Shown here one piece after another: positions 1 to 64,000 of a DNA stretch of 64,000 bases. A program made the translations under genes and the position numbers. Below the pieces are notes generated by a model that searched no databases, was not told the DNA's origin, and worked only from the letters and a program-made list of their open reading frames with translations. This DNA comes from Chloroflexota bacterium. GTDB lineage: Bacteria > Chloroflexota > Anaerolineae > Anaerolineales > Villigracilaceae. Positions within the stretch are counted from its first letter, which is position 1, and the number at the start of each line of letters is the position of its first letter. Location: NCBI GenBank assembly GCA_016223135.1, contig JACRPQ010000005.1, positions 176,873 to 240,872 on the forward strand. The letters are read 5' to 3'.

Positions 1-59
1 CGAAGGTTTTGGTAAAAATCAATGCCGAACTCAAGGAACCTTCGGGACGTTCTGCGTAA
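1..59 (+). CDS. Possible 3' end of an upstream gene (KVLVKINAELKEPSGRSA*)
   Basis: Open frame from nt 3 to TAA at 57-59, just upstream of the ABC ATPase RBS (GAGGAG). Too short to identify. Confidence 0.3.
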   Translation, partial: KVLVKINAELKEPSGRSA

Positions 60-96
60 GGTGAGTTATTAAGTCTGCTGTCGAGAGGAGTTTGCC

Positions 97-1155
97 ATGT
101 CCCAATTTGCTGTCGAAGCCTGTCAACTTGTCAAGAAGTTCCCTGCCCGCCCGGGGACGGGGGATAAGCCTCTTGAAGGCGAACCAGCCTCCAGTCAAAA
201 AAAGAAGCGCTGGTTATTTGGAAAGAAAGAACCCAAAGCCATGTTCACCGCCGTCAACGGTGTGGATTTGCAAATCCAATACGGCGAAATCTTCGGCTTG
301 CTGGGACCCAATGGCGCCGGCAAATCCACCACCATCCGCATGTTGTGTACGTTGCTCGAACCCACCAGCGGCACGGCGCACATCAACGGGTACGATATTG
401 TGAAGCAGGCAAACGACGTACGGCGCAGTCTCGGCACGGTGCTGGCGGGTGAACGCAGTATTTATTGGAAGTTAACCGGGCGCGAGAACCTGGAATATTT
501 CGCGGCGCTCTATCACATCCCCCCTGCGATTGCAAAGAAGCGCGTAGACGAACTCATCGAGCGGATGGAACTCAAGGACCGCGCCAATGAGCTCGTCGAA
601 AAATACTCAACGGGGATGCGCCAACGGGTCGCCATCGCCAAAGCCTTGCTTGCCCGCCCGCCCATTCTTTTGCTGGACGAACCCACGCTCGGTCTGGACC
701 CTCAGGCTGCCCGCAACTTACGGGAACTGATCGCCCAACTCAAGCAGGAGGGACACACCATCCTGCTGACGACGCACTACATGGAAGAAGCGGATCAACT
801 CTCCGACCGTATCGGCATCATCGACGCCGGCAAAATCATTGCCCTCGATACTCCCGAGGCACTCAAGCGCCGCATTGACCGAAAAGAGATTATCCGCCTC
901 GAGGTCAGCGGCTGGCAGGACTACATCGGCGAAAAACTGCGTGCCATGCGCGAAGTGGAAAGCCTGGTTGCGCGCCGGCAGGGCGAAACCGACCTGTGGG
1001 AAGTGAACCTGCAGGCAACAGACAGCCGTGTTGTGCTGCCCAAACTCATGGAAAGCATCAGCCAAAACGGTACACAGCTGGTTAACATGAACATCGTCAA
1101 ACCCTCCCTGGAAGACGTGTTCATCCATCTGACGGGCAAGGCATTGCGCGATTAG
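97..1155 (+). CDS. ABC transporter ATP-binding protein (DrrA/NodI-like)
   Basis: Walker A GPNGAGKST, signature YSTGMRQR, Walker B LLLDEP, H-loop TTHYMEEAD; RBS GAGGAG. Confidence 0.95.
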   Translation: MSQFAVEACQLVKKFPARPGTGDKPLEGEPASSQKKKRWLFGKKEPKAMFTAVNGVDLQIQYGEIFGLLGPNGAGKSTTIRMLCTLLEPTSGTAHINGYDIVKQANDVRRSLGTVLAGERSIYWKLTGRENLEYFAALYHIPPAIAKKRVDELIERMELKDRANELVEKYSTGMRQRVAIAKALLARPPILLLDEPTLGLDPQAARNLRELIAQLKQEGHTILLTTHYMEEADQLSDRIGIIDAGKIIALDTPEALKRRIDRKEIIRLEVSGWQDYIGEKLRAMREVESLVARRQGETDLWEVNLQATDSRVVLPKLMESISQNGTQLVNMNIVKPSLEDVFIHLTGKALRD

Positions 1156-1163
1156 GAGCCGCG

Positions 1164-2033
1164 ATGGAAACAACCTTCATTCCCCGTTCGCTGGGTCAAC
1201 CGGGTTTTCTCTCGGAGGTACGCGCCTTCCTGGCGGTCAGCCGCCGCGAATGGATAATCTTCACACGTTACCCCAGTTGGATTATTGCGCTGTTCATCTG
1301 GCCCCTCATCTTTCCGATGATGTATATCCTAACGGCGCGCGCGTTGTCGGGTCCCGATGGAAGCGGATTGGCGGTCTTCATCGCCACCACCGGCGCGACA
1401 GATTACATTGGCTACATCATCGTCGGCACTACGGTCTGGATGTGGCAGAACATCGTGTTATGGGACGTGGGGTTTGCGCTCCGCAACGAACAAATGCGCG
1501 GCACGCTCGAATCCAACTGGCTCACCCCCACATGGAGATTTTCCTACCTGCTCGGGCAAACGGGACCTCAAATCATCTCGATGGCAATGTTTGTCGGCAT
1601 CACGGCGCTGGAATTTGGTCTCCTCTTCGGCGTCCGCTTGAACGGCAGTCCCTGGATGATTGGGCTGATGATGCTGGCGGCGATTCCCGCTATTTACGGA
1701 TTGGGGTTTGCGTTCGCCAGTCTCGTTATCACGGTGAAGGAAGCGAATGCTTTTGTCTTCCTCATTCGCGGCATGGTGATGATCTTCTGCGGTATCACCT
1801 TTCCGGTTGCCATTCTGCCCGGCTGGATGCAATCCTTCGCCAAATGGCTCCCGCAAACTTACCTGATTCACGGAATGCGCGCCGCGGCGTTCACGAATGC
1901 GGGCATCAAAGAACTATTGCCAGACTTGCTCCCCCTGCTTTCCTTTGGCGCATTCTGGCTCGCCGTCGGCTATTTCACATTTTTATGGCTGGAACGCCGC
2001 GCCCGCAAGACCGGCGCGATTGGACAGTATTAA
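1164..2033 (+). CDS. ABC-2 type permease
   Basis: About 6 hydrophobic helices, E..RGTLE..WLTP motif, WLPQTY; follows the ATPase. Confidence 0.9.
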   Translation: METTFIPRSLGQPGFLSEVRAFLAVSRREWIIFTRYPSWIIALFIWPLIFPMMYILTARALSGPDGSGLAVFIATTGATDYIGYIIVGTTVWMWQNIVLWDVGFALRNEQMRGTLESNWLTPTWRFSYLLGQTGPQIISMAMFVGITALEFGLLFGVRLNGSPWMIGLMMLAAIPAIYGLGFAFASLVITVKEANAFVFLIRGMVMIFCGITFPVAILPGWMQSFAKWLPQTYLIHGMRAAAFTNAGIKELLPDLLPLLSFGAFWLAVGYFTFLWLERRARKTGAIGQY

Positions 2034-2118
2034 TGATCTCGATATGGTGGTGGTCGAGTAACGCGGCAGGATGTATCGAGATCATGCCGCCTACGCGACC
2101 ATCGAAGGACTTTTACTC

Positions 2119-2970
2119 ATGCAACTCAGCACCCTCTCACAACCCAGCCTCAAAACCTACCTGCGGGCTTTGTTCGTCATCGCCCGCAAGGATTGGAAAG
2201 TCTTTTGGCGCTACCCGTTGAACGCACTCTCCAGCGTGTTTCAGCCCATCATCTGGATCACCCCGGTGTATTTCATGGGCAAAGCCTTCAGCACGAACGG
2301 ACAAGCCGCCGGCTTCGCCGCCTACAGCGGTACCGGCGACTATATGTCCTACATTCTTGTCGGCACGGTGCTGTCCAACTTCATCATGACCGTGTTCTGG
2401 GGCATGGGCTACGCCCTCAAAAACGATATGGATGCCGGCGTGCTCGAATCCAACTGGCTGACGCCCATTCCCCGCCTGCTCATCCTCGTCGGTCGCACGC
2501 TGACCAGCATCCTGACCACCACTATCACCTCCGCAACCATGCTCATTCTGGCGAGTTTGCTTTTCGGTTTCAAACCGACAGGCAGCACGTTTGCCGCTCT
2601 CCTCACTGCCATCCCAATGCTGGTCGGTTTGTACGGCTTTGGCTTTGCCTTTGCCGGCATCGTATTGTTGATGCGGGAAGCGAACACACTGGTGGACGTG
2701 GGCAGTTTCCTCGTCCAGGGCTTCTCCGGGACGAACTTCCCGATCCAATCCCTGCCCTACTGGCTGATCCCCATTTCGCTCATGCTCCCGCTGACGTATG
2801 GTCTCGATGCCGTGCGCGGCCTCCTGCTCAAGACCAACACCCTCCTGCCCATTTCCACAGAGATTGCCATCCTCCTCTTCTCCATGTTCGTAATGCTGTG
2901 GATCGGAGCGCAGATCTTCCACCGCGTCGAACGCAAAGTTCGCACGCTGGGGACGCTGGGACAACACTAA
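2119..2970 (+). CDS. ABC-2 type permease (second paralog)
   Basis: GVLESNWLTP and LPLTYGLDAVR motifs. Start moved to ATG 2119 behind GAAGGA. Confidence 0.9.
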   Translation: MQLSTLSQPSLKTYLRALFVIARKDWKVFWRYPLNALSSVFQPIIWITPVYFMGKAFSTNGQAAGFAAYSGTGDYMSYILVGTVLSNFIMTVFWGMGYALKNDMDAGVLESNWLTPIPRLLILVGRTLTSILTTTITSATMLILASLLFGFKPTGSTFAALLTAIPMLVGLYGFGFAFAGIVLLMREANTLVDVGSFLVQGFSGTNFPIQSLPYWLIPISLMLPLTYGLDAVRGLLLKTNTLLPISTEIAILLFSMFVMLWIGAQIFHRVERKVRTLGTLGQH

Positions 2971-3058
2971 AGATCGAATCGCGGTGGGTTCTCATCTACC
3001 TCTGTACAAATTAGAACATGCGTGCTATGATGCGCCTTCCCCACACGAAAGGACTTGA

Positions 3059-4324
3059 ATGTTGACCCGCATCAAACATATTTATCATGAGTTTCCGCGC
3101 CTGTTCTGGGTGGTGGTCGTCGTCAGTTTTATAGACCGCATTGGCGGCACCCTGCTCTTCCCCTTCTTTGCGCTCTACATCACGCAGAAATTCAACGTCG
3201 GCATGACACAGGCAGGCATCCTATTGGGAATGTCTTCGTTGTTTGGGCTGCTTGGATCAACCGTTGGCGGAGCGCTGACCGACAAATTTGGGCGAAAGCG
3301 CCTCATCCTCTTCGGGCTGGTCTTCAGCGCCATCAGCGCGCTGACCTTTGGGCTGGTCAACGACCTCAACGCCCTGTATCCGATCATGATCGTCGTCGGC
3401 TTGCTCTCGAGTGTGGCACACCCTGCCCATGATGCGATGATTGCAGACATTCTGCCCGAACACCAGCGCCAGGAGGGTTTTGGCATCCTGCGCGTGGTCA
3501 GCAACCTCTCCTGGATGATCGGACCCACCATCGGCGGCATCGTGGCGAATATCAACTTCTTCTACCTGTTCGTGATTGATGCCGTCATCAGTTGTCTGGT
3601 TGCCGCCCTCATCTTCCGCGCCATCCCCGAAACAAAACCCGAACCCCACGCCCATGCCGCCAGTGAATCGCTCTGGCAGACTGTGAGCGGCTACCGCATC
3701 GTGCTGAGAGACGCTGCCTTCATGGCGTTTATGGTGGCGGGCATGCTCATGCTGATTGTGTACCAGCAGATGTACAGCACGCTCTCCGTCTATCTGCGCG
3801 ACAACCACGGCACATCCCCCAGCGGCTACGGCTTTTTGATGACCACCAGCGCCATCACGGTAGTGCTCTTCCAATTCTGGGTCTCGCGCCTCATCAAACG
3901 CCGCCCGCCTTTTCTGATGATGGCGTTCGGCACACTTTTCTACCTGATTGGCTTCACGTTGTTCGGCATTGTCACCGCCTATATTCTCTTCGTGCTCAAC
4001 ATCGTCATCATCACCATCGGCGAGATGATCCTCGTGCCGACCAGCCAGGCAATTGCTACAAACTTTGCCCCTCAAGCCATGCGCGGACGCTACATGGCAA
4101 TCTTCGGACTCTCCTGGGCGATTCCTTCCACCATCGGACCGGCCGCAGCAGGCTACATCCTCGACAACTTCAACCCCAATTTGCTTTGGTTTCTTGGCGG
4201 ACTCTTATGCGGACTTTCTGCGCTCGCCTATTACGCCCTTCACTTGCGCTTCAAGTCCCGACCTGAATTTACTCCCCCCAAAGAAGCCATATCCTCTCTC
4301 CCTAACTTGACTCTGCCTGAATAA
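3059..4324 (+). CDS. MFS transporter
   Basis: MFS motif A GGALTDKFGRKR, about 12 TM helices, MRGRYM in the second half. Confidence 0.92.
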   Translation: MLTRIKHIYHEFPRLFWVVVVVSFIDRIGGTLLFPFFALYITQKFNVGMTQAGILLGMSSLFGLLGSTVGGALTDKFGRKRLILFGLVFSAISALTFGLVNDLNALYPIMIVVGLLSSVAHPAHDAMIADILPEHQRQEGFGILRVVSNLSWMIGPTIGGIVANINFFYLFVIDAVISCLVAALIFRAIPETKPEPHAHAASESLWQTVSGYRIVLRDAAFMAFMVAGMLMLIVYQQMYSTLSVYLRDNHGTSPSGYGFLMTTSAITVVLFQFWVSRLIKRRPPFLMMAFGTLFYLIGFTLFGIVTAYILFVLNIVIITIGEMILVPTSQAIATNFAPQAMRGRYMAIFGLSWAIPSTIGPAAAGYILDNFNPNLLWFLGGLLCGLSALAYYALHLRFKSRPEFTPPKEAISSLPNLTLPE

Positions 4325-4350
4325 CTGATGTTACGCAGTTTCTTCGTAGT

Positions 4351-4416
4351 GCGACATTTATGTCGCCTGAAAACGCGAGATACCCTTCGGCAGGCTCAGG
4401 GCAAGAATCTCGCGTT
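4351..4416. repeat. Composite REP-like palindromes
   Basis: GCGACATTTATGTCGC (4351-4366). Stem AACGCGAGAT/ATCTCGCGTT (4372-4381/4407-4416) encloses CCCTTCGGCAGGCTCAGGGCAAG (4383-4405). Confidence 0.7.
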
Positions 4417-4488
4417 ACCGCGTCAGGTGAGTGAATAACTCACTTTGCCGGGGGCTAAAAAGATTTCCGAAAGCTACGCAAAAATTCA

Positions 4489-4516
4489 TTGACATATCTC
4501 CAAACAAGAGTACAAT
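4489..4516 (+). promoter_or_regulatory. Sigma70-type promoter for the S8 protease
   Basis: TTGACA-N16-TACAAT about 100 nt upstream of the start codon. Confidence 0.7.
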
Positions 4517-4615
4517 CCGTCCATTCAAAACGCCAACAATGCCCCATACCAACCTTGTGCAAAACGCTGACCTAAGTCGGCGTTTTATAATACCAACCCC
4601 CAGAGGAGAGTGAGT

Positions 4616-7423
4616 ATGAGTAAGGCATTTCGTTATTTGTTTTCTGCTGTTGTCATCATGACCTTGCTGCTCGGGTCCATGGCAATGGCGCCAGCCGCGC
4701 GTTCAGATGCCTCGGTGCATTTGAAGAGCGGCTCTTTTATTCCCGCGCAAAGCAATCCTGCGGCAGGGAGTCAAAAGTATTACATCGTTCAACTCGCCGG
4801 CCCGGTCCAACAGGCGTGGAAGGATGCGCTCGCCGCCGAAGGTGCGGAAATCCTCTATTACCTGCCGGACTTCGCCTTCAAAGTGCGGATGAACCCCTCC
4901 ATCGCCAGCCGCGTGGCGAAGTTAAACTTCGTCAGCGGGGTGACTGCCTATCGGCCGGAATTCAAGTTCGGGTCCAGCCTGACGCGTGACGGTCAAGTAC
5001 GCCTGTACCGTGTCCGCATCGAGCGCGGCGCCGACTTTGGTCTTGTTCGTTCTTTAGTCGCTCAAAGCGGGGCGCAGGTGGTCGGTTTCGATAATGACAT
5101 CCTGGTTGTCGCCGCCAACAGCGCCCTTGTGGATGCCCTCGCCCAAGTGGATGATGTTGCATCCATCAGCAATTTTGTGATGTACGAAACCTTTGCCGCT
5201 CCTGCCGCTCCCAAGTCCAATGACTATGCCGTGACCAACATCATCGGCGCGGCAGCGGCGCACGCGCGCGGCTATAACGGCTCCACCCAAATCGTCGGTG
5301 TGGCAGATACGGGTCTCGGCGGCGGCACTCCCACCACCGCCCATCGCGACATCAACGGACGCGTCGCTGCCATCTACAACTGGCGCGGCGTGGACGATAG
5401 CTGCTGGACCATCACCGACGATGGCGCCGTGGACGTGGACTCCGGTCACGGCACGCATACCGCCGGCTCAGTATTGAGCGCAGGCGCGCCGAATGGCATT
5501 GGCAAAGGCTCTGCCCCTGCCGCGCAGTTGGTCTTCCAGGCAGTCGAAAACTGGGCGACCATGAAAGGCATCTGCGCCCTCTATTACCCCAACGGCTACT
5601 ACTTAACCGGTCTGCCCTCGGACCTCAATCAGTTGTACCAGCAGGCATATAACGCCGGCGCGCGCATCCACAGTAACTCGTGGGGTTCCGCCGCCGCAGG
5701 CGATTACACCGTCGAGTCCGTCCAGTCCGACACCTTCATCTGGAACAACCGCGACATGCTCATCACCTTCTCGGCGGGCAATGAAGGCACGGACGCCAAC
5801 AGCGACGGCGTGATTGACAGCGACTCGATGGGCTCACCCGCCACCGCCAAGAACGTCCTGACCGTGGGCGCGAGCGAAAACCAACGCAGCGACGGCTACC
5901 CCTGCGACACCAGTCTTTCCTACACCGCCTGCGCTTCGCAGGGCGGCGTCAACAACATCTTCACGTGGGGCGCGGCGTGGCCCTCCGATTATCCCGCCAA
6001 CCCCATCAAGGATGACGTTTCCGCCAACAACGCCGGGCAAATGGCGGCATTCTCCAGCCGCGGACCGACCGACGACAACCGCATCAAACCGGACGTGGTC
6101 GCCCCCGGCTCGTGGATTCTCTCCACCTACTCGGACATGTACCAGCAAGGCTACGACGCCTCGCCGAACCCCAAAAACAACGCCTGGCAATACGACGGCT
6201 ACGGCTTCCCGTATGACCAGTACTACAAATACCTGAGCGGCACGTCCATGTCCAACCCCCTGACGGCGGGCGGCGCGGCAGTCGTCAAGGATTACTACAA
6301 CAAGGCATACAGCGTCAACGCCACCGCGGCGCTTGTCAAAGCCACCCTCATCAACTCCGCCGTGGATATGCTCGACGAAAACAACGACGGCGTGAACGAC
6401 AACGACTTCCCCATCCCCAACGTCCACGAAGGCTGGGGACGCATCAACCTCGACGCGGCGACCGACGGGACGATTCAGTTCGTGGATGAAGGCACAGGCT
6501 TGAGCACCGGCGGAAGCGCCGCCTTCAGCGTGACCACCACCGGCGGACCGCTCAAAGTCACCCTGGTGTGGACCGACTATCCCTCCACCGACACCGCCGC
6601 CATCAACCTCGTCAACGACCTCGACCTCACCGTCAGCGGACCCAGCGGCGCGTTCCTCGGCAACGTCTTCTCCGGCGGTTGGAGCGCAACAGGCGGTTCG
6701 GCAGACCGGCGCAACAACGTCGAGAACGTTTACATCCAAAACCCCGCGGCGGGGACGTACACCATCACGGTCAGCGGTTTCAACATCCCCAACGGACCAC
6801 AGAAATTCGCCCTCGTGGTGGACGGTGGAACGCTCGGCTCTGCACCTACGCCGACGCCTGCTCCCACCAGCACGCCCACCAGCACCCCTGCGCCTACCAC
6901 CAGCACCGGCTACCTCTCGCCCTCCGCCAATGCCGCGGTGACTTCCGGCTCGGGTGACAACAACGGCTACGAAAGCAGCCCCGCCAACGCCTATGCCAAT
7001 GATGGCGCTGTGGCAACCGACCTCAACAGCGGCACTGGCACCAGCACCACCTACACCAGCACCCAGAAAGACCGCCACGTCTTCTACAACTACGGCTTCA
7101 GCATTCCTTCCGGCGCCACCATCACCGGCATCGAGGTCCGCGTGGATGCCCGCGCCGATAAAGCCTCCGGCACCCGCCAGATTTACGTCCAATTCTCGTG
7201 GGATGGAGGCGTCACTTGGACCACCGCCCTCAGCACCCCCAACCTGGGCACCAGCGAAGCCACCTACATCCTCGGCGGAACCACCAACACCTGGGGACGC
7301 ACCTGGAGCGCCAGCGACTTCAGCAACGCCAACTTCCGCGTGCGCGTCATTGACGTCTCCAGCAACAATGCCCGCGACTTCTACCTCGACTGGATTGCCG
7401 TCAACGTGACGTACCAGCCATAG
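4616..7423 (+). CDS. Secreted S8 (subtilisin, KP-43-like) serine protease with C-terminal extra domains
   Basis: Signal peptide; catalytic triad motifs VADTGL, HGTHTAGS, GTSMS; DLDL...NNVE domain; PT-rich linker; RBS GAGGAG favours ATG 4616. Confidence 0.92.
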   Translation: MSKAFRYLFSAVVIMTLLLGSMAMAPAARSDASVHLKSGSFIPAQSNPAAGSQKYYIVQLAGPVQQAWKDALAAEGAEILYYLPDFAFKVRMNPSIASRVAKLNFVSGVTAYRPEFKFGSSLTRDGQVRLYRVRIERGADFGLVRSLVAQSGAQVVGFDNDILVVAANSALVDALAQVDDVASISNFVMYETFAAPAAPKSNDYAVTNIIGAAAAHARGYNGSTQIVGVADTGLGGGTPTTAHRDINGRVAAIYNWRGVDDSCWTITDDGAVDVDSGHGTHTAGSVLSAGAPNGIGKGSAPAAQLVFQAVENWATMKGICALYYPNGYYLTGLPSDLNQLYQQAYNAGARIHSNSWGSAAAGDYTVESVQSDTFIWNNRDMLITFSAGNEGTDANSDGVIDSDSMGSPATAKNVLTVGASENQRSDGYPCDTSLSYTACASQGGVNNIFTWGAAWPSDYPANPIKDDVSANNAGQMAAFSSRGPTDDNRIKPDVVAPGSWILSTYSDMYQQGYDASPNPKNNAWQYDGYGFPYDQYYKYLSGTSMSNPLTAGGAAVVKDYYNKAYSVNATAALVKATLINSAVDMLDENNDGVNDNDFPIPNVHEGWGRINLDAATDGTIQFVDEGTGLSTGGSAAFSVTTTGGPLKVTLVWTDYPSTDTAAINLVNDLDLTVSGPSGAFLGNVFSGGWSATGGSADRRNNVENVYIQNPAAGTYTITVSGFNIPNGPQKFALVVDGGTLGSAPTPTPAPTSTPTSTPAPTTSTGYLSPSANAAVTSGSGDNNGYESSPANAYANDGAVATDLNSGTGTSTTYTSTQKDRHVFYNYGFSIPSGATITGIEVRVDARADKASGTRQIYVQFSWDGGVTWTTALSTPNLGTSEATYILGGTTNTWGRTWSASDFSNANFRVRVIDVSSNNARDFYLDWIAVNVTYQP

Positions 7424-7437
7424 GAAGATCACTGCAA

Positions 7438-7487
7438 CAAACAAAAAGATGGATGTGGAGGAAACTCCGCATCCATCTTTTTGTTTG
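7438..7487 (+). terminator. Intrinsic terminator, probably bidirectional
   Basis: Long stem CAAACAAAAAGATGGATGTGGAG / CTCCGCATCCATCTTTTTGTTTG with GAAA loop between convergent genes. Confidence 0.8.
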
Positions 7488-7632
7488 ACATCACAGCGCT
7501 TCGGACTTAACCGAAACCTGCCTCCGTCCGAATCGCCTTCGTCTCGCCTCAACCGCTTCCCCCTACCGATAACTGATCACTGATCACTGATCTCTTGCCT
7601 TCTTCGCCTTGGCGTTTGTTCTTCAATTCATC

Positions 7633-8121
7633 CTAATGATGATGCCCGCCCGAATGGACGTGACCATGCGTCAGTTCTTCCTCCGTCGGCTCGCGTAGAC
7701 CCACAACCTTCACCTTGAAGTGAAGTTCATCGCCCGCCAACGGATGATTGAAGTTGAGGCGCACCAAATCGCCCTCGATGGACTCGATACGGGCATAACG
7801 ACCCTGTCCACTGTCATCACGAACGGTCAGTTCCAGTCCTTCTTCCACCTGCATATCGCGAGGGAACTGGGCACGCGGCACATCCAGATAAGCTTCCTCA
7901 TCGTACTCGCCATAACCATCCGCCGGGGCAACCACCACCTCGCGGCTCTCGCCCACCTTCATACCAATCATTCCCCTTTCCAAGCCGGGGATGATATTCC
8001 CATACCCTGTCAGAAATTCCAGCGGTCCATGCCCCGCCGAAGAATCCAACAGCTCCCCATCCACATGGAGCGTGTACTCCATCGAAACTACAACGCCGTT
8101 TTGAACCGAATCTTTGTTCAT
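7633..8121 (-). CDS. slyD: FKBP-type peptidyl-prolyl isomerase SlyD
   Basis: IIPGLERGM, AYGE-like GYGEYD, NFNHPLAG, His-rich tail HGHVHSGGHHH. Start set at ATG 8121. Confidence 0.9.
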   Translation of the reverse strand: MNKDSVQNGVVVSMEYTLHVDGELLDSSAGHGPLEFLTGYGNIIPGLERGMIGMKVGESREVVVAPADGYGEYDEEAYLDVPRAQFPRDMQVEEGLELTVRDDSGQGRYARIESIEGDLVRLNFNHPLAGDELHFKVKVVGLREPTEEELTHGHVHSGGHHH

Positions 8122-8249
8122 GATTTTTCCTTTCTTGTTTGTTTGCCCATTGTACCAGCAAGCAATAGACAAGTACACATTTCTCTTTCTGCTTTCTACT
8201 CTCCACTTCCATCCTTCATAATTCATCCTTCATCCTTTACAATGTCCCC

Positions 8250-9134
8250 ATGCACTCCGACCTCTGCCTGCCTTGGTACTGGGAATACGACATTGACTTC
8301 GTCCGCTTTGTCGAACAAGCCTGTCATGAACAGGGATTGACCTTCTGGCAAATCACACCCGAAAACCTGCTCGAATCCATCCAGGCGCTATACACAGGCG
8401 AACACACCTTCAACACCCTGCTCGACCGTTCGCAGGGCGATGACCGCTTCCTGCCTATCAACAACTGGGCAAAGGAACACCACAAACGCCGCATCAACCC
8501 TCCCGAACTCTCCGCTTGGTCGGAAGACAAAGCCACCATGCACCTCGAACTCATCAACGCCGGCATCCACACCCCTTACACCATCATCCTGCCTCCCTTT
8601 CTCGAACAGCCCGTCATCCGTAATCTGGATCTGACCCCGCTTGGAAATCAATTCGTCATCAAACCCTCGCACGGCGGAGGCAGTGCCGGCGTTATACTCG
8701 GCGCGTTCTCTCTCGATCAGGTCTTGCGCGCCCGCATGGAATTTCCGGAGCAAAAATACCTGCTGCAAGCCACCGTCACGCCGCGCACCATTCACGGACG
8801 CCCGGCATGGTTCCGCGTGTTCTATGCGGTTGGCAAGGTTTATCCCTGCTGGTGGCATCCGCTCACGCACGTGTTCTCGATTGTCACTCCCTCCGAGGAA
8901 CACCGTTATGACCTCTCCCCCCTTCATGACATCACCCAACGCATTGCATCCCTCTGCCGCCTCGACTGGTTCACCACCGAAATCGCTCTCACTCACGAAA
9001 ACTTTATCGTTGTGGACTACGTCAACGACCAGATAGATACCCGCATCCAATCCAAGGCAGTGGACGGGGTTCCCGATGAGGTGATGAGGAATGTGGCAAA
9101 GCAGTTGGTTGAATTAGCGAAGGGATATGTGTAA
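8250..9134 (+). CDS. Hypothetical protein with an ATP-grasp-like fold
   Basis: DKATMHLEL, FVIKPSHGGGSAGV, YLLQ, EIAL..VVDYVND resemble ATP-grasp motifs. Confidence 0.6.
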   Translation: MHSDLCLPWYWEYDIDFVRFVEQACHEQGLTFWQITPENLLESIQALYTGEHTFNTLLDRSQGDDRFLPINNWAKEHHKRRINPPELSAWSEDKATMHLELINAGIHTPYTIILPPFLEQPVIRNLDLTPLGNQFVIKPSHGGGSAGVILGAFSLDQVLRARMEFPEQKYLLQATVTPRTIHGRPAWFRVFYAVGKVYPCWWHPLTHVFSIVTPSEEHRYDLSPLHDITQRIASLCRLDWFTTEIALTHENFIVVDYVNDQIDTRIQSKAVDGVPDEVMRNVAKQLVELAKGYV

Positions 9135-9150
9135 TTTGCGCTCTAAAACA

Positions 9151-9176
9151 AAAGCCCCGCGTTGAGGCGGGGCTTT
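9151..9176. terminator. Bidirectional intrinsic terminator
   Basis: AAAGCCCCGC-loop-GCGGGGCTTT between convergent genes. Confidence 0.75.
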
Positions 9177-9180
9177 CCAT

Positions 9181-11199
9181 CTATTGCGAAGGTCGCAAGG
9201 CAGGCTGCGGATTTTCCCGCGCGGTGGGAAAGAAGCGGCTGGGCAAAGGAAGGGGGGTGAAGGGACCTCCGCTTTGCAGTTCGGCGAAGGGGATATAGTA
9301 CAAAGCAATGTCACTGCGGTCAAAGCGCTGGTAGGCAAAGATGATGTAATTGCCATCCGGGCTGAAGCGCGCATCGCGGTAACAGCATTCGCCGTTGATG
9401 GGATTGAGTTTTGTAAATTCCCTGGTTTCGCTGTTATACAGGTAAAGATCGCCAAAACCGTCGTTGCGAATCGAATCGTTGAACAGGAAGAGACTTTTTC
9501 CGTTCCAGTGGAAACTGCCAAGGCGCTTGGTGCTGTTCTTGTCGAATGTGAGGCGCACACCGGGGATGGTGTCGAGGCGGGAAAGCGCCACGTTGGCGCA
9601 GTTGTTGAGGTCGGCGTTGAGGAGGAAGATTTGGTCTGAATTGACCAGACGCGTATCAATGACGTGAGCGGCAAACTGAACGGCGGCAGGATTTCCCCCC
9701 CAAAGCACATCGCGGAAGGGAAACTGGTTGTAGAAACAGTATCTTCCTTTGACTTTTGGAAACTCGAACCTGGATTTTATATCTTGCAGCGCATTCAGGT
9801 CGAAGGGAATGATATTCAGCGTGCGCTGAATGCTGATGGCGACAAATTCTCCATCGGGAGAGACGCTGAAACCTTCCAGTTCTTCGTTGGTATTGAAACA
9901 CACAATGGGGGTGGTTTCTTTGGTTTCAGCGTCCATCAAGTAGGCGCAGTTGCGGGAGATGTAACTCAGGCGATTGCGGTCAATCCATCGCAGGTTCGAC
10001 TTGGGCGAGTTTTCCGAGCGGATTTGAAGGAGATTGCTGCCGTCGGTGTTGACGAGGTAGATGTCATTGCCAGCGACGAGCGCAATTTGGTCGGCGCCGC
10101 CGGGCAGGGTGGCAGTCGGCTGAGGCGTAAGAGGAAGCGGCAGGGGAAGAGCAGTATCGGTGGGAGGGATGGCGGTAAAGGTTTCAGTGGAGGAAACTGC
10201 AGTGGAAGGAGGGAGCAGGCTGACGGTCGGGGTGGAGGCGACGGAGAGGAAGGGAACGCTTCCGCCCTGCGCCAGCATCCAGAAAAGAGCCAGCAAGAGG
10301 AGTACGCTGCCGGTCGTCCAGAGCAGGGTGGTGCGGATTGTCGCCCAGCTGCCGTAGCGGTCAAGGAAGGCGGAAGGGCGTTCTTCGCCGAAGGCGGCTT
10401 TGTTGAGGGCGCGCGCCAGATGCAAGGTGGAAACGTAGCGGTCTTGTTTGTTTTCTGCCAGACAGATGTTGAGGATTTCGCCCACTTCGGGAGGCAGGTC
10501 GGGGACTTCGTTCAAGATGTCGGGGACGGGCTGCGGGAAGGGGCGGCTTCGCAGGGGGGAGGTTTTGCTTTCGAGGCGCGATTTCTTTCTGCCCGTGAGC
10601 ATTTGGTAGAGGACGACGCCCAGGCTGTACACGTCGCTGCGTTCGTCCACCGTTTCGTTGTGGATTTGTTCGGGGCTCATATAGCCGGGCGTGCCTACCT
10701 GACCTTCGGCGGGGGAGGCGTCGGTGGCTGCCGGCTTGGCAATGCCGAAATCGGAGATGTAGGGGTTGCCGTCCAGATCGAAGAGGATGTTGTCGGGTTT
10801 GATGTCGCGGTGGATGATGTGCTGCTTGTGAGCGTGGTCGAGGGCGGAGGCGATGCGGTCAATGATACGGGCGGTCTCTTGCAGGGAGAGCCTGCCTTTG
10901 TTGGCAATCATTTGAGCAAGCGAACCGCCCGCCATGTAGCGCATCACAAAGTAGGGCTGACCGTCCTGTTCGCCCACGTCGTAGACCGGCACGATGGCAG
11001 GGTGTTCCAGCGAAGCGATCATTTTGAGTTCGCGTTTGAAGTGCGCCCGCTGGCTGATATCCGGCGTTTGCTCCACCGAAAGCACTTTGACCGCCACTTC
11101 GCGGTTGGCTTCGGTGTCGTAGGCGCGATAGACGACGGTGGATTGCCCGCGCCCGAGTTCCTCTTTGACTTGGTACCTGCCGATGGTTTCCGGTAACAT
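9181..11199 (-). CDS. Membrane Ser/Thr (Hanks-type) protein kinase with extracellular beta-propeller-like domain
   Basis: VAVKVL, HRDIKPDNIL, DFG, GTPGYMSPEQ; one TM helix; P/T linker; SPDG repeats. Start set at ATG 11199 by analogy with the paralog (MLPETIGRY vs MTPEKIGRY). Confidence 0.92.
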   Translation of the reverse strand: MLPETIGRYQVKEELGRGQSTVVYRAYDTEANREVAVKVLSVEQTPDISQRAHFKRELKMIASLEHPAIVPVYDVGEQDGQPYFVMRYMAGGSLAQMIANKGRLSLQETARIIDRIASALDHAHKQHIIHRDIKPDNILFDLDGNPYISDFGIAKPAATDASPAEGQVGTPGYMSPEQIHNETVDERSDVYSLGVVLYQMLTGRKKSRLESKTSPLRSRPFPQPVPDILNEVPDLPPEVGEILNICLAENKQDRYVSTLHLARALNKAAFGEERPSAFLDRYGSWATIRTTLLWTTGSVLLLLALFWMLAQGGSVPFLSVASTPTVSLLPPSTAVSSTETFTAIPPTDTALPLPLPLTPQPTATLPGGADQIALVAGNDIYLVNTDGSNLLQIRSENSPKSNLRWIDRNRLSYISRNCAYLMDAETKETTPIVCFNTNEELEGFSVSPDGEFVAISIQRTLNIIPFDLNALQDIKSRFEFPKVKGRYCFYNQFPFRDVLWGGNPAAVQFAAHVIDTRLVNSDQIFLLNADLNNCANVALSRLDTIPGVRLTFDKNSTKRLGSFHWNGKSLFLFNDSIRNDGFGDLYLYNSETREFTKLNPINGECCYRDARFSPDGNYIIFAYQRFDRSDIALYYIPFAELQSGGPFTPLPLPSRFFPTARENPQPALRPSQ

Positions 11200-11372
11200 T
11201 TTGCCCAAGTATAACGCAAGCAAGGCAGGGAAATGGGTGCGTTTTGCCGCACCCTTAAGTCCCAGATGAGAGCGTTCGGTATTCCGGTATAACCACAGAT
11301 AAAAGCGATGAAAGGGATTAGGGAAGCAACTGTCGTCATATTTTCCAGCCCAATATGAGAACAAATCCGTTT

Positions 11373-11620
11373 CTAGCGACCTGACAGTTTCAAACGGGAC
11401 GCTGAAAAACGCAGATAAACGCAGATAAAAACAACTTCTGGACTTACGCAAAATGGCTTTCTTGTCCGCTAATCTACGCCAATTTTCGCGAATTTTGAAC
11501 GAGTTAGCGCAGACCAGCCAAGCTTGGTGGATTAAATTCAGGTTTTGCGTAAGTCAAGAACTTAAATCAGCGTAAGTCAGCGTTCATCTGCGTCCTAAAG
11601 CAAAAGTGTCGGGTGGCTAG
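11373..11620. mobile_element. MITE family A, copy 1, interrupted by a second MITE
   Basis: TIRs CTAGCGACCTGACA / CTAGCCACCCGACA (12/14); exact 8-bp flanking duplication ATCCGTTT (11365-11372, 11621-11628); near-identical uninterrupted copy at 26009-26116. Confidence 0.85.
11438..11558. mobile_element. MITE family B (121 bp) nested in MITE A
   Basis: TIRs CTGGACTTACGCAAAA / CTTGACTTACGCAAAA (15/16); 5-bp duplication AACTT (11433-11437, 11559-11563); the empty site in copy 2 has a single AACTT. Confidence 0.85.
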
Positions 11621-11681
11621 ATCCGTTTTATCCCTTTCATCTGTGGTGAAAACGGGAATACCGAATCCTTTACCAAACAAC

Positions 11682-11710
11682 AAAAAAGCCCCGCTTGGCG
11701 GCGGGACTTT
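11682..11710 (-). terminator. Intrinsic terminator after folD
   Basis: Minus strand AAAGTCCCGCCGCCAAGCGGGGCTTTTTT. Confidence 0.65.
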
Positions 11711-11751
11711 CAACTTTGCTCAGGAAAGCATTTGGACGGGTTGGCTTTGAG

Positions 11752-12663
11752 TTACTTATCCTGAATTTCGGCGGCTCGCAGCGTGTTTGCCATGAGCATG
11801 GCAATCGTCATGGGACCGACGCCGCCGGGCACGGGAGTGATAAAGCCTGCGACTTCCTTTGCCTCTTCAAAATTCACATCGCCGACCAATTTTTGCTTCG
11901 GTTTGCCGGTCTTCTCGTTGATGACCGGGTTGCCGTTGGCATCCAGCACCGGCACGCCGTTGATGCCCACGTCAATGACCGCCGCGCCGGGTTTGATCCA
12001 GTCGCCGCGCACCATTTGGGCGCGACCGATTGCCGCGATGATGATATCCGCATTGCGCAGGACAGCAGGGATGTCTTTTGTCTTCGAGTGGACAACGGTA
12101 ACGGTAGCATTTTCCTTGATGAGCAGGAGAGCAGCGGGCATGCCCACAATGTTGGAGCGTCCCAGCACGACGGCGTTTGCTCCGGCAATCTGCACGCCGG
12201 CTTCCTTGAGCAGGTAAATACAGCCATACGGCGTACACGGCACGAACAGCGGCTCGCGTCCCTTTTGCGCCAAGCGCCCCAGATTGAGCGGGGAGAAACC
12301 ATCCACGTCCTTTTCGATGCTGATGAGCGAAAGCACGCGTTCTTCATCCAAATGAGCAGGCAGAGGCAGCTGCACGAGGATGCCATGAACCTTCGGATCG
12401 GCATTCAACTTGCGGATGAGGTCTTCCAGTTCCTCCTGCGAAACATCCGCAGGGAGCGGGTGATGAAAGGAGGTCATCCCCAGTTCAGCACATGCCTTTT
12501 GTTTCATGCTGACGTAGGTCGCCGAGTCGATGCGGTCGCCCACAAGCACGGTGGCGAGTCCCGGCTGGGGTTTTCCTTCCGCAATTCGTTTCGCCACCTT
12601 TTCCTTCACTTCATTGCGCACTTTTTGCGCGATGGCAGTTCCATCAATCAGTTGAGCAGTCAT
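11752..12663 (-). CDS. folD: Bifunctional methylene-THF dehydrogenase/cyclohydrolase
   Basis: YVSMKQKAC, GILVQLPLP, KDVDG, PCTP, GRSNIVG, ITPVPGGVGPMT. Confidence 0.97.
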   Translation of the reverse strand: MTAQLIDGTAIAQKVRNEVKEKVAKRIAEGKPQPGLATVLVGDRIDSATYVSMKQKACAELGMTSFHHPLPADVSQEELEDLIRKLNADPKVHGILVQLPLPAHLDEERVLSLISIEKDVDGFSPLNLGRLAQKGREPLFVPCTPYGCIYLLKEAGVQIAGANAVVLGRSNIVGMPAALLLIKENATVTVVHSKTKDIPAVLRNADIIIAAIGRAQMVRGDWIKPGAAVIDVGINGVPVLDANGNPVINEKTGKPKQKLVGDVNFEEAKEVAGFITPVPGGVGPMTIAMLMANTLRAAEIQDK

Positions 12664-12818
12664 GCCTGTTCTCCTTTTGAGGTGCGAGTGCGTCGCACTT
12701 CATAATATTGATTAATCCACATCAGTGAAATTTGTGTCAGACGTGAACACCTTATCGGGCGGGTGCGGCGCACCCTCCAAGATTGTACATCCCTGCTCCC
12801 GCCTCTACAAAGTGACAC

Positions 12819-14096
12819 TTATCCCCGATTCACAATTACGCCCTTCATCCTGCCGTTTTCGAAGCGTTCCAGCCTCACAAGGTCAATTTCGTTCCAGCGC
12901 GGCGAGGAGGCAAAAGCGGTCACCCGCAGATAGTTGCCCGTCAACCCTTCCATCTTCCAGCCCCACTCACCGAACTCCGATGCAGTCTCCCATAGGACTG
13001 TCATTTCTTTGCCGATGAATCTCTCGCGGTAGGACTTTGCCGACTCTTCGATTGCCTCCTGCAGGATGTGATTCCGCTTCTTTCTTAACTCGGGCTTGAT
13101 CTGCCCCTTCATCCTTGCCGCCCCGGTGCCGGGTCGCGGCGAATACGAGAAGACATGCCCGCCGGCAAACTCCATCTCGCGGACAAAGTTCAGCGTCTCG
13201 GCAAATTCTTTTTCCGTTTCGCCGGGGAAGCCGGCGATGAGGTCGGTGGTAATCGCCACATCAGGGATTGCCTGACGGGCAAAGGTCACCAGTTCGCGGA
13301 AGGATTGCGGCGTGGTCTTGCGGAGCATCCGCTTGAGGGTGGAAGCGCTGCCGGATTGCAGAGGCAGGTGCAGGTGAGGCATGAGGCGGGCGTCTGCCCA
13401 GAGGGAGAAAAAGTCGGCGGAGAGGTCCCAGGGTTCGAGGGAGGAAAGCCGCAGGCGCGGCACGTCCGTCTCACGCAGAATGGCTTGGATGAGGTCGCTC
13501 AAGTGCAGACCAAAATCGCGCCCCCATGAGCCGAGGTGGACGCCGGTCAGGACGATTTCTTTCGCGCCGCCCTCGAGCGCGACTTGAACATCGAGGAGAA
13601 CATCGGCGAGGCGGCGGCTGCGCCCCTCGCCGCGCGCGATAGTGGTGACGCAAAAAGTGCAATGGTTGTCGCAGCCATCCTGCACTTTGAGGAAGGCGCG
13701 CGTGCGGCGGTGTAGACCGGGCAGAGGCTCGCGGGAAATGGGTTCAAGATCGAAGATTTCAGGGGTGAGGTTCAACAGGTCAGCGACGAGGCGGTCTTTG
13801 CGGTCGTTCAACACCACGCGGCGGACGTTGGGCAATTCTTCCGCTTGTTTGGGGTGGAGCGTTGTCCAACAGCCGGTGGCGATGATTTCCGCCGCGCCGG
13901 CGCGGGCAATGCGGCGGATGGCGCCGCGCGAATCGGCGGCGGCTTCGTTCGTCACTGCACAGGTGTTGACCACTGCCAAGTCGGCTGTTTCGGGCGAGGC
14001 AACGACTTCATGCCCTGCCGCACGGAACTGACGCGCCATGGTCTCGATTTCGCTTTGGTTGAGCCTGCACCCGACGGTATCGAGATAAACCTTCAT
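12819..14096 (-). CDS. mtaB: tRNA t6A methylthiotransferase (MiaB-like radical SAM)
   Basis: TVGCRLNQSE and VNTCAVT (UPF0004 domain), radical SAM motif CDNHCTFC, RLRLSSLEP, FSYSPRPGT. Confidence 0.85.
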   Translation of the reverse strand: MKVYLDTVGCRLNQSEIETMARQFRAAGHEVVASPETADLAVVNTCAVTNEAAADSRGAIRRIARAGAAEIIATGCWTTLHPKQAEELPNVRRVVLNDRKDRLVADLLNLTPEIFDLEPISREPLPGLHRRTRAFLKVQDGCDNHCTFCVTTIARGEGRSRRLADVLLDVQVALEGGAKEIVLTGVHLGSWGRDFGLHLSDLIQAILRETDVPRLRLSSLEPWDLSADFFSLWADARLMPHLHLPLQSGSASTLKRMLRKTTPQSFRELVTFARQAIPDVAITTDLIAGFPGETEKEFAETLNFVREMEFAGGHVFSYSPRPGTGAARMKGQIKPELRKKRNHILQEAIEESAKSYRERFIGKEMTVLWETASEFGEWGWKMEGLTGNYLRVTAFASSPRWNEIDLVRLERFENGRMKGVIVNRG

Positions 14097-14117
14097 AAGA
14101 CTTCAGACATTGGACAT

Positions 14118-14759
14118 TTATGGTTGAAGGACGACAAAATTCTGAAACAGCACATCCACACCGGGTTCTTCGAACGAGCCAGCCAGTACACCCACGCCGC
14201 CGCTGGCAAGGTCAGTGTCTTGTGTGGAAGCAACTTGCATTTCGTTCACATAAAAGGTAAGTGTTTCACCAATGCAATCTGCCCGCAGGTGATTGACTCC
14301 ATCGCTGTGAATGACATCGCTTGCCACCATCATCTCCTGCCCGATGAGGATGGCTTGCCCGCTGGTGAACTTGCCGATGGCATAATAGCCGTCGGAAGAG
14401 ATGACGAAGAAGTAGTAATTTCCGTTTTGGTAGCGGCAGATGAGCCCGGCGCGATTTTCCAACGGACCGTTCAGGCGGGTCACATCGGCTTCGATGCGGA
14501 CATCGCCAAAATTGCCCGGCGGCGTGGACCAGAAGTTCATCTTTGCGCCGCGCACCAGAATGCGGTAGCCGCCGCTGTCATAATCCATGATGCCGCCGTC
14601 GTTCAACACGCGGTCCCAGCCGGAGGTGTTGTCCGAAAAATCATCGCTGTACAACACTGCGCCCGGCGCGCCGCTCACTAGCGGCTCGGACGGCGTCACA
14701 GGCAGGCAGGCGGCAAGAATCAAGACGCTAAGGAGAGCCATCAGGCATGATTTTTTCAT
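14118..14759 (-). CDS. Lipoprotein with a DUF1080/LamG-like beta-sandwich domain
   Basis: Lipobox ILAAC; YSDDFSD start; LTFYVN...GGVGV C-terminal motif. Confidence 0.65.
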   Translation of the reverse strand: MKKSCLMALLSVLILAACLPVTPSEPLVSGAPGAVLYSDDFSDNTSGWDRVLNDGGIMDYDSGGYRILVRGAKMNFWSTPPGNFGDVRIEADVTRLNGPLENRAGLICRYQNGNYYFFVISSDGYYAIGKFTSGQAILIGQEMMVASDVIHSDGVNHLRADCIGETLTFYVNEMQVASTQDTDLASGGVGVLAGSFEEPGVDVLFQNFVVLQP

Positions 14760-14778
14760 GGGGGCGATTGTATCAGAG

Positions 14779-16161
14779 TTACGGAAAATACTGCGCCAGC
14801 AGCGCTTCTGCCTCGGCGCTGCCCAAGTCACGCGCTTGAATCAAATGCTCATACATTGCCTGATTATCCCCGGTCTGTAAATACAACAACGCCAGGTGAA
14901 AATGCGCCGCAGCCGATTGAGGATCCGCCTCCACCGCTTGAAGGAGATACCACTTCGCTTCGTAGTAGCGCTCATCCAAAATCATCAGCCAGCCGAGCGT
15001 ATCGAGCGCCAGCGGGTCTTTGGGCTTCAACTCCAGCGCCTTGCGTGCGGCGGGAATGCCCACATCCCGCACGTAGGCGCCGTTGCGGGCGCAAAACTCC
15101 GCCAGCAGATGCCAGTAATGGGCATCTCGGGGGGCGACGGTGGTCGCATATTGATATGCCTCGAGTGCGGTGTTGAGGTCGCCCAAATTGGCAAACTCTT
15201 CTCCAATCGAAACATACCAGGCAGGGTTTTGCGGCTCGAGTTTGGCGGCAGTTTGAAATTCGCTCAATGCCTGACGATGACTGCCAATGCGCTGGAAATA
15301 CAAGCCGCGCAGACCGCGCACCAGCGGCGAATTCGGATTGAGCGTCAGCGCCCGGTCGAGGTGAGAAAGCGTCTCGTTCCCCGCTGTGTGCTGCTCTGCC
15401 TCTCCCAGCCATGCCCACGCCTCGGCATTTTTCTCATCGAATTCCACCGCTTCGGCAAAAGCGGCGCGCGCCAGCGCCCACTCGTCCACCAGCGCCAGCC
15501 CGCGCCCGATGATGACCTTCCCATCCGACGGCGTCTCGCTCAACGCGGACAAATTGACAGCGGCGCGAAGAGTCTGGGCAGCCGGGTCAAATTGCGGGTC
15601 CAGTTGCGAAGCGTGGAGCAGTTCCGTCACGGCGCGGTCGGGAGCAGTCAGGGTCAGCAGAAGTCCCAGGCGGTAGCGGACGGAGGCATCATCCGAATGC
15701 ACTTCGACATATTGCTGAAGGAACTGTGCGGCTTTGGCATATTCGCCGTTCTGTTGATGGATTTCCGCCAGGCGTGAGTAAAGATTTTCGGAGTGTGCCG
15801 GCTGGTCGAGCGCCTGAGTCCAAATCTCCGCCGCGCGCTGGGCATTGCCGTTGAGGTACCACACGTCTCCCCAGGCTACCCATCCTTCAGGAGAAAGCGC
15901 CTCCCGCTCGAACGCCTGCTGATAGACCTGCTCCGCACGAGCATACTCGCCCGCGTGATAAAAATAGTGTCCCGCCAGTTCATAGAAGTCGGGTCGCCAG
16001 GGAATACGCTGCGCCGCTCTTTCGTAATGTTCTGCCGATTCCAAATGAGAAGACGTGCGGGCGGCTTTACCTGCCTCTATATAGCCCGATGTGATGAACG
16101 ATGCCCAAGCCATCAACGCCAGCAAGATTGGGAGCAGGATTACTTTAAGCCTTTTTGGCAT
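14779..16161 (-). CDS. Tetratricopeptide repeat protein with N-terminal membrane anchor
   Basis: Repeated TPR-like helices (e.g. ALTLNPNSPLV, AVEADPQSAAAHFHLA). Confidence 0.85.
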   Translation of the reverse strand: MPKRLKVILLPILLALMAWASFITSGYIEAGKAARTSSHLESAEHYERAAQRIPWRPDFYELAGHYFYHAGEYARAEQVYQQAFEREALSPEGWVAWGDVWYLNGNAQRAAEIWTQALDQPAHSENLYSRLAEIHQQNGEYAKAAQFLQQYVEVHSDDASVRYRLGLLLTLTAPDRAVTELLHASQLDPQFDPAAQTLRAAVNLSALSETPSDGKVIIGRGLALVDEWALARAAFAEAVEFDEKNAEAWAWLGEAEQHTAGNETLSHLDRALTLNPNSPLVRGLRGLYFQRIGSHRQALSEFQTAAKLEPQNPAWYVSIGEEFANLGDLNTALEAYQYATTVAPRDAHYWHLLAEFCARNGAYVRDVGIPAARKALELKPKDPLALDTLGWLMILDERYYEAKWYLLQAVEADPQSAAAHFHLALLYLQTGDNQAMYEHLIQARDLGSAEAEALLAQYFP

Positions 16162-16210
16162 GGTTCAATTATACGGCTCGGTTCGGGTATTAGAGGGAAT
16201 CATTGAGTTG

Positions 16211-16742
16211 TTATAAATAGATATATGGATTCGTAATAGCAGTAGGGACTGTGGAAACTGTGGACAATCCAATCAAGCCCGAAGATGTGGGGGGAGGCAC
16301 ACGATCTCATACTAAATGCAGGGCTGATTCTGCCAGAATGTTTTTTTCATGCTGTGAAAAGTTTCGGGATGGTTCATCCACAATTTACCCACAGAAAACG
16401 ATGAGTTATTCCACTTTCCATATTTTGACAGGAGTAAAAATCGCCCCCCATATATGGGGGTGCGTAAAGGGCGAGCAATTGCCCTATTTTTCCACTTGTC
16501 CACAGGGAATGGTGTTTATCCACAAATAGAGGCGGGTTATCCACAGGAAGGTTGTTTGGACAAACGTTTTTGCAAGGAGGAATCCCCCCAAATCTGGTCA
16601 TGATTCTGGTACTCAGGGGGGATGATTTTGGGATTGATTTTGCGTACTTTTTGGACTGTGGATAAGTTATCTGGTTCAATCCACAAAAATAGGCTCTGCC
16701 CTGCCTAGAATGGGGATTGGTTTTTCGAAAAAGACATCCACA
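16211..16742. promoter_or_regulatory. oriC: Chromosomal replication origin (oriC): DnaA-box cluster with DnaA-trios and AT-rich DUE
   Basis: Perfect TTATCCACA at 16516, 16537 and 16657 (minus). 1-2 mismatch boxes at 16250, 16259, 16353, 16374, 16385, 16496, 16677, 16734. TAA-TAG-CAG-TAG-GGAC next to tandem boxes; AT-rich 16211-16232. Confidence 0.88.
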
Positions 16743-17329
16743 AAGGCGGCGAAAGTGGCAAAATGTTCGCGCAAATTCCAGAACAGCAGTGATGTGCGGC
16801 GGTAGTTGATATTATTTGCTTCCACCCCCAATGCCCGAACGCCCAGCGCATTGCAAAGAAACAGCGCGCGAGGCAGGTGGAAGCGCTGCGTTACCAGCGT
16901 CGCACTTTTCAGCCCAAAGATGGCTTTTGCCCGGTAACAGGTATCGTAGGTGCGTTTGCCGGCATAGTCCAACACGATTGCCTCGTCCGGAACGCCCAGC
17001 GCAAGGGCATATTGACGCATGGCTTCGGGCTCGTTGTAATTGAGCGACGGGTTGTCGCCGCTCATCAACAGTTTTTCCACCTTGCCCCTGAAGTAGAGGT
17101 TCGCTCCGGTCTCTACGCGATCCCTCAGGACGGCGGTTGGGGTTCCATCTCGACGCAAACCTGCGCCAAAGATGATGGCAACTCGTTCGGATGGTGCATC
17201 TGCCGCGCTGTAGATTTTGTTCCAAGTTTGCAGGGTGGTGATGAGACGCGGCAGGAGCAGCCCCAGCGCCCCCAAAATGATCGCCCACAGAATGAGCCGC
17301 CTGACCCATTTGAGAATCCGTTTCAACAT
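16676..17329 (-). CDS. SanA/YdcF (DUF218) family protein
   Basis: IIFGAG, LRDR, LMSGDN, EPEAM, DYAGKRTYDTC, VTQRFHLPRA. Confidence 0.88.
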   Translation of the reverse strand: MLKRILKWVRRLILWAIILGALGLLLPRLITTLQTWNKIYSAADAPSERVAIIFGAGLRRDGTPTAVLRDRVETGANLYFRGKVEKLLMSGDNPSLNYNEPEAMRQYALALGVPDEAIVLDYAGKRTYDTCYRAKAIFGLKSATLVTQRFHLPRALFLCNALGVRALGVEANNINYRRTSLLFWNLREHFATFAAFVDVFFEKPIPILGRAEPIFVD

Positions 17330-17397
17330 GGCGGTGATTCTAATGAAAAATAATGAATGTTGTATGTGAATTTACTACCCCATTTCAAATCTTGACT

Positions 17398-17537
17398 GCT
17401 CTGTTGCAAACATGAGATAGGCATGGTAAATCGCTCTGTTGCAAGGATTTTTCCGAGCGTACTCGGCGGTCTCTACCGCCGGGTTTGCGCAAGAGAGCGC
17501 AAACTACGCAGATTTTTTTTGATGATTGCAACAGAGC
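17398..17537. mobile_element. MITE family C (140 bp)
   Basis: Perfect 12-bp TIRs GCTCTGTTGCAA / TTGCAACAGAGC; exact 11-bp duplication AAATCTTGACT (17387-17397, 17538-17548); extra internal TIR copy at 17433. Confidence 0.8.
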
Positions 17538-17668
17538 AAATCTTGACTATTAACAGGACTGTAATGAAACAGAACGGCTTTGATATTGTTAAATTTGATG
17601 GAATCAATAAAATATAAGTAACCAAGGACGGTCCTTGGAGAAAATTTTTTTAGAGAAAGGATTTCATT

Positions 17669-17821
17669 ATGTTATTCGCTCCCCAAGAAAAAGGACAGGG
17701 CCTCGTCGAGTATGCGATCATTCTCGCGCTCGTGGCAATCGTTGTGATTGCTGTCATGCGGTTGCTGGGTCCCAAGGTCGGCAACACCTTCACCAATATC
17801 AACGACCAACTGCCCACGTAG
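17669..17821 (+). CDS. Flp family type IVb pilin (50 aa, below the ORF-track cutoff)
   Basis: MLFAPQEKGQGLVEYAIILALVAIVVIAVMRLLGPKVGNTFTNINDQLPT: G|QGLVEY prepilin motif; RBS AAAGGA; followed by a terminator. Confidence 0.92.
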   Translation: MLFAPQEKGQGLVEYAIILALVAIVVIAVMRLLGPKVGNTFTNINDQLPT

Positions 17822-17840
17822 CGGGCAAAAAACATTGCAG

Positions 17841-17869
17841 AAAGCCCCGTCATGCGACGGGGCTTTTTT
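17841..17869. terminator. Intrinsic terminator after the flp pilin
   Basis: AAAGCCCCGTC-ATGC-GACGGGGCTTTTTT. Confidence 0.85.
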
Positions 17870-17874
17870 GTTGG

Positions 17875-18543
17875 TCAGTCATCTGCAGCGGCGCGGGCAA
17901 CTTCTTCCGGTTCGAAGACGACTTCCTCTTTGCCGGTCAATTTTTGCTGTACTTTCTCCACAATCAGCCGCAGGTGACCGGAATGGGAGACGTAGTCCAG
18001 GTCATCCGCAGGGACGGCAAGGACCGGGCAAAGGGTGAAGTTATCTATCCACTCTTCGTACAGCCGGTTCAGCCCCTGCAGGTATTCGGGGGAAATGGTC
18101 CGCTCATAGTCCCGTCCGCGGCGGGCGATGCGGTTGATGAGGGTGGGGACGGAGGCTCGGAGATAAACGACCAGGTCCGGGGGCGGAAGGAGGCGGGAGG
18201 TCGTCTCGTAGAGGTCGCGGTAGGTTTGGTAATCCCGCTGATTCAGGTATCCTTGAAGGAACAGATTATAGGCGAACACCTCGGCGTCTTCATACACGCT
18301 GCGGTCCTGCACGACGGAAGTGGGGTGCTGTCCCAGTTTGTGATGGGATCGCAGGCGGTGCGTGAGAAAAAAGATTTGTGAGTGAAACGCCCAGCTATTC
18401 ATATCCTGATAGAAATCTTTGAGGTAGGGATTTTCGGTGACCGGTTCGTAGAACGGCTCCCATCCCAGACGAACACAAAGCATCTCCACGAGCGTGGATT
18501 TTCCAACACCGATATTCCCTGCTACAGCAACATATTTTTTCAT
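17875..18543 (-). CDS. Deoxynucleoside kinase
   Basis: P-loop AGNIGVGKST, EPV..NPYL..FYQD, QDRSVYED, PDLVVYLRA. Confidence 0.92.
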   Translation of the reverse strand: MKKYVAVAGNIGVGKSTLVEMLCVRLGWEPFYEPVTENPYLKDFYQDMNSWAFHSQIFFLTHRLRSHHKLGQHPTSVVQDRSVYEDAEVFAYNLFLQGYLNQRDYQTYRDLYETTSRLLPPPDLVVYLRASVPTLINRIARRGRDYERTISPEYLQGLNRLYEEWIDNFTLCPVLAVPADDLDYVSHSGHLRLIVEKVQQKLTGKEEVVFEPEEVARAAADD

Positions 18544-18570
18544 GTCTCTCCTCCGAAACACAAGCGCAAA

Positions 18571-19380
18571 TTAGGGAATCTCACCCGCCAGCTCTTTATC
18601 TATGACCTGTTTGAAAATATCGAGCGGCTGGGCGCCCACGATGGCAAGACCGTTGATGAAGAAGGTGGGGGTGGAACGCACGCCCAGGTTCATGGCAAAG
18701 TCGAGGTCAGCCTGAACGGCTTCGCGGAACCTGCCTTCTGTGATGCAGGAGTTGAACCTTTCCATGTCCAGCCCCAATTCTTGGGCATACTGCGCGTACA
18801 CGTCGCTGCCGAGGGCGTTGCTGCTGAAAAGTTTTTCATGGAATTGCCAATAGGCATTTTGTTCGCCGGCGCACATGACGGCTTCAGCGGCGGGAAAGGC
18901 GTCGGGGTGGATGGACGTCAGCGGGAAATGGCGGTACACCAGGCGAATCTTGCCCGGATAGGCATTGAGCAACGGCTGAAAGACCTGTTCATGCCAGCGG
19001 CGGCAGAAGGGACACTGGTAGTCGCTGAATTCAACGATGGTGATGGGCGCATCTTCCGGACCGATGGAGGGAAATCCATCGGCGGCAACCTCATAGCGGA
19101 TAAACTGCGGCTGTGCCGTAACGGGCGCTTCCACCACCGGACCTTGCGCCCGGGCGGCTGTCACCGGGCTTTTCTCCGCCGGGACGTATCCCCAAACTAC
19201 ATAGCCGAGCAGCACTCCTGCGGCAAAGGCAAGGACGGTCAAAATGGCGTAAAAGTGGCTGACCTTGAAAGTGAAAGACTCTTCTTGTTCGGTCCCCGCT
19301 TCCTCAAAAACTTCCGGTTCGATGACCACTTCCTCTTCGACTTTTTTCTTTCGTGTGGATTTGGTTGGCATGCCGGGCAT
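18571..19380 (-). CDS. Membrane-anchored DsbA/BdbD-like thiol-disulfide oxidoreductase
   Basis: GPEDAPITIVEFSDYQCPFC, HFPL, GVRSTPTFFING. Confidence 0.9.
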   Translation of the reverse strand: MPGMPTKSTRKKKVEEEVVIEPEVFEEAGTEQEESFTFKVSHFYAILTVLAFAAGVLLGYVVWGYVPAEKSPVTAARAQGPVVEAPVTAQPQFIRYEVAADGFPSIGPEDAPITIVEFSDYQCPFCRRWHEQVFQPLLNAYPGKIRLVYRHFPLTSIHPDAFPAAEAVMCAGEQNAYWQFHEKLFSSNALGSDVYAQYAQELGLDMERFNSCITEGRFREAVQADLDFAMNLGVRSTPTFFINGLAIVGAQPLDIFKQVIDKELAGEIP

Positions 19381-19523
19381 TATAACATGCCCCCCCTAGA
19401 GGCAACTTTAAGGCTGGAGCAGACGTATACTTAATACCCCATGAAAACGCATAATGGGCGTTTTCTAATGTTTGCTTTGCGCTAAAGAACGCAATCTATG
19501 CAGTGACTATTTTGGAGGTAGAA

Positions 19524-19748
19524 ATGACCGCACGTGAAAATCGCATTCCCTGGTATCTATGGCCCCTTACCGCCATTTGGAAACTGCTCGCCGTCATCGT
19601 CGAAATGACCGGGCGGCTGGTTGCCATGATTCTCGGCATCGTGCTGATGATTGTTGGTGTGCTCATCAGCCTGACGGTAGTCGGCGCGATTGTAGGGATT
19701 CCGCTGGCAATTGTGGGGTTGTTGCTGTTCCTCAAGGGCATCTTCTAG
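19524..19748 (+). CDS. Small membrane protein
   Basis: RBS GGAGG; hydrophobic; ISLTVVGAIVGIPL motif. Confidence 0.7.
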   Translation: MTARENRIPWYLWPLTAIWKLLAVIVEMTGRLVAMILGIVLMIVGVLISLTVVGAIVGIPLAIVGLLLFLKGIF

Positions 19749-19755
19749 GATGGCA

Positions 19756-20436
19756 TCAGAGAGAGGGGGTGGGATGTGGAGTCCGCTTTCGAAGGTGTGC
19801 CAGGATTCGGTCCCGCAGTGAAGCGACAGCCCTCCGCACCGGCGGGATGCGCAGAATCAGGAACAGGAGGACGACCAGCCCATAAATCAACGGGCGCACA
19901 ATTTCTCCCTGTAGGGCAAAGAAGCTGCCTTTTTTGCTCCAGGCGTAGTGCAGCACAACCAGCGGCGCGATGATGTAAACCATTTGGTGGAGGCGTTTCC
20001 AGTTCCTGCCCAGCCGTTTCTTCCAGATGTCGAAGGATGTCCACGCAAGGGGGATGAGCAGGAGGAAGGAAATTACACCTATGATGATGAATGGTTTTTC
20101 GAAGATCGTTTGGGTGATGAGACTCCACGCCAGCCCGTAGTCGAGATGTAAAAAGATAAGCACATGGACGACCGCATACATGAAGGCATACAGCCCCAGT
20201 GTGCGGCGGCGTTTGAGCGCTTCCGTCCAGTGGAAGAGCGTGTGGAGCGGCGTGCAAGCCAGCGACAAGACCAGCAGTGTGATGGCATGACGCCCTGTGC
20301 GCTGTTCCAGCGCCTGGATGGGGTTGGCAGTGAGGTTATTGGTGAAGAATTGAAACACCAGGATGACCAGCGCCGACCACGCGTACACATGTATGGCAAT
20401 TTGAAGCGGGGTATAACGTTTGAAAAAGTTTTTCAT
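19756..20436 (-). CDS. msrQ: Heme-binding membrane subunit of methionine sulfoxide reductase
   Basis: LACTP, RRTLGLYAF.Y..VH, WKRLHQMVY, LHY; directly downstream of msrP. Confidence 0.9.
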   Translation of the reverse strand: MKNFFKRYTPLQIAIHVYAWSALVILVFQFFTNNLTANPIQALEQRTGRHAITLLVLSLACTPLHTLFHWTEALKRRRTLGLYAFMYAVVHVLIFLHLDYGLAWSLITQTIFEKPFIIIGVISFLLLIPLAWTSFDIWKKRLGRNWKRLHQMVYIIAPLVVLHYAWSKKGSFFALQGEIVRPLIYGLVVLLFLILRIPPVRRAVASLRDRILAHLRKRTPHPTPSL

Positions 20437-20473
20437 GTAAATTAATAATGACACTACTGCAAAAACCTTGAAT

Positions 20474-20544
20474 TCTCACCACGGAGGCACAGAGTCACGG
20501 AGTATTCTTCCTTTTTTAATCTCGGTGACTCCGTGTCTCCGTGA
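20474..20544. repeat. Palindromic intergenic repeat built of roughly 9-bp units
   Basis: CACCACGGAGGCACAGAGTCACGGAG ... CTCGGTGACTCCGTGTCTCCGTGA. Related arms at 23611-23638, 37130-37185, 44505-44535, 52612-52642, 55552-55620. Confidence 0.7.
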
Positions 20545-20571
20545 TTTGATTTTAGCCTTTTTGCAGTGAAC

Positions 20572-21531
20572 TCAATAATACACGCTCAAATCCATGCCGG
20601 CGTAAAGATGCGCCACCTCTTCCGCATAGCCGTTGAACATCAGTGTGGGGCGGCGTCCAAACTCGCCGATGCGGCGTTCCGTCGCTTGTGACCAGCGCGG
20701 GTGCGGCACTTCGGGATTTACGTTGGAGTAGAAGCCGTATTCGTTCGGTCCGACCATGCTCCAGAGCGTGGTCGGCTGTTCCGCGACCAGTTCGATCTTC
20801 GTGATGGATTTGATGGACTTGAACCCATACTTCCACGGCACGACGAGTCGAATCGGCGCGCCGTTTTGGTTGGGCATGGGCTGTCCGTATAAGCCGGTGG
20901 CAAGGATGGTCAGGTCATGCAGTGCCTCGTCGAGCCGCAAGCCTTCCTGATAGGGCCACGGGTAGAAAGGACTCTTTTGCCCGGGCATTTCTTCGGGACG
21001 ATAGACCGTCTCGAAGCGCACATACTTCGCGTCGGAGGTCGGTTCCACCTCCTTCAGCAGGCTTGCGAGCGTGAACCCCGTCCACGGGATGACCATGCTC
21101 CACGCCTCCACACAGCGCAGGCGGTAAATGCGTTCCTCCTGCGTGAAGCGGCTCAGCAGGTCTTCGATGCCGTACGTCTTCGGCTTGTTGACCAGCCCAT
21201 ATACTTCCACTGTCCAGGGTTTGGGATTGAATTTCTGCGCCAGCCGCGCGACCCCTTCTTTGTCGGTGGTGAACTCGTAATAGTTGTTGTAGTTGGTGAT
21301 GTCTTCATAAGAATTGGCGGGATCGCGCAACTCATCCGCTTTGCCGCCTGGAATGGCAGACGCTTCGGACTCAGGGACGGTTGATTCAGTCACGGACGGC
21401 GCACACGCCGCGAGCAGCGCCGCCCCGCCCACAATGCCGGCAGCCTTGAGAAAGTCCCGCCGCGAAAGATATTGCGAATACGGCGTAATCTCAGAGGATT
21501 TCACGGGAACGGATTTGAATTTGTGAGTCAT
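20572..21531 (-). CDS. msrP: Molybdo-methionine sulfoxide reductase catalytic subunit
   Basis: Tat signal SRRDFLK; [44 protein letters not shown]. Confidence 0.96.
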
Positions 21532-21555
21532 GTCTTTTCCTATTGAACTTCAATA

Positions 21556-21608
21556 TCATTCTGAGCGAGGCGACACTTGCACCGCACGCAAGTGCAGGCG
21601 AGAATCTC
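21556..21608. repeat. REP-like element with an inserted hairpin
   Basis: TCATTCTGAGCGAGGCGA...AGAATCTC interrupted by the palindrome CACTTGC-N7-GCAAGTG (21574-21594). Confidence 0.5.
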
Positions 21609-21639
21609 TGATCATGTTGTTGAGACCCTGCAAAAATAA

Positions 21640-22197
21640 TCAATATGTTTCAAGCAGCAGCGCCTTGATGTTCTCTTCCGTCTCGGCATATCTTCCTTCG
21701 CCGACATGCACGTAACGGATGTGACCCTGCTTGTCTATCAGGTACAGTGTGGGCCAGTACTGGTTCTTGTAAGCCCGCCAGGTTGCGCCGTCGTTATCCT
21801 GTGCAACCGCATATTCAATTCCGAATTTTGCAATCGCGTTCTTTACGTTCTCGATGTCCCTTTCATACGAGAACTCGGGATAATGATTGCCAATGATGAC
21901 GAGCCCCTGGTCGGCATATTTGCTGTGCCATTCCTTCAAGGAAGGAATCACATTCTGGCAATTGATGCAGCCGAACGTCCACATTTCCAAGAGGACCACT
22001 TTGCCTTGCAGGTCGGCGAGCCGCAGTGGAGAGGAAACATTCAGCCAGATATCATTCGTCAGTTCAGGAGCAGGTCCCAGGTCAGGCAGCGAGGCGGTTT
22101 TGGGCATGGACAGCTCCTCCGCTTGTTGCTGGAGGTTGCTTTGGGGGGCGCATCCAAAAAGGATGAAGGCAAGCAATCCAAAAAAATAACGTCGCAT
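21640..22197 (-). CDS. Thioredoxin-fold (redoxin, DipZ C-terminal-like) lipoprotein
   Basis: Lipobox LFGC; WTFGCINC; GNHYPEF; YWPTLYLID. Confidence 0.88.
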   Translation of the reverse strand: MRRYFFGLLAFILFGCAPQSNLQQQAEELSMPKTASLPDLGPAPELTNDIWLNVSSPLRLADLQGKVVLLEMWTFGCINCQNVIPSLKEWHSKYADQGLVIIGNHYPEFSYERDIENVKNAIAKFGIEYAVAQDNDGATWRAYKNQYWPTLYLIDKQGHIRYVHVGEGRYAETEENIKALLLETY

Positions 22198-22219
22198 GGT
22201 CGGTCTCCTTGATGACGTT

Positions 22220-22252
22220 ATTCTAAGGAGACTTCCTTACAGAAAGATTACG
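22220..22252 (-). promoter_or_regulatory. Putative response-regulator-dependent promoter (redoxin-msrPQ)
   Basis: Minus strand CGTAAT-N5-TGTAAG-N10-TAGAAT. Confidence 0.55.
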
Positions 22253-22338
22253 CGATGATGAAAAGACCCTAAAGGTTTTGAATCAACCTCTCGAAGGATT
22301 GTGAACAACCTTGTTCTATCGAAGGACTTTCGGGGTGT

Positions 22339-23571
22339 TCATGGAAGGCGGAACGTGAACTGTGTGCCTTTGCCCACTTCGCTTTCGACCGTGATCTCGC
22401 CCCCGTGCGCACGGACGATGCCGCGCGCGATGGCAAGCCCCAACCCCGCGCCGCCCGTGCCTCGATTGCGAGACTTCTCGCCGCGGTAGAAACGCTCGAA
22501 GACCTGCTGGAGGTCTTCCGCGCGGATGCCTTCGCCCGTATCGCTGACGGTCACTTCCACGCCCTGGCTGGTTCGCCGCACCCACACGCTGACCCTGCCC
22601 CGCACCGTATGCCGCAGCGCATTGCCGATCAAATTGTTCAGCACGCGCCCGATGGCTTGCGTGTCCATGTGGACGGGGTCAACCTCCGGGTCAACGTTGC
22701 CTTCGAGTGTGGTTTCATTTTGTTTGGCGAGTTCGGTGAAACTTTCGAGCGTGTCCGAAACGAGGTCGCTCAACGAGGCGTTTGCCTTATTGAGCGGAAA
22801 ACCGCCTGCGTCGAGTTGCGCCATCTGGAACAGGTCGTCTATCAAAGCGGAAAGATTTCGCACGTCGCGCTGTGCCGTGTTGAGATAACGCTTCACCGTT
22901 TCGGGGTCGTCCACCACGCCGTCGGCAACCGCTTCCAGGATGGCGCGCATGGACGTAAGCGGGGTTTGCAAATCGTGGCTGACCCAGGCAATCAGGTCGC
23001 GGCGCATGGACTCGAGGTCGCGTTGTTTCTGGTCGGCGGCTTGTAATTGTTCTGCCATCTGGTTGAAGGCGTTGGCTAGCACACTGACCTCGTCACGTCC
23101 CTGCACGGGGACGCGGATATTCAAGTCTCCTTTTGCGAGTTTTTCCGCCGCCGCCTTCAATCCATGAATGCGTTCCGTCACTGTGCTGGAGAGAAAGTAT
23201 CCCAGCGCCATCGCCATGCCGCTGGCAAAGACCAGCAGGATGATTGCCAATAATAAGTCGTGCGGACTGACGAACATCATCTGCGCCGAGAACCACACGT
23301 TGAAGAAAGTGAGAATACTTGCCAGCGCATATCCGCCGAGCAGCGTCCAGTGCAAGGTGGGGGAATGATTGATCCAGCCGAAGCGATAGGCGGCGTATCC
23401 CGCCAGCGCCGAGATCAACGCGGTGATGCCAAGATACAACGCCATCAATCCCAGTTCGTTCATCGGCGGCACCATGATCAAAACGAAGATGCCCAGCGAG
23501 ATGGCGACGATCAACAAGACGCCAATCGCAAAGCGGGCGAGCGGGGGATTTGGGGTGAGGGTGGTTTTCAT
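22339..23571 (-). CDS. 4-TM HAMP sensor histidine kinase
   Basis: HAMP domain; H-box VSHDLQTPL; N-box NLIGNALRH; G boxes DTGEGI, GAGLGL. Confidence 0.95.
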   Translation of the reverse strand: MKTTLTPNPPLARFAIGVLLIVAISLGIFVLIMVPPMNELGLMALYLGITALISALAGYAAYRFGWINHSPTLHWTLLGGYALASILTFFNVWFSAQMMFVSPHDLLLAIILLVFASGMAMALGYFLSSTVTERIHGLKAAAEKLAKGDLNIRVPVQGRDEVSVLANAFNQMAEQLQAADQKQRDLESMRRDLIAWVSHDLQTPLTSMRAILEAVADGVVDDPETVKRYLNTAQRDVRNLSALIDDLFQMAQLDAGGFPLNKANASLSDLVSDTLESFTELAKQNETTLEGNVDPEVDPVHMDTQAIGRVLNNLIGNALRHTVRGRVSVWVRRTSQGVEVTVSDTGEGIRAEDLQQVFERFYRGEKSRNRGTGGAGLGLAIARGIVRAHGGEITVESEVGKGTQFTFRLP

Positions 23572-23731
23572 AAAAACTCTTTAGACAGCGCTTTGAAATT
23601 CATTTTCCAGCCACAGATGAACATAGATATATCTGTGGTGAATTTCGATTTATAAAACACTCTCTTAAACACAAAGGATAAAGGACTTAAAGCCTTGAGT
23701 TGAAAATGCTTTGTGCCTTTGCGGTAAAAAA

Positions 23732-24436
23732 TTACGGCTCGAACTTATAACCCACACCCCACACGGTCAGCAGCCGTCTGGGTTTCGATGGGTCGTCCTC
23801 GATCTTCTCGCGCAGGCGCCGCACATGCACGGTCACGGTGCCTGGGTCAATGTATTGCGCGCCGCCCCACACGCGTTCCAGCAACTGCTCACGCGTGAAC
23901 ACCTGTCTCGGATGACGCGCCAGCAGGTACAGCATGTCGAACTCCTTGGCGGTGAGATCAATGGGATTCTCTTTAACGGTGACCACGCGACTCTTTGGAT
24001 CAATGGACAGATTCTCGAACGACAGCGCCCGGTCATTCCCCGCCTCCGCCTGCTCCCGTCCGAGACGCCGCATCACCGCCCGAACGCGACTCACCAACTC
24101 CTGCGGGCTGAACGGCTTGACCACATAATCGTCCGCGCCCATTTCGAGTCCGGCGATGCGGTCTATCTCCTCGCGGCGCGCCGTCAGCATGATGATCGGC
24201 ACATCGGAACGGTCGCGCAGCCAGCGGGTCAGAGAGAGACCGTCCACTTCGGGGAGCATCAGGTCCAGGATGACGAAGTCGGGTTGCGAGCGTTCGAAGA
24301 AAGTCATCGCTTGTTTCCCGTCCGAAGCGATCTGCACGCCATAGCCTGCGCGCTTGAGATACAGGCTGACCACTTCCGCGATGCTGGCTTCGTCCTCCAC
24401 AACAAGGATGTTCTTTGCGTTCATTGGCATGATCAT
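23732..24436 (-). CDS. OmpR-family response regulator
   Basis: LVVEDE, ILDLMLP, GADDYVVKPF, winged helix ...TVWGVGYKF. Confidence 0.96.
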   Translation of the reverse strand: MIMPMNAKNILVVEDEASIAEVVSLYLKRAGYGVQIASDGKQAMTFFERSQPDFVILDLMLPEVDGLSLTRWLRDRSDVPIIMLTARREEIDRIAGLEMGADDYVVKPFSPQELVSRVRAVMRRLGREQAEAGNDRALSFENLSIDPKSRVVTVKENPIDLTAKEFDMLYLLARHPRQVFTREQLLERVWGGAQYIDPGTVTVHVRRLREKIEDDPSKPRRLLTVWGVGYKFEP

Positions 24437-24475
24437 ACTCCGAGTTTTGCGAAACGGTGAAAGTGTTCAGACTTT

Positions 24476-24519
24476 CGTAATGATTTTACAGCCGTTTTGT
24501 AAGAGTGAGTCAGTATGAT
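24476..24519 (+). promoter_or_regulatory. Putative response-regulator-dependent promoter (Met-rich redoxin-ccdA)
   Basis: CGTAAT-N16-TGTAAG-N10-TATGAT. Confidence 0.55.
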
Positions 24520-24546
24520 GCGGGGAACTCAAACAAGGAGAAAAGA

Positions 24547-25212
24547 ATGAAGACAAAAAATATTGTGTTACATGGGATGTTGTTGCTGGTCTTTGTGTTG
24601 GCGGCATGCAGCGGCGGAACTTCGAATGATGTAATGGACAAGCCTGAAGACGCCATGATGGAAAAGCCGACCGAAGAAGCGATGATGGAGACGTCCACCC
24701 CCGAAGCCATGATGGGCGATCAGCACAACAATGCAATGTCGGATGACGCGATGAAGGAAACGCCCGCATGGTATTCCGTTTCGCTGACGGATGTGAACAC
24801 GGGCGAGTCATTCACAATCAACGATCTCAAAGGCAAGGTCATCCTTGTCGAGACGATGGCAGTGTGGTGTTCCAACTGTCTCAGTCAACAGACCCAGGTG
24901 AAGGCATTGCACGAAGCCCTCGGCGAACGCGATGACTTTGTCAGTTTGGGAATTGATATTGACCCGAACGAAGACGCGGAAAAACTTGCGTCGTTCACTT
25001 CATCGAACGGTTTCAACTGGAAGTACATTGTCGCTTCCCCCGAAATCTCCGCTGAATTCGCCTCGTTGTACGGCGGTCAATTCCTCAACCCGCCCTCGAC
25101 TCCCATGCTGATCATTGACCGCAAGGGTGTTGCGCATCCGCTTCCCTTCGGTATCAAAAGCGTGGATGAGTTAATGAAAGCGCTCCAGCCGTTCCTGGAT
25201 GAGGCGATGTAG
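24547..25212 (+). CDS. TlpA/redoxin lipoprotein with a Met-rich N-terminal linker
   Basis: Lipobox VLAAC; DAMME/EAMME/EAMMG repeats; thioredoxin motif WCSNC; RBS AAGGAG. Confidence 0.88.
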   Translation: MKTKNIVLHGMLLLVFVLAACSGGTSNDVMDKPEDAMMEKPTEEAMMETSTPEAMMGDQHNNAMSDDAMKETPAWYSVSLTDVNTGESFTINDLKGKVILVETMAVWCSNCLSQQTQVKALHEALGERDDFVSLGIDIDPNEDAEKLASFTSSNGFNWKYIVASPEISAEFASLYGGQFLNPPSTPMLIIDRKGVAHPLPFGIKSVDELMKALQPFLDEAM

Positions 25213-25258
25213 CCCTCACCCCCTACCACTCTCTACCCCTCTCCCTATGGGAGAGGGG
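25213..25258. repeat. REP family CCCTCACCCC..CCCCTCTCCC-NNN-GGGAGAGGGG
   Basis: Hairpin at 25236-25258. Other copies at 35579-35605, 58823-58872, 59455-59496, 63958-63982. Confidence 0.8.
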
Positions 25259-25268
25259 AGAAAACATT

Positions 25269-25940
25269 ATGGAAACCATCCTCACCTCCCTCTCCCTTGG
25301 TCTGCTTGCTACGACCAGTCCCTGTGTCCTGCCGCTGTATCCCGGTTTTCTTGCCTACCTCAGCGGCGGGCAGGAGGGAATGACGAATAAAGCAGGTCGT
25401 TATTTCCTCGGGTTCTTCGTCCTTGCCGGCGTGTTGACGATGATGCTCGCGCTTGGCGGGATCATTGCGTTGTTGTCCGTTTCGATTGGCAGGGCGTTGT
25501 CCGTTATCATTCCGCTTGCGGACACGGTCATCATCCTCTTCGGCATTTTGCTGTTGTTGAATATCAACCCCTTCAAAAGTCTGCCGCAGGTGCAGGTGCC
25601 TGTGCTTTCGCATCCGTTCGTCAATGCGTTTCTCTACGGTCTGTTATACGGACCGATCGCATTGCCGTGTTCGGGTCCGCTGGTGGTGAGCATCTTCGCC
25701 CTCTCGCTTACCTTCACCGAAACGTTCAGCCAACTCAACGTCTTTTTCTGGTTCGGCATGGGATTTGGCATTCCGCTCCTGCTGTTGTCGTTTCTTTCCG
25801 GTGCGGCGCAGCGCTGGATCACGCGCCAGTTTGCGATGCGCGCCCGTTTGATTAATGTGGTCAGCGGGTTGTTGCTGTTGGGTGTGGGGATCTATGACCT
25901 GAGCGTCAACTGGTCGTTGTTGCAGGCGTATTTTGTGTAA
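25269..25940 (+). CDS. ccdA: CcdA/DsbD-like transmembrane electron transporter
   Basis: SPCVLPLYP and ALPCSGP motifs; 6 TM helices. Confidence 0.88.
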   Translation: METILTSLSLGLLATTSPCVLPLYPGFLAYLSGGQEGMTNKAGRYFLGFFVLAGVLTMMLALGGIIALLSVSIGRALSVIIPLADTVIILFGILLLLNINPFKSLPQVQVPVLSHPFVNAFLYGLLYGPIALPCSGPLVVSIFALSLTFTETFSQLNVFFWFGMGFGIPLLLLSFLSGAAQRWITRQFAMRARLINVVSGLLLLGVGIYDLSVNWSLLQAYFV

Positions 25941-26008
25941 TTGAGCGTAAAGGCGACTCGATCAGGGTTGCCTTTACGCTTTGGGAGCAACGTGTCTCTT
26001 TATTCTTT

Positions 26009-26116
26009 CTAGCCACCCGACACTTTTGTTTTGGGACGCAGATGAACGCTGATTTAAGTTTTTTCTGCGTTTATCTGCGTTTTTCAGCGTCCCATTTGAA
26101 ACTGTCAGGTCGCTAG
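26009..26116. mobile_element. MITE family A, copy 2 (108 bp, uninterrupted)
   Basis: Reverse complement of the 11373-11620 element without the nested insert; flanks TATTCTTT / TACTCTTT (7/8 duplication). Confidence 0.85.
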
Positions 26117-27741
26117 TACTCTTTTTCTTCTCCATTTTCATTTTCACGATACACAGCGACCCGGTTGCGTCCGGCATGTTTGGCGGCATAGAGCGCCCGG
26201 TCCGCCGCGCGCAGGAGATCCTCCTTCTTTTCGCCGTGTAAGGGAAAAGCCGAGAGACCCATCGAAACGGTAACGTTGAGGCTGAAGCGCCCAAAGGGAA
26301 TGTACAGTAATGAAATGGAGCGGTGCAGCGAACTCACCCGCTCCTTGGCGACTTCCAGACTGATGTTCGGCATGACCAGCACGAATTCCTCCCCCCCATA
26401 GCGGCAGACGAAGTCGCCATGGCGGCTCTGACTGGTCACTGTTTCTGCCAATGTTTTGAGGACGATGTCGCCCGCTTCGTGTCCATAGGTGTCATTGACT
26501 TCCTTGAAGTGGTCAATATCCATCATCACAATGCACAACGGATAGACTTCGCGGGCGGCGCGCGCCAGCTCGCGTTCGAGTGTCTCCTCCAAATAGCGGC
26601 GGTTGAAGAGGTTGGTTAACGCATCGCGGATCGCCTGTTCGCGCAGTTGACTTTGAAGCAGCCCGATTTCGATCAATTGAGTTTGCATTCTGTCCATGGC
26701 ATGGCGCAGGTCTTTTTCCACTTCCTTGCGGTCGGTGATGTCGCGGAAGACGATGATGCGTCCGTTCAAGGTGTGGTCGTTATCGTAGAGGGGAGTCACC
26801 CGCAGGTCCAGGTAACGAGACGGTTTGTGGGGAAGCCGCATTTCGGTGCGGATTTCCTGTCCCTGCATCAGATGTTCGAAGCGATCGTTCCAAATATTCA
26901 GAATGTCTGTAATGTTTTTTCCCAGGAACGAAACGGGGTCGGCGTCGAGAAAGTTCTTCATGGCAGGGTTGATATCCACAATGCGCCCCTCCACGTCAAC
27001 GACCACCAAGCCGTCGCTCATTTTCTCGATGAGATGACTGCGCGCAAAAGGAACCAGATCCATGAACTTGTGGCGGAAGATGGCGTAGACGTACACCACT
27101 CCGGTGATGCCAAACATCATGGGCGTATAGTCGGGTTCAATAGACCCTTCTCTTCGCAGGTGTGTAAAAGCGCTGAACAGGAAAGGCACAACCGAGCCGA
27201 GCAATATCATCCGATACTGTCTTTTGAAGAAAGAGTTTGCCTGACGGTAACTTACCGTTAATAGCGCAAGCCCCAGCAGAATGAGCAGGTAAGAGTAGAA
27301 CAGGTTGAACCAAAACCCTGCGCCGCGCTGGACGTTCATAATGACATAACCATCCTGCGTGAATGACCGGATGGATGCAAAGAGGGCTTGCGGCGACAGC
27401 CAGACCATCAGCACAATCAGCACAGGTTCAATGGCTAACAGCAGGAGATTCCGAAAGGTAAGCCATTTTTCGCGGCGGGTGAGGAACAGGGTGAAGAGCA
27501 GAAAGCATGTCGGCACGATGACCACGCCAAAATATGTCACCTTCAACCAGAAAATTTTTTGAGGCAGCGACGCCGACAGCCAGACCATTGCGTAAGCGCC
27601 CGACCAGATGAACATTCCTGCAAGCATGATTTTCAACGCAAAAGCGCCTGGAGCCGTTCGACGCCAGGCGATGATAAGCACGCTTAAGGTTGCAATGGTG
27701 GAAAGAGCCAGAACAACGGAGTAGGGGTGCAATTGAAACAT
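26113..27741 (-). CDS. Diguanylate cyclase (7TM sensor, PAS, GGDEF)
   Basis: N-terminal multi-TM region, PAS (DGLVVVD), DALTNLFNRR, RxxD I-site RHGD, GGEEF. Confidence 0.93.
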   Translation of the reverse strand: MFQLHPYSVVLALSTIATLSVLIIAWRRTAPGAFALKIMLAGMFIWSGAYAMVWLSASLPQKIFWLKVTYFGVVIVPTCFLLFTLFLTRREKWLTFRNLLLLAIEPVLIVLMVWLSPQALFASIRSFTQDGYVIMNVQRGAGFWFNLFYSYLLILLGLALLTVSYRQANSFFKRQYRMILLGSVVPFLFSAFTHLRREGSIEPDYTPMMFGITGVVYVYAIFRHKFMDLVPFARSHLIEKMSDGLVVVDVEGRIVDINPAMKNFLDADPVSFLGKNITDILNIWNDRFEHLMQGQEIRTEMRLPHKPSRYLDLRVTPLYDNDHTLNGRIIVFRDITDRKEVEKDLRHAMDRMQTQLIEIGLLQSQLREQAIRDALTNLFNRRYLEETLERELARAAREVYPLCIVMMDIDHFKEVNDTYGHEAGDIVLKTLAETVTSQSRHGDFVCRYGGEEFVLVMPNISLEVAKERVSSLHRSISLLYIPFGRFSLNVTVSMGLSAFPLHGEKKEDLLRAADRALYAAKHAGRNRVAVYRENENGEEKEY

Positions 27742-27888
27742 GGTCAATCCACGCCTGCGCGACCGGGCTGCAGACATGTGGTTTCTATTTTACTTTGTTT
27801 ATCCCAAGGTGCAGCAGGGCGGCAAGCCGCCTAACATAAAAGCAAAGGCTCGCCAGCGAAGGCGAGCCTGTTTTCCTGCTTGTTCAAC

Positions 27889-28266
27889 TTACTCCCCGCC
27901 AAATGCCTCGAGCGCGGATGCCATACTTTCGTACATGGGAATGTTTTGTAAAAAACCGGTAATCCCCAAGACGTTGTAAATCTGTGGAGGCGCACTGCAT
28001 AGTTTGAGGCGTATCGTTTTATGCGGGTCGTTTGCCGGCGTGAACATCTGGTATACCTTCTGAATGGCGCGCATGCCTGCGCTGGTAAGCGTATCGAGAT
28101 CGCTCATTTCAATCAGCAGGTAACGCCCCCCCGCTTCATACGCCGACTGTGCGGCTTCCAAAAATTGTGTTTCGCTTTGGGCGTCCAGCCACCCGCCAAT
28201 GTGAAAGACGGTCACAGGCACACCGGCTTGTATTTGCTCGCTTGTCATCTTTAAATCGCTTTTCAC
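27889..28266 (-). CDS. STAS domain / anti-sigma factor antagonist
   Basis: G.LDA, LIEMSDLDTLTSAGMR, VLGITGF. Confidence 0.85.
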   Translation of the reverse strand: MKSDLKMTSEQIQAGVPVTVFHIGGWLDAQSETQFLEAAQSAYEAGGRYLLIEMSDLDTLTSAGMRAIQKVYQMFTPANDPHKTIRLKLCSAPPQIYNVLGITGFLQNIPMYESMASALEAFGGE

Positions 28267-28313
28267 TCTCGCCTCGTTTTCTTTATAAAAGTGGATACCT
28301 GTAACAGGAATGG

Positions 28314-29480
28314 TTACATCTTCTTCACGTATTCCGCCTGGACGAAGCCCTGCACGCCGCTTTCATTTTGCACGAACAGCCATTTTCCCGCCACGCCAAT
28401 CTTGCGCACCGCCTGGGCTTCATTCTCCAGCACGGTGAGCCGCGCTTTCATCTGTTCGTTTGCCAGCGCTTTCGATTTGACGGAAGCCGTTTCGTGGATT
28501 CTCAACCCTGCCTTGCCAACGGTCGCCTTGACGCGCAGCACCAACGCCGTTGAAGACGGCGTCCCCGCTTCACTGCCTGAACTGGAAGCTGGTTCCGCCG
28601 TGGACGGATAGACCTCCCCCGGAACTTTTTCCAGGTACCAGGCGGCGGCGAGACCTTCCTTGCCGTTCTTCGTGCGGACGCGCACCCACTGGTTGATGGC
28701 GCCGATCTTCGTCCAGCCGTTGGGTTCGATGATGGTCAGCAGGTCGCCGGCATGAGCGGCGTCCACGACATTGGCTTTGGAGGAGGTGTCTTCGCTGGTG
28801 CGGATGTTCAAGCCTGAGGTTACGTCCGCTTTGACGCGGGCTTTGGGTCCAGCCGTCGAAACGGGAGCAGTTGTCGGCGGAGTCTGAGGCGCGCCGGTCG
28901 AGGTCGCCTTTTGTCCGGGCAGTTGGATCGTTCCGTCTGCGTTGATGTTTTCGTACAGGACAATCTGCACGATGGAACGCTGGAGCGGGTTGCCGTGACT
29001 GTAGCGCGGCATGAGGTAGGTCTCTTTGTTGACATCCGTCTGGTAGGGCCAGGGGTCGAGCATGAGGTAGTCGTTGCCTTTGCGGGCGATGACCACCACA
29101 TAGTGCGTGAGCAATCCTGGCGCCGGGGTGCTGTCCACGCAGACGATGGCGGGCTGACCGGCGGCGAGGGCGGCGTCAATTTGCTCGAGGGGAGCGGGCG
29201 TATCGTAACATTGGATGATGGAGTTGAGCCGTATTTGCGGGTAGAGTTGCGCCACGCTGTGCCAGCGGATGCCAGAGCCGGCAAACCCGTTGATGCCTTG
29301 CAATTTCTGGTTGAGGGTCTTGGGGGTGACGGTGTAACCGTGTCCGCTCAAGACCATGGCAACGCTGGTGAGGGCGCACCCGACATAGCCGATGGTATCT
29401 GAAGACTGGCTGCCGAAACCGAGTTTGTCGGCTTTCCATTGCGGGTCTTGCTGGGAATAGTAAACAAGTTGGAAGGACAC
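28314..29480 (-). CDS. C39-like cysteine peptidase with two SH3b-like domains
   Basis: YYSQQDPQW, GCALTSVAM, HYVVV, DPW; C-terminal LNIR/LRIH...W..V...G..G..AA.Y repeats; GTG start. Confidence 0.75.
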   Translation of the reverse strand: MSFQLVYYSQQDPQWKADKLGFGSQSSDTIGYVGCALTSVAMVLSGHGYTVTPKTLNQKLQGINGFAGSGIRWHSVAQLYPQIRLNSIIQCYDTPAPLEQIDAALAAGQPAIVCVDSTPAPGLLTHYVVVIARKGNDYLMLDPWPYQTDVNKETYLMPRYSHGNPLQRSIVQIVLYENINADGTIQLPGQKATSTGAPQTPPTTAPVSTAGPKARVKADVTSGLNIRTSEDTSSKANVVDAAHAGDLLTIIEPNGWTKIGAINQWVRVRTKNGKEGLAAAWYLEKVPGEVYPSTAEPASSSGSEAGTPSSTALVLRVKATVGKAGLRIHETASVKSKALANEQMKARLTVLENEAQAVRKIGVAGKWLFVQNESGVQGFVQAEYVKKM

Positions 29481-29539
29481 GGTATCTCCTTTGGTGATTG
29501 GGAGGGGGGAACGATGGCTGGATTATAACGCCCTCCCGT

Positions 29540-31150
29540 TTAAAATCCATCCTTCAGTATTTCCTTTGCCGCCAGCATTCCCGCCGCGCCCATGACGCCT
29601 CCGCCGGGGTGCGCGCCGCTTGCGCCGAAGTAATAGCCTTTGAGCGGTGTGCGGAAATCCGCCCACTGCGGCACAGGGCGCAGGAAGAAGATTTGGTGCA
29701 GAAGCAATTCGCCGTGGAAGATATTGCCGCCCGTGATGCCCGCGATGGATTCGATATCCTTCGGCGAAATGACCTGCATTCCAACAATGCACTCGCGGAT
29801 GTCGGGCGCGTATTGCTCGATGGTGGAAATCACCGCCTCGCCGAGTTGATTACGCTTTTCGTCTGTCCAGCCGCCTTCCACATCATAGGGCGCATATTGC
29901 ACAAAACACGAAAGCACATGTTGACCGGGCGGCGCCATATCGGGGTCAATCATCGAAGGGAAGATCATATCGAGATACGGTCGGCGCGAAATCTGTCCGT
30001 ACTTGGCGTCGTCGTAGGCGCGCTCGATGTAATCAATGCTTGGGCTGATGGAAACCGCGCCGCGATACAAGGCAGGTTCGTCGGGCAGCGCCGTGAAGCG
30101 CGGCAATCGGCTCAAAGCGATGTTGACTTTGCCCGACGAGCCGCGCACGCGGAAATTTTGTATCGCCGTCACGAACTCATCGGGGAAATGTTTCGGCTCG
30201 ACGAACTGGAGGAACGTCCGCTTCGGGTCTGCGGCGGACATGACGACTTTGGAATCAATCTCATCGCCGTTTTCCAAGACGACACCCGTGACGCGCGCTT
30301 GCCCTGAGCCTGTCGAAGGGTCACTCTTGACCTTGACCTGCTTCACCGGACTATTGACTCTGATTTCCACTCCAAGCGCTCGCGCCGCGTTCGCAATCGC
30401 GCCGCTGACCCCGCCTGAGCCGCCCTTGGCAAAACCCCAGGCGCGGAATGCGCCGTCAATTTCGCCCATGTAGTGATGGAGCAGCACATACGCTGTGCCG
30501 GGCGAGCGCGGACCGAGGAACGTGCCGATGATTCCGCTGGCGGCTTTCGTGCCTTTGAGCGCGTCGGTCTCGAACCACTCTTCGAGCAAATCCGCCGAGG
30601 ACTGCGTGACGAGTTTGGCAATCATGTAGAGTTCTTTTTCGGAGAGCGACGCGGCGTACTGACCGAGTTTGAGCAAATTAAACAAATCGCGCGGGTGAAG
30701 CGACGACGGGTCGGGCGGAATCAAATTGATGATGGGTTTGATCGCCTTCGCCGCGCGCGCCATGACGCGGGAGTATTCATCGTATGCCTCCGCATCGAGC
30801 GGCGAATGGCGGTAGATTTCGCGGCGCGTCAGGTCGTGGTCGTCCCACGAGGCGAGGTAGTCGCCATTGTCCATCGGAGTGAACGTGCTTGGCAAGGGCA
30901 AAATCTTCAATCCATGTTTGGGTAATTCCAGGTCGCGGATAATCTCCGGGCGCAGCAGGCTGACCACATATGAAAACTCGGTGAACTTGTAGCCGGGGAA
31001 GATTTCCTCCGTCACCGCCGCCCCGCCGACGATGTGCCGGCGTTCCAGCACGACCACTTTTTTCCCCGCCCGCGCGAGATACGCGGCAGCGACAAGTCCG
31101 TTATGCCCCCCGCCGATAATAATGGCGTCGTAAGTGTTGGATGATATCAT
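29540..31150 (-). CDS. FAD-dependent oxidoreductase, phytoene dehydrogenase/PYROXD2-like
   Basis: IIGGGHNGLVAAAYLA, ERR...GGAAVTEE, GGNIFHG, HPGGGVMGA. Confidence 0.9.
   Translation of the reverse strand: MISSNTYDAIIIGGGHNGLVAAAYLARAGKKVVVLERRHIVGGAAVTEEIFPGYKFTEFSYVVSLLRPEIIRDLELPKHGLKILPLPSTFTPMDNGDYLASWDDHDLTRREIYRHSPLDAEAYDEYSRVMARAAKAIKPIINLIPPDPSSLHPRDLFNLLKLGQYAASLSEKELYMIAKLVTQSSADLLEEWFETDALKGTKAASGIIGTFLGPRSPGTAYVLLHHYMGEIDGAFRAWGFAKGGSGGVSGAIANAARALGVEIRVNSPVKQVKVKSDPSTGSGQARVTGVVLENGDEIDSKVVMSAADPKRTFLQFVEPKHFPDEFVTAIQNFRVRGSSGKVNIALSRLPRFTALPDEPALYRGAVSISPSIDYIERAYDDAKYGQISRRPYLDMIFPSMIDPDMAPPGQHVLSCFVQYAPYDVEGGWTDEKRNQLGEAVISTIEQYAPDIRECIVGMQVISPKDIESIAGITGGNIFHGELLLHQIFFLRPVPQWADFRTPLKGYYFGASGAHPGGGVMGAAGMLAAKEILKDGF
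30298..30320 (-). repeat. REP-like 23-mer inside the oxidoreductase CDS
   Basis: Minus strand CCCTTCGACAGGCTCAGGGCAAG is 22/23 identical to intergenic 4383-4405; encodes (D)PSTGSGQ. Confidence 0.75.
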
Positions 31151-31213
31151 GTGCTTTTCTCCGTTTACACGTTTACAGGTTTGAACGTTCGAACGTTTCA
31201 ACTTGCCAACGTG

Positions 31214-32410
31214 TTAACGCCTTTTCCACTCCGGCTCATAAAACGGCAGTTTCACCACCCTCGCTGGGGCATATTGACGATGATGCTCCACCGTGATTTC
31301 CATGCGCACTTCCGTGCCGATTTCGTAATACGGTCTCTGCAAATGCGCCAGCGCAATGTACTTCTTCAACAGCGGCGACCAGCTCGAGGTGGAAGCGTAC
31401 CCGACTTGCACACTACCGACTAAAATCGGCAAACTCGCCCGCACCGCCATGCCGGGAATTTGCGGCGGCAGACCGACCTGCTTGTAAATTTTCTCCATTC
31501 CATCCCAGTCCACTTCCAAACCGACCATCTTCCAGGCGGAGCCTTCGCGTTTCTCTCGCTCCAGCGCGCGGCGACCGACGAAGTAGCCGGGTTTATCGAG
31601 CGCCACCGTCCAATCCAGTCCCAACTCAAACGGAGATGACTTCTGCGCTTCGATCCACGCGTGAGTGGTGGAGGTGTAATCCACATCGAGCATGAAGAGA
31701 CCCGCCTCCACGCGCGCCATATCCATTGCCAGAATGCCGACGGGCGTGATGCCGTAGTCCGCGCCGGCTTCCATGAGCGCATCCCACACCTTGAGCGCGT
31801 CGTTATTGTCCATCCAAATCTCATAGCCAAGGTCGCCGGTGTAGCCCGTGCGCGAGATGGTTACTCCCACGCCTTGGATGGTGTTCGTCATCAGGCGGAA
31901 ATACTTCAACTCGTCCACAGGTTTTTCGCAAACAAGATTCAACACCTTGCGCGTGTTCGGTCCCTGAAAACTGAGCGCGGCGACTTCATCGGTCACGTCG
32001 CTGATTTGGACGTCCATGCCGGCGGCGTTCATCGTCAGCCAGCGCAGGTTCGGTTCCGCGGCGGTCAGGCGGAAGGTCGAATCGTCGAGGCGGGAGACGG
32101 TGCCGTCGTCAATCATCTTGCCTTCGTCGTCGCACCAGCCGGTGTAATAGATCTGCCCCACCTTCATCTTGTAAATGTCGCGCGTGGTGACGCGATGCAA
32201 TAACGCCGCTGCATCCTTTCCCTTGATGACGTACTTCATCAGTGGCGTCACGTCAATTAACGCCGCCGCGTTGCGGATCGCCCAATACTCGCGGTCGAGC
32301 GTGTGTTCATACGAGCCGGCGACGAAATAGCCCGCCCATTTGCGCCAGTTCTGCGGCTGGCAAAGTTTGGATGTTCTTTCGTGAAAGGGGGTGGTTTTGA
32401 GATTGAACAT
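31214..32410 (-). CDS. GcvT-family aminomethyltransferase / THF-dependent demethylase
   Basis: TTPFH, EYWAIRN.AALIDV, ISRTGYTGDLGYEI, RVEAG, KLPFY. Confidence 0.9.
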   Translation of the reverse strand: MFNLKTTPFHERTSKLCQPQNWRKWAGYFVAGSYEHTLDREYWAIRNAAALIDVTPLMKYVIKGKDAAALLHRVTTRDIYKMKVGQIYYTGWCDDEGKMIDDGTVSRLDDSTFRLTAAEPNLRWLTMNAAGMDVQISDVTDEVAALSFQGPNTRKVLNLVCEKPVDELKYFRLMTNTIQGVGVTISRTGYTGDLGYEIWMDNNDALKVWDALMEAGADYGITPVGILAMDMARVEAGLFMLDVDYTSTTHAWIEAQKSSPFELGLDWTVALDKPGYFVGRRALEREKREGSAWKMVGLEVDWDGMEKIYKQVGLPPQIPGMAVRASLPILVGSVQVGYASTSSWSPLLKKYIALAHLQRPYYEIGTEVRMEITVEHHRQYAPARVVKLPFYEPEWKRR

Positions 32411-32477
32411 AAGCCTTCACAATAAATGACCGTGGACGGTAGACCGTTGACCATAGCCTCGTTCTACCGTCCTCCGT

Positions 32478-32807
32478 CTACGGTCTGTTCGCATACTCCG
32501 CAGGTGCGAAGAACACGATCACCGTCAACTCCTCCTCAATCGAATGGAAGCGATGCTCCACGTTCTTCTCAACATACACAATCGAGCCCGCCTGCACATC
32601 ACGGTCTTCGTCCGCGACTTTGATTTTTGCTTTGCCGCTCACGACATAATAGACCTCATCCTCCGTGTGCGGCGACTGGGGGTCTGTGCCGCCCGCGGGA
32701 AGAATGTAGAGACCCATGCTCAGGTCGGGGACTTTGAGAAATTCAAGATAGAGTTTGTTCGAGTCTTGATGTTGGGAGATCAATTGGACGAGTTCGTAGG
32801 CGTGCAC
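32478..32807 (-). CDS. Cupin domain protein
   Basis: QSPHTEDEVYYVVSG ... VEHRFH. Confidence 0.85.
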   Translation of the reverse strand: MHAYELVQLISQHQDSNKLYLEFLKVPDLSMGLYILPAGGTDPQSPHTEDEVYYVVSGKAKIKVADEDRDVQAGSIVYVEKNVEHRFHSIEEELTVIVFFAPAEYANRP

Positions 32808-32881
32808 AGTGTCCTCCTTATACTATTGTGAGCAGTCGCAAGCAAAACAAACAACCCCAGGACAAGGAAGATCATTCCGCT

Positions 32882-33802
32882 TCACGGATTTTTTCTCTCC
32901 ACCTTGCCCACCCTCGAAGGTTGAATGCTCACCCCTGCGGGTTGCGAGGCTCTTGCTGTTGTTGCATCCTTGACCAAGTGCGCCAGATGTTTCACCATCA
33001 CCGCCTGACGCTCGCCTGCCTTTGCTCCCAAATCCTCCAAAACAGGTTCCAGCCATGCCTGATAGGAACGCACACACAGATATACGGGTCTGCTTCGCCG
33101 ATCTGGCAGATTGCCAATCAAAGCCGAAAGTTTTTCGCTGACGCCCGCCGCTTCGGGGTGGATGAGCGGCGTAAGCACAATGCCATACACGCCCTGCGCT
33201 GTGCTGACGTAACATTTCGCGCCCTCGTTGCACATCCAGCCGCTCGCGTTCTTCGGCTGCGGCTCAATGGGATGCAGAAGAGGCGGAACAATTTGATGAT
33301 ACAGACTCTGTATCGCAGGCAAATGCACCGACTTTACCCGCATCCAAACGGACCTTGAGCCTGTTCCTGCCACCTCGGATATATCCCACATCCTCTGCCA
33401 CGCATACACCGCAAACCCCGCCTTCCGCAGCAAGGCGAAGGCGTTGCTGGTTTCATTTACTTCAGCAAGCACATGGAATGCGCCCCATATCCCTGCTTGT
33501 TGAGCGAGATTCTCGATTAAGTCCAGAAGAAGCGGATGATCCAACTGCGAAGCGGGTGCAAGATAGTACAGTTTTGCGAACGTCTCATTGCGCGCGTGGG
33601 TGATGCCCCCCAGCACAGAGATTTTTTCGCCGTTGGCAATTGCCGAGTAGATGTGTCTTGCTGGATTAACGTACGATATTAACCCCACTGCTCCCAAGGG
33701 GCTGCCGCGAGTCAATAAACGCGTGGTGTCCAGTCCCACTGCTTCATCGCGGAAACCGTAGATATAAGGCAAATCCAATAGCGCAAGAGGGCGGACGGTC
33801 AT
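32882..33802 (-). CDS. Hypothetical protein, possibly a degenerate GNAT fold
   Basis: Long ORF co-oriented between pdxT and the cupin gene; LLRKAGF motif. Confidence 0.6.
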   Translation of the reverse strand: MTVRPLALLDLPYIYGFRDEAVGLDTTRLLTRGSPLGAVGLISYVNPARHIYSAIANGEKISVLGGITHARNETFAKLYYLAPASQLDHPLLLDLIENLAQQAGIWGAFHVLAEVNETSNAFALLRKAGFAVYAWQRMWDISEVAGTGSRSVWMRVKSVHLPAIQSLYHQIVPPLLHPIEPQPKNASGWMCNEGAKCYVSTAQGVYGIVLTPLIHPEAAGVSEKLSALIGNLPDRRSRPVYLCVRSYQAWLEPVLEDLGAKAGERQAVMVKHLAHLVKDATTARASQPAGVSIQPSRVGKVERKNP

Positions 33803-33866
33803 TCTCGTTTTTGGGGTCACAGGCTGGCAGGTCATACCTTTCAAACCTGCCAGCCTTCACACACTC

Positions 33867-34445
33867 TCAATCAACCAGCGTCAAAAAATATTCGTGGAAA
33901 CGCGTGTCATTCGTCAGTTCGGGGTGAAAGGATGTAGCGAGGAGATGTCCCTGTTGGGCGGCGACAATCCTCCCGTCGGGGACGGATGCGAGTACTTTCA
34001 CATTGTCGCCCACCGACTCGATAATCGGCGCGCGAATGAAGACTGCATGGTACGGCGTCTCCGTCCCTGTGGCTTGTTTGAGTTCGGGGATGTCGAGGTC
34101 GGTCTCGAACGAATCGACCTGCCGCCCAAACGCATTGCGCTGGACTTTGATGTCCATAAGCCCAAGCAAAGGCTGGTCGCGGCTGACATCTTTCGAGAGA
34201 AAGATTGCGCCCGCGCACGTTCCCCAAATGGCGTGACGTTGACCAAATTGTTTCAAGGGGTCCATCAGGTTATAGGCGACTGCAAGTTTGCCGATGGTGG
34301 TGGATTCGCCGCCGGGGATGATAAGCCCGTCGAGACCGTTTAGATGTTCAGGTAAACGCACTTCGGCTGTTTCCACCTTCAGCCGTTTGAGCATGGCAAT
34401 GTGTTCTGCAAAATCGCCTTGCAGGGCAAGAACTCCAATTTTCAT
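33867..34445 (-). CDS. pdxT: PLP synthase glutaminase subunit
   Basis: GVLALQG, PGGESTT, GTCAG, RNAFGRQ, FIRAP, FHPE. Confidence 0.97.
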   Translation of the reverse strand: MKIGVLALQGDFAEHIAMLKRLKVETAEVRLPEHLNGLDGLIIPGGESTTIGKLAVAYNLMDPLKQFGQRHAIWGTCAGAIFLSKDVSRDQPLLGLMDIKVQRNAFGRQVDSFETDLDIPELKQATGTETPYHAVFIRAPIIESVGDNVKVLASVPDGRIVAAQQGHLLATSFHPELTNDTRFHEYFLTLVD

Positions 34446-34540
34446 AAGCTATACAGGTACACACGTAAACAAGTACACAAGTACACAAGTACACAAGGAA
34501 TAACGTGTTCACCTGTGTACCTGTCTACTTGCCTACTTCT

Positions 34541-35428
34541 TTACCAGCCTCGCCCCGCGATCCGTTCCGCTTCGGGCATCTGCGACACGTTCCGTCCAAC
34601 CATCGGCTCGCCGAGGTTCTTGCTCACCTCCGCCAGGATAGCGGGATCGTTGTAATGCGTCACGGCTTTGACGATTGCCGCAGCGCGCTTGGCGGGGTCT
34701 CCGCTCTTGAAGATGCCCGAGCCGACGAATACGCCGTCCATGCCGAGTTGCATCATCAACGCTGCGTCGGCAGGAGTTGCCACGCCGCCTGCCGCAAAGT
34801 TGACCACAGGCAAACGCCCAAGTTCCTTTGTCTCTTTCACGAGTTCATACGGCGCGCCGATCTCTTTGGCGTACGACATTAACTCTTCATCAGCCATCGT
34901 CGTCAGACGGCGGATTTCGCCAATCACCGCGCGCGCATGACGCACTGCTTCCACCACATCGCCTGTGCCCGCCTCGCCCTTTGTGCGGATCATCGCCGCC
35001 CCTTCGCCGATTCGCCGCAGCGCTTCGCCAAGGTTGCGGCATCCGCATACGAACGGCACTTTGAAGTTGTGTTTCAAAATATGATGCGCCTCATCCGCCG
35101 GGGTCAGCACTTCGGACTCGTCAATGTAATCCACGCCAATCGCTTCGAGAATCTGCGCCTCGACGAAATGACCGATGCGGCACTTTGCCATCACCGGAAT
35201 AGAGACGGCGTCCATGATCTTCAAGATCAGCTCGGGATCAGACATGCGTGCGACGCCGCCCTGTGCGCGAATATCGGCAGGCACACGTTCGAGCGCCATC
35301 ACGGCGCATGCGCCGGCGTCTTCGGCGATTTTCGCGTGTTCGGGTGTCACCACGTCCATGATGACGCCGCCTTTGAGCATTTGTGCAAGCCCCTTCTTCT
35401 CAGTCCAGGTACCAGTTTTGACTTCCAT
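34541..35428 (-). CDS. pdxS: PLP synthase lyase subunit
   Basis: [40 protein letters not shown]. Start at ATG 35428 behind AGGAG. Confidence 0.97.
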
Positions 35429-35619
35429 TTTTACACTCCTTGATTCCGCGACGTACGCGGTCATCCTGTAAATATAGATAAATTGTGCGGTTGAGATTCT
35501 ACCACGCAGACTAATCCGCTTCACGCGCCGCCGACGCCTGATTCGGTTTCGACGAATTTTTGTCTTCCTTTGAGCGTTCTCTCTCCCGTCTTTTCTGGGA
35601 GAGGGGGCTTCTGCGCCTC

Positions 35620-35690
35620 TTGACAAAACTTGTTGTTTGGATACAATTATGACAATAATACAATTAGTACAATAATACAAAGATACAATT
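35620..35690 (+). promoter_or_regulatory. Sigma70 promoter with tandem YtrA-like operator half-sites
   Basis: TTGACA-N16-TACAAT (35620-35647); direct repeat ACAATAATACAA at 35652 and 35669; TA(A/G)TACA half-sites. Confidence 0.7.
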
Positions 35691-35691
35691 T

Positions 35692-36105
35692 ATGCCCAAT
35701 AAGAAGCTTATCCTCCAAATTGACTTCCGTTCGGGTCTCCCTATTTATACCCAGATCGTCAACCAGATCCATGCCCAGGTTGCCAGCGGGATTCTCCAGC
35801 CGGGCGACCAACTCCCGACGGTGCGGGCGCTTGCCGAGGAGTTACGCGTCAACTTCAACACGGTGGCAAGAGCCTATCGCATTTTGGATGAAGAACGCAT
35901 TATCTCCACTCAGCAAGGACGCGGCACATACATCACCGAAATCCCGCCGCCGAAGGTCAGCGAAAAAATTCGCAGAGAAGCGCTGGAAGAGTTGACCAAA
36001 AGATACATCGGCGAAGCCATGCGGCTGGAATTTTCAAAGAGTGAGATTAAGCAGATGGTCAACGACCAACTCAAGGCTTGGACTGAAGCGCAGGAGTCTG
36101 AATAA
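35692..36105 (+). CDS. GntR family (YtrA-like) transcriptional regulator
   Basis: PIYTQI, GDQLPTVRALA, VNFNTVARAY, GRGT; short C-terminus. Confidence 0.93.
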   Translation: MPNKKLILQIDFRSGLPIYTQIVNQIHAQVASGILQPGDQLPTVRALAEELRVNFNTVARAYRILDEERIISTQQGRGTYITEIPPPKVSEKIRREALEELTKRYIGEAMRLEFSKSEIKQMVNDQLKAWTEAQESE

Positions 36106-36179
36106 TAAGTGTAGTGACGACTTGGTCGTCTTTCTTGAAAACGATAAAGGTCATTTGCTGCAAACTAAAGGAGAATATC

Positions 36180-37124
36180 ATGGATACCAAATTTGTCCAA
36201 TCTGCATTGGAAAAGAAAAAAGCCCCAAACACAGACCCTCACATCCCGCCGATCGCAGGCACGTTGTTTGGGATTGCATTGTTGATTGCCATCCTGGGCG
36301 CCGTCATTGGTGAAGGCAGATATAGTGACGTTGTGCTTGGCGGCTGGGTAATTGCGTGGACGTTGATCGGCATGTACGTTCTTTTCGCGCTGAAAGTCGC
36401 TTCGCAATGGGAAAAAGCGGTGGTTCTGCGGCTCGGTAAATTCAGGAAACTTGCAGGACCTGGTCCGTTTTGGATCATCCCGATCATTGACACCACGCCC
36501 ACGTGGATTGACCACCGTGTGATGGTCACGCCGTTCGCCGCGCAAAAAACGCTGACGAAGGATACTGTGCCGGTGGACGTGGATGCCGTGCTGTTCTGGG
36601 TCGTGTGGGACGCCGAAAAAGCCGCGCTCGAAGTCGAGAACTACCGCGCCGCCGTGGACTGGGCGGCACAGACCGCCCTGCGTGACATCATCGGGCGCAT
36701 GATGCTGGCGGACATTCTCGTAGGACGCAGCATGATTGACAAGGAATTGCAGCAGGTCATTGACGAGCGCACCACGCCCTGGGGCGTATCGGTGCAGTCG
36801 GTGGAAATCCGCGATATTGTCATCCCGCAGGATTTGGAGGACGCCATGTCGCGCCAGGCGCAGGCGGAACGCGAGCGTCAGGCGCGCGTGATCTTGGGCG
36901 AATCCGAGAAGCAGATCGCGGAATCCTTTGCTGAAGCATCCCAAGCCTACGTCAACAACCCGACCGCGCTTCATCTGCGCGCCATGAACATGCTCTTCGA
37001 AGGTTTGAAGGAAAAAGGCGCCATGGTCATTGTTCCCAGTTCGGCTGTGGACACGATGAACCTTGGCGGGCTCAGCGGCATGATCTCGCTGGCGCAGAAC
37101 AATATGCCGAAGGAAGATAAATGA
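36180..37124 (+). CDS. SPFH/band 7 (stomatin-like) membrane protein
   Basis: WEKAVVLRLGK, TKDTVPVDVDAV, AMSRQAQAERERQARVI, LHLR. Confidence 0.92.
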   Translation: MDTKFVQSALEKKKAPNTDPHIPPIAGTLFGIALLIAILGAVIGEGRYSDVVLGGWVIAWTLIGMYVLFALKVASQWEKAVVLRLGKFRKLAGPGPFWIIPIIDTTPTWIDHRVMVTPFAAQKTLTKDTVPVDVDAVLFWVVWDAEKAALEVENYRAAVDWAAQTALRDIIGRMMLADILVGRSMIDKELQQVIDERTTPWGVSVQSVEIRDIVIPQDLEDAMSRQAQAERERQARVILGESEKQIAESFAEASQAYVNNPTALHLRAMNMLFEGLKEKGAMVIVPSSAVDTMNLGGLSGMISLAQNNMPKEDK

Positions 37125-37207
37125 ACTATAGGGACACAGCGGAACACCTTTGAATTTTGGCGAGAGGTCGTCCCGCTGTGTCCCTGCGGATAAAAAAGGA
37201 GAAAAAA

Positions 37208-37858
37208 ATGACAACCCGCAGTACAACCCTTATCGTTTTGACCCTGATCGCTGCCGCCGCCATCGCAGGGCTCGTGTTTTGGAACCAGCTTCCCGAAATG
37301 ATGGCTTCCCACTGGAACGTCAACGACCAGGTGGACGGTTACATGTCCAAATTCTGGGGCGTGTTCATGATGCCGCTGATGGCGCTGGGCATGTTCCTGC
37401 TTTTTCTCATCATCCCGCACATTGACCCGCTCAAGGCGAACATCGCCAAATTTCGCGGCGTGTTCAATCTGTTCATTGCCTTCATCATCGGGTTTATGCT
37501 CTACATCCACGCATTGACGCTGGCATGGAACCTGGGCTACACGAGCTTCAAAATGAGCCGGGCAATGCTTCCCGCCATGGGGTTGCTGTTCTTCATCATC
37601 GGTTACCTGCTTCGGCAGGCGAAGCGTAACTGGTTCATAGGTATCCGCACGCCGTGGACGCTCTCCAGCGACGCCGTCTGGGAGAAGACCCACCAAGTCG
37701 GCGGTGTACTCTTCATGCTCTCGGGCGTGCTGGCGCTGATCGGCGGTTTCTTCGGCGGCATGACCGCCTTCTGGTTCATCGTGATCCCCATCTTCGGCTC
37801 CACCATTTTCCTCGTCGTCTATTCCTTCATGTTGTACCAGCGCGAGATGCGTGCGTAA
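37208..37858 (+). CDS. SdpI-family immunity-like membrane protein
   Basis: LPEMMASHWN..DQVDG (DUF1648-like), NWFIGIRTPWTL...WEKTH. Confidence 0.88.
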   Translation: MTTRSTTLIVLTLIAAAAIAGLVFWNQLPEMMASHWNVNDQVDGYMSKFWGVFMMPLMALGMFLLFLIIPHIDPLKANIAKFRGVFNLFIAFIIGFMLYIHALTLAWNLGYTSFKMSRAMLPAMGLLFFIIGYLLRQAKRNWFIGIRTPWTLSSDAVWEKTHQVGGVLFMLSGVLALIGGFFGGMTAFWFIVIPIFGSTIFLVVYSFMLYQREMRA

Positions 37859-37916
37859 GGGAACTGTCAGGGCGAGCCGTCGGGCGGGGACGCACTCCAC
37901 GTTGGGTGGACAGGAC

Positions 37917-37930
37917 GTTTCACGTGAAAC
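37917..37930. promoter_or_regulatory. parS: parS centromere-like site
   Basis: Perfect palindrome GTTTCACGTGAAAC, the core of the ParB consensus TGTTNCACGTGAAACA; intergenic. Confidence 0.8.
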
Positions 37931-38075
37931 CATCGGCGCCGACTGCAAGGCGTCTCACGTTCCAAGCGCAACGTCAGCGTCGGCGTCGGTGGGTAGCGCG
38001 GTGCCTATGAGTCGTCAGAGGCAGACTGCGACAAAAAATCACCTCTAGCCGCCCGGTTTATACTCGAAGAATTGA

Positions 38076-38095
38076 AATAGAACAAATGTTCTATT
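38076..38095. promoter_or_regulatory. LexA (SOS) box, GAAC-N4-GTTC type
   Basis: Perfect 8-4-8 inverted repeat AATAGAAC-AAAT-GTTCTATT overlapping TTGAAA (38072). Confidence 0.7.
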
Positions 38096-38168
38096 ATTGC
38101 CTACCCTTTATTCCTCGTCGTATCGTTTTTACCGCAGTTTGTTGATGGAAAAATTGCAGGAGGCACCA

Positions 38169-38399
38169 ATGACAGATGAATATCAAAAATGGGAATACCG
38201 CGTCCAGACCATTGGCAGTATCTTTGGCACAAAGGACCAACTCATTCAGTCCACGCTGGACGAATGGGGCGAGGAAGGCTGGGAGGCGGTCAATGTCTTC
38301 ACGCCGGAGAATAGCGGTAAGGTTACCATCGTTGCCAAACGTCCACTGACGGAACGGGCGCGGCGGATGAGATCCATGCCGGGAATGGGACAAGGTTGA
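38169..38399 (+). CDS. DUF4177-like small protein
   Basis: KWEYRV ... LDEWGEEGWEAV ... KRP; RBS GGAGG. Confidence 0.75.
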   Translation: MTDEYQKWEYRVQTIGSIFGTKDQLIQSTLDEWGEEGWEAVNVFTPENSGKVTIVAKRPLTERARRMRSMPGMGQG

Positions 38400-38497
38400 T
38401 AAGCCGGAATCAGACTGAGGTCAGGTATGACGCGTATGAATATCCGCTCAAAAATGGGCGGATATTTTTTTTATCCAGTAGCGATACAATTGTTGAC

Positions 38498-39949
38498 ATG
38501 AACAAAATAAAAATCCCGTTTTTCATTGTTATTCTGTTGGTAAGTCTTGCGCTGGGTGCATCCACCCTCACGCGCGGACATGAATGGGGCGACGATTGGG
38601 CGTCGTATGTGATGCAGGCGCAGAGTATATTGAACGGGAATATGGATGAATTCGTGGAACGTAACGCTTTTACGATCTTCGAGTCGTCGGTTCAGATTGG
38701 ACCCGTAGCATATCCCTGGGGATACCCGTTGACGCTTGCGCCTGTCCTGCTGCTGCGCGGCGTTCATCCGCTGACGTTGAAACTGCCGGCGCTTTTCTTC
38801 TTTATGGGATTTCTGCTCTGCTTCTATCTGTTGACCGAAACCCGCTTCACACGGACCGAACGCCTGCTCCTTGTTTCCCTTTTTGCTTTCAACCCGGCGC
38901 TGATTCGGTCTCTCGATTACATCATCTCCGATATTCCGTTTTTGTTTTCGGTGTTCTTTGCCTTGTGGCTTATGGAACGCGCGGAAGCACAACCGCAAGT
39001 GAAGTCTCAGGTTTTGCTGGGGGCGGGTATCTTTCTCTCGTTCTTCTTTCGTACTACGGGGATTATCCTGCTGGCAAGTTATCTCGCCTGGCAGGGATGG
39101 CGCTTCCTGACCGACCACCTCCGCCGAAGGGACATTTTTGTCAACGCAATGGTTGTGAGCGGAGTGTTCCTCTCGCTTTGGGCGCTTTCGTCTCTCATCT
39201 TCCCCGGTGGACAGGGTTCTTATTTTCGGCAACTGGCAGGATTAACGCCTGAAATTCTGCGAAGCAATCTGGTCAACTATTTTTATCTCTTTGTTCAGTT
39301 CTTCGACCCGAACGCAGCAGCAGCATGGACATATCTCTACTATCTGCTGGTCGTCTTTTTCTTGCTGGGTGTCTGGACCCGCCGCCATGCCGATCAGATT
39401 TTGATGGTTTTCTTTATGTTTTATTTTGTGGTCATGCTCATCTGGCCCGAGTGGCAGGGGATACGGTTTATCTTTCCTCTGATTCCGCTCTTCATCTACT
39501 TTGCCTTTCAGGGCATGCTTGCCGCCATACGGAAACTGCCTGAACAATATCTTCCCTTTGGACAATGGCTCAATTTTCTGCTCTGGGGCGCTTTGGCGGG
39601 GATTTTTCTCTTTACGTCGGCGTCTCATGCCTACGCTAACCTGGCAAATGAGCGCCGCGTCAACGGTCCGTTCGAGTCGTTCAGCATGGAGATGTACGAC
39701 TATGTTCGGGCAAACACTCCTCCCGACAGCATAATCGTCTTCTTCAAGCCGCGCGCTCTCCGTCTTTTCACAGACCGTGATGCGATCATGTCCATCGAAT
39801 GCGACCGTCTCCTCCTGGGAGATTATGTCATCTTGCACAAAAACTGGGAGTACAGCCAAATTCTCCCCGGCGATATTGAAAACTGCCGCCTGCCGCTGAA
39901 ACTGGTATACGAAAACCGTAAGTATCTTGTTTATGAACTGCAAAAGTAA
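38498..39949 (+). CDS. GT-C (PMT/ArnT-like) multi-pass membrane glycosyltransferase
   Basis: DDWASY, YPWGYP, SDIPF, RTTG, RFIFPLIP; many TM helices. Confidence 0.7.
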   Translation: MNKIKIPFFIVILLVSLALGASTLTRGHEWGDDWASYVMQAQSILNGNMDEFVERNAFTIFESSVQIGPVAYPWGYPLTLAPVLLLRGVHPLTLKLPALFFFMGFLLCFYLLTETRFTRTERLLLVSLFAFNPALIRSLDYIISDIPFLFSVFFALWLMERAEAQPQVKSQVLLGAGIFLSFFFRTTGIILLASYLAWQGWRFLTDHLRRRDIFVNAMVVSGVFLSLWALSSLIFPGGQGSYFRQLAGLTPEILRSNLVNYFYLFVQFFDPNAAAAWTYLYYLLVVFFLLGVWTRRHADQILMVFFMFYFVVMLIWPEWQGIRFIFPLIPLFIYFAFQGMLAAIRKLPEQYLPFGQWLNFLLWGALAGIFLFTSASHAYANLANERRVNGPFESFSMEMYDYVRANTPPDSIIVFFKPRALRLFTDRDAIMSIECDRLLLGDYVILHKNWEYSQILPGDIENCRLPLKLVYENRKYLVYELQK

Positions 39950-39993
39950 AATTGCCGCTTGAATCCATCCTGTAAAATCAGTACACTATACTC

Positions 39994-41241
39994 ATGAAGA
40001 TCACCACGAGCAGGCTGCGTGACCTCGAGGCAAGACAAAACCAACTGCTGCGCCTCGTCGAGTTGAGCGTCATCCTCAACTCAACCCTCGATTTGGACGA
40101 ACTCCTCCAGCAAATTACCGCCACCGCCACAGAGTTGCTGAACTGCGAAGGCTCGTCCATTTTGCTGTATGACGAGAAAAACCCGCGCCTCTATTTCGCC
40201 GCCGCCACCGGCTCCGACCCGGCGGAACTTGCCAAAATCCCCGTTCCCATTGAAGGCAGCCTGGCAGGGACAATCTTCCGCACCAACCAGCCGATGATTC
40301 TGAACAACGTGGAACAGGACCCACGTCACTACTCCCTCGTCGCCGACAAAATCAAATTCAAAACGCGCTCTCTCCTCGGCGTTCCCATGCCCATCAAAGA
40401 CCGCGTCGTGGGCGTCTTGGAAGCGGTCAACAAACGCGACGGCAACTTTACCGAGCGCGACATGGCAATTCTCTCGGTTACCGCCGCACATGCCGCCATT
40501 GCCATCAACAATGCCCGCCTCTTGCAAACCACGCGGCAGGCGCTCAAACAAGCCCAGCAGGCAAACGAGATCAAGAACAACTTCCTCGCCCTCGCCTCTC
40601 ACGAACTGCGGACGCCGCTCGGCATCATCATCGGCTATGCCACCTTTTTACAGGAGGATGCCCAAGGCGAACTTTCCGACCATGTCCGTCATGTGCTGAA
40701 TGCCGCCTCGCAGATGAAATCCCTGCTCGAGCAGATGAGCAACCTTACCCTCCTGCAGGCAGAACAGTTGGAAATGCGCCCCCGCAGAGTCGCCATTCAG
40801 GATATTGTGACCCTTGCTTGTAATGAAATTACGTACTCTGCGGCACGCCACAATCTGGAGATAACCTACGCCTTTGGCGAGTCGCCGCACTATGTTTATG
40901 TGGATCAAGATAAGACGACCCTCGCCTTCGTCAACCTGCTCAACAATGCCATCCGCTTCTCGCCTGAAGGGAGCCGCATCGTCATTGGCGCCACGGATCA
41001 GGGCGACCATGTCCTTGCATGGGTGCAGGATTACGGCAAGGGCATCCCGCCGGATAAGTTGCAAAAAATATTCGAAGGGTTCTATCAGATCGAGCCGCCC
41101 AACACGCGCAGTTACGGCGGGCTTGGTATTGGTCTCACCATTGCCAAAGGCATCATCGAAATTCAAGGAGGAACCATCTGGGCGGAATCGGAGGGACCTG
41201 GCAAGGGCGCAACCTTCAAAGTGACATTGCCCAAGGCGTAA
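39994..41241 (+). CDS. Cytoplasmic GAF sensor histidine kinase
   Basis: GAF domain (SLLGVPM..VVGVLEAVNK), ASHELRTPL, NLLNNAIRF, GLGIGL. Confidence 0.95.
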   Translation: MKITTSRLRDLEARQNQLLRLVELSVILNSTLDLDELLQQITATATELLNCEGSSILLYDEKNPRLYFAAATGSDPAELAKIPVPIEGSLAGTIFRTNQPMILNNVEQDPRHYSLVADKIKFKTRSLLGVPMPIKDRVVGVLEAVNKRDGNFTERDMAILSVTAAHAAIAINNARLLQTTRQALKQAQQANEIKNNFLALASHELRTPLGIIIGYATFLQEDAQGELSDHVRHVLNAASQMKSLLEQMSNLTLLQAEQLEMRPRRVAIQDIVTLACNEITYSAARHNLEITYAFGESPHYVYVDQDKTTLAFVNLLNNAIRFSPEGSRIVIGATDQGDHVLAWVQDYGKGIPPDKLQKIFEGFYQIEPPNTRSYGGLGIGLTIAKGIIEIQGGTIWAESEGPGKGATFKVTLPKA

Positions 41242-41359
41242 CACGAAAATTCATTTTGCAACAAAAAAGCGCCTCGTCTCTCGACGGGCGCTTCCTTTGT
41301 TTCACTATCCGACTATCTGACTATTTGCCTATCAGACTAATGACTATCAGACTCTCCGA

Positions 41360-42493
41360 CTACCCCAGATGCATCGGCATAATCACGTGCAGGAAATTGT
41401 CATCCCCCACCGGGCGGATGACTCCCGGCGCATTCGGCGCAGATGTTTCCAACGCCACATTCGGCGTGCGGATGACCTCCAGCGCTTCACGCAGGAACTT
41501 GACGTTGAATGCAATCAGCAACCCGCCGCCATCCACCGTTGCCTCGACAATGGTCTCGTTCTTGCCGGTTTCCTCCGAAATGGCGGAAATCTCCACCTCG
41601 CTGGGCTGTAAATCGCCCTGCGCGCTCTTGATATTCAACCGCGCCACATTCGACCCTTCACGGGCAAAAATTTCCGCCTGCTTGCACGCCTTCAATAGCG
41701 CAGCCGTCGAAACCAGCGTCCGCGACTTGTACGAGCGTGGAATAATCTGCTGATAATCGGGGAACGTCCCGTCAACCAACTGCGAAACGACCTCTACATC
41801 CTTCACGCGAAACACAACCTGACCCCGCCCCTTTGGCAGCGCCATATAAATCGGCTCCTCGCCGTCGCCTGCCACACGCGCCAGTTCCTTCAAGGCTTGA
41901 GCGGGGACGATTGCCGAAACAGGAGCAGGCACAGGCGCAACAAGAGCCGCCTTGCGGACGGAAAGACGGAACCCATCCGCCGCCGCCATTGTCATCTTAT
42001 CCTTTTCCACCTGAATCAAAACCCCCATCAACACCGGGCGCGCCTCATCGGTCGAAGCCGCAAACGCCACCTGATGAATCATCTCGCGGAAATCTCCCGC
42101 GTTGATTTGAATTGCGCCCTCCAAATCCGTCACCGGCAGAGGCGGAAACTCCTGCGCATCAATACACTTGATGTCGTTGGTCGAAGTCCCGCAGCGCACA
42201 TTCAGCGTTTGCGTTGGAACATCCAGTTTCAAGCTGACCTGATCGCCCGGCAGCGTGTTCACCAGGTCGCTGAACGTGCGCGCCGGCACGGTGGTTGAGC
42301 CTTCCTCCTCGATGCGCGCCGGAATCCAGCACGTAATTCCCAATTCGAGATTGGTGGCGGAAAGGCGCAGCCGTCCCTCGTCCGAAGCAAGCAGCACGTT
42401 CGCCAGCACCGGCAGGGTGCTGCGCGGCGAAACGGCTTTCGAAACAATTCCCAAACCGCGGGCTAAATTCTCCTGAAGCACGGTCACTTTCAT
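41360..42493 (-). CDS. dnaN: DNA polymerase III beta sliding clamp
   Basis: MKVTV.QENL, LSATNLE, STDEARPVLMG, AADGFRL, GTFPDY, FNVKFL, VIMPM. Confidence 0.96.
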   Translation of the reverse strand: MKVTVLQENLARGLGIVSKAVSPRSTLPVLANVLLASDEGRLRLSATNLELGITCWIPARIEEEGSTTVPARTFSDLVNTLPGDQVSLKLDVPTQTLNVRCGTSTNDIKCIDAQEFPPLPVTDLEGAIQINAGDFREMIHQVAFAASTDEARPVLMGVLIQVEKDKMTMAAADGFRLSVRKAALVAPVPAPVSAIVPAQALKELARVAGDGEEPIYMALPKGRGQVVFRVKDVEVVSQLVDGTFPDYQQIIPRSYKSRTLVSTAALLKACKQAEIFAREGSNVARLNIKSAQGDLQPSEVEISAISEETGKNETIVEATVDGGGLLIAFNVKFLREALEVIRTPNVALETSAPNAPGVIRPVGDDNFLHVIMPMHLG

Positions 42494-42599
42494 GATGTGT
42501 CTCCTCAGTGGATGATGACCCTCATATTTTACTTCATAAAATGCGCCGCACCCGAAACGACAAGAGACATTTGCCCGTTTGGTGCGGCGCACTCTCGCG

Positions 42600-44492
42600 C
42601 TAGAACCCCGTCACCAGCGAAATCCCAACCGCCAGCAGAATGAACAGCAGTTGCAGCGCAAACAACGCCGCAAACACATATACCACAACCATCCACGGCG
42701 AACGCGCCGTTTTCTTTTTCTGGACTTCTTGACCTTCTGCCAGCCTCTGCAGCGACTCTGCCGCCTGCACCGCATCCTCCGCCCAGACAAGATTCTGCGC
42801 TTCATTCTGGACGATGATCCTGTTCCCGCCAAACGAGCGAATCCACTCCGGAGCATTTACCGCCAAACTCCCGCTCAGGATGACGGCTTGAAACTCGCCG
42901 TCGGGCTTTTTGTCGGGCGTGGTTGCCGTCACTTGAACCTTCGCGCCCAATTTCGACAACGCCGTCCTCACCGCATCTGCCGCTCCATCGCCCGCGTCAA
43001 CAACAAGCGCCGCAAATGCGCTTTGCTTCTCTGCCAGCGCATCCGCCAGCGAAGCGCTGTCTCTGCGCAGGGTGCTCAAATGATAGAGAAACACCACACT
43101 GAATAAAAACAGCACTTGGAAAGTGTTGAGCAGGGAGTTGAGAAAATCGCTTCCCACGTCGCCCGTCAACAATGCGCGGAACAGTTGATAGATCAACCCC
43201 ACCGCGCTTGCCATTCCGCCAAGGATCGCAGCGAACAATGCCAGATAAAGGTAGATCTTGCGAAGCACCGACCTTCTGGCATGATCGCCCATCTCACCCT
43301 GCGCCAGCGCTTCCGCTTGCATCGGTCGCCACGTCATCAGCCAAAGCGGCAAGCCGACCACAATGGACGAGATGGCTACCGCAAGGGTGGAGCGACCGGC
43401 ATCGCTCATCGAAAAGAATGGACTGGTAGTCATGTCAATAATGAATGACAACAATGTAGCGACGCCCGTGAACAAAACAGCCAGCCCGATGAAAGCCAGA
43501 ATATAGTAGTACAACCGCTTCATCCCCGCCTGGCGAACCTTGTCGCCGACGGCTTCGATGTGACGGTTGAGCCAGTGACTGTGGTACATCCACACCATCC
43601 CCAACGGCACGCCCACTGAGATTGGTCCGCCCAATTGCTGGACAAAATATTGCGCGCTCCAGTCTGCGCCGAGCAGACGGGTGACGAGGATATTCACCAG
43701 CATGGAAGCGGTGGTGATCACGGTAATCGCCCCGCCCAGTGAGAGAAGGTAGAGAATGCCGAGGCGGAGAGTCGAGCCCATTTCGGCGGGATCAGTTAGA
43801 GAGTCCTGAATGACGCGCCACGAATACACCCACACAGGCGCTCCCACGATGAGCAATGCCGCCCCGTTGACGGCGGTCTCACGTCCCATTTGTCCCAAAA
43901 CATCACCGGGGATGTAAATCAGAAAACGTAAAACCTGCTGTGCGCCGAAGATCGTCATCAGCAAGCCGTAGAGCGTCCAAAGGTAACGGTACAGGCGGCG
44001 GACCTCGGCAAAATTTTCCCGGTTTTTTAGCGTCGTCCACTCGCCGCGCAGGATATTCCAGAAATATGCCGCCAGCAGCAGGTTCATGAGGATGGCGATC
44101 AGGTTGTCGGCAAGGGTTTGATAGCGAAATGCGCTAAAGGCGCGTTCTGCGCCCAGCCCGGCGGCTTGGGCGAGTGTGCGGTCAATGAACGAGAGGACGT
44201 TTTGCGCCACAGGGATGAGGGTGGCAAGCAGGATGGCATACAGATACACTGCCCGCAGGCTGGCTTCTTGTTCCTCTTCCTCCCCCGCCGCTGCTTTTTG
44301 CGCCCACAGCCAATGGACAAGGAAAATTGGCACGCCCACCAAAATCAATGCCAGCGCTTGAGCGAGCGCCTCCGCCCCGCCGGAAACGGTCTTATTCACA
44401 ATGGAGCGCAGCAGTCCAATCAACCCCCATGCCACCACTTCGACGCTAATGAAGGCAACGACGTAAAAATAAAGACGGCGGATGGTTTTCAT
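42600..44492 (-). CDS. Multi-pass membrane protein with DUF5671-like repeats
   Basis: Repeated RRLY.Y, VG.P.W..HW and LR.VYLY units. Confidence 0.75.
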   Translation of the reverse strand: MKTIRRLYFYVVAFISVEVVAWGLIGLLRSIVNKTVSGGAEALAQALALILVGVPIFLVHWLWAQKAAAGEEEEQEASLRAVYLYAILLATLIPVAQNVLSFIDRTLAQAAGLGAERAFSAFRYQTLADNLIAILMNLLLAAYFWNILRGEWTTLKNRENFAEVRRLYRYLWTLYGLLMTIFGAQQVLRFLIYIPGDVLGQMGRETAVNGAALLIVGAPVWVYSWRVIQDSLTDPAEMGSTLRLGILYLLSLGGAITVITTASMLVNILVTRLLGADWSAQYFVQQLGGPISVGVPLGMVWMYHSHWLNRHIEAVGDKVRQAGMKRLYYYILAFIGLAVLFTGVATLLSFIIDMTTSPFFSMSDAGRSTLAVAISSIVVGLPLWLMTWRPMQAEALAQGEMGDHARRSVLRKIYLYLALFAAILGGMASAVGLIYQLFRALLTGDVGSDFLNSLLNTFQVLFLFSVVFLYHLSTLRRDSASLADALAEKQSAFAALVVDAGDGAADAVRTALSKLGAKVQVTATTPDKKPDGEFQAVILSGSLAVNAPEWIRSFGGNRIIVQNEAQNLVWAEDAVQAAESLQRLAEGQEVQKKKTARSPWMVVVYVFAALFALQLLFILLAVGISLVTGF

Positions 44493-44548
44493 ATTTCCTC
44501 TTGAAATTTCTTTGTGTACTTCGTGTTCTTCGTGGATAATCTCACCGA

Positions 44549-45022
44549 TTATTTCGGCGGTTCCGAGTACCAGCTATAATCCCAAAAATTGTAAATGGGC
44601 AGCGACGAGATTTTCCATGCGCCGCTCTGCCGCACGAGGATGGCTCTCTGTTCGCTGCGGTACGGCGGAGAGAACGGATCGCCGCCGCTGTAAATCTGCG
44701 CTACTTCCACCGAGGCTTCGTCCCCGTTGATGTGGGAGGCGCCGATGTCCACAGCGTCGTTTTGAGGGTTGATGTATCCCTGCAGGAACGGGCGGCGGAA
44801 TTCTTCGTAGGTGGGCTTGTACTTCAGGTCGGCAAGGTAGCCATACGCCTTCTCATAATCCCCATTGATCAGCGCCAACACGTAGTTGTGGACGACGCCC
44901 TCCGGCGTATCCTCCGGTAGGTAGGTTTGAGCGTCCTGCCTGACAAAGAACACACCCAGCGCAACTACCACCAAAATCCCAATGCCAATCAGAATGCCGG
45001 TCAAAAAACGATCTTGTTTCAT
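44549..45022 (-). CDS. Hypothetical membrane-anchored protein (NTF2-like)
   Basis: N-terminal TM helix; TPEGVVHNYVLAL..GDYEKAY motif. Confidence 0.7.
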   Translation of the reverse strand: MKQDRFLTGILIGIGILVVVALGVFFVRQDAQTYLPEDTPEGVVHNYVLALINGDYEKAYGYLADLKYKPTYEEFRRPFLQGYINPQNDAVDIGASHINGDEASVEVAQIYSGGDPFSPPYRSEQRAILVRQSGAWKISSLPIYNFWDYSWYSEPPK

Positions 45023-45213
45023 GGATACCTCCGATTAATTCATTGTAGTGTTTTTAGGACGAAAAAACAAGCGGAAAGTTTCTGAGAGCGCCTGATTTTC
45101 TTCAATGATGAAGTCGCCCAAAAATTGCGCCTGCACAAGACCAGCCTTCAGCGGGATGTGGGGGTGGGTTGAATTTGATATACTTGCATCATCAACTCAA
45201 TAAGGAGCATCCC

Positions 45214-47016
45214 ATGACTATTTCCGCGCCTCGTTGGGACCTGACCAACGTTTACCCCTCGCTCGATTCGAAGCAATACAAGAATGCCGTAAAGAAATAT
45301 CAAGCCTCGCTGGACGAATTGGAAGCCTTCCTCAAAAAGGCTGGCAAAGCCACTTCCCAAACCGAGCCAAAGAAACTTGGTAAACTGCTCGGCGAAGCCG
45401 TGGATCGCTTCAATGCGCTCCTCGAACTTTCAGGCACTATCAGTCCCTACATTTATTCCTTTGTCACCACCGACTCGCGCAACAAGGAAGCCATGCGCGC
45501 CCTCTCGGAATTCGAGCAGATGTCGGTGAAACGCGATATTCTCAACACGAAATTCCAGGCATGGGTTGGCAAGTTGGGCAAAGCCGCCGTCAAAAAAGCC
45601 GCCAAAACCAACGCCTCGGCGAAGGCGCACGAGTTTGCCCTGCTGGAGAGCGTGGAGCAGTCCAAGTATCTGATGAGCGAGGCGGAGGAAGCCCTCGCCG
45701 CTGAACTCACCCTGAGCGGCGGCAATGCCTTCGGCAAACTGCAAGGCACCGTCACTTCGCAGATGACTGTGGATTTTGAACTGGACGGCAAGATGCAAAA
45801 GATGCCCATGCCTGCCCTCATCAACCTGCGCTCCCACCCCGACGAAGCCACCCGCCGCCGCGCCTACGAAGCCGAGAACAAAGCCTGGGAGGGAGTCAAA
45901 GAGACGCTGGCGGCGTGCATGAACGGGGTCAAAGGGGAAACGCTCACTCTCGACAGAAAACGCGGGCGCGAGGATGCCATCCACGCCTCGCTCGACTTTG
46001 CCCGCATTGACCGCGCCACCCTCGAAGCCATGCTCGGCGCAATGCGCGATTCCTTCCCCATGTTCCGCCGTTATTTCAAGCACAAGGCAAAACTGCTTGG
46101 CAAGGAAAAACTTGCCTGGTGGGACCTCTTTGCTCCGATGGGCAAGACCGACAAGGTCTATTCGTGGGACGAGGCGCGCGATTTCATCGTCGCCAACTTC
46201 AACAAGTTTTCCCCCGAACTGGGCGCTTTTGCCGGCCGCGCCTTCGACAACCGCTGGATTGACGGCGAACAACGCGAAGGCAAACGCGGCGGCGCGTTTT
46301 GCATGGGCGTGGAGGGCGTGAAGGAAAGCCGCATCCTCAGCAACTTCGACGGTTCGTTCGACCAAGTCAGCACGCTGGCGCATGAACTCGGTCATGCCTT
46401 TCATAACGAATGCGCCTGGCAGGCTGGCAAGACGCCCATCCAACAGAACACTCCCATGACCCTGGCTGAAACCGCCTCCATCATGTGCGAGACCATCGTC
46501 ACCGAAGCCGCCCTCGAGCAGACCACCGACTCGCAGGAGATGCTCGCCATCCTCGAAGCGCAGATGAACAACGCCTCTCAGGTGGTGGTGGATATTTACT
46601 CCCGTTACCTCTTCGAGAAGGAAGTCTTCGAGCGCCGCGCCAAATCTGAACTCTCTGCCGACGAACTGTGCGACATCATGGAACGCGCCCAAAAAGCCAC
46701 CTATGGCGACGGTCTGGATGAGAACTACCTGCAAAAATTCATGTGGACGTGGAAGCCCCACTATTACTCCAGCGGCTTCTCATTCTATAACTATCCCTAT
46801 GCCTTTGGTCTGCTCTTTGCCACCGGCTTGTATGCCATCTATCAGAAACGCGGCGCGGAGTTCGTTCCCGCTTACAAGGAACTGCTCGCCACCACAGGCG
46901 AAGCGCGCGCAGCCGACCTTGCCGACAAATTTGGCATCAACATCCGCACCAAAAAATTCTGGGCAGACAGCCTCGCCATCATCGGCAAGCGAGTGGAACG
47001 CTATTGCCAGTTGTAG
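45214..47016 (+). CDS. pepF: M3B oligoendopeptidase F
   Basis: PRWDL, GKRGGAFC, TLAHELGHAFH, LAETAS, FYNYPYAFG. Confidence 0.93.
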   Translation: MTISAPRWDLTNVYPSLDSKQYKNAVKKYQASLDELEAFLKKAGKATSQTEPKKLGKLLGEAVDRFNALLELSGTISPYIYSFVTTDSRNKEAMRALSEFEQMSVKRDILNTKFQAWVGKLGKAAVKKAAKTNASAKAHEFALLESVEQSKYLMSEAEEALAAELTLSGGNAFGKLQGTVTSQMTVDFELDGKMQKMPMPALINLRSHPDEATRRRAYEAENKAWEGVKETLAACMNGVKGETLTLDRKRGREDAIHASLDFARIDRATLEAMLGAMRDSFPMFRRYFKHKAKLLGKEKLAWWDLFAPMGKTDKVYSWDEARDFIVANFNKFSPELGAFAGRAFDNRWIDGEQREGKRGGAFCMGVEGVKESRILSNFDGSFDQVSTLAHELGHAFHNECAWQAGKTPIQQNTPMTLAETASIMCETIVTEAALEQTTDSQEMLAILEAQMNNASQVVVDIYSRYLFEKEVFERRAKSELSADELCDIMERAQKATYGDGLDENYLQKFMWTWKPHYYSSGFSFYNYPYAFGLLFATGLYAIYQKRGAEFVPAYKELLATTGEARAADLADKFGINIRTKKFWADSLAIIGKRVERYCQL

Positions 47017-47022
47017 ATTGGG

Positions 47023-47340
47023 ATGAAGAACACGCCTCATGTCACCCCGTGGGCTGGTTCCACACCCCCGACCGAATCCACGCTGAGACAACTCATGGCA
47101 AACGAGGGTCTCAGCCCTTATGTCTGGTCGAATGGACCGCATGATGTCTATGCGGCGCACACCCATTCGTATGACAAGGTCATCTACGTGGTGCGCGGCT
47201 CGATTACCTTTGGTCTCCCTGAACTGGGGCAGCGCCTCACCCTGCGCGCCGGTGACCGCCTCGACCTGCCCGCCGGCACTGTTCATGATGCGGTGGTGGG
47301 AGCGGACGGGGTGATCTGCCTGGAGGGTCACAAAGGCTGA
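47023..47340 (+). CDS. Cupin domain protein
   Basis: HTHSYDKVIYVVRG...LPAGTVH. Confidence 0.8.
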   Translation: MKNTPHVTPWAGSTPPTESTLRQLMANEGLSPYVWSNGPHDVYAAHTHSYDKVIYVVRGSITFGLPELGQRLTLRAGDRLDLPAGTVHDAVVGADGVICLEGHKG

Positions 47341-47388
47341 TCGAAACAGAATCAACCGTCGGCGGGGAATGAAGCGCAATGTCCAAAC

Positions 47389-47420
47389 AAAAAGACGCGC
47401 CTGCGAGGACGCGTCTTTTT
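47389..47420. terminator. Bidirectional intrinsic terminator
   Basis: AAAAAGACGCG ... CGCGTCTTTTT between convergent genes. Confidence 0.75.
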
Positions 47421-47444
47421 TATTTACCAATTGCTATTTATCGT

Positions 47445-48743
47445 TTACCACGTCGCATTCAGCCAGCCGCGCAATTCCATGGCTTTGACCACACGCGAGA
47501 TGGCAACCATATACGCCGCGTCGCGCATGTAAATGCCTTCCTTTTCGGCGGTTTGCAAAACGGCGTGGAAAGCCTGTGTCATTTTGGTGTCGAGGCGCTG
47601 CAGCACTTCATCTTTCGTCCAGTAAAAGTTCATGTCGTTTTGAACCTGCTCGAAGTAGGAAGTGGTCACGCCGCCGGCGTTGCACAGGAAGTCGGGGATG
47701 TTGAAGATTTTGTTGGCTTTGAAGAATTCGTCCGCCTCGATGGTGGTTGGACCGTTGGCGCCTTCCGCCACGATTTTGACGCGGCTGGACATCTTTTTGA
47801 CGGTCTCAGCGTTGACGTGTCCCTCGATGGCGGCGGGGATGAGGACATCGGCTTCCTTGGTAATCCAGGCTTCACCGTCTTCCACTTCGTAACCAGCCTG
47901 TTCGGCGGTTTTGCGGTCAATGGTGCCGTATTGGTCGGTGATGGAGAGCAGGAAGCGCGGGTCAATGCCGCCTTTTTTGCTGTAGGTGTATGCCTTTTTG
48001 TCGTGGCGGTCCCAGCAGGAAACACAGGCGACCTTGCCTCCCAGGATTTCCACAAAGCCGATGGCGGCATACTGCGCCACGTTGCCAAAGCCTTCGATGG
48101 CGGCGACGGCTTTGGCGGGGTCAATCTTGAGGTGTTTCATGGCTTCGCGCACAGCGTAGATGACGCCGTAGCCGGTGGCTTCGGTGCGTCCTTCAGAGCC
48201 GCCGCTGCCGAGCGGTTTGCCGGTGAACACGCCGGGGGTGTATTGACCGACGAGGCGCGAGTATTCATCCATCATCCAGCCCATCATCTGCGGGTTGGTG
48301 CCCACATCGGGGGCGGGGACGTCGTTGCGCGGACCGATGTTCTTCCACATTGCCTGTACCCAGCCGCGGCAAATTTGTTCCTTTTCGTTGGCAGAGAGGG
48401 TGGCGGGATCGCAGATGACGCCGCCTTTGCCTCCGCCGAGGGGCAGGTCGGCAACGGCGCATTTCCAGGTCATCCAGGTGGCGAGGGCGCGCACGGTGTC
48501 GAAGGTCTCGTTGGGATGGAAGCGGATGCCGCCCTTGTAGGGTCCGCGCGCGTCGTTGTGCTGGACGCGGAAGCCTTGGAAGACCCGCACTGTGCCGTCG
48601 TCCATGCGGACGGGGATGCGGAAGGAGTATTCCCGCATGGGCCAGCGCAAAACTTCACGCACGCCGGGGTTGAGGTTGAGCATTTCGGCAACGTGGTCGA
48701 ATTGCTTTTGTGCTAGTTCAAAAGCGTTGATTTGTTCAGACAT
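47445..48743 (-). CDS. gdhA: Glu/Leu/Phe/Val dehydrogenase (glutamate dehydrogenase)
   Basis: GPYKGGIRFHP, GGGKGG, DVPAPDVGT, ATGYG, GFGNV, EGANGP, NAGGV. Confidence 0.93.
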   Translation of the reverse strand: MSEQINAFELAQKQFDHVAEMLNLNPGVREVLRWPMREYSFRIPVRMDDGTVRVFQGFRVQHNDARGPYKGGIRFHPNETFDTVRALATWMTWKCAVADLPLGGGKGGVICDPATLSANEKEQICRGWVQAMWKNIGPRNDVPAPDVGTNPQMMGWMMDEYSRLVGQYTPGVFTGKPLGSGGSEGRTEATGYGVIYAVREAMKHLKIDPAKAVAAIEGFGNVAQYAAIGFVEILGGKVACVSCWDRHDKKAYTYSKKGGIDPRFLLSITDQYGTIDRKTAEQAGYEVEDGEAWITKEADVLIPAAIEGHVNAETVKKMSSRVKIVAEGANGPTTIEADEFFKANKIFNIPDFLCNAGGVTTSYFEQVQNDMNFYWTKDEVLQRLDTKMTQAFHAVLQTAEKEGIYMRDAAYMVAISRVVKAMELRGWLNATW

Positions 48744-48974
48744 ACTACTTCTCCTGGAAAGTTAGTTGTGTAATTGAGAAAAGATAAGCGGGCATCCCGG
48801 AACGGGCGCCCGCTTGCTGCCGAATGGTGTCGTACAGTTCTTCATCGTATCTTACCCAATAAGTATAAATTGCCCGCCAAGGGTATCATGAGAGTCAAAC
48901 TCTCGTCAATATGATAAAAAGCAGGTGTTTTTCGATGAAAAGACCGGCGTTGCGCCGGTCTTTTTGGGGGCTGA

Positions 48975-49337
48975 TTACTCCCTATCGTTTTCGTCTGTGT
49001 CGTCCTCGCCTGAGTCGAGTTCGTATTCCACTTTTTCTCCGTCCAAATACACCCAGAGGAGGAGGACGTGTCCTTCGGGGGTTTCCACGTTGCGCGCGGC
49101 TAAAATGGGAGCGGATTGCTCCAAGCCCATGTCGTTGCGGTAATGCAAGTGGATAGGGGATTTCGCTTTCCAGGCGCGGTAGCAGCGTTCCACAAGCGCG
49201 GGTCCGTTGAACGTCCGCAAGCGTGTGAGCGCCGGCACCGACAAAGCAGCGCTTTCATTCAAGCCCAGCGCCCAGCCGTCATTGACGGCTTCGAAAACGG
49301 GTGGGGGTCCTTCAATAATGGTAATTCTATCGTCCAT
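48975..49337 (-). CDS. Hypothetical protein
   Basis: ORF MDDRITIIEGPPPVFE... with acidic tail; terminator hairpin at 48938-48965. Confidence 0.65.
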   Translation of the reverse strand: MDDRITIIEGPPPVFEAVNDGWALGLNESAALSVPALTRLRTFNGPALVERCYRAWKAKSPIHLHYRNDMGLEQSAPILAARNVETPEGHVLLLWVYLDGEKVEYELDSGEDDTDENDRE

Positions 49338-49474
49338 AGTGAACGGGAATATACCACAAAAGACGCAGGGAGGACGTTGCGAGTTCATTAGCCTGAAAGT
49401 ACCCCGCTCTGGTAGACAACCTGCCATTGAAATTTCTTGCATTCCCCCTTTTCGGTGGGTATACTTGTTTCATT

Positions 49475-51601
49475 ATGACACCGGAAAAGATTGGGCGCTA
49501 CGAAATCAGGGCAGAATTGGGACGCGGCGGTATGGCGACCGTTTATCACGGCTACGATCCGCGCTTCGAGCGTGAAGTGGCGGTCAAAGTGTTGCCGTCC
49601 GAATTGCTGCACTCCGATCCGCAGTTCAAACTGCGCTTCGAGCGTGAGGCAAAAATCATCGCCCAATTGGAGCATCCATCCATCGTGCCGGTTTATGACG
49701 TGGGAGACGAAAACGGTCAACCTTACTTTGTCATGCGGTACATGAACGGCGGCTCGCTGGCGGAACGCATCAAGAAAGAGATGATGAGCGTCGAGGAAGC
49801 CGCGAAAATTTTAGGTCAGATTGCTCCCGGCTTGGACGAGGCGCACAGCAAAGGCATCGTCCACCGCGACCTGAAACCCAGCAACATCCTGTTCGACTCC
49901 AAAGGCACGCCCTACATCTCCGATTTTGGCATTGCCAAGTTGACCCAGGCGCAGGCGAGCAGCGTCACGGGCAGCGGCATCATCGGCACCCCTGCTTACA
50001 TGGCGCCCGAACAAGCCGCCGGCGAAGCCGTGGATGGACGCTCGGACATTTACGCCCTCGGCATTATTCTCTTCGAGATGTTGACCGGGCGTCAGCCATA
50101 CGAGGCGGATACGCCCATGGCGGTTGCAATCAAGCACATCACCGAGCCGGTGCCGCGTATTCTGGAAGCCAACCCCAACCTCCCCCCCGAGGTGGATGAC
50201 ATCATTCAAAAGGCAATGGCAAAACGCAAGGAAGACCGCTTTGCCACTGCCATGGAATTGGTGGACGCCCTGCGCATGGTCGGTTCCACCGCCACAACGC
50301 AGATGCGCACCGTCAAGGCAGCGCTCAAAACGGTGGCTGCTGTGGAGAAAGCCGCCGAAAAAGCTGCCGTGCCGCCCGCTCGAAAGCCGCTGAGCATCTG
50401 GCTGTTTATCGTCCCCATCCTTTTGCTGGGAATGCTGGGGGGAGGCTACGCTTTGTTGAGCAGGATCAACCGTCCCGTAGAAACCGAAGCGCCGGCGCCC
50501 ATCCCCACGCGAACCACCGTTTCAGTCTCGCCGACTTCCCCCGCCCCCACCCTCAACCCCACCAAGCCGGCGCCGCTTCCTCCCCTTCCAACCGACACTC
50601 CGCTTCTTCCCTCGCCGACGCCTGCGCCGCCCAAACTTCCCGTCATCGGCGGCGCGGATAAGATAGCCTTCGTCGCCAACAACGAAATCTGGCTGATGAA
50701 CATGGACGGTTCGCAACTGGAGCAGGTGACTTTCGACGGCGCCGTCAAAACCGACCTGCAATGGCTGGCGCCCGATTACCGCTACCTGCTCTTCATCAGC
50801 GGAAAAATCGTCAAATATTACGACAGCCAGAGCGGCGCCGTGGATACGCTGGTCAACTTCCCTTCGGAAGTTTCGGTGGATGCCTTTCAGGTCTCGCACG
50901 ACGGCAAGCAGGCGATGATTGCCATGAGCAACAATATTTTCGTGGTGAAGTTCGACATCGCCGCGCTCAAAACAGTCACGAACCGCCGTCAACTTGTTCA
51001 ACTGGAGGGAGGCTGCCTCGTGCAGCAGGTTCCGAAAACATACACCATCGCCCGTGTGCGCGAAGCGCGCTGGTCGCGGGATGACAAACTGGTGGCGTGG
51101 CTCTTCACCGGTAACGACGCCGTCAACCCCAATCTTCAGGCAGAGCAGGTGAGCGTGCTCGATATTTCCGCCTGCAAGCCCGAACTGATTGACCAAAAGG
51201 ATAATTTCCCCGGCACGCGCTTTGTCCCCTCCGGGTATCAATCGCGCGAAATCCCCGATTTCGATTGGGACGGATACGAACTGTTTGCCTTCAACACCTC
51301 GCGCCGCAACAACGGCTGGGGCGACCTGCACATCTATAACTGGAAACTTTACAAAGGCGTCCATTATTCCCCGATTGGTCCCTGCTGCTACCGCGACTCA
51401 CGGTGGAGCCCCGACGGCACTTACATTCTGCTTGCCTTCCAAGACCTCAGCCTCGGTCCCGACGCCAAGACCATGCTTTATTATGTTCCGGTCGGCGAAC
51501 TGGGGGCAGGCGCCAAATTCACCCCTCTGCCCTTGCCGCCGGATTTCTTCAAAAACCCGCGCGAGGCGCCTCAACCCGCCCTGCGCCCTGCGGTTCCCTA
51601 G
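49475..51601 (+). CDS. Membrane Ser/Thr protein kinase with extracellular beta-propeller-like domain (paralog of 9181-11199)
   Basis: GRGGMATV, VAVK, HRDLKPSN, DFG, GTPAYMAPEQ; TM helix; shared C-terminus CCYRD.R.SPDG...PQPALRP. Confidence 0.95.
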   Translation: MTPEKIGRYEIRAELGRGGMATVYHGYDPRFEREVAVKVLPSELLHSDPQFKLRFEREAKIIAQLEHPSIVPVYDVGDENGQPYFVMRYMNGGSLAERIKKEMMSVEEAAKILGQIAPGLDEAHSKGIVHRDLKPSNILFDSKGTPYISDFGIAKLTQAQASSVTGSGIIGTPAYMAPEQAAGEAVDGRSDIYALGIILFEMLTGRQPYEADTPMAVAIKHITEPVPRILEANPNLPPEVDDIIQKAMAKRKEDRFATAMELVDALRMVGSTATTQMRTVKAALKTVAAVEKAAEKAAVPPARKPLSIWLFIVPILLLGMLGGGYALLSRINRPVETEAPAPIPTRTTVSVSPTSPAPTLNPTKPAPLPPLPTDTPLLPSPTPAPPKLPVIGGADKIAFVANNEIWLMNMDGSQLEQVTFDGAVKTDLQWLAPDYRYLLFISGKIVKYYDSQSGAVDTLVNFPSEVSVDAFQVSHDGKQAMIAMSNNIFVVKFDIAALKTVTNRRQLVQLEGGCLVQQVPKTYTIARVREARWSRDDKLVAWLFTGNDAVNPNLQAEQVSVLDISACKPELIDQKDNFPGTRFVPSGYQSREIPDFDWDGYELFAFNTSRRNNGWGDLHIYNWKLYKGVHYSPIGPCCYRDSRWSPDGTYILLAFQDLSLGPDAKTMLYYVPVGELGAGAKFTPLPLPPDFFKNPREAPQPALRPAVP

Positions 51602-52605
51602 AGCGCCCGCACCATTTCACGCACCAGCGCTGGACCCCGATACACCAGTCCCGTATAGACCTGCACCAGACTCGCCCCCATGGCGAGTCTCTTTTTGGCG
51701 TCTTCGGGACTCATAATCCCGCCGGCGCTGATGATGGGGATTCTTCCCTCGACCAACTTTACCACCCGGTTCAACACCGCTTCGCTGCGGACCCGAAGCG
51801 GGCTCCCGCTTAACCCGCCTGATTCACGCTGATACCTTGACCTCGCCCCCTCGCGCGCCAGCGTTGTGTTTGCGGCGATAATGCCGTCCATGCCTTTTTC
51901 GAGAATGACGCCGACTGCATCCTCCAGTTCGTCTTCGCTCATATCCGGTGAGATTTTTACGAGGATGGGAAGTTTGACGTTCCGCGTTCCGCGTTCCACG
52001 TTGATTTGGGCGAGCAGGTGTTCCAGCATCTCACGTCCCTGCAGGCGGCGCAATCCGACGGTGTTGGGGGATGAGATGTTGATGGTCAGATAATCTGCCA
52101 GCGGGGCGAAGACTTTCATCAATTCAATGTAATCTTTCGCTGCTTCCTCAAGAGGGGTATCTTTATTCTTTCCGAGATTCACCCCCAGAATCACAGACTT
52201 TTGCCCACTGGTTGCTGATAACTGCTTGCTGACAAACTTAGCCCCCTTGCTGGGAAATCCCATGCGATTGATGACCGCCTCGTCTTCCACCAGCCGAAAC
52301 ACGCGCGGACGGGGATTCCCAGCCTGAGCCTCCAGCGTGACCGTTCCCACTTCGATGTGACCGAATCCCAGGGCGGCGAGTCCGCGAATGGCGAGGGCGT
52401 CCTTGTCGTAGCCGGCGGCAAGCCCGACGGGGTTTTTGAAGGTCAAGCCGAATGCCTGCACGGGTTTGGTTGGCGTTTTATAAAGTTGCGTGAGCAGCCA
52501 ATTGGAAATTGGAAAATTGCCCGTGATGCGTAAAAGTTGGAGCGTGATTCGATGCGCGGTTTCGGGGTCGAGCGAAAAAAGCAAAGGGCGCAGCAATTGG
52601 TACAT
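51598..52605 (-). CDS. pyrD: Quinone-dependent dihydroorotate dehydrogenase
   Basis: DPETAH, NPVGLAAGYDK, NRMGF, NISSPNT, KISPD, GGLSG. Confidence 0.96.
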   Translation of the reverse strand: MYQLLRPLLFSLDPETAHRITLQLLRITGNFPISNWLLTQLYKTPTKPVQAFGLTFKNPVGLAAGYDKDALAIRGLAALGFGHIEVGTVTLEAQAGNPRPRVFRLVEDEAVINRMGFPSKGAKFVSKQLSATSGQKSVILGVNLGKNKDTPLEEAAKDYIELMKVFAPLADYLTINISSPNTVGLRRLQGREMLEHLLAQINVERGTRNVKLPILVKISPDMSEDELEDAVGVILEKGMDGIIAANTTLAREGARSRYQRESGGLSGSPLRVRSEAVLNRVVKLVEGRIPIISAGGIMSPEDAKKRLAMGASLVQVYTGLVYRGPALVREMVRAL

Positions 52606-52638
52606 TTTTTCCTTTGAGTTCCTTCATGCCCTTCGTGG

Positions 52639-53148
52639 TTAAAAATGTTTCTGTCCGCTTTTATCCAAAAAATACTGGATGATTTCCTCCTCGGGGTGTA
52701 GCACGTTCATCAGCGTAAACATCGCCGCCAGTTCGCCGCGGTGATGCGTATTGTGGTTGGGCGGCTGGACAACCATCTGCCACAACGGCAGGGTAAAGGT
52801 TTCACCGCGAGGGTTGGTGTAGGTCACAGGGCGTTGGAGAGTCTCTTCGCTTTGTTGGGCGAGGAAGGCACGCATGTTCTTTTCCACGTCCGCCCAATAC
52901 GCGCGGATGGATGCGATGGTCGGGAAATCCTTCGGCTCGAGGAACTCGCCCTTTTCGCCGCGCCAGCGCTGCTGCCACATACGCTCGGAACTCATCATGT
53001 GCACCAGCGTCGCGTGAACGCTGTCCCACGAGTGTCCCTGCTTGCGGAAGAGCTGCTCCTCGGTCAGCGTTTCAGCGGCGGCGAGGTAACGCTGGTTTGC
53101 CCAGTAGTTGTAATCGTACAATTCAACCAAGTAATCTTTCAAGTTCAT
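52639..53148 (-). CDS. DinB family protein
   Basis: YNYWANQR, S.HATLVH, N.THHRG. Confidence 0.85.
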   Translation of the reverse strand: MNLKDYLVELYDYNYWANQRYLAAAETLTEEQLFRKQGHSWDSVHATLVHMMSSERMWQQRWRGEKGEFLEPKDFPTIASIRAYWADVEKNMRAFLAQQSEETLQRPVTYTNPRGETFTLPLWQMVVQPPNHNTHHRGELAAMFTLMNVLHPEEEIIQYFLDKSGQKHF

Positions 53149-53194
53149 GTGAAATCCTTCGTTTACAGGTTGTCACGTTTGAAGGTTGGAGCGC

Positions 53195-53809
53195 TCAGCC
53201 GTTGGAACGTTCCAAAAACTTCCTTGTCTCATCAATCTTTCCACTTTCCACCTTCCCAGTCTCCTCCCAATAATCCAGCAACTGTGCGATGGTCAACACC
53301 GCATACAGCGAATAACCCGCCTGCGCCAGCGACTCCTTCGCGCCCGACTGGCGGTCAACCAGCACAACCACATCCTTCACGACCAGCCCCGCGCCGGTCA
53401 ACTTTTCGATGGCTTCGAACTTGCTCCCGCCGGTGGTGGCGAGATCGTCAATGACCACGACCGTTTCGCCTGCGTGATACTCGCCCTCGATCTTGGCTTT
53501 CGTGCCGTACGTCTTGGTTTCCTTGCGCGGGTAGATCATGGGATAGTTCCCCGCGAGCGAGATGGCGGTGGCGATGGGGATGGCGGCGTAGGGCAGGGCG
53601 GCGATGCGCGAGAAGCGGAGTGTGGAAAGTAGAGGCAGGTAGGCTTGAGCAATATCCGCGAGCAATTTGGGGTAAGTGATAACCTGCCGCAGGTCAATGT
53701 AGATGGGGGATTTGAGTCCCGATTTAAGGGTGAACTCGCCGAATTTGATACAGCCTGCAGAGAGCAGCCCGTCCGCGAGGGATGCAAGGCGCGAGTCAAG
53801 TTGTGTCAT
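53195..53809 (-). CDS. pyrE: Orotate phosphoribosyltransferase
   Basis: KFGEFTLKSGLKSPIYIDLR, RKETKTYG, VVIDDLATTGGS. Confidence 0.96.
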   Translation of the reverse strand: MTQLDSRLASLADGLLSAGCIKFGEFTLKSGLKSPIYIDLRQVITYPKLLADIAQAYLPLLSTLRFSRIAALPYAAIPIATAISLAGNYPMIYPRKETKTYGTKAKIEGEYHAGETVVVIDDLATTGGSKFEAIEKLTGAGLVVKDVVVLVDRQSGAKESLAQAGYSLYAVLTIAQLLDYWEETGKVESGKIDETRKFLERSNG

Positions 53810-53990
53810 GTGGTATTCCTTTTTATTCGGGGGATTATAACTTCTCGTATCACAACCTGAGCAAGAGCCGTAATTAACTGCGTTCATTCGGCGTCAAGTC
53901 AGTCTGGGACTATGAGGGCGGGGCGCTTTTACAGTTCTCAAATCTATAGACCTTATCGTCTCTATGAGCGATAACGATGGGAGCATTGTG

Positions 53991-54641
53991 ATGTCCAGCA
54001 AAATGCATGTCGCGGAACTTTGGCGTTACCCGGTCAAATCTTTGGCAGGGGAACAAATTGACGTTGCCGAGATCCACGCGGATGGGATTGACGGTGACCG
54101 CCGCGTGTTGGTCTACAACGAACAGACTCGCAGCCTCGTCACGTCTCGGACTCATCCGAAGTTGCTCGGTCTCAAGGCTACGATCAACCAGAAAGGCGTT
54201 GCGCTCATCAACGGACGCCCGTGGGACGATTCTGAATCGGCGCAGGCGATCATCGCCGCGGCTGGACCACATGCCCGCCTGATCGAATGGGATGGACTCG
54301 AGCGCTTCGATATTCTGCCTCTGCTGGTTGCCACCGATGGCGCGATCCAGGAGTTTGGCTATGACCGCCGCCGTCTGCGCCCGAATATCATCATCGGCGA
54401 CGTGGAAGGGCTGGCAGAGCGCGAGTGGGCGGGTCGCCGTATGCGCATCGGCGACGTTGTGATCGAATTCGCTCAACTGCGCGGACGGTGCGTGATGACC
54501 ACGTACGATCCCGATACACAAACGCAAGACCCGGCGGTATTGCGCCATATCGTCAAAAAATTCAATGGCACACTGGCGCTGGATACAAGAGTTATTCAAG
54601 GCGGGCGCATCTCCGTTGGCGAAGCGGCTGAGTTAATCTAA
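53991..54641 (+). CDS. MOSC domain protein
   Basis: LWRYPVKS, GDRR, RRLRPN, RCVMTT.DP. Confidence 0.88.
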   Translation: MSSKMHVAELWRYPVKSLAGEQIDVAEIHADGIDGDRRVLVYNEQTRSLVTSRTHPKLLGLKATINQKGVALINGRPWDDSESAQAIIAAAGPHARLIEWDGLERFDILPLLVATDGAIQEFGYDRRRLRPNIIIGDVEGLAEREWAGRRMRIGDVVIEFAQLRGRCVMTTYDPDTQTQDPAVLRHIVKKFNGTLALDTRVIQGGRISVGEAAELI

Positions 54642-54701
54642 TCTTCCTCATAGTGACGAATGAAAAAACTTCCGAACATTGATTTGCTCGGAAGTTTTTG
54701 T

Positions 54702-55538
54702 TTACGCCATGTTCAATTCTCTTTTGATGTTCAAAATCTGATCCCTGATCTCCGCCGCAGCCTGAGCGGGATTCGACGCCCGCGAGATGGCGCGCGAGAT
54801 GGGGATGAGCAATCCCTTGCCGTCGCTTCGCAGCCCGGACCTGAGAGTGGACTCCAGTTCCCCGCCCTGCGTCCCCACCCCGGGCGCGAGGAACCACAAA
54901 TTGGGCGCGGCGGCGCGGATCATTTCCATAATCTGCGGGTGCGTTGCGCCGACGACGATGCCTACGTTGTTTTTCTCGTTCCATTGTTCTGCAAGTTTCG
55001 CCACGTAAATGTAGAGCGGCATGGGCATATCCGACCCCATCGGCATGACCAGCAGGTTTTGCAAATCCATCGAACCCGCGTTGGACGTTTTGCACAGCAG
55101 GAAGACGCCCTTTTCTGGATTCTGGATGAACGGCTCGATGGAGTCTTTGCCGAGATAGGGACTCAATGTGATGCAATCCGCTCCAAGATTTTCAAAGGCG
55201 GATTTCGCGTACGCCTCCGCTGTGGAGGCGATGTCGCCGCGCTTCGCGTCTAGGATGACGGGGATCTTCGAGCCGAGTCGATTCGACTCTTCTCGAATGG
55301 CTTCGATGACCTGCTGGAGCGCCGTCCACCCGTCCGCGCCGAAGACCTCGAAGAACGCCGCGTTGGGTTTGAATGCCGCGGCGTAGGGAGCGGTCGCTCG
55401 GACGAGAGTCAGGCAAAAGTCGAGGGCGGAAGCGGGGGAAGGCTCTTTGAGGTCGGAGAGGTGCGGGTCGAGTCCAATGCAGAGGAGGGACGAGCAATCG
55501 TCGACTCGTTTTTCGAGAAAAGAGAAAAAACTTTCCAT
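54702..55538 (-). CDS. pyrF: Orotidine-5'-phosphate decarboxylase
   Basis: LCIGLDP, FKPN.AFFE, LDAKRGDIAST, LCKTSN, LAPGVGTQGG. Confidence 0.96.
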   Translation of the reverse strand: MESFFSFLEKRVDDCSSLLCIGLDPHLSDLKEPSPASALDFCLTLVRATAPYAAAFKPNAAFFEVFGADGWTALQQVIEAIREESNRLGSKIPVILDAKRGDIASTAEAYAKSAFENLGADCITLSPYLGKDSIEPFIQNPEKGVFLLCKTSNAGSMDLQNLLVMPMGSDMPMPLYIYVAKLAEQWNEKNNVGIVVGATHPQIMEMIRAAAPNLWFLAPGVGTQGGELESTLRSGLRSDGKGLLIPISRAISRASNPAQAAAEIRDQILNIKRELNMA

Positions 55539-55627
55539 GCGAATCCTTTTTACCGCGAAGAGCGCAAAGTCCGCTAAGAAAATCTTTAAAAACCTTCGCG
55601 CTCTTGGCGTGCTTTGCGGTTATTTTT

Positions 55628-56611
55628 TTAGGCTTTGCCCAACACCATCGCGAGCAATGCCATTCTAACGTAAAGACCGTATTCCATCTGACGGAAATAC
55701 GCGGCGCGGGGATCGTCGTCGAAGTCCATGCTGATTTCGGTGACGCGCGGAAGCGGGTGCATGACGATCATCTCCTGTTTGGCGGCTTTCATGATTTCGG
55801 GGTCAATCACGTACGCGCCTTTGACCTTTTCGTAATCGGCGGGATCCTCGAAGCGTTCCTTCTGGACGCGCGTGACGTACAGCACGTCGGTTTCGGGCAG
55901 GACTTTGTCGAGTGTGCTGTATTCGGCTTGAGGGATGCCCTTCGCCGCGACTTCGTCCATCACTTCCTTGGGCATTCGCAAAATATCGGGCGAGACGTAG
56001 TTCAACCTGACGTGGAACAGCGAGAGCAAACGCGCCAGCGAGTGGACGGTGCGCCCGTATTTCAAATCGCCGAGCATGGTCACGGTCAGCCCGTCCACCA
56101 CGCCGACGCCGAGTTCCTCGAAGATGGTGAACAGGTCGAGCAGCGCCTGGGTGGGATGTTCGCCCGTGCCGTCGCCGGCGTTGATGACGGGTTTGCGCGC
56201 CGCCTTTGCCGCAATCGCCGCCGAGCCCGTTTCGGGATGGCGCAGCACGATGACATCGGCATAACATTCGAGCGTGCGGACGGTGTCGGTCAGGCTCTCG
56301 CCTTTCGTCACCGAGGAATACTTCACTTCATTGATGGGGATGACCGAGCCGCCCAGCCGCTCCATCGCGGCGGTAAACGACGATGAGGTGCGCGTGGACG
56401 GTTCGTAAAACAGATTGGCAAGAATTTTTCCTTTGAGCAGGTCGAACGTCCCGACGCGCTCGACCATGCCGCGCATCTCATGCGCCACGCCGAAGATGTA
56501 TTCCAAATCGGCGCGGTTGAACTGTTTGACGGATATGATGTCCTTGCCATACCAGTCGGCTTGTTTGTTTTCGCCGAAGGGCAGGTAAGGGGAGGGGGAT
56601 TGGGTGGGCAT
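55628..56611 (-). CDS. pyrB: Aspartate carbamoyltransferase catalytic subunit
   Basis: [32 protein letters not shown]. Start at ATG 56611 behind AGGAG. Confidence 0.96.
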
Positions 56612-56710
56612 GGATACTCCTTGGTAATTGGTAAGTGGTAATTGGTGATTGGTGATTGGAGACTCGCTTCTTTCTTCGGGTGAGGCGGATTCGGTTTCGA
56701 TGGGCATTTT

Positions 56711-57997
56711 CTACGGCTGAAGCATTCCCACCCACTCCAGCGGTGTGACCTGAGTCAACGCTTCGCCATTTGGGCGCATGACCCATGTCGAATTGTCCGC
56801 GTCGCTGGTGAGAATCAACCAATCGCCGCCGCTCCACGCGCGTGGACTGAAATAGGGCTTGGCATCGTAATTGGCGGTGTAGATGCTGTTCCATGTTTGA
56901 TCTTGAACATTGAAGACAAGCAATTCGGTTTGATAGCCGCCATCTGCAGTGTGCCGCGAGGCGGTGAATAATATCTTGTCCCCATCAGGCGCGAAAAGGT
57001 GAACCTCAGCATTTTCCCATGTTTCCGTGAGACGGTATGTCGTTTCATTCCCGTTCGAGAGATCGCGCAAGTGAAGAGTCCATGGTAAGGTGAAATCGGC
57101 TTGGGGTTCGCCCCACGTCAGGTAGGTGAGCAGGCGTCCGCCTGGAGAGACCGACGCGGAAACGCCGCTATACATCCCAGCGGGGTTGAGCGCCCAGAGC
57201 GGGGTGACCTCATTCGTCGCTGTGTTAGCGATATACAGCGAAGCCACTTGGGTTGGCGTCATGCCGCTGTAAAACGTGTGCAACGCGTAAATCAGTGTGT
57301 GCCGCGTTTCATCATAGAAGATTGGCACAACCGCGTGACCCGCCGCCTCCGCCGGTAATTCCGTGCGCCAGACTTCGCGGCTTTCGCCCGTTTCCAATGA
57401 AGTAGCAAAGACCGCGCGAGTCATCGTTTCGTTTTCGTCGGCGCGGCTCCAGACGAGGCTCGCGCCATCCGCAGAGAAAATCGGAGCGGTGCGCAGGCTT
57501 CCTTCCACGTCCCGCCGCGTATCCAAATCTCCAAGCCAATGTTCCTGCGGATACGCCTGGTTGGCCACCAGTGAGCCATCACCCCTATCGGTCAGCAAAT
57601 AAACGTTCCCGCCGCGGACAAGAACAAAATCAACGAGCGGCGCGTAGAATCGTTGAAAAACAAATCCCGCTTTTACACCAGCAGGATCGAGAAAGACGAG
57701 ATTATCCTCTGTCCGTACGATCCATTCCCCAGCGCCGTCAACAGTCGCAAGCGGCGCCAGAGCCGCATCGGGCGTGGCTGTGGCGCATACCGTGCCGCAT
57801 CCGCCCGGACAATTACCAGGGCAGAAATACGTTTCGTTTGCGCCGCAGGGGGGAGGTGTGCAAACCACCATAAAAGTCTCTGTGGGCGACGGGGTAGGCA
57901 AATTGAGCACGGACGGAACTTCCGTGCGAGGCTTGGGCGTCAGAAGGTTACATGCCAGCAGCGCGAGCAGCAGTGGAATAACGGATAATTTTTTCAT
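56711..57997 (-). CDS. Lipoprotein with a Cys-rich module and a beta-propeller-like domain
   Basis: Lipobox ALLAC; CTPPPCGANETYFCPGNCPGGCGTVC; SADG/SPGG/APDG repeats. Confidence 0.75.
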   Translation of the reverse strand: MKKLSVIPLLLALLACNLLTPKPRTEVPSVLNLPTPSPTETFMVVCTPPPCGANETYFCPGNCPGGCGTVCATATPDAALAPLATVDGAGEWIVRTEDNLVFLDPAGVKAGFVFQRFYAPLVDFVLVRGGNVYLLTDRGDGSLVANQAYPQEHWLGDLDTRRDVEGSLRTAPIFSADGASLVWSRADENETMTRAVFATSLETGESREVWRTELPAEAAGHAVVPIFYDETRHTLIYALHTFYSGMTPTQVASLYIANTATNEVTPLWALNPAGMYSGVSASVSPGGRLLTYLTWGEPQADFTLPWTLHLRDLSNGNETTYRLTETWENAEVHLFAPDGDKILFTASRHTADGGYQTELLVFNVQDQTWNSIYTANYDAKPYFSPRAWSGGDWLILTSDADNSTWVMRPNGEALTQVTPLEWVGMLQP

Positions 57998-58013
57998 CGT
58001 TTTGCCTCCATGG

Positions 58014-58349
58014 TCATTCAAAGAGATGATTCGCCAGCGGGATGACATTGATGACCGGCTCCTCGTAGGGATGCACGCGTTTTATCACGCGAATCGCATC
58101 CTTCACCAGTTCGCGCCGGCAATTGACTTCGAGTTTGTATTCCGCCACTTCGTTGATTTTGCCCTCCTCGCCCTCGAAGGGATTCGCGCCCGGCAGGGGA
58201 CGGAAGAAGCCGCGCACGGGGGTAAGGGCGACGCAATGGTCGTAGTTGCCGATCACGCCCACGCCGATTTCCGAGAGCGCGTCGGCGAGTTTCAGAGCAT
58301 GGTCTTGAGGGACGAAGATTTCGAGTTTTACGTGTGTGAAGTTTTGCAT
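58014..58349 (-). CDS. Stand-alone YqfO/Nif3 middle-domain (PII/CutA-like) protein
   Basis: KLEIFVP, G.G.IGNYDHC, FRPLPGANP..G, E.KLEV, HPYEEP. Confidence 0.82.
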   Translation of the reverse strand: MQNFTHVKLEIFVPQDHALKLADALSEIGVGVIGNYDHCVALTPVRGFFRPLPGANPFEGEEGKINEVAEYKLEVNCRRELVKDAIRVIKRVHPYEEPVINVIPLANHLFE

Positions 58350-58353
58350 GGTA

Positions 58354-59427
58354 TTACAACCTCACATTCCTTCCATATCCCTGCTCTGCTAATACCTTTC
58401 CGTCCTCAAATGCAGTCCTGCCGCGCAGGACGACCTTTCTTACTTTACCTTTGATCTTCCAGCCCTCGAAGGGAGTCCAGCCGCAGCGGGTGAATTGGTC
58501 GGCGGCGCGGATTTCGTATTCGGCGGTCTCGTCCACTTCGACCCAAGTTTCGGGCTGCTCGGGGAGGTTGAAGATTTTGCGCGGGTTGATGACGCACTTT
58601 TGAATCAAATCGTCTAAGGTCAAACGTCGAAGGGCAACGGCGGTAAGGAGGAGGGGAAGCAGAGTTTCCAGCCCCGGGAAGCCGGGCGGGGGATTGTCGG
58701 AGTCTTTTTCGGCGAGGGTGTGCGGGGCGTGGTCGGTGGCGAAGCAGTCAATCACGTCGAGGTTATCCCACAAGGCGTCCACGTCTTGCTGTGTGGCGAG
58801 GCGAGGGCGGACTGTGAGTCTGCCCTCACCCCTGCGCCCCTCTCCCGGTGGGAGAGGGGATGGGGGCGAGGGTAAAAACAAATGATGCGGGCAGACTTCG
58901 CACGTCACTTTGACGCCGCGTTCTTTCGCCGCTTTGATGAGGAGGATTTCCTCCTTCAATGAGACGTGCGCGATATGGACAGGGCGGTCGTAGAGGGCGG
59001 CGAAGAGTATCCCTGCCGCCATCGTCCGCGATTCGGAGTGCAGGACGATGGGATAATCCTTTGGAAACTTTTGGAAGTGCGGCATCCACAGGGTCATGTC
59101 GTCGAGGCGCAGTTCGCCGAAGGTGGAGTCGAGGTACATTTTCAAGCCTGCGGCGCGTGGAGCAAGGGCGGCAGCGGCGTCGGCGTTGTCGGGACCGGCG
59201 CCGAGGAATTGGGCGTAGTCGCAGCGCGCTTTTCGTTTGGCGGAATCCAGCGCGAGGTCCAGAGTGGAGGCGTTGAAGATGGGCGGCTTGGTGTTGGGCA
59301 TGGCGAGGATCATGGTCACGCCGCCGGCAAGCGCGGCTTGGGTGACGGTGTCCCAATCTTCTTTGTGGGTTTGCCCTGGTTCGCGGACGTGGACGTGGGG
59401 GTCAATCAGGCCGGGGAGTTTGAGCAT
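58354..59427 (-). CDS. pyrC: Dihydroorotase, CAD-like type
   Basis: PGLIDPHVH.REPG, MPNT.PP, GLKMYL, CEVCPHHL, ATDHAPH, GFPGLET, WTPFEG. Confidence 0.95.
   Translation of the reverse strand: MLKLPGLIDPHVHVREPGQTHKEDWDTVTQAALAGGVTMILAMPNTKPPIFNASTLDLALDSAKRKARCDYAQFLGAGPDNADAAAALAPRAAGLKMYLDSTFGELRLDDMTLWMPHFQKFPKDYPIVLHSESRTMAAGILFAALYDRPVHIAHVSLKEEILLIKAAKERGVKVTCEVCPHHLFLPSPPSPLPPGEGRRGEGRLTVRPRLATQQDVDALWDNLDVIDCFATDHAPHTLAEKDSDNPPPGFPGLETLLPLLLTAVALRRLTLDDLIQKCVINPRKIFNLPEQPETWVEVDETAEYEIRAADQFTRCGWTPFEGWKIKGKVRKVVLRGRTAFEDGKVLAEQGYGRNVRL
58823..58872. repeat. REP palindrome inside the pyrC CDS
   Basis: CCCTCACCCCTGCGCCCCTCTCCCGGTGGGAGAGGGGATGGGGGCGAGGG, same family as intergenic copies at 25213 and 59455; encodes PSPPSPLPPGEGRRGEG. 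Confidence 0.85.
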
Positions 59428-59450
59428 GGGATGGGTTCCAAGCGTCAGGT

Positions 59451-59603
59451 TTATCCCTCACCCCTGCCCTCTCCCATGGGGAGAGGGGGGATGGGGCAAA
59501 AAAAGAGAGCCGCTTGAGCGACTCTCTGATTTCCAAAAGTAGAAATAACGTTCCCGAAGAAGTGTTGTCGAAATAATCCTTTGAGGCGGGGCAGTTTGTA
59601 CAT
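59451..59603 (-). CDS. Putative pyr leader peptide (PyrL-like, 50 aa)
   Basis: MYKLPRLKGLFRQHFFGNVISTFGNQRVAQAALFFCP...; ATG 9 nt after the -10 box; reads through the terminator. Confidence 0.5.
   Translation of the reverse strand: MYKLPRLKGLFRQHFFGNVISTFGNQRVAQAALFFCPIPPLPMGEGRGEG
59498..59527 (-). terminator. Attenuator terminator in the pyr leader
   Basis: Minus strand AGAGAGTCGC-TCAA-GCGGCTCTCT followed by a T run, between the promoter and pyrC. Confidence 0.8.
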
Positions 59604-59611
59604 TGCGGCGA

Positions 59612-59639
59612 ATTTTACGCCGATTCGGGAGAGTGTCAA
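59612..59639 (-). promoter_or_regulatory. Sigma70 promoter of the pyr operon
   Basis: Minus strand TTGACA-N16-TAAAAT. Confidence 0.75.
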
Positions 59640-59777
59640 GGTGGGAGAAAAAATCGCTCGAAACAGGATCAGCCGTCCCGTAGGAATGAAGCGGGGATAA
59701 ATCTCATGATGTTTGTCACTAAAGGGCGTCAAATGCGGGTGATATAATCCCGCCATCATTTTGCAAGGAGAAGGAAG

Positions 59778-61178
59778 ATGGCATATCAAAACGTCAAAGT
59801 CCCCGCAGGCGGGGCAAAGATTTCCATCAAGGATGGTAAATTACAGGTTCCCGATAACCCGATTATCCCGTTTGTGGAAGGCGACGGGACCGGGCGCGAC
59901 ATCTGGCGCGCGTCGGTGCGTGTGTTCGACGCGGCGGTGGAGAAGGCATACGGCGGCAAGCGCAAGATTCATTGGATGGAAGTGTACGCCGGCGAGAAGG
60001 CTTTCAAGTTGTTCAACACCTGGCTGCCCGATGAAACCACCGATGCATTCAAGGAATTCCTGGTGGGCATCAAGGGTCCGTTGACCACACCCATCGGCGG
60101 CGGCATCCGTTCGCTGAACGTGGCGCTGCGCAAACTGCTTGACCTCTACGTCTGTCAGCGTCCGGTGCGTTATTACAACGGCGTGCCTTCCCCCGTTAAA
60201 CACCCGGAATACGTGGACATGGTCATTTTCCGCGAGAACACGGAAGATATTTACACGGGCATTGAATTCCAATACGGCACGGAAGAGAACAAGAAATTCA
60301 AGGATTTGCTGAAAGAGGCTTTCCCGAAGGAATACGCCAAGATACGCTTCCCCGATACGGCGGGAATCGGCGTCAAGCCCGTTTCGGTGGAAGGGACGGA
60401 GCGGCTGGTCCGTGCGGCGATTCAATGGGCGCTGGCGAACAAGCGCAAGAGCGTGAACCTCGTCCATAAGGGCAACATCATGAAATTCACAGAAGGGGCA
60501 TTCAAGGACTGGGGTTACGCGCTTGCCAAGCGTGAGTTCCGCAATGAGATTGTGACCGAGCGCGAGAGTTGGATTTTGGGGAACAAGGAAGCCAATCCGA
60601 ACTTGAGCGTGGAAGAAAACGCCCGCATGATCGATCCCGGCTACGATATGATGGCGCCCGATAAGCAGGCGGAAATCCGCAAGGAAGTGGAAGAGGCGCT
60701 GGCGCTGTGGGAGACGCACGGCGGCGGCAAGTGGAAGAGCAAACTGCTCATCAAGGATTCGATCGCCGATGTGACGCTGCAATTTGTGTTGATCCGCCCG
60801 CGCGATTATGATGTGATTGCCACCCTCAACCTGAATGGCGACTATCTCTCGGATGCGCTCGCGGCGCAGGTGGGCGGGATTGGCATCGCCCCGGGCGCGA
60901 ACATCAACTACGAGACGGGTCACGCCATCTTCGAGGCGACTCACGGCACCGCGCCAAAATACGCCGACCTCGACAAGGTCAACCCTGGCTCGGTCATCCT
61001 CTCCGGTGAGATGATGTTCCGCTACATGGGCTGGACCGAAGCCGCGGACCTGATCGTCAAGGGCATGGAAGGCGCAATCAATGCCAAGACGGTGACGTAT
61101 GATTTTGCCCGTTTGATGGAAGGCGCGAAGGAAGTCAAATGCTCCGAGTTTGGGGATGCGGTTATTAGTCACATGTAG
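59778..61178 (+). CDS. icd: NADP-dependent isocitrate dehydrogenase
   Basis: [49 protein letters not shown]. Confidence 0.97.
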
Positions 61179-61204
61179 TCAGGTAAAGGGGTAAATAGGA
61201 AATG

Positions 61205-61240
61205 AAAAAAGTCGGGATGTGAAAGTCCCGACTTTTTGTT
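61205..61240. terminator. Bidirectional intrinsic terminator
   Basis: AAAAAGTCGGGA ... TCCCGACTTTTT between icd and qcrC. Confidence 0.85.
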
Positions 61241-61261
61241 ACATAAAATCGTAACTCAAAC

Positions 61262-62677
61262 CTAAGGTGCAGGCGTCGCTTCCGGCATGACCGAGAGCGC
61301 TGCCGCGTCTTCCGCCGTTTTTGGCATCCCGTTCATGATCCAGCGGATGAAGGCATCCACCACGTTGGCTTTGAGTTTGGTCTTGGGCGGCATGACGCCG
61401 ATGATGACCTCTCCCTTTTCGTTGACAATTTCATGTCCCTGAATGACCTGCAGCAGATAACTATTCATGTCGCCGGCGATGATGTTCTTTTCAACATTCT
61501 CGCCGGTGGTTAGAATTTCTTCGTAGGAGGTCATCAGGTAATCGTTGTTTTCCTTGCCGGCGCGGTGACAGGAGACACAATAGCGCTTGACGATGGGCGC
61601 GATGTGAACATCGTACGACGGGACCTCGCCTTCCGCCAGCGGCGGGAAGAGTTCGGGGATCACGGGCGCTTCGAAGCGGTCATCCCACGTGTAGCGCATG
61701 AAGAGGATGATGTAGTCAATTTCACTGCGCGAAAGTTCGCCGCCGTAGGTCTTGCCGAAGGGAGGCATGCCTGCATTCGGGCGTCCGTAGGCGATCACTT
61801 CATACATTGCGCCATCGGTGATGGTATACAGCACGTCGCGGCTGTTGATGGGGGTGATTTTCTCGCCTTCCAAACCTTCCACGCCCTCGATGACCGCCAC
61901 CGAGCCGTCATCGCCGTGACATTCCACGCATTGAACAGAGTATAGGTCCTGTCCGGCGACAATCTGATCAACCAATGTAGAGGGGACTTCCGCTTCTTCA
62001 GGTTTGGGATACGCCGCCGCGCGGATGCTGACCGCGGCTGTCATCGCTACCATCATTGCCGCGCCTGCCACTGTCACCCACAACGGGACATTCCGCCTTG
62101 TCGATTCCCAATACAGGCTGCGTTTGAAAGCGTAGATGACGACCAGAATTGTCAGCAGCGCTGCCGGGATCCACAGTCCGCCGATGGTTTGCAGCGTGGT
62201 GGAAACCGCCAGTTCATCCGCATCGGGAGGAACGGGCAGGCTTGCCATGATCGTCAACAGCACCATGTCCAGGACGATCGTGCCCATGACGGTGAGCGCA
62301 AAGATGCGGCGGGAATAATGCCGATAGGGGGATTTATCCAGCAGCGGCAGGAAGGTCAACAGAGCGATGCCCAGGGAAGGGACAAGGACGGTTGCCAGCC
62401 ATTCGATCTTGTCGATGACGGGGATTTGCCCATAAAGCGCCAGGAATTTAAAGAGGAAAAGGAAGTACCATTCCGGGCGCGGCAGGTAGGATGTGTCGCT
62501 GGGGTCGGCTTTTGGTTCGTTGGCGACGCCGATGAAGGTGGCGAGCAGGACGAGAACAATAAAAATTCCCAGCGAGACGATGACATCCTTGAAGATGCTG
62601 TCGGGCCAAAAGCGTTCCCCTTTATTGAGTTCCTGTTCGTAGCGTTCCTTGATTTTCTGTTTGATTTCTTCGTTCAT
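61262..62677 (-). CDS. qcrC: Cytochrome b subunit IV (QcrC/PetD-like) fused to a diheme cytochrome c
   Basis: PRPEWYFLF; two heme motifs CVECH and CVSCH; start at ATG 62677 behind AGGAG. Confidence 0.88.
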   Translation of the reverse strand: MNEEIKQKIKERYEQELNKGERFWPDSIFKDVIVSLGIFIVLVLLATFIGVANEPKADPSDTSYLPRPEWYFLFLFKFLALYGQIPVIDKIEWLATVLVPSLGIALLTFLPLLDKSPYRHYSRRIFALTVMGTIVLDMVLLTIMASLPVPPDADELAVSTTLQTIGGLWIPAALLTILVVIYAFKRSLYWESTRRNVPLWVTVAGAAMMVAMTAAVSIRAAAYPKPEEAEVPSTLVDQIVAGQDLYSVQCVECHGDDGSVAVIEGVEGLEGEKITPINSRDVLYTITDGAMYEVIAYGRPNAGMPPFGKTYGGELSRSEIDYIILFMRYTWDDRFEAPVIPELFPPLAEGEVPSYDVHIAPIVKRYCVSCHRAGKENNDYLMTSYEEILTTGENVEKNIIAGDMNSYLLQVIQGHEIVNEKGEVIIGVMPPKTKLKANVVDAFIRWIMNGMPKTAEDAAALSVMPEATPAP

Positions 62678-62744
62678 GATGGCTCCTGTGCAGGCGGCGT
62701 TTTCAATGCCAGCCAGACGCGAGGAGGCGTCTGCTGAGTAAACG

Positions 62745-63404
62745 TCATTCGTCTTTCTTCGGGAAGTGCGACTCGCCGTGTTTGATGATGAGGTAGAGGT
62801 GTATGCCAATGAGCGCCATCAGGATGGCGGGGATGATCCAAATGTGGGCGGAGAAGAAGCGCTGTAGGGTGAGGGCGCTCAGGTCCGGTCCGCCGCGCAG
62901 GGCTTTGAGAATGAATTCGCCGATCAATGGCGCCGTCCCTGCGATTTGTGTGCCAACGGTGGTCGCCCAGTAGGATCGCTGATTCCAAGGAAGCAGGTAG
63001 CCGGTGAAGCCCATGCCAATGGTGGCGAGCAGGAGACCAATGCCAATGAACCAGGTGAGTTCACGGGGGTACTTGTAAGATGCGGTTACAAAGACGCGCA
63101 GCATGTGAATGAAGACCACCAACACCATCAGCGACGCGCCCCAATGATGGATGCCGCGGATCAACCAGCCAAAGGCGACGCCTTCCATGATGTATTGAAT
63201 GGAGTCGTAGGCGTGGTCGGGGGATGGGGTGTAGTAGATGGTGAGGAAGATGCCGGTCAGCCCTTGTAAAACAAAAAGGAACAGGCTGGCAGAGCCGAGC
63301 GTGTTCCACCAGTTGCCCCGCGGTTCGGGACGGTCGAGCAGGGTGTTGTAGAGATCATTCAATCCGAGCCGTTCGTCCAGCCAGTCGAATATTTTTTTCC
63401 ACAT
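62745..63404 (-). CDS. qcrB: Cytochrome b6-like subunit
   Basis: GWLIRGIHHWGAS, HMLRVF, YKYPRE, GFTGYLLPW, TLQRFFSAH..H; 219 aa split type. Confidence 0.93.
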   Translation of the reverse strand: MWKKIFDWLDERLGLNDLYNTLLDRPEPRGNWWNTLGSASLFLFVLQGLTGIFLTIYYTPSPDHAYDSIQYIMEGVAFGWLIRGIHHWGASLMVLVVFIHMLRVFVTASYKYPRELTWFIGIGLLLATIGMGFTGYLLPWNQRSYWATTVGTQIAGTAPLIGEFILKALRGGPDLSALTLQRFFSAHIWIIPAILMALIGIHLYLIIKHGESHFPKKDE

Positions 63405-63449
63405 GGAGACACTCCGAAAAAGTACAGCGACATGAAATCGCTGTGCGTT

Positions 63450-63947
63450 CTAACCTTCCTGGTAAAAGATTTCGAGCATGCCCTCTTCGTTGACACGAAA
63501 TTCAGCATAACGGTCGAGGGGGCGAGGCGGTGGACCGTCCAACACTTCACCTTCTTTGCTGAACTTGGCGTCGTGGCAGGGGCAGAGGTACACCTGATCG
63601 GTCTCCGACCAGTTCACGGTACAGGCAAGATGCGTACAGCGGCTGTTGAGGATGAGCAGGTCGTTTGGGTCTTCCGAGTTGCGGATGACGAATCCGCCGC
63701 GGGTGGTGGATGTCCGTTCCCAGCCGTTGACCTGAACGCGGGTGAAGGAAAATGGGTAAGGCTTGCCGATTTCCATGTTTTCGAGCTTGCCAATGGGAAT
63801 CCAAGCCTCTTTTGCGCCTTCGCGCAGGGCAGGGTCAATCAGGTAATAGACGGCAGGCACGCCTATTGCCGCTCCAATGATCCCACCTATAATGCTGGTC
63901 GTTACTTTGATAAAATCCCGCCTGCTAATCGCTTCAGACATAAACAC
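63450..63947 (-). CDS. qcrA: Rieske iron-sulfur subunit
   Basis: Tat signal SRRDFIK; CTHLAC; CPCH; GPPPRPL. Confidence 0.95.
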   Translation of the reverse strand: MFMSEAISRRDFIKVTTSIIGGIIGAAIGVPAVYYLIDPALREGAKEAWIPIGKLENMEIGKPYPFSFTRVQVNGWERTSTTRGGFVIRNSEDPNDLLILNSRCTHLACTVNWSETDQVYLCPCHDAKFSKEGEVLDGPPPRPLDRYAEFRVNEEGMLEIFYQEG

Positions 63948-64000
63948 CTCCGATCCTCCCTCACCACTCTCCCTTGGGGAGAAGTTTAGGATGAGAGTAG

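Follow-up and report, generated by a model that had tools for sequence, protein, structure and literature searches.

A candidate DnaA-dependent chromosomal origin with a Bacillus subtilis-like unwinding module, uncoupled from dnaA, in an uncultured Anaerolineales bacterium

Genes, DnaA boxes and the unwinding module at the locus

The window, by which we mean the whole 64-kb stretch of DNA that was analysed, contains a gap of 514 bp (16162–16675) between a gene for a TPR protein and a gene of the DUF218/SanA/YdcF family. Both flanking genes are as the initial annotation had described them (a TPR gene and a sanA-like gene). The gap is largely taken up by a non-coding candidate origin element of approximately 460 bp (16205–16665), the features of which are collected in Table 1. 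When the gap was compared with Rfam, the sole match was a snoRNA at chance level (E = 0.9), and a structured RNA at this position was rejected.

Twelve DnaA boxes were identified within 493 bp, where about 0.9 would be expected. Three of these are perfect copies of TTATCCACA, at 16516(+), 16537(+) and 16657(−), while four have one mismatch (16259(−), 16374(+), 16385(+) and 16496(+)) and five have two (16250(−), 16488(+), 16555(−), 16677(+) and 16734(+)). The earlier count of three perfect boxes stands, and its "about eight near-perfect" boxes are reached only if sites with two mismatches are included. The two-mismatch boxes at 16677 and 16734 sit in the 3' end of the DUF218 coding sequence and are probably not part of the element. 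Over the whole window there are 18 boxes with no more than one mismatch, a number equalled in 0 of 100 shuffles, and seven of the 18 are packed into 407 bp at this locus. Within the array of boxes that share one orientation, those at 16496, 16516 and 16537 are spaced by 20 and then 21 bp.

Table 1. Features of the candidate origin element, its flanking genes and the dnaN operon (column identity refers to 20 aligned modules from relatives)
Feature	Position	Strand	Remarks
Left flanking gene, TPR protein	14779–16161	−	specific to this lineage; spoVS there in relatives
AT-rich DNA unwinding element (DUE), predicted	16205–16232		28 bp; 75% A+T, against 55% G+C in the genome
Four DnaA-trios, 5'-TAA TAG CAG TAG-3' (3'-GAT GAC GAT AAT-5')	16234–16245	+	mean column identity 0.92 over 20 modules
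G/C spacer GGAC, trios to boxes	16246–16249		4 bp; GGNN in all relatives
Two abutting DnaA boxes directed at the trios	16250–16267	−	GTTTCCACA (2 mismatches), TTGTCCACA (1 mismatch); column identity 0.89
Motif A, degenerate copy of the CCCATATATGGGG palindrome, CCCGAAGATGTGGGGGG	16278–16294		relatives CCCCATATATGGGG
Degenerate DnaA box	16353–16361	−	window TGTGAAAAG, relatives TGTGGAAAG; column identity 0.91
DnaA-box pair 11 bp apart, TCATCCACA and TTACCCACA	16374–16393	+	kept in DUF218-linked relatives
Motif D, TCCATATTTTGAC (consensus TCCATATTTTGGA)	16417–16429		column identity 0.87
Motif B, perfect palindrome CCCCCATATATGGGGG	16445–16460		column identity 0.90
Same-orientation DnaA-box array	16488–16545	+	TTTTCCACT at 16488, TTGTCCACA at 16496, TTATCCACA at 16516, TTATCCACA at 16537
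Weak inverted DnaA box TTGTCCAAA	16555–16563	−	part of conserved TGTCTGGACA
Motif C, CCCCCCAAATCTGG (consensus TCCCCCAAATATGG)	16584–16597		column identity 0.81
Right-edge perfect DnaA box	16657–16665	−	lineage-specific, only in closest relatives L007–L009; column identity 0.39
Right flanking gene, DUF218/SanA/YdcF family	16676–17329	−	outside the origin
Operon of a 157-aa gene, DUF5671 and dnaN	41360–45022	−	25–28 kb from the origin; adjoins the DUE side of the origin in three relatives

The left edge of the element is built, in order, of an AT-rich stretch, TAA-TAG-CAG-TAG, GGAC and TGTGGAAAC-TGTGGACAA. Here GTAATAGCAGTAG occupies 16233–16245, GGAC 16246–16249, TGTGGAAAC 16250–16258 and TGTGGACAA 16259–16267, and the string that had been quoted for this edge is letter-exact in the sequence. 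The B. subtilis string with which it had been compared is also right, since the published module reads TAGTAGAAGTAATAGTAG-GGCC-TGTGGATT-TGTGGATAA in the 5'-to-3' direction (PMC8287927 supplement). Thermodynamically, the 30-mer at 16210–16239 is the least stable in the region and the third least stable in the 64-kb window (top 0.02%).

A candidate basal unwinding system (BUS; Richardson 2019, Pelliciari 2021) has been described as at least three trios (3'-NAN-5') lying no more than 16 bp from a DnaA box, and was predicted in 85% of 2070 origins, where the commonest box arrangement was tandem and the commonest box-proximal trio was 3'-GAT-5' (PMC8287927). The consensus of the DnaA-trio is likewise 3'-GAT-5' (PMC10721633). 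At the locus analyzed here, four trios begin 4 bp from the box at 16250, the tandem boxes are oriented onto the trio strand, and the box-proximal trio is GAT, a layout that is kept in 20 modules from relatives. Written in the notation of the PMC8287927 supplement, the module is AACAGGTGT-CAAAGGTGT-CAGG-GATGACGATAAT (trios GAT GAC GAT AAT). In that notation, the supplement gives AATAGGTGT-TTAGGTGT-CCGG-GATGATAAT... for B. subtilis, AAAAGGTGT-AAAAGGTGT-CGGG-GATGATGAT... for S. elongatus and AATAGGTGT-CAAAGGTGT-CGGG-AATGATAAT... for D. maricopensis.

Conservation of the module and its position relative to dnaA and dnaN

To place the element among its relatives, we relied on two sets of loci. The first was fetched around DUF218 homologues (57–98% identity) and comprises 82 loci, that is, 80 species representatives and two further loci, one of them from a closed relative of 4.99 Mb. 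In 17 of the 82, the same box cluster lies directly downstream of DUF218, and the density of DnaA boxes in those clusters is 1.8 per kb vs 0.24 per kb elsewhere. The second set consists of 80 metagenomic loci found with the DnaN of the window as the query. Three of these (L123, L124 and L127) carry the module directly upstream of an operon formed by a 165-aa gene, DUF5671 and dnaN, and on the other side of the module are a 349-aa gene and a deoxynucleoside kinase gene. These relatives had escaped the initial annotation, as had the dnaN gene of the window itself (41360–42493, minus strand), which lies 25 kb to the right of the candidate origin.

Throughout its length, the module is collinear in another 20 species or populations of the Anaerolineales. 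From the DUE side, the AT-rich stretch is followed by GTAATAG(Y)AGTAG, GGNN and the two tandem boxes. Next come a motif resembling CCCCATATATGGGG, a box in inverted orientation and the box pair, then TCCATATTTTGG and the palindrome CCCATATATGGGGG, and finally three boxes that share one orientation, with spacings of 20 and 21 bp, and the TCCCCCAAATATGG motif. The box pair (16374–16393 in the window) belongs to the DUF218-linked type only and is missing from all three dnaN-linked modules. Over the 20 aligned modules, the named elements (boxes, trios and palindromes) have a column identity of 0.77–1.00, and the remaining intergenic DNA 0.47. The perfect boxes at 16516 and 16537 are invariant in 20 of 20 modules (column identity 1.00), and the box at 16496 reaches 0.92. 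The stretch equivalent to the DUE is variable in sequence, with an A+T content of 59–89% in all 20 modules. A profile of the module matched the window at 16209–16607 (E = 1.7e-88); every module-bearing locus gave a single match, and nothing further turned up in the remainder of the window or across 1.45 Mb of related DNA.

Three gene contexts were seen. Three loci have the order kinase gene, 349-aa gene, origin, 165-aa gene, DUF5671 and dnaN; 15 species have DUF218, origin and spoVS; and the window has DUF218, origin and TPR, with the dnaN operon 25–28 kb rightward. The left neighbour may thus be TPR, spoVS or the 157/165-aa gene, and the right neighbour DUF218 or the 349-aa gene. Because the structure of the module is constant while both neighbours change, it is selected as an independent unit and does not owe its conservation to the control of any single gene. 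Its collinearity across these contexts leaves neither chance nor a gene-specific promoter as an explanation, and favours a module that would act as an autonomous origin. The junction of TPR, origin and DUF218 in the window was confirmed in independent assemblies. An identical DUF218 protein is encoded on contig JBMOML010000058.1 of MAG GCA_049325175.1, where the element is at about 238,450–238,910, and also in several metagenome assemblies from groundwater. Homologues of this protein, like those of the window's DnaN, carry Anaerolineales or Chloroflexota labels. The metagenome runs in which the sequence occurs were sampled from groundwater, biofilms, hot springs and the subsurface.

Several smaller observations concern the edges of the module. 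Directly beside the AT-rich edge of the origin, 15 related species have a spoVS gene whose promoter, TTGAAT-N17-TACAAT, is close to consensus (L007 11195–11455, with equivalents in L008–L057). The promoter points away from the DUE, at a distance of approximately 10–25 bp. SpoVS is a predicted nucleic-acid-binding protein. By analogy with the transcription that adjoins E. coli oriC, the spoVS-linked promoter might aid the opening of the origin in these relatives. The arrangement is lost in the window, where spoVS is absent, as it is from the 81-kb extension. On the right side, a deoxynucleoside kinase gene (PF01712) is found 1–2 kb from the origin in all three contexts (window 17875–18543, L127 5371–6045, L008 8559–9224); in L007, the kinase gene is about 6 kb off, on the opposite side of the origin. 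Between the window and a contig from a hot-spring population (run X18), the match starts at 16197 and extends rightward only, so that the two sequences diverge exactly at the DUE edge, and several species-representative contigs end within approximately 100 bp of that edge (L012, L017, L018, L019 and L057). This suggests that the boundary of the origin is a hot spot for breakpoints, whether of rearrangement or of assembly.

The initial annotation had reported no dnaA for at least 16 kb to the left and 47 kb to the right of the element, and further searches agree. No open reading frame of at least 300 aa in the window has a DnaA-family Pfam match, and tblastn with E. coli DnaA as the query found no match in the window or in the 168 fetched loci. 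With a further 10 kb of the contig on the left and 7 kb on the right (183,938–265,019), dnaA was still not found, so that the dnaA-free span around the origin comes to 26 kb leftward and 54 kb rightward. In the closed relative, the roughly 44 kb of DNA examined near the module and dnaN likewise contain no dnaA, and tblastn with E. coli DnaA found none within up to 10 kb of dnaN in 80 dnaN loci from relatives. Uncoupling of the module from dnaA looks clade-wide. Such uncoupling is common elsewhere, for example in E. coli, Caulobacter and the cyanobacteria.

The relation to dnaN is closer. In the closed relative, where the module is at about 1,034,150–1,034,700 of JADKIW010000001.1 (assembly GCA_016721115.1), the distance to dnaN is 22 kb, and in every lineage seen the module is within 0–25 kb of dnaN. 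This persistent nearness fits an origin. The ancestral position was likely directly upstream of the dnaN operon, and some relatives have retained it. In the window, dnaN encodes 377 aa and is downstream of the DUF5671 and 157-aa genes, a gene trio kept in approximately 39 related loci. Two DnaA boxes with one mismatch each (44392 and 44531) flank the start of DUF5671, and, judging by their position, DnaA may control the dnaN operon through them.

The case for an origin and its alternatives

The proposal that had been made for this locus was an oriC with a B. subtilis-like unwinding module, and every part of it that is open to testing on sequence passed: the box cluster, the trios, GC spacer and tandem boxes, the AT-rich stretch, and the lack of a dnaA nearby. 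The element is also kept as one unit in 20 relatives, whatever their flanking genes. We consider that 16205–16665 is the DnaA-dependent chromosomal oriC of this uncultured Anaerolineales bacterium, with a probability of roughly 80%. The assessment draws on 81 kb of this genome and approximately 44 kb of the closed relative. As the position of dnaA was not found and the local GC skew is uninformative, we infer the use of the origin in vivo from the structure and conservation of the element.

Over the 81 kb, GC skew is −0.07 to the left of the cluster and +0.01 to the right, and is dominated by individual genes. This small shift runs in the expected direction, yet the cumulative minimum, which covers 81 kb only, is not at the cluster. 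Across the flanks of 15 relatives, no consistent change in the sign of GC skew was found at the module. The orientation of genes does not diverge at the site, and most of the rightward genes are on the minus strand. Across 64 kb, the gradient to be expected in read coverage is below 2%.

Neither skew nor gene orientation thus lends support to firing at this site, and dnaA and the rest of the genome lie outside the DNA examined. Both points leave room for a cluster of DnaA boxes that is not an origin, such as a datA- or DARS-like site for titration or recharging of DnaA, or for a secondary origin, with the principal oriC elsewhere (for example, next to dnaA). We regard this as improbable. Like the window element, E. 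coli datA and DARS and the DnaA-box clusters of B. subtilis are box clusters away from dnaA. Those sites, however, are not known to have a trio module or a DUE, whereas in the window element both are present and conserved. The full set seen here, with trios, GC spacer, DUE and tandem boxes in the right orientation, is not known from any titration or reactivation site. The location of the module at 0–25 kb from dnaN in every lineage seen also speaks against a mere titration site or secondary origin. Published predictions offer an indirect hint. The DoriC-based origins predicted for seven Chloroflexi genomes, including Anaerolinea thermophila, carry weak modules only (PMC8287927 supplement). The predicted dnaA-proximal origin of A. 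thermophila has a module score of just 7, with a 16-nt spacer and a two-mismatch box, and the other six entries score 4–10, vs 15–27 for canonical origins (PMC8287927 supplement).

Could the boxes instead serve a DnaA-controlled promoter or regulatory region of a flanking gene, be it TPR, spoVS or DUF218? A passage in PMC13438810 notes that DnaA regulates genes, and in 15 relatives the strong spoVS promoter abuts the AT-rich stretch. However, the module is kept with three different left neighbours and two right neighbours, its 12 boxes and trios go far beyond the needs of a promoter, and in the window no sigma-70-like promoter was detected within 16162–16675. We therefore think this reading very unlikely. 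That the element is the inactive relic of an origin, replaced by a new one working elsewhere after rearrangement, seems equally far-fetched: the left flank has indeed been rearranged in this lineage, with TPR in place of spoVS and the dnaN operon displaced by 25 kb, but an inactive relic would decay, and the boxes, trios and palindromes in the window are as strongly conserved as in the relatives, as the E-value of the profile match attests.

Taking the element to be an origin, it would work in the manner of the B. subtilis basal unwinding system. Domain IV of DnaA would first bind 16516 and 16537, the two invariant boxes of high affinity, together with the boxes at 16496 and 16657, and the weaker boxes would then be filled by ATP-DnaA. 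The abutting boxes at 16250–16267, which point to the GC spacer, could serve as the starting point of a DnaA-ATP filament growing onto the four trios (16234–16245, plus strand). By stretching the trio strand, the filament would melt the AT-rich DNA at 16205–16232, and the helicase would be loaded there.

The likeness to B. subtilis oriC (incC) extends to the AT-rich stretch, the GAT-type trios, the 4-nt G/C spacer and the two tandem boxes, in the same order and orientation, and the proximal trios (TAA TAG. TAG) are identical. In B. subtilis, the BUS consists of DnaA-boxes 6/7, the GC spacer, the DnaA-trios and an AT-rich 27-mer (PMC6669920, PMC8287927, PMC10721633). There are also differences: the boxes abut as 9+9 in the window vs 9+8 in B. 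subtilis, the window has four trios where B. subtilis has six or more, its element is not between dnaA and dnaN, and its extra CCCATATATGGGG motifs are without a counterpart in B. subtilis. The B. subtilis origin is bipartite, with a second box cluster upstream of dnaA, and no such counterpart is known for the window element.

With oriC of Synechococcus elongatus PCC 7942, the element shares a 9+9 tandem of boxes, a spacer of 4 nt and trios of the GAT type. That origin is upstream of dnaN and unlinked from dnaA, a type of placement that resembles the three relatives with the module upstream of the dnaN operon. However, the cyanobacterial box consensus is TTTTCCACA, and the linkage to dnaN is loosened to 25 kb in the window. 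As in E. coli oriC (the mnmG–mioC region), a box cluster lies beside a DUE with sites for accessory proteins interspersed, although in the window these sites are predicted. The E. coli origin is likewise a chromosomal origin tens of kb from dnaA. The 13-mer repeats, IHF and Fis sites and GATC/SeqA control, however, belong to E. coli, and the layout of tandem boxes, GC spacer and GAT trios is not obvious there (supplement row NC_000913). The predicted oriC module of Deinococcus maricopensis has an identical second box, TGTGGAAAC, a GGGC spacer (GGAC in the window) and TAG/TAA trios, but it has 8 trios and belongs to another phylum (PMC8287927 supplement).

Origins that lie away from dnaA and carry such an unwinding module are already well known in other phyla, and general understanding of bacterial initiation is unchanged by this one. 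In the Anaerolineales, an order that is large and for the most part uncultured, it would be the first clear canonical unwinding module, and also the first clear case in the phylum; our literature search returned no paper describing an origin from the Anaerolineae or Anaerolineales. It is also a case in which a module is shown to keep its structure while its neighbours change. The conserved module could be used as an anchor for coverage-based estimates of growth rate, for rotating or checking closed MAGs, and for the re-annotation of origins in the clade.

Origin-specific palindromes and other features of the window

The sole unexplained feature of the element is an origin-specific motif, CC(C)ATATATGG(G), which is present in four copies (motifs A to D in Table 1) interspersed with the DnaA boxes. 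One of these, motif B, is the 16-bp palindrome that had been noticed at the outset and is present as described. The CCCATATATGGGG palindrome and its three degenerate copies keep their positions in all three gene contexts. In 1.4 Mb of Anaerolineales DNA, all 40 matches to the palindrome with no more than one mismatch were inside origin modules.

Several explanations of the palindrome were considered and rejected. A site for a general transcription factor is ruled out by the lack of copies outside origin modules in the 1.4 Mb and by the lack of enrichment elsewhere in the window. With at least five mismatches, the palindrome is not a variant of the DnaA box. It is terminator-like on the minus strand, but it is kept in a second gene context with other flanking genes and has four related copies, which speaks against a simple terminator. 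The palindrome string is absent from the searchable literature.

As a working hypothesis, the palindromes most likely bind a putative accessory or architectural origin protein, and they offer a lead to a possible new origin-binding factor. A bolder and rather doubtful version is that they are the sites of a new, clade-specific regulator or architectural protein, and that the origin of approximately 400 bp is a cassette whose flanks have been exchanged repeatedly by breaks exactly at its edges. If this were true, a regulator that binds the palindromes would represent a new level at which initiation is controlled in the Chloroflexota.

Other features of the window can be noted briefly. Between the DUF218 and kinase genes is a MITE/REP-like element of approximately 105 bp (17433–17537). 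It has terminal inverted repeats of 12 bp (GCTCTGTTGCAA), a third copy of which is at 17398, and contains hairpins and a T-run. In four metagenomes, its contig word depth is about 10 times as high as around it, which shows it to be multi-copy. At 17635–19434, long open reading frames on the plus strand (248 and 350 aa, with no Pfam match) are probably spurious, and the public gene calls there are the kinase gene (17875–18543, minus strand), a DsbA-like gene (18571–19371, minus strand) and a Flp/Fap pilin gene (17669–17821, plus strand). Further to the right are pdxT/pdxS (33867–35680) and pyrD, pyrF, pyrB and a dihydroorotase-like gene (51598–59427), housekeeping clusters that are consistent with a chromosomal and not a mobile context.

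Follow-up and report, generated by a model that had tools for sequence, protein, structure and literature searches.

Gene content of the msrPQ and tlpA-ccdA locus

A 64,000-nt stretch of contig JACRPQ010000005.1 (GCA_016223135.1), referred to here as the window, was analyzed from a Chloroflexota bacterium of the family Villigracilaceae. All seven genes that the initial annotation had named were confirmed at their coordinates by NCBIfam and Pfam models, and a DsbA-like gene was found downstream of them. The minus strand carries the genes for the response regulator, histidine kinase, redoxin, MsrP and MsrQ, and tlpA-ccdA alone is divergent, which corrects the earlier layout of two divergent units flanking the two-component genes. 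The redoxin gene (21640 to 22197, minus strand) is the first of the redoxin-msrP-msrQ operon and encodes a thioredoxin-like lipoprotein with a CINC motif (WTFGCINC; Pfam AhpC-TSA and Redoxin). It is followed on the same strand by genes for: (i) MsrP (20572 to 21531), a molybdopterin methionine-sulfoxide reductase detected by NF003767 at 466 bits (cutoff 207); and (ii) MsrQ (19756 to 20454), the haem-binding membrane subunit that delivers electrons to MsrP, detected by NCBIfam NF003831 at 171 bits (cutoff 130) and by Pfam Ferric_reduct. MsrP of this locus is a TAT-exported lipoprotein (RRDFLK...LLAAC), and a TAT signal followed by a lipobox was found in 43 of 47 orthologues. Lipoboxes were likewise present in the redoxin and the TlpA-like protein, and neither MsrA nor MsrB was seen in the cluster. 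Though the module had been taken to start at 19756, it is extended leftward by a conserved gene (18571 to 19380, minus strand) for a DsbA-like thioredoxin-fold protein with a CPFC motif and an N-terminal membrane anchor (Pfam Thioredoxin_4, 2e-34; DSBA, 1.5e-20). This gene occupies the same relative position in about 35 of 80 related loci, is also found in loci L081, L083 and L087, and is probably the last member of the module, downstream of msrQ.

The divergent operon encodes a TlpA-like thiol-disulfide reductase lipoprotein (24547 to 25212, plus strand) with the lipobox LAAC and the active site WCSNC (Pfam Redoxin, 33 bits; cutoff 26.6). The listed open reading frame (24505 to 25212, plus strand) begins with GTG at 24505; the likely start is the ATG at 24547, which has AAGGAG ahead of it. 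By Foldseek, the protein was grouped with ResA, CcmG, TlpA and Etrx1 at TM-scores of about 0.7 to 0.78, and its scores to the equivalog models were far under the cutoffs (ResA, 17 vs 170; TlpA, 31 vs 230). The active site is of the CxxC type, without the CxxxC and His of Sco proteins. CcdA (25269 to 25940, plus strand), a transmembrane thiol electron transporter of the DsbD type (Pfam DsbD_TM, 36.7 bits; cutoff 27.1), retains both membrane cysteines (SPCVLP and LPCSGP). In 76 of 80 loci its gene comes immediately after that for the TlpA-like protein. The redoxin was found to be of the type at the DipZ C-terminus, with matches to PDB 2hyx and 5cyy (the thioredoxin domain of Mycobacterium tuberculosis DipZ) at an E-value of about 6e-40. 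In DipZ this thioredoxin domain is joined to a membrane domain of the CcdA type, an arrangement that speaks for a partnership between CcdA and the redoxin.

Two-component genes separate the two operons. The sensor histidine kinase (22339 to 23571, minus strand) has four hydrophobic segments and HAMP, HisKA and HATPase domains, as judged by Pfam, an alignment of 58 orthologues and a hydropathy profile. In the topology predicted from the hydropathy plot, it has two very short outer loops, with an invariant PP and an invariant MMF-x-S-x-HD across the aligned orthologues, and is devoid of a large extracytoplasmic domain. The response regulator (23732 to 24436, minus strand; Pfam Response_reg and Trans_reg_C) is of the OmpR/PhoB family and falls in a WalR/MtrA-like clade; its best NCBIfam matches were MtrA and YycF, both under cutoff. 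Heavy-metal kinase and regulator models scored below those of WalK/MtrB and MtrA/YycF. The parallel to HprSR drawn in the initial annotation does not extend to orthology, which was rejected based on an HprR model score of 156 bits (cutoff 353) and the kinase architecture; the relation to HprSR is one of analogy.

The methionine-rich tether

Residues 22 to 72 of the TlpA-like lipoprotein (24610 to 24762, plus strand) form a Met-rich, acidic tether that is disordered in the AF2 model, with pLDDT < 50 over residues 22 to 69. The Met-rich linker described earlier between the lipobox and the WCSNC domain was borne out, with nine Met among the 48 residues that follow the Cys of the lipobox, including DAMME, EAMME and EAMMG. 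No other of the 225 open reading frames of at least 80 aa in the window reaches this Met density per 48 residues. At the Met frequency of the window (2.36%), a 48-residue stretch starting at any one position would contain nine or more Met with a probability of 1.6e-6; multiplied by all 19,415 positions, this becomes about 0.03. Far stronger evidence comes from the homologues: the tether, whose conservation in orthologues the initial annotation had named as a test, was retained in every full-length protein (118) of the 120 top-ranking ones. Across the wider family its Met content is bimodal, at either 0% or 10 to 24%, and the Met count (5 to 33) and the number of repeats vary widely. Lineage-specific repeats differ in sequence and contain Met in every case (KPTEEAMM, TEEAMM, DDETMM, GDDSM and TPEAMM); distant TlpA-like members have ordinary Pro/Thr/Ala linkers, and the linkers of the two neighboring lipoproteins have 0 to 1 Met. 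Methionine is specified by a single codon and cannot be enriched by base composition. The bimodal distribution, together with differing repeats that nonetheless retain Met, suggests that the tether is under selection.

The likeness to Met-rich HOCl-sink peptides proposed previously was upheld in composition, as the tether is 17% Met and 31% charged compared with 20% and 44% for MrpX, but not in family membership, as the tether of the window did not match the MrpX/BcrX family model TIGR02953 at E-values up to 10. Sub-threshold matches to this model were obtained from 11 of 144 relatives. The background invoked for this comparison agrees with the literature: MsrPQ repairs extracytoplasmic Met-sulfoxide, E. 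coli msrPQ is controlled by HprSR (YedVW), and the Met-rich peptides of Azospira are HOCl sinks recycled by YedY/MsrP. MsrP is known to prefer substrates that are unfolded and whose Met are clustered in polar surroundings.

A shared operator and its conservation in Anaerolineales

A direct repeat, YGTAAK-N5/N16-YGTAAG, was identified ahead of redoxin-msrPQ and also of tlpA-ccdA, in each case with a fixed spacing to the −10 box downstream of it. The first predicted operator, CGTAAT-N5-TGTAAG (22236 to 22252, minus strand), lies at −55/−44 from the redoxin start codon and 9 nt upstream of a −10-like TAGAAT. It is the sole exact match in the window. About 35 of 40 orthologous regions have the motif with this spacing, as do all eight independent MsrP-anchored metagenome loci that contain the region. 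The second, CGTAAT-N16-TGTAAG in a 22-bp register (24476 to 24503, plus strand), is positioned in front of tlpA-ccdA, 10 nt upstream of a −10-like TATGAT; this form is unique in the window, where 0.01 chance matches are expected, and is retained in most orthologous intergenic regions. When 1.26 Mb of related loci were scanned, 54 of 55 occurrences of the N5 form and 45 of 47 of the N16 form fell in the core promoter region. Because the same operator precedes both outward-facing operons, co-regulation by the local OmpR-type two-component system is predicted, with redoxin-msrPQ and tlpA-ccdA as one regulon.

The synteny survey called for by the initial annotation supports the view that these genes are a conserved unit in Anaerolineales, as judged from gene order. 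An msrP gene was present within 10 kb in 42 of 61 informative TlpA-anchored loci, and the msrP-tlpA link has withstood rearrangement into at least three other layouts (L053/L077, L055/L064/L080 and L073/L120). The regulator and kinase genes were the most constant neighbors of the TlpA-like gene, with the regulator gene adjoining it in 59 of 80 loci. In Bellilinea-type loci msrQP adjoins tlpA-ccdA and the tether is Met-poor (1 to 4 Met per 60 to 70 residues), which indicates that the MsrPQ link is independent of a Met-rich tether; in turn, msrP was absent within 10 kb in 13 loci with Met-rich tethers. Met-richness was weakly associated with the adjacency of msrP (odds ratio 4.4, P = 0.057, uncorrected for phylogeny). 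Several close relatives carry RR-HK-redoxin-msrPQ without an adjoining tlpA-ccdA, and in four loci of the closest MsrP relatives (L081, L085, L086 and L087) tlpA-ccdA does not adjoin the regulator gene; in Pelolinea and other loci it stands alone in variable contexts. Other conserved neighbors were ComEC-like, peptidase S51-like, epimerase, deoxynucleoside kinase and GGDEF genes; among the conserved neighbors there were no CopA, CopZ, CsoR or multicopper oxidase genes and no ResB, ResC or CcsA-like genes.

A candidate envelope repair regulon

We propose, at roughly an even chance of being correct, that the cluster is an envelope oxidative-damage repair regulon in which the Met-rich tether serves as a renewable sink recycled by MsrP; the interpretation given in the initial annotation is partly supported. 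The extracytoplasmic enzymes would be anchored as lipoproteins on the outer face of the cytoplasmic membrane. The OmpR-family regulator would bind the YGTAAK direct repeats, which may substitute for a −35 element at the two outward-facing promoters, and the kinase probably senses the presumed inducing signal through the invariant Met-Met and His-Asp of its very short outer loop. One arm, redoxin-msrP-msrQ (probably with dsbA), would repair methionine sulfoxide, with the lipid-anchored MsrP receiving electrons via MsrQ. In the other arm, electrons would pass from cytoplasmic thioredoxin through CcdA across the membrane to the TlpA-like lipoprotein; the DipZ-type redoxin is very likely also fed by CcdA, and both would reduce oxidized cysteines. 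The tether would most probably act as a local, renewable oxidant sink like MrpX/BcrX, a plausible mechanism in which its clustered, exposed Met, in their polar context, would be oxidized first and then re-reduced by neighboring MsrP.

Three other readings were weighed. The cluster may instead respond to copper (or silver), with the tether as a Cu(I)/Ag(I) sponge or chaperone arm whose ligands are thioethers plus one His in close relatives, the kinase sensing metal through its Met-Met...His-Asp loop, the thioredoxin-like and DsbA-like proteins correcting copper-catalyzed mis-disulfides as in Scs and DsbC systems, and MsrPQ keeping metal-binding methionines reduced as it does for E. coli CusF. 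Cu(I) is classically bound by Met-rich and Met/His motifs; the kinase loop has typical Cu ligands, the tether His (PH[DE]) is conserved among close relatives, some homologues are labeled SCO1/SenC by JGI, and the combination of DsbD-like transporter, TlpA-like and Thioredoxin_4-type proteins resembles, in domain content, ScsB, ScsD and ScsC. In E. coli, according to the literature, CusSR induces msrPQ in response to copper, and the Met ligands of CusF are repaired by MsrP. We nonetheless regard this reading as unlikely: many family tethers are devoid of His (e.g., L013, L015, L027, L039, L042, L079, P0170 and P0176), the composition (Met, Asp, Glu, Lys, Thr and Pro) resembles that of MrpX more closely than that of PcoE, SilE and CopM, which are His-rich sponges, and the absence of copper genes among conserved neighbors, the CxxC active site and the ranking of the heavy-metal models all count against it.

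Still less probable is that tlpA-ccdA performs housekeeping thiol reduction, in cytochrome c maturation or in general, with MsrPQ nearby by coincidence and the linker a neutral low-complexity spacer. A CcdA and ResA/TlpA-type pair is the classic System II accessory pathway, and the solitary tlpA-ccdA loci, its absence beside the regulator in some close relatives and the Pro/Thr/Ala linkers of distant members are consistent with such a role, but the operator common to both operons, the lack of ResB, ResC and CcsA-like genes among conserved neighbors, the low ResA and TlpA scores and a bimodal, single-codon residue retained through independent repeat expansions are not. A similarly small probability is assigned to the tether as a regulatory element instead of a bulk sink, in which Met oxidation alters its stiffness or polarity and might thereby control how far the thioredoxin domain reaches or how active it is, or in which it competes with the kinase Met-Met loop for oxidant and MsrP and so sets the response threshold and shut-off. 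HprS, which detects HOCl via Met72, Met73 and Met153 of its periplasmic loop, is a proposed Met redox switch reset by MsrP, and the invariant Met-Met doublet of the kinase and the constancy of the regulator and kinase genes beside the TlpA-like gene fit this suggestion, as does the small capacity of a sink with one lipoprotein copy per molecule compared with the strongly induced, soluble MrpX. However, the wide variation in tether length and repeats is better explained by a role in capacity or composition than by a precise switch.

The proposed repair regulon is a variant of known envelope oxidant-repair systems, with the Met-rich tether on a thioredoxin-like reductase. Like YedY1Z1-MrpX of Azospira suillum (SigF/NrsF) and BcrXQP of Brucella (BcrS/AbcS), it pairs MsrPQ and a dedicated envelope-stress regulator with a secreted segment in which Met and charged residues abound. 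In contrast to those systems, the segment is not a free small peptide but tethers a thioredoxin-fold lipoprotein at its N-terminus, is encoded with CcdA in a divergent operon and not with msrPQ, and is linked to a two-component system instead of an ECF sigma/anti-sigma pair. As in E. coli hiuH-msrPQ (HprSR = YedVW, CusSR), MsrPQ would be under an adjacent OmpR-family two-component system with Met residues in the extracytoplasmic part of the kinase. Unlike in that system, the regulator and kinase are WalRK/MtrAB-like and outside the clade of HprSR/CusSR, the kinase is limited to very short loops on the outer side, the operator is built as a direct repeat of the WalR kind, MsrP is made as a lipoprotein, and the proposed regulon adds thioredoxin-like proteins and CcdA. 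Surface thioredoxin-fold lipoproteins, presumably CcdA-fed in this locus and coupled to extracytoplasmic Met-sulfoxide repair, are shared with CcdA1/2-Etrx1/2-MsrAB2 of Streptococcus pneumoniae (to whose Etrx1 the TlpA-like fold is close), its S. gordonii homologues and Neisseria PilB. In those systems, the thioredoxins directly reduce thiol-dependent MsrA/MsrB, whereas the reductase here is the molybdoenzyme MsrP with electrons from MsrQ; thus, the thiol arm is probably parallel and not in series. The redoxin upstream of msrP parallels DipZ (Rv2874), in which the thioredoxin domain shares one polypeptide with a CcdA-like membrane domain and a carbohydrate-binding module; the redoxin of this locus is a lipoprotein on its own, encoded in the msrPQ operon, with CcdA encoded in the divergent operon. 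In domain content, the cluster also resembles ScsB-ScsC-ScsD of Salmonella, Proteus and Caulobacter in having a DsbD-type transporter, an anchored TlpA-like reductase, a Thioredoxin_4/DsbA-like protein and a presumed envelope stress regulator; it differs in its lack of ScsA, an ScsB-type N-terminal domain and copper genes, and in the addition of MsrPQ and the Met-rich tether.

Gene content and predicted localization

All of the genes that the initial annotation had named in this cluster were recovered in the ORF list and by profile searches. Five genes run from the regulator to msrQ on the minus strand, encoding an OmpR-type response regulator (23732-24436; Pfam Response_reg and Trans_reg_C), a histidine kinase (22339-23571; HAMP, HisKA, and HATPase), a thioredoxin-like lipoprotein of 185 aa with active site CINC, here termed redoxin (21640-22197), MsrP (20572-21531), and MsrQ (19756-20454); after a 375-bp gap follows the gene of a membrane-anchored DsbA-like protein (18571-19380, minus strand; CPFC; Thioredoxin_4, 2e-34). 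The plus strand carries, in divergent orientation to the regulator gene, the genes of a TlpA-like lipoprotein (24547-25212; active site WCSNC; PF08534, 33 bits vs cutoff 26.6) and CcdA (25269-25940). MsrP matched the equivalog model NF003767 over its full length (466 bits vs cutoff 207) and carries a molybdopterin oxidoreductase domain (PF00174, 8.5e-36) and a TAT signal (PF10518, TIGR01409); MsrQ matched its equivalog model NF003831 (171 bits vs cutoff 130) and has a ferric-reductase-like transmembrane domain (PF01794, 9.8e-16); and CcdA was assigned to the CcdA/DsbD transmembrane domain family by its score (PF02683, 36.7 bits vs gathering cutoff 27.1) and its two catalytic membrane cysteines (SPCVLPLYP and IALPCSGP). 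The TlpA-like gene most likely starts at the ATG at 24547, found behind an AAGGAG Shine-Dalgarno sequence, and not at the GTG chosen by the ORF finder.

A lipobox (LLAAC) was found directly behind the TAT signal of MsrP, as in 43 of 47 orthologues. Because lipoboxes are present, MsrP, redoxin, and the TlpA-like protein, three of the extracytoplasmic enzymes encoded here, are predicted to be lipoproteins, while an N-terminal membrane anchor takes the place of a lipobox in the DsbA-like protein. The latter scored strongly, at a sub-threshold 140 bits (cutoff 190), with the model 'Rcas_1661 family thioredoxin-like (seleno)lipoprotein'. An 81-aa ORF on the opposite strand between msrQ and the DsbA-like gene (19503-19748, plus) encodes a two-helix membrane protein with a weak DUF5362 match; it is probably a real gene since 27 of 80 related loci have a homologous ORF at this position. 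Tandem msrP pairs, 66-72% identical to the window MsrP, precede msrQ in three loci (L005, L084, and L087). Rfam (gathering score) and tRNA scans of the 64-kb window found nothing, and sigma-70 and terminator scans gave counts no different from those of shuffled sequence.

Conserved linkage, a putative operator, and the two-component system

Synteny was examined by scanning one genome per GTDB species, with the window proteins compared by tblastn, which provided 80 loci. Most of these have the layout of the window, usually with the DsbA-like gene included. The survey, which had been proposed in the initial annotation, placed msrP at most 10 kb from the TlpA-like gene in 42 of the 61 loci with enough flank. 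The link of msrPQ to tlpA-ccdA survives rearrangement, with arrangements that include: (i) redoxin-msrP-msrQ-regulator-kinase, divergent from tlpA-ccdA (L053 and L077); (ii) msrQP directly divergent from tlpA-ccdA without a two-component system, in the Bellilinea group (L055, L064, and L080); and (iii) msrPQ downstream of ccdA (L073 and L120). The most constant neighbour of the TlpA-like gene was the regulator gene (59 of 80 loci). When the scan was reversed and anchored on MsrP, its nearest relatives were found to retain regulator-kinase-redoxin-msrP-msrQ-dsbA, four of them (L081, L085, L086, and L087) lacking tlpA-ccdA beside the regulator gene, and distant relatives (below about 70% identity) mostly had msrPQ alone. 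Seen in this way, the two-component system forms a hub of two arms, Met repair (redoxin-msrP-msrQ) and thiol (tlpA-ccdA), that are frequent but separable. Conserved neighbours also include ComEC-like, peptidase S51-like, epimerase/DUF2867, deoxynucleoside kinase, STAS, C39/SH3, and GGDEF genes. In the window, a 7TM-PAS-GGDEF diguanylate cyclase gene (26113-27777, minus) is convergent with and directly downstream of ccdA, followed by genes for a STAS-domain protein (27889-28266, minus) and a C39-like peptidase/SH3 protein (28314-29480, minus); the positions of all three are conserved in the closest relatives, and L085 and L087, which lack tlpA-ccdA there, have the GGDEF gene immediately upstream of the regulator gene. 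Where loci are devoid of msrPQ, the small ORFs that precede the TlpA-like gene were set aside as they look spurious.

The promoters of the two arms share a putative operator. Upstream of the redoxin gene, CGTAATCTTTCTGTAAG (22236-22252, minus) presents two YGTAAK hexamers in 11-bp register, with a TAGAAT box 9 nt and the start codon 44-55 nt further downstream, and upstream of the TlpA-like gene CGTAAT-N16-TGTAAG (24476-24503) presents them in 22-bp register, 10 nt before TATGAT. Within the 64 kb of the window, neither motif has a second exact match. A recognisable -35 element is lacking from both promoters, as is usual for promoters activated by regulators of the OmpR/PhoB family. The motifs and their distances are preserved in the orthologous intergenic regions of most loci. 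Across the 80 loci (1.26 Mb, both strands), the 11-bp form was counted 55 times, 54 of them within the core promoter region, and the 22-bp form 47 times, 45 of them within it; this region takes in the redoxin promoter and the promoters that lie between the genes of the regulator and the TlpA-like protein. In an independent metagenome set anchored on MsrP (597 kb), all eight loci that include the stretch upstream of redoxin have the 11-bp form there; it also lies upstream of msrP in L120, and L117 has one further occurrence. The repeat resembles the WalR-type consensus, TGTWAH-N5-TGTWAH, which fits the best profile matches of the regulator, MtrA and YycF (both below their cutoffs). Oppositely oriented copies near the regulator gene in many loci suggest that the regulator may also control its own expression. 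Overall, this comparative evidence, while not proof, points to control of both arms by the local regulator. No RNA run holds the organism (those found have 5-7% of words in common), and the locus was found in DNA metagenomes only.

The two-component system is, by profile and predicted architecture, not an orthologue of HprSR. The regulator reached 155.9 bits with the HprR equivalog model NF008567 (cutoff 353), with the MtrA, YycF, RpaB, and PhoB models scoring higher. In the hydropathy profile, the kinase shows four hydrophobic segments whose outer loops measure about 5-9 residues, which leaves no extracytoplasmic domain of any size, and it thus differs in architecture from HprS, which has a sizeable periplasmic loop with Met72 and Met153, although a Met-Met doublet is present. 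The two short outer loops predicted by this topology hold an invariant PP (residues 35-36) and MMF-x-S-x-HD (98-104) in 58 orthologues. In E. coli HprS, the periplasmic-loop residues Met72, Met73, and Met153 are important for HOCl sensing, and MsrP has been proposed to reset the switch. The analogy invites the idea that the Met-Met doublet of the kinase may sense oxidant in the manner of HprS; the Met, His, and Asp of this loop are also metal ligands. The regulator and kinase genes are separated by an AT-rich spacer of 160 bp (23572-23731) with a hairpin, CCACAGAT-N12-ATCTGTGG, while this gap is 0 in 23 of 54 related loci and below 40 bp in 39 of 54; the spacer may represent inserted DNA or an internal element with a regulatory role.

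The Met-rich tether of the TlpA-like lipoprotein

The segment between the lipobox Cys and the thioredoxin domain of the TlpA-like protein, here termed the tether, has 9 Met in the 48 residues past this Cys, and the count and the strings DAMME, EAMME, and EAMMG are as initially described. To the folded domain it spans 52 residues (17% Met and 31% charged, of which acidic residues make up 25% of the segment). It is the densest 48-residue Met stretch among the 225 window ORFs of at least 80 aa, and at the window Met frequency of 2.36% the probability of at least 9 Met in 48 residues is 1.6e-6 per position; the linkers of its two lipoprotein neighbours contain 0 and 1 Met. An AlphaFold model built from a 20-sequence alignment gave pLDDT <50 at residues 22-69 and a confident thioredoxin domain from residue 70.

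Conservation of the tether in orthologues, the lack of which the initial annotation had named as its first refutation, was found. More than 2,000 homologues were detected at E ≤ 1e-3, those with a named source all from Anaerolineales-type Chloroflexota, and all 118 full-length proteins among the best 120 of these matches keep a Met-rich tether (4-13 Met). In the 80 genome loci the repeat unit is specific to lineages, yet Met is kept (KPTEEAMM, TEEAMM, DDETMM with about 15 copies in L079, GDDSM, and DEAMA). In the wider family, surveyed exhaustively over 1.8 billion cluster representatives with the thioredoxin domain alone as query, the Met content of the tether was bimodal: 47 of 117 scorable representatives had at least 10% Met (up to 24%), often with the recurring unit TP[DE]AMM, while distant members had ordinary Pro/Thr/Ala/Glu linkers with zero Met. 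As Met has a single codon, base composition cannot yield such a bimodal, Met-keeping pattern. That Met was kept while the repeats expanded independently speaks for selection acting on methionines that are clustered and exposed. One representative (P0127, from L127) has 531 aa with an N-terminal extension of about 360 residues, in which Met/Asp-rich repeats are followed by another domain, indicating that tether architecture varies beyond simple repeats. The Bellilinea group keeps the msrQP link despite a tether of 1-4 Met, and 13 loci have a Met-rich tether with no msrP nearby; a tight dependence of the tether on msrPQ adjacency was set aside, as the association in the 61 loci was weak (38/13 vs 4/6, p = 0.057, kinship ignored).

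The tether was compared with MrpX of Azospira, an exported peptide (20% Met, 44% charged) encoded in the yedYZ operon, oxidised by HOCl and regenerated by YedY/MsrP, and with its Brucella homologue BcrX, annotated as an MXKDX repeat protein. MrpX is a small stand-alone peptide composed almost wholly of Met and charged residues and encoded with msrPQ, whereas the tether is less extreme (17% and 31%), fused to a thioredoxin, and encoded in the divergent operon. It did not match the MrpX/BcrX family model TIGR02953 (pentapeptide MXKDX) at E up to 10; 11 of 144 relatives gave sub-threshold matches (best E = 1.2e-5 for the family representative P0041, 24.7 bits vs cutoff 41). Rhodobacter MsrP prefers unfolded substrates whose Met are clustered in a polar environment, a description that fits the tether. 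Thus, in its presumed mode of action the tether is like MrpX, without being a member of its family. A separate MrpX-like gene was sought in loci with a Met-poor tether, and only shadow ORFs were found.

The thiol arm, rival explanations, and relation to known repair systems

Redoxin has a match in the thioredoxin domain of DipZ from M. tuberculosis (about E 6e-40). DipZ is a natural fusion of a thioredoxin domain to a CcdA-type membrane domain, and suggests that CcdA from across the divergent promoter would also serve redoxin, itself not a DipZ but a separate 185-aa lipoprotein with no fused CcdA-like membrane domain. The TlpA-like protein is of the TlpA/ResA/CcmG type by its thioredoxin fold, WCSNC CxxC site, and lipobox anchor, and Foldseek placed its domain among ResA, CcmG, TlpA, and Etrx1-type proteins (TM-score 0.7-0.78) with no single closest relative; it is not an equivalog of B. 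japonicum TlpA (31 bits vs cutoff 230) or B. subtilis ResA (17 bits vs cutoff 170). For E. coli it is established that MsrP receives its electrons from MsrQ, with no thiol donor needed. Hence, the thioredoxin arm most likely works in parallel with MsrP and reduces oxidised cysteines. In the pneumococcal CcdA-Etrx-MsrAB2 system, by contrast, thioredoxins act in series with the reductase, and the cluster is not of that kind, as no MsrA or MsrB domain was found at 12.8-33.8 kb of the window or among conserved neighbours. Cytochrome c maturation and copper-handling genes were likewise absent from the flanks and conserved neighbours.

Taken together, the analysis confirms and extends the observation of the initial annotation, the gene arrangement with its Met-rich segment, and partly supports its interpretation of a sacrificial tether fused to a CcdA-fed thioredoxin. 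That the cluster is a conserved and probably co-regulated module serving Met and Cys repair is well founded, and we hold this with good confidence. The idea that the tether itself serves as a sacrificial sink is plausible at somewhat under even odds. The main rival, a role in copper stress, is compatible with the oxidant reading and finds precedent in E. coli, where copper induces msrPQ and the Met ligands of CusF are repaired by MsrP; one tether His is kept in close relatives and the thioredoxin set resembles the Scs system. Many tethers are without His, however, no copper genes co-occur in the neighbourhoods, and tether composition is closer to MrpX, so that we consider this role rather improbable. 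That tlpA-ccdA is a housekeeping pair with a neutral linker is unlikely, given the operator common to both promoters and the bimodal and retained Met content. A tether that acts as a signalling or gating element is conceivable, with a low probability.

The probably co-regulated repair module is best placed as a variant of known envelope oxidant-repair systems. More speculatively, and with considerable doubt, it could be a single-membrane, lipoprotein-anchored counterpart of periplasmic repair, in which a two-component hub with a Met-Met sensing loop would co-control a quinone-driven Met arm and a thioredoxin-driven Cys arm. The Met-rich tether would physically couple the two arms and, as a renewable antioxidant shield acting in cis, would protect both the membrane surface and the exposed CxxC site; the adjacent lipid-anchored MsrP would recycle the oxidised tether, whose oxidation state may also feed back on signalling. 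If true, the MrpX sink principle would here exist in a fused form that is tethered to the surface.

To our knowledge, what has been learned of MsrPQ biology comes almost entirely from Proteobacteria, with a true periplasm, the only renewable Met sinks described so far are the free peptides MrpX and BcrX, and no MrpX-type sink has been described in Chloroflexota; a literature search found no description of MsrPQ together with CcdA or TlpA in this phylum. Here, a TAT-exported lipoprotein MsrP shares a predicted regulon with presumably CcdA-fed thioredoxin lipoproteins, and a sink-like segment lies inside one reductase. Should the mechanism hold, sacrificial Met would prove to be a more widely distributed and more modular principle than assumed, and the cluster would provide: (i) a defined system for the coordination of Met and Cys repair at the cell surface; and (ii) a compact pair of operator and regulator for oxidant sensing in a poorly characterised phylum. 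The more than 2,000 TlpA-like homologues come from Anaerolineales of groundwater, sludge, sediments, and hot springs, and DNA near-identical to the window was detected in groundwater, biofilm, subsurface, and hot-spring metagenomes.

Follow-up and report, generated by a model that had tools for sequence, protein, structure and literature searches.

The window analyzed here, a 64,000-nt stretch of a Chloroflexota (Anaerolineales) genome, carries a cluster of pyr genes on its minus strand, and the locus raises the question of how such a cluster is regulated if not through PyrR. PyrR-dependent pyr attenuation operates in Bacillus and many other bacteria, and its RNA element is represented in Rfam as RF00515. 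The earlier note had seen no PyrR loop on this strand and had instead proposed a PyrL-like attenuator, in which a near-leaderless ORF crosses U-rich tracts and an intrinsic terminator ahead of the pyr operon. We compared the locus with those of 80 Anaerolineales relatives, which together with the window gave 81 species-level loci.

The absence of a PyrR loop was upheld. The whole window matched no Rfam family at the gathering score, the PyrR site (RF00515) included, and no PyrR, pyr, or riboswitch family matched positions 59300 to 59900 at an E value of ≤10. The matches obtained in that region at E ≤10 were chance microRNA and sRNA hits on a palindrome. No PyrR-like gene was detected at E ≤1e-3 (tblastn with a B. 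subtilis PyrR query) in the window or in the 80 loci of about 13 kb, the search in the relatives covering ±6 kb around pyrC.

Architecture of the leader upstream of pyrC

The elements of the proposed attenuator, namely TTGACA-N16-TAAAAT, an ATG without a Shine-Dalgarno sequence, a 50-codon ORF, and a strong terminator before pyrC, were all found on the minus strand (Table 1).

Table 1. Elements of the pyrC leader region in the window
Element	Position	Strand	Basis or remark
Leader promoter, -35 hexamer TTGACA	59634..59639	(-)	Sequence match; 16-nt spacer to -10
Leader promoter, -10 hexamer TAAAAT	59612..59617	(-)	Sequence match
GC-rich discriminator/initially transcribed stretch TCGCCGCA	59604..59611	(-)	Direct reading; predicted transcription start here
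Leader ORF, 50 codons	59451..59603	(-)	ATG 59603-59601, TAA 59453-59451
Pyrimidine/U-rich tract TTATTTCTACTTTT	59535..59548	(-)	Presumed RNA polymerase pause region
Intrinsic terminator (attenuator)	59498..59527	(-)	Stem AGAGAGUCGC/GCGGCUCUCU, loop UCAA, then U7
REP-like palindromic element	59455..59490	(-)	Between terminator and pyrC; encodes nonconserved ORF tail
Spacer before pyrC	59428..59450	(-)	Degenerate remnant ACCTGAC GCTTGGA ... of relatives' heptad repeats
pyrC, dihydroorotase, short form, 357 aa	58354..59427	(-)	First gene of codirectional pyr cluster

The promoter agrees with the consensus at 11 of 12 positions and is the sole promoter-like site between 59000 and 60200 (shuffle mean, 0.4). 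Eight nucleotides separate its -10 box from the ATG, the A being the ninth base, and no GGAG-like or Shine-Dalgarno sequence precedes the leader ATG of the window. From this arrangement, transcription is expected to start 0 to 3 nt upstream of the ATG. The ORF product reads MYKLPRLKGLFRQHFFGNVISTFGNQRVAQAALFFCPIPPLPMGEGRGEG. Codons 1 to 25 form its conserved part, and the remainder crosses the terminator into the REP-like element. The terminator has a 10-bp stem at 59527 to 59504 and a run of seven T at 59504 to 59498, and its hairpin is contained in the fold of the leader, which as a whole has a z score of -3.85 relative to shuffles.

The REP-like palindrome, CCCTCTCCC-N3-GGGAGAGGG, lies at 59487 to 59467 and has two further copies in the window, at 25237 to 25257 and, within pyrC, at 58838 to 58858. 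Comparable elements occupy the same place in some relatives (e.g., L001, L003, L014, L040, L050, and L058), while the region upstream of pyrC in others (e.g., L005, L002, and L042) has none. The earlier proposal that a REP inserted just after the terminator and forms the tail of the peptide is thus upheld. Downstream of the leader, the genes follow in the order pyrC, CutA1-like, PD40-repeat gene, pyrB, pyrF, pyrE, DinB-family gene, and pyrD, all on the minus strand.

Conservation of the leader unit in Anaerolineales

The leader unit, consisting of promoter, ORF, and terminator, was present in 58 of the 81 loci, in every case upstream of pyrC and in the same orientation. Conservation in this many related loci indicates that the unit is more than a chance arrangement, and it bears out the prediction that the ORF and the terminator, with frame and start, are kept upstream of pyrC. 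Neither the rest of the 64-kb window nor the rest of the relatives' loci contained another copy of the unit. Directly downstream there is either pyrC or a gene for an NCS2 permease whose closest similarity is to uracil permease; six loci have, between leader and pyrC, a small toxin-antitoxin-like pair encoded on the opposite strand. An independent scan of metagenomes with the hairpin alone gave 120 hits, of which 8 showed the full signature, preceding pyrC (six) or an NCS2 uracil-permease-like gene (two); the remainder were mostly generic terminators. No record of the leader peptide as a called gene was found in the collection searched.

TTGACA is present in every family member found, a result to which the search pattern contributed by itself demanding TTGAC. 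The -10 box of the relatives reads TAAAAT, TAGAAT, or TATAAT at the same position, followed after 8, 9, or 10 nt by the ATG in 57 of the 58 loci. The ATG is invariant, and its neighboring bases vary. Judging from promoter sequence, this lineage makes use of leaderless starts: in 15 relatives lacking the leader, the start of pyrC has the form TATACT-N6-ATG. Compared with N6 at these clear leaderless pyrC starts, the leader ORF has a near-leaderless geometry, its -10 box lying 8 to 10 nt before the invariant ATG with no Shine-Dalgarno sequence, which lends comparative support to the near-leaderless start proposed earlier. Because the spacing is N8 to N10 rather than N6, a 5' untranslated region of 1 to 4 nt is as likely as a strictly leaderless start. 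The excess over the 6 nt of the lineage makes a short 5' untranslated region likely and counts against a strict leaderless start.

The reading frame is conserved to a greater extent than the peptide. Over 43 loci, frame 0 contained no stop codon, compared with 44 and 22 in the other two frames, and the frame stays open across several mutually unalignable peptide classes. Insertions and deletions within the ORF (+24 and -12 nt) preserve the frame. Together with the invariant ATG, this open frame suggests that the ORF is translated. Synonymous changes are weakly enriched (14% versus 10%), as is expected if the act of translation, not the peptide, is what matters. A role of the ORF as a functional small protein was considered unlikely, since selection at the amino acid level is weak. 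The distance from the ATG to the stem is 68 to 95 nt in the family. In all 58 loci the first base of the stop codon falls no further than 8 nt upstream of the stem. Eighteen loci have the stop at the stem foot, 13 have it in the loop, and 27 have it past the terminator; the window belongs to the last group, its stop following the start of the stem by 73 nt.

These features bear on the possibility that there is no regulation here and that the unit is either an independent small gene, encoding a hydrophobic/basic peptide and ending in its own terminator, or an incidental ORF, with pyrC expressed from a separate promoter. The 70 nt between the T-run and pyrC in the window would agree with this, as would the relatives lacking the leader, which by their sequence appear to express pyrC from its own TATACT promoter. 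However, the T-run ends 3 to 10 nt before the pyrC ATG in L005, L002, and L042, and pyrC in these relatives can therefore be transcribed only by readthrough. Moreover, the peptide is poorly conserved and its C terminus is variable, but the frame and the position of the stop relative to the hairpin are conserved, and the unit is linked only to pyrimidine genes. Absence of regulation is thus improbable.

Public RNA data were examined for the window organism and for one relative. The single run for the window organism holds 5% of its words. The runs for the relative (L069) are assembled contigs, which cannot reliably show 5' or 3' ends; in four runs, long flat contigs extend across everything, and in four others there are unstranded fragments, of which X34 ends within the T-run, at L069:5818, and X35 within the hairpin, at 5804. 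Fragment contigs of this relative also span the promoter of the divergent icd gene.

Structure of the leader RNA and the candidate signal

RNAalifold, applied to all leaders and to class 1 alone, returned the terminator as the only conserved structure in the family besides a weak 4-bp helix, which led us to reject a conserved pause hairpin or antiterminator. When the 3' arm of the terminator was left out, the leader body was clearly less stable than shuffles in four of the six members tested and significantly more stable in none of the six. With the terminator as the sole conserved structure and an unstructured leader body, these leaders therefore contain no antiterminator or aptamer. Aptamer-like conserved structure with covariation, by which a riboswitch would be recognized, was not found in the leaders. 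A 9-bp hairpin, GAUUAUUCC/GGAAUGAUU, was discarded as a family element; it occurs in a subset of class 1 only and is missing from the window and from class 2. The CGGCG/CGCCG inverted repeat around the -10 box was rejected as a structure or operator because relatives exchange CGCCGC for CGGCGC without compensation.

A conserved leader and terminator upstream of nucleotide genes might also belong to a riboswitch or another structured sensor, or to start-site switching or reiterative transcription, as at pyrC, pyrD, codBA, and upp of E. coli and pyrG of B. subtilis, and class 2 members do begin with AAA before the ATG. However, only the terminator is conserved as a structure, the leader body is unstructured, and Rfam gave no match. 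The expected start lacks a T or C homopolymer, and the leader has no hairpin able to hide a ribosome-binding site. We regard these mechanisms as highly improbable.

The terminator itself shows an unusual degree of conservation. GAGAG.C...GGCUCU is invariant across 51 aligned leaders that are otherwise unalignable, and the hairpin sequence is not a common terminator type here, its 55 matches across the loci and the window being without exception upstream of pyrC. This invariance is left unexplained by a ribosome-coupling model, and the motif could mark a binding site for a factor. In relatives, pyr-specific heptad repeats, (ACYTGRM)n, abut the starts of pyrC and pyrF in phase.

Such observations would be accounted for by a trans-acting RNA-binding regulator, either PyrR or a functional analogue, which binds the GAGAG.C/GGCUCU hairpin or the heptad repeats and controls termination with or without a ribosome. 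An invariant hairpin in otherwise unalignable leaders is unusual for a plain terminator, and its restriction to sites upstream of pyrC and the repeats adjoining pyrC and pyrF point the same way. Such control would resemble that of the Thermus pyr leader, for which joint action of PyrR and a leader peptide has been proposed. The leaders are also like PyrR-dependent ones in having a terminator in the 5' leader of a pyr operon, an operon that may hold a uracil permease gene. However, they have no Rfam PyrR site even at E ≤10 and no antiterminator/anti-antiterminator pair, and hence no alternative antiterminator for a bound protein to shift, and no PyrR-like ORF was found by tblastn in the pyr neighborhood of the window or of the 80 relatives. 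A regulator of this kind appears unlikely.

The region preceding the hairpin is rich in pyrimidines. Pyrimidines make up about 72 to 96% of the bases at positions -19 to -9 relative to the stem, only one position falling below 83%. Three or more consecutive T are present within the last 35 nt before the stem in 51 of 54 loci, and TTNTTT occurs in the pre-stem region in 29 of 54 loci compared to 5.4 in shuffles. The family leaders contain 33.7% T and 28.9% C, against 20% T in the pyrC coding sequence. The 3' arm of the terminator is all-pyrimidine and is conserved together with the U-run.

A ribosome-coupled terminator need not sense pyrimidine pools, and it might report translation capacity or growth state through ribosome availability, ppGpp, or the initiating ATP. 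A terminator that is suppressed by a close ribosome responds to translation speed (PMC4824070), and the discriminator is GC-rich in all members. However, the unit is restricted to pyrC and the uracil-permease-like gene, and the pyrimidine tract, the pyrimidine-only 3' arm, and the U-run are conserved. This gene restriction and sequence conservation point to pyrimidine nucleotides as the signal, and a growth-state sensor seems quite unlikely.

Proposed attenuation mechanism and relation to known leaders

The reading that we favor, and hold to be moderately probable, is that a ribosome-mediated transcription attenuator, pyrBI-like but independently evolved, heads the pyr cluster. Transcription from the strong sigma-70-type promoter would start 0 to 3 nt before an AUG that lacks a Shine-Dalgarno sequence, and with the AUG so near the 5' end, the ribosome would load at this end in a leaderless or near-leaderless manner. 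The unstructured, pyrimidine-rich leader ORF would then bring the ribosome up to, into, or through the intrinsic terminator. When UTP (and probably CTP) is plentiful, the polymerase would outrun the first ribosome, the hairpin would form, and transcription would stop short of pyrC or the uracil permease gene. Under a shortage of pyrimidine nucleotides, the polymerase would dwell in the U/C tract 9 to 19 nt before the hairpin, in the 3' arm, and in the U-run. The ribosome would thereby catch up and cover the 5' arm, the hairpin would not form, and readthrough would proceed into pyrC...pyrB-pyrF-pyrE-pyrD. The sensitivity to UTP/CTP is probable from the base composition and the analogy to pyrBI, and the start site, the translation of the ORF, the polymerase pausing, and the sensed nucleotide are what we infer.

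Experiments in E. coli have shown that ribosomes suppress a terminator when a stop codon is placed about 5 nt ahead of it, with the termination efficiency falling from about 90% to <10%. Ribosomes of E. coli rarely catch the polymerase within the first 100 nt unless the polymerase pauses (PMC4824070). The shortness of the leader ORF, with 68 to 95 nt from the ATG to the stem, counts against the coupling model.

The geometry of the leaders is that of the E. coli/Salmonella pyrBI leader (pyrL), as had been proposed: the ORF overlaps the intrinsic terminator, an antiterminator is absent, the hairpin is closely preceded by a U/C-rich tract (at -29 to -18 in pyrL and -19 to -9 in the family), and pyr genes follow directly downstream. 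The base composition (33.7% T and 28.1% C in E. coli) and the ATG-to-stem distance (89 nt in E. coli) are also alike. In contrast to pyrL, which has GGAGG, the family would begin translation at the 5' end or a few nucleotides from it, with no Shine-Dalgarno sequence, and 31 of its 58 members stop at the hairpin foot or in the loop, whereas the pyrL ORF ends beyond the hairpin. By analogy, the genes controlled would be pyrC and/or uracil permease rather than pyrBI, and the hosts are Chloroflexota (Anaerolineales).

The earlier note had also pointed to a likeness between the peptide and PyrL. In E. coli K-12 (NC_000913.3), PyrL has the sequence MVQCVRHFVLPRLKKDAGLPFFFPLITHSQPLNRGAFFCPGVRR, and LPRLK and FFCP are indeed common to it and the window peptide, which scored 37 against PyrL (shuffle mean, 22; p about 0.006). 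However, relatedness was not borne out. When 54 family peptides were scored, the median against PyrL was about 20 to 21, equal to the shuffle mean, and homology was rejected, as there was no family-wide similarity. LPRLK occurs in 3 of the 54 peptides, and FFCP simply results from reading the terminator T-run, with the GCC after it, in one of three frames. The likeness is thus attributed to coincidence and convergence.

Attenuators of the trp/his/leu type need a 2:3 antiterminator and regulatory codons. The family is like them in combining a leader peptide ORF with an intrinsic terminator, but it has no antiterminator and no shared codon run, and its ORFs stop at -8 nt or later, while E. coli amino acid attenuators keep >20 nt between leader ORF and terminator (PMC4824070). 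Leaderless regulatory ORFs have been described in actinobacteria. Cys-responsive short ORFs of mycobacteria are leaderless and control the downstream operon (bioRxiv 10.1101/834739), and the Corynebacterium glutamicum ilvBNC leader has a leaderless regulatory ORF with alternative hairpins (PMC11857589). Judged by its sequence, the family resembles these attenuators in placing a short regulatory ORF without a Shine-Dalgarno sequence at the mRNA 5' end before an operon. However, the actinobacterial systems sense amino acids through regulatory codon runs, whereas the family has neither codon runs nor alternative structure and its signal is presumed to be polymerase speed.

Ribosome coupling and a regulator might also act together. 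In such a two-layer Anaerolineales system, the ribosome on the leaderless ORF would race the polymerase and read UTP/CTP, and a pyrimidine-responsive factor would act on the GAGAG.C/GGCUCU hairpin and/or the (ACYTGRM)n repeats at the pyrC and pyrF starts. We offer this only tentatively and think it unlikely; if it were true, the factor would be a functional PyrR replacement without a known counterpart.

To our knowledge, the reading of polymerase speed through ribosome coupling is established only for the enteric pyrBI leader, and no pyrBI-type pyr leader in Chloroflexota was described in the literature searched. The unit would contribute an unannotated small ORF and an attenuator to the annotation of many genomes. 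If the ribosome-mediated attenuation proposed here is correct, it would be a second, independently evolved case of this mechanism, in a distant phylum and with a simpler, Shine-Dalgarno-less entry at the 5' end, and the leader would be a compact natural test case of 100 to 120 nt for coupling from a leaderless mRNA. It would also mean that tight transcription-translation coupling operates and regulates in Chloroflexota, and it would explain how pyrimidine synthesis and uracil uptake are regulated in these bacteria without a PyrR site.

Anatomy and distribution of the pyrC leader

The features of the leader and its surroundings are listed in the table. The promoter, an ATG without a Shine-Dalgarno sequence, a 50-codon open reading frame (ORF), and a terminator had been described on the minus strand in the earlier note, and all of them read as described; no Shine-Dalgarno-like sequence precedes the leader ATG in the window. 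The statement that a REP element forms the peptide tail also held. Between 59000 and 60200 the leader promoter is the sole consensus-like promoter, and the leader terminator ranks better of the two terminator-like sites scored. The annotation of the matching contig JBMOML010000058.1 (GCA_049325175.1, a Chloroflexota MAG) has no called gene in the gap between icd (isocitrate dehydrogenase) and pyrC, and no gene on record has the product of the leader ORF. Two of the three window copies of the REP-like palindrome carry a GGGGTGAGG tail.

Features of the pyrC leader and related loci (window positions unless a locus, L001 to L080, is named)
Feature	Position	Strand	Details
icd	59778-61178	plus	divergent
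Leader region	between icd and pyrC	minus	
Promoter	TTGACA 59639-59634; TAAAAT 59617-59612	minus	16-nt spacer
-10 to ATG gap		minus	8 nt, TCGCCGCA
Leader ORF	ATG 59603-59601; TAA 59453-59451	minus	50 codons
U/C-rich stretch	59548-59535	minus	TTATTTCTACTTTT
Terminator hairpin	59527-59504	minus	stem AGAGAGUCGC/GCGGCUCUCU, loop UCAA
Terminator U-run	59504-59498	minus	seven U
REP-like palindrome	59490-59455	minus	supplies last 14 codons of leader ORF
REP-like palindrome copies	25237-25257; 58838-58858 (inside pyrC); 59467-59487		CCCTCTCCC-N3-GGGAGAGGG
Heptad remnant	59450-59428		degenerate
pyrC	59427-58354	minus	short form, 357 aa
CutA1-like gene	58014-58349		111 aa
Longest pyrB ORF	55628-56707		359 aa
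pyrC with TATACT-N6-ATG	L021, L022, L029, L031-L033, L039, L045, L047, L051, L052, L055, L059, L061, L070		
Two-gene cassettes	L004:5374-6002; L007:352-627; L009:5394-5947; L017; L036; L046		BrnT/BrnA-like
Clear heptad arrays before pyrC	L064:2270-2325; L046:5930-6000; L069:5957-6000		
Heptads before pyrF	L001:8530; L006:5885; L011:9562; L064:7317		
Leader ORF classes, examples			MYRLPRLKRLF.QHLFG.IVS; MKNRFF.DL.P.P..L.FSFP; MVTFLHFRDFLFEPAGL; several singletons

Searching one genome per species for proteins related to the window's PyrC gave 80 loci. Every one comes from Anaerolineales or from an unclassified Chloroflexota MAG, and PyrC protein identities are 74-92%. Conservation upstream of pyrC had been proposed as a check, and the unit of promoter, ORF, and terminator was present on the same strand in 58 of 81 loci, the window counted; one further unit (L043) was spotted by eye. 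All carriers are uncultured MAGs. The family promoter consists of TTGACA, 16-17 nt, and TAAAAT, TAGAAT, or TATAAT, followed by the ATG after 8 nt (28 loci), 9 nt (24 loci), 10 nt (5 loci), or 13 nt (1 locus). The ORF has at least 22 codons, and the terminator reads GAGAG(U/C)C...GGCUCUC plus 6-9 U. When 51 leaders were aligned, no columns other than those of the ATG and the terminator arms were invariant, and the ORFs split into several mutually unalignable classes.

The same-strand genes downstream encode PyrC, a CutA1-like protein, a PD40-repeat protein, PyrB, PyrF, PyrE, a DinB-family protein, and PyrD, and the conserved cluster order is icd(-) / leader / pyrC ... pyrB-pyrF-pyrE ... pyrD. 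No further copies of the unit were found elsewhere in the 64-kb window or in about 800 kb of loci. The distance from unit to pyrC is 3-179 nt in 39 loci. The T-run ends 3 nt (L005), 6 nt (L002), or 10 nt (L042) before the pyrC ATG, which leaves no space for a separate promoter, so that on the sequence pyrC must be reached by readthrough in these three loci. In about ten loci an NCS2 permease gene (PF00860; best NCBIfam match, uracil permease) stands between the unit and pyrC. When metagenomes were scanned, the hairpin alone retrieved mostly generic terminators; the matches that combined it with a promoter, an ATG, and an ORF that stops at the stem (n = 8) were followed by pyrC (6/8) or the same permease (2/8). 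Six loci carry a small opposite-strand BrnT/BrnA-like gene pair between unit and pyrC. This cassette puts 450-680 nt between terminator and pyrC, and its weak Pfam matches, to the BrnT toxin and the BrnA/CopG antitoxin, fall below the cut-off of that database.

Several genes of the cluster have features of their own. Aligned to standard dihydroorotase profiles, PyrC starts at about position 45-50 (MLKLPGLIDPHVH). Neither the window nor any of the 80 relatives has the usual N-terminal segment, indicating that the short form is a lineage feature and not a truncation caused by the leader. The REP-like copy within pyrC is in frame and encodes PSPLPPGEGRRGEGR; a hypervariable loop, differing in length, occupies this exact site in each of the 17 relatives compared, and several of these have similar Pro/Gly-rich, REP-like sequence there. 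This dihydroorotase surface loop appears to be a hot spot for REP-like insertions. The CutA1-like gene (weak Pfam and NCBIfam matches) directly follows pyrC in the window and 29 relatives, and this small protein, kept within the pyr genes, may function in connection with pyrimidine metabolism. The longest pyrB ORF has a 54-residue N-terminal extension outside the ATCase profile; since the product is 327 aa in the public annotation, the actual start codon probably lies within this ORF.

Predicted initiation and translation of the leader ORF

Transcription usually starts 7-8 nt after the -10 box. With this box 8-10 nt before the ATG, the leader mRNA would have a 5' untranslated region of 0-3 nt, if transcription starts at the usual spacing. 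In 15 relatives without a leader directly upstream, pyrC itself has TATACT-N6-ATG, the classical geometry of leaderless genes, indicating that leaderless starts are used in the lineage. Judged from these promoters, Anaerolineales pyrC is either leaderless or behind a putative attenuator. Because the leader ORF has a spacing of N8-N10 and not N6, "near-leaderless" appears to be the accurate term for its start. A published survey that included 12 Chloroflexi genomes detected leaderless genes in 4 of them, making up about 5% of genes (PMC3160421).

Public RNA data consist of assembled contigs only, and transcript ends are beyond their resolution. Among metatranscriptome assemblies covering L069:5300-5886, a contig from run X34 stops in the T-run, at 5818, and one from run X35 stops in the hairpin, at 5804; contigs further downstream have lower depth. 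These ends are no more than compatible with 3' ends at the attenuator, because the contigs are unstranded and the divergent icd transcript overlaps.

Over the stretch that begins at the ATG and ends 8 nt short of the stem, frame 0 contained no stop codon in any of 43 loci, versus 44 stops in frame +1 and 22 in frame +2 (open in 12/43 and 26/43 loci, respectively). Indels within the ORF keep the frame: L018 and L035 are 24 nt longer and L042 is 12 nt shorter. In L051, where the usual ATG is ATA, a replacement ATG lies 6 nt downstream with the frame kept. The synonymous share of codon differences was 14% and 18% in the two main classes versus 8-15% in shifted frames; constraint at the amino acid level is weak, and the C-termini vary freely among members. 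Together, the open frame, the weak constraint, and the free C-termini fit selection on the act of translation rather than on the peptide product. An unregulated small gene is a less likely reading of the unit.

Stop positions were measured from the first G of GAGAG to the first base of the stop codon. Across the 58 loci the stop never lies further upstream than -8. Eighteen loci have it at -8 to -1, 13 have it at +11 to +13 (a UAG within the hairpin loop), and 27, including the window (+73), have it at +30 or beyond. A ribosome at the ORF end, or still translating, would therefore cover at least part of the hairpin 5' arm in all members. In Escherichia coli, bringing a stop codon that lay 28 nt ahead of a terminator to only 5 nt from it lowered termination from about 90% to less than 10%, an effect that depends on translation; more than 20 nt separates leader ORF from terminator in amino acid attenuators, and the pyrBI terminator sits within its own leader ORF (PMC4824070). 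By this geometry, the Anaerolineales leader family belongs to the pyrBI regime.

Proposed attenuation mechanism and alternatives

RNAalifold predicted the terminator alone for all 51 leaders, and the terminator plus a weak 4-bp helix for the 25 class 1 leaders (one of the ORF classes); no antiterminator or aptamer was predicted in the 51 leaders. Leader bodies minus the terminator 3' arm gave z scores of +1.7, +0.9, +2.2, -0.2, +0.6, and -1.7 against shuffles (six members), indicating that they fold no better than shuffles. A sensor made of RNA only is less likely. The absence of a PyrR loop, claimed earlier, agrees with the Rfam search, in which no family, the PyrR site included, matched the leader; no pyrR was found in the gene neighborhoods searched.

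Between ATG and stem the leaders contain 33.7% T and 28.9% C, versus 20.3% T in pyrC coding sequences from those loci. The pyrimidine share at -19 to -9 before the stem is about 72-96% (at least 83% at all positions but one) in both main classes, regardless of the peptide. The last 35 nt contain a run of at least three T in 51/54 loci and TTNTTT in 29/54, versus 5.4 ± 2.2 in shuffles, and the terminator 3' arm and U-run form a continuous pyrimidine stretch, CUCUCUUUUUUU.

We propose that RNA polymerase and the pioneer ribosome race each other. When UTP/CTP is plentiful, polymerase would pass through the leader ahead of the first ribosome, the hairpin would form, and transcription would terminate. 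With low UTP/CTP, polymerase would dwell in the pyrimidine tract and the pyrimidine-only 3' arm, and a ribosome loaded at the 5' end would catch up and mask the 5' arm, letting polymerase into pyrC or the permease gene. What the sequences show directly is which parts are present, how they are ordered, how they are conserved, and which genes surround them; from this we infer where transcription starts, that the ORF is translated, that polymerase pauses, and which signal is read. With pyrC or the permease gene downstream, the same device reporting growth rate is less likely.

The race leaves unexplained why the hairpin sequence is invariant among otherwise unalignable leaders, which leaves room for a factor binding the hairpin. 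Across the window and loci, the arms GAGAG(U/C)C...GGCUCU are confined to the pyr leader, and such sequence-level conservation is unusual for an intrinsic terminator. A second pyr-specific feature also favors a factor: in-phase (ACYTGRM)n heptads, such as CCTGACA, CTTGGAA, and CCTGAAA, run up to the pyrC ATG in relatives. At least two copies lie within 70 nt upstream in 23/81 loci, versus a background of 0.05 copies per 70 nt, and copies are spaced by exactly 7 nt in 42 of 52 cases. In the loci sampled, heptads are restricted to pyrC and pyrF intergenic regions; the pyrB-pyrF spacer of L006 and L011 has them in both orientations, and the window has only a remnant. They may serve as a binding site, or may instead signal translation at start codons that mostly have no Shine-Dalgarno sequence.

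Comparison with known attenuators

The leader is not of the PyrR or trp type. Actinobacterial leader ORFs (10.1101/834739; PMC11857589) probably have leaderless initiation in common with it, but the codon-sensing logic is theirs alone. A literature search found no such pyr leader described for Chloroflexota. The E. coli pyrL leader (NC_000913.3) closely parallels the Anaerolineales architecture: it contains 33.7% T and 28.1% C, versus 33.7% and 28.9% in the family, with 89 nt from ATG to stem and the stop 43 nt past the stem start. Its pyrimidine run, UUUUUCUUCCC, is at -29 to -18, and the Anaerolineales tract is at -19 to -9.

The PyrL likeness of the window peptide stood in part. LPRLK and FFCP are indeed shared, and the alignment score exceeds 99.4% of shuffles. 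However, homology was rejected, because LPRLK is limited to three closely related members (the window, L001, and L003), FFCP is UUUUUUUGCC(C) translated in one of the three frames in which members read the terminator, and the family median score equals the shuffle mean. We conclude from these comparisons that the terminator-derived likeness reflects convergence and the remainder coincidence. The Anaerolineales leader would work like the pyrBI attenuator, yet it is no homologue of PyrL.
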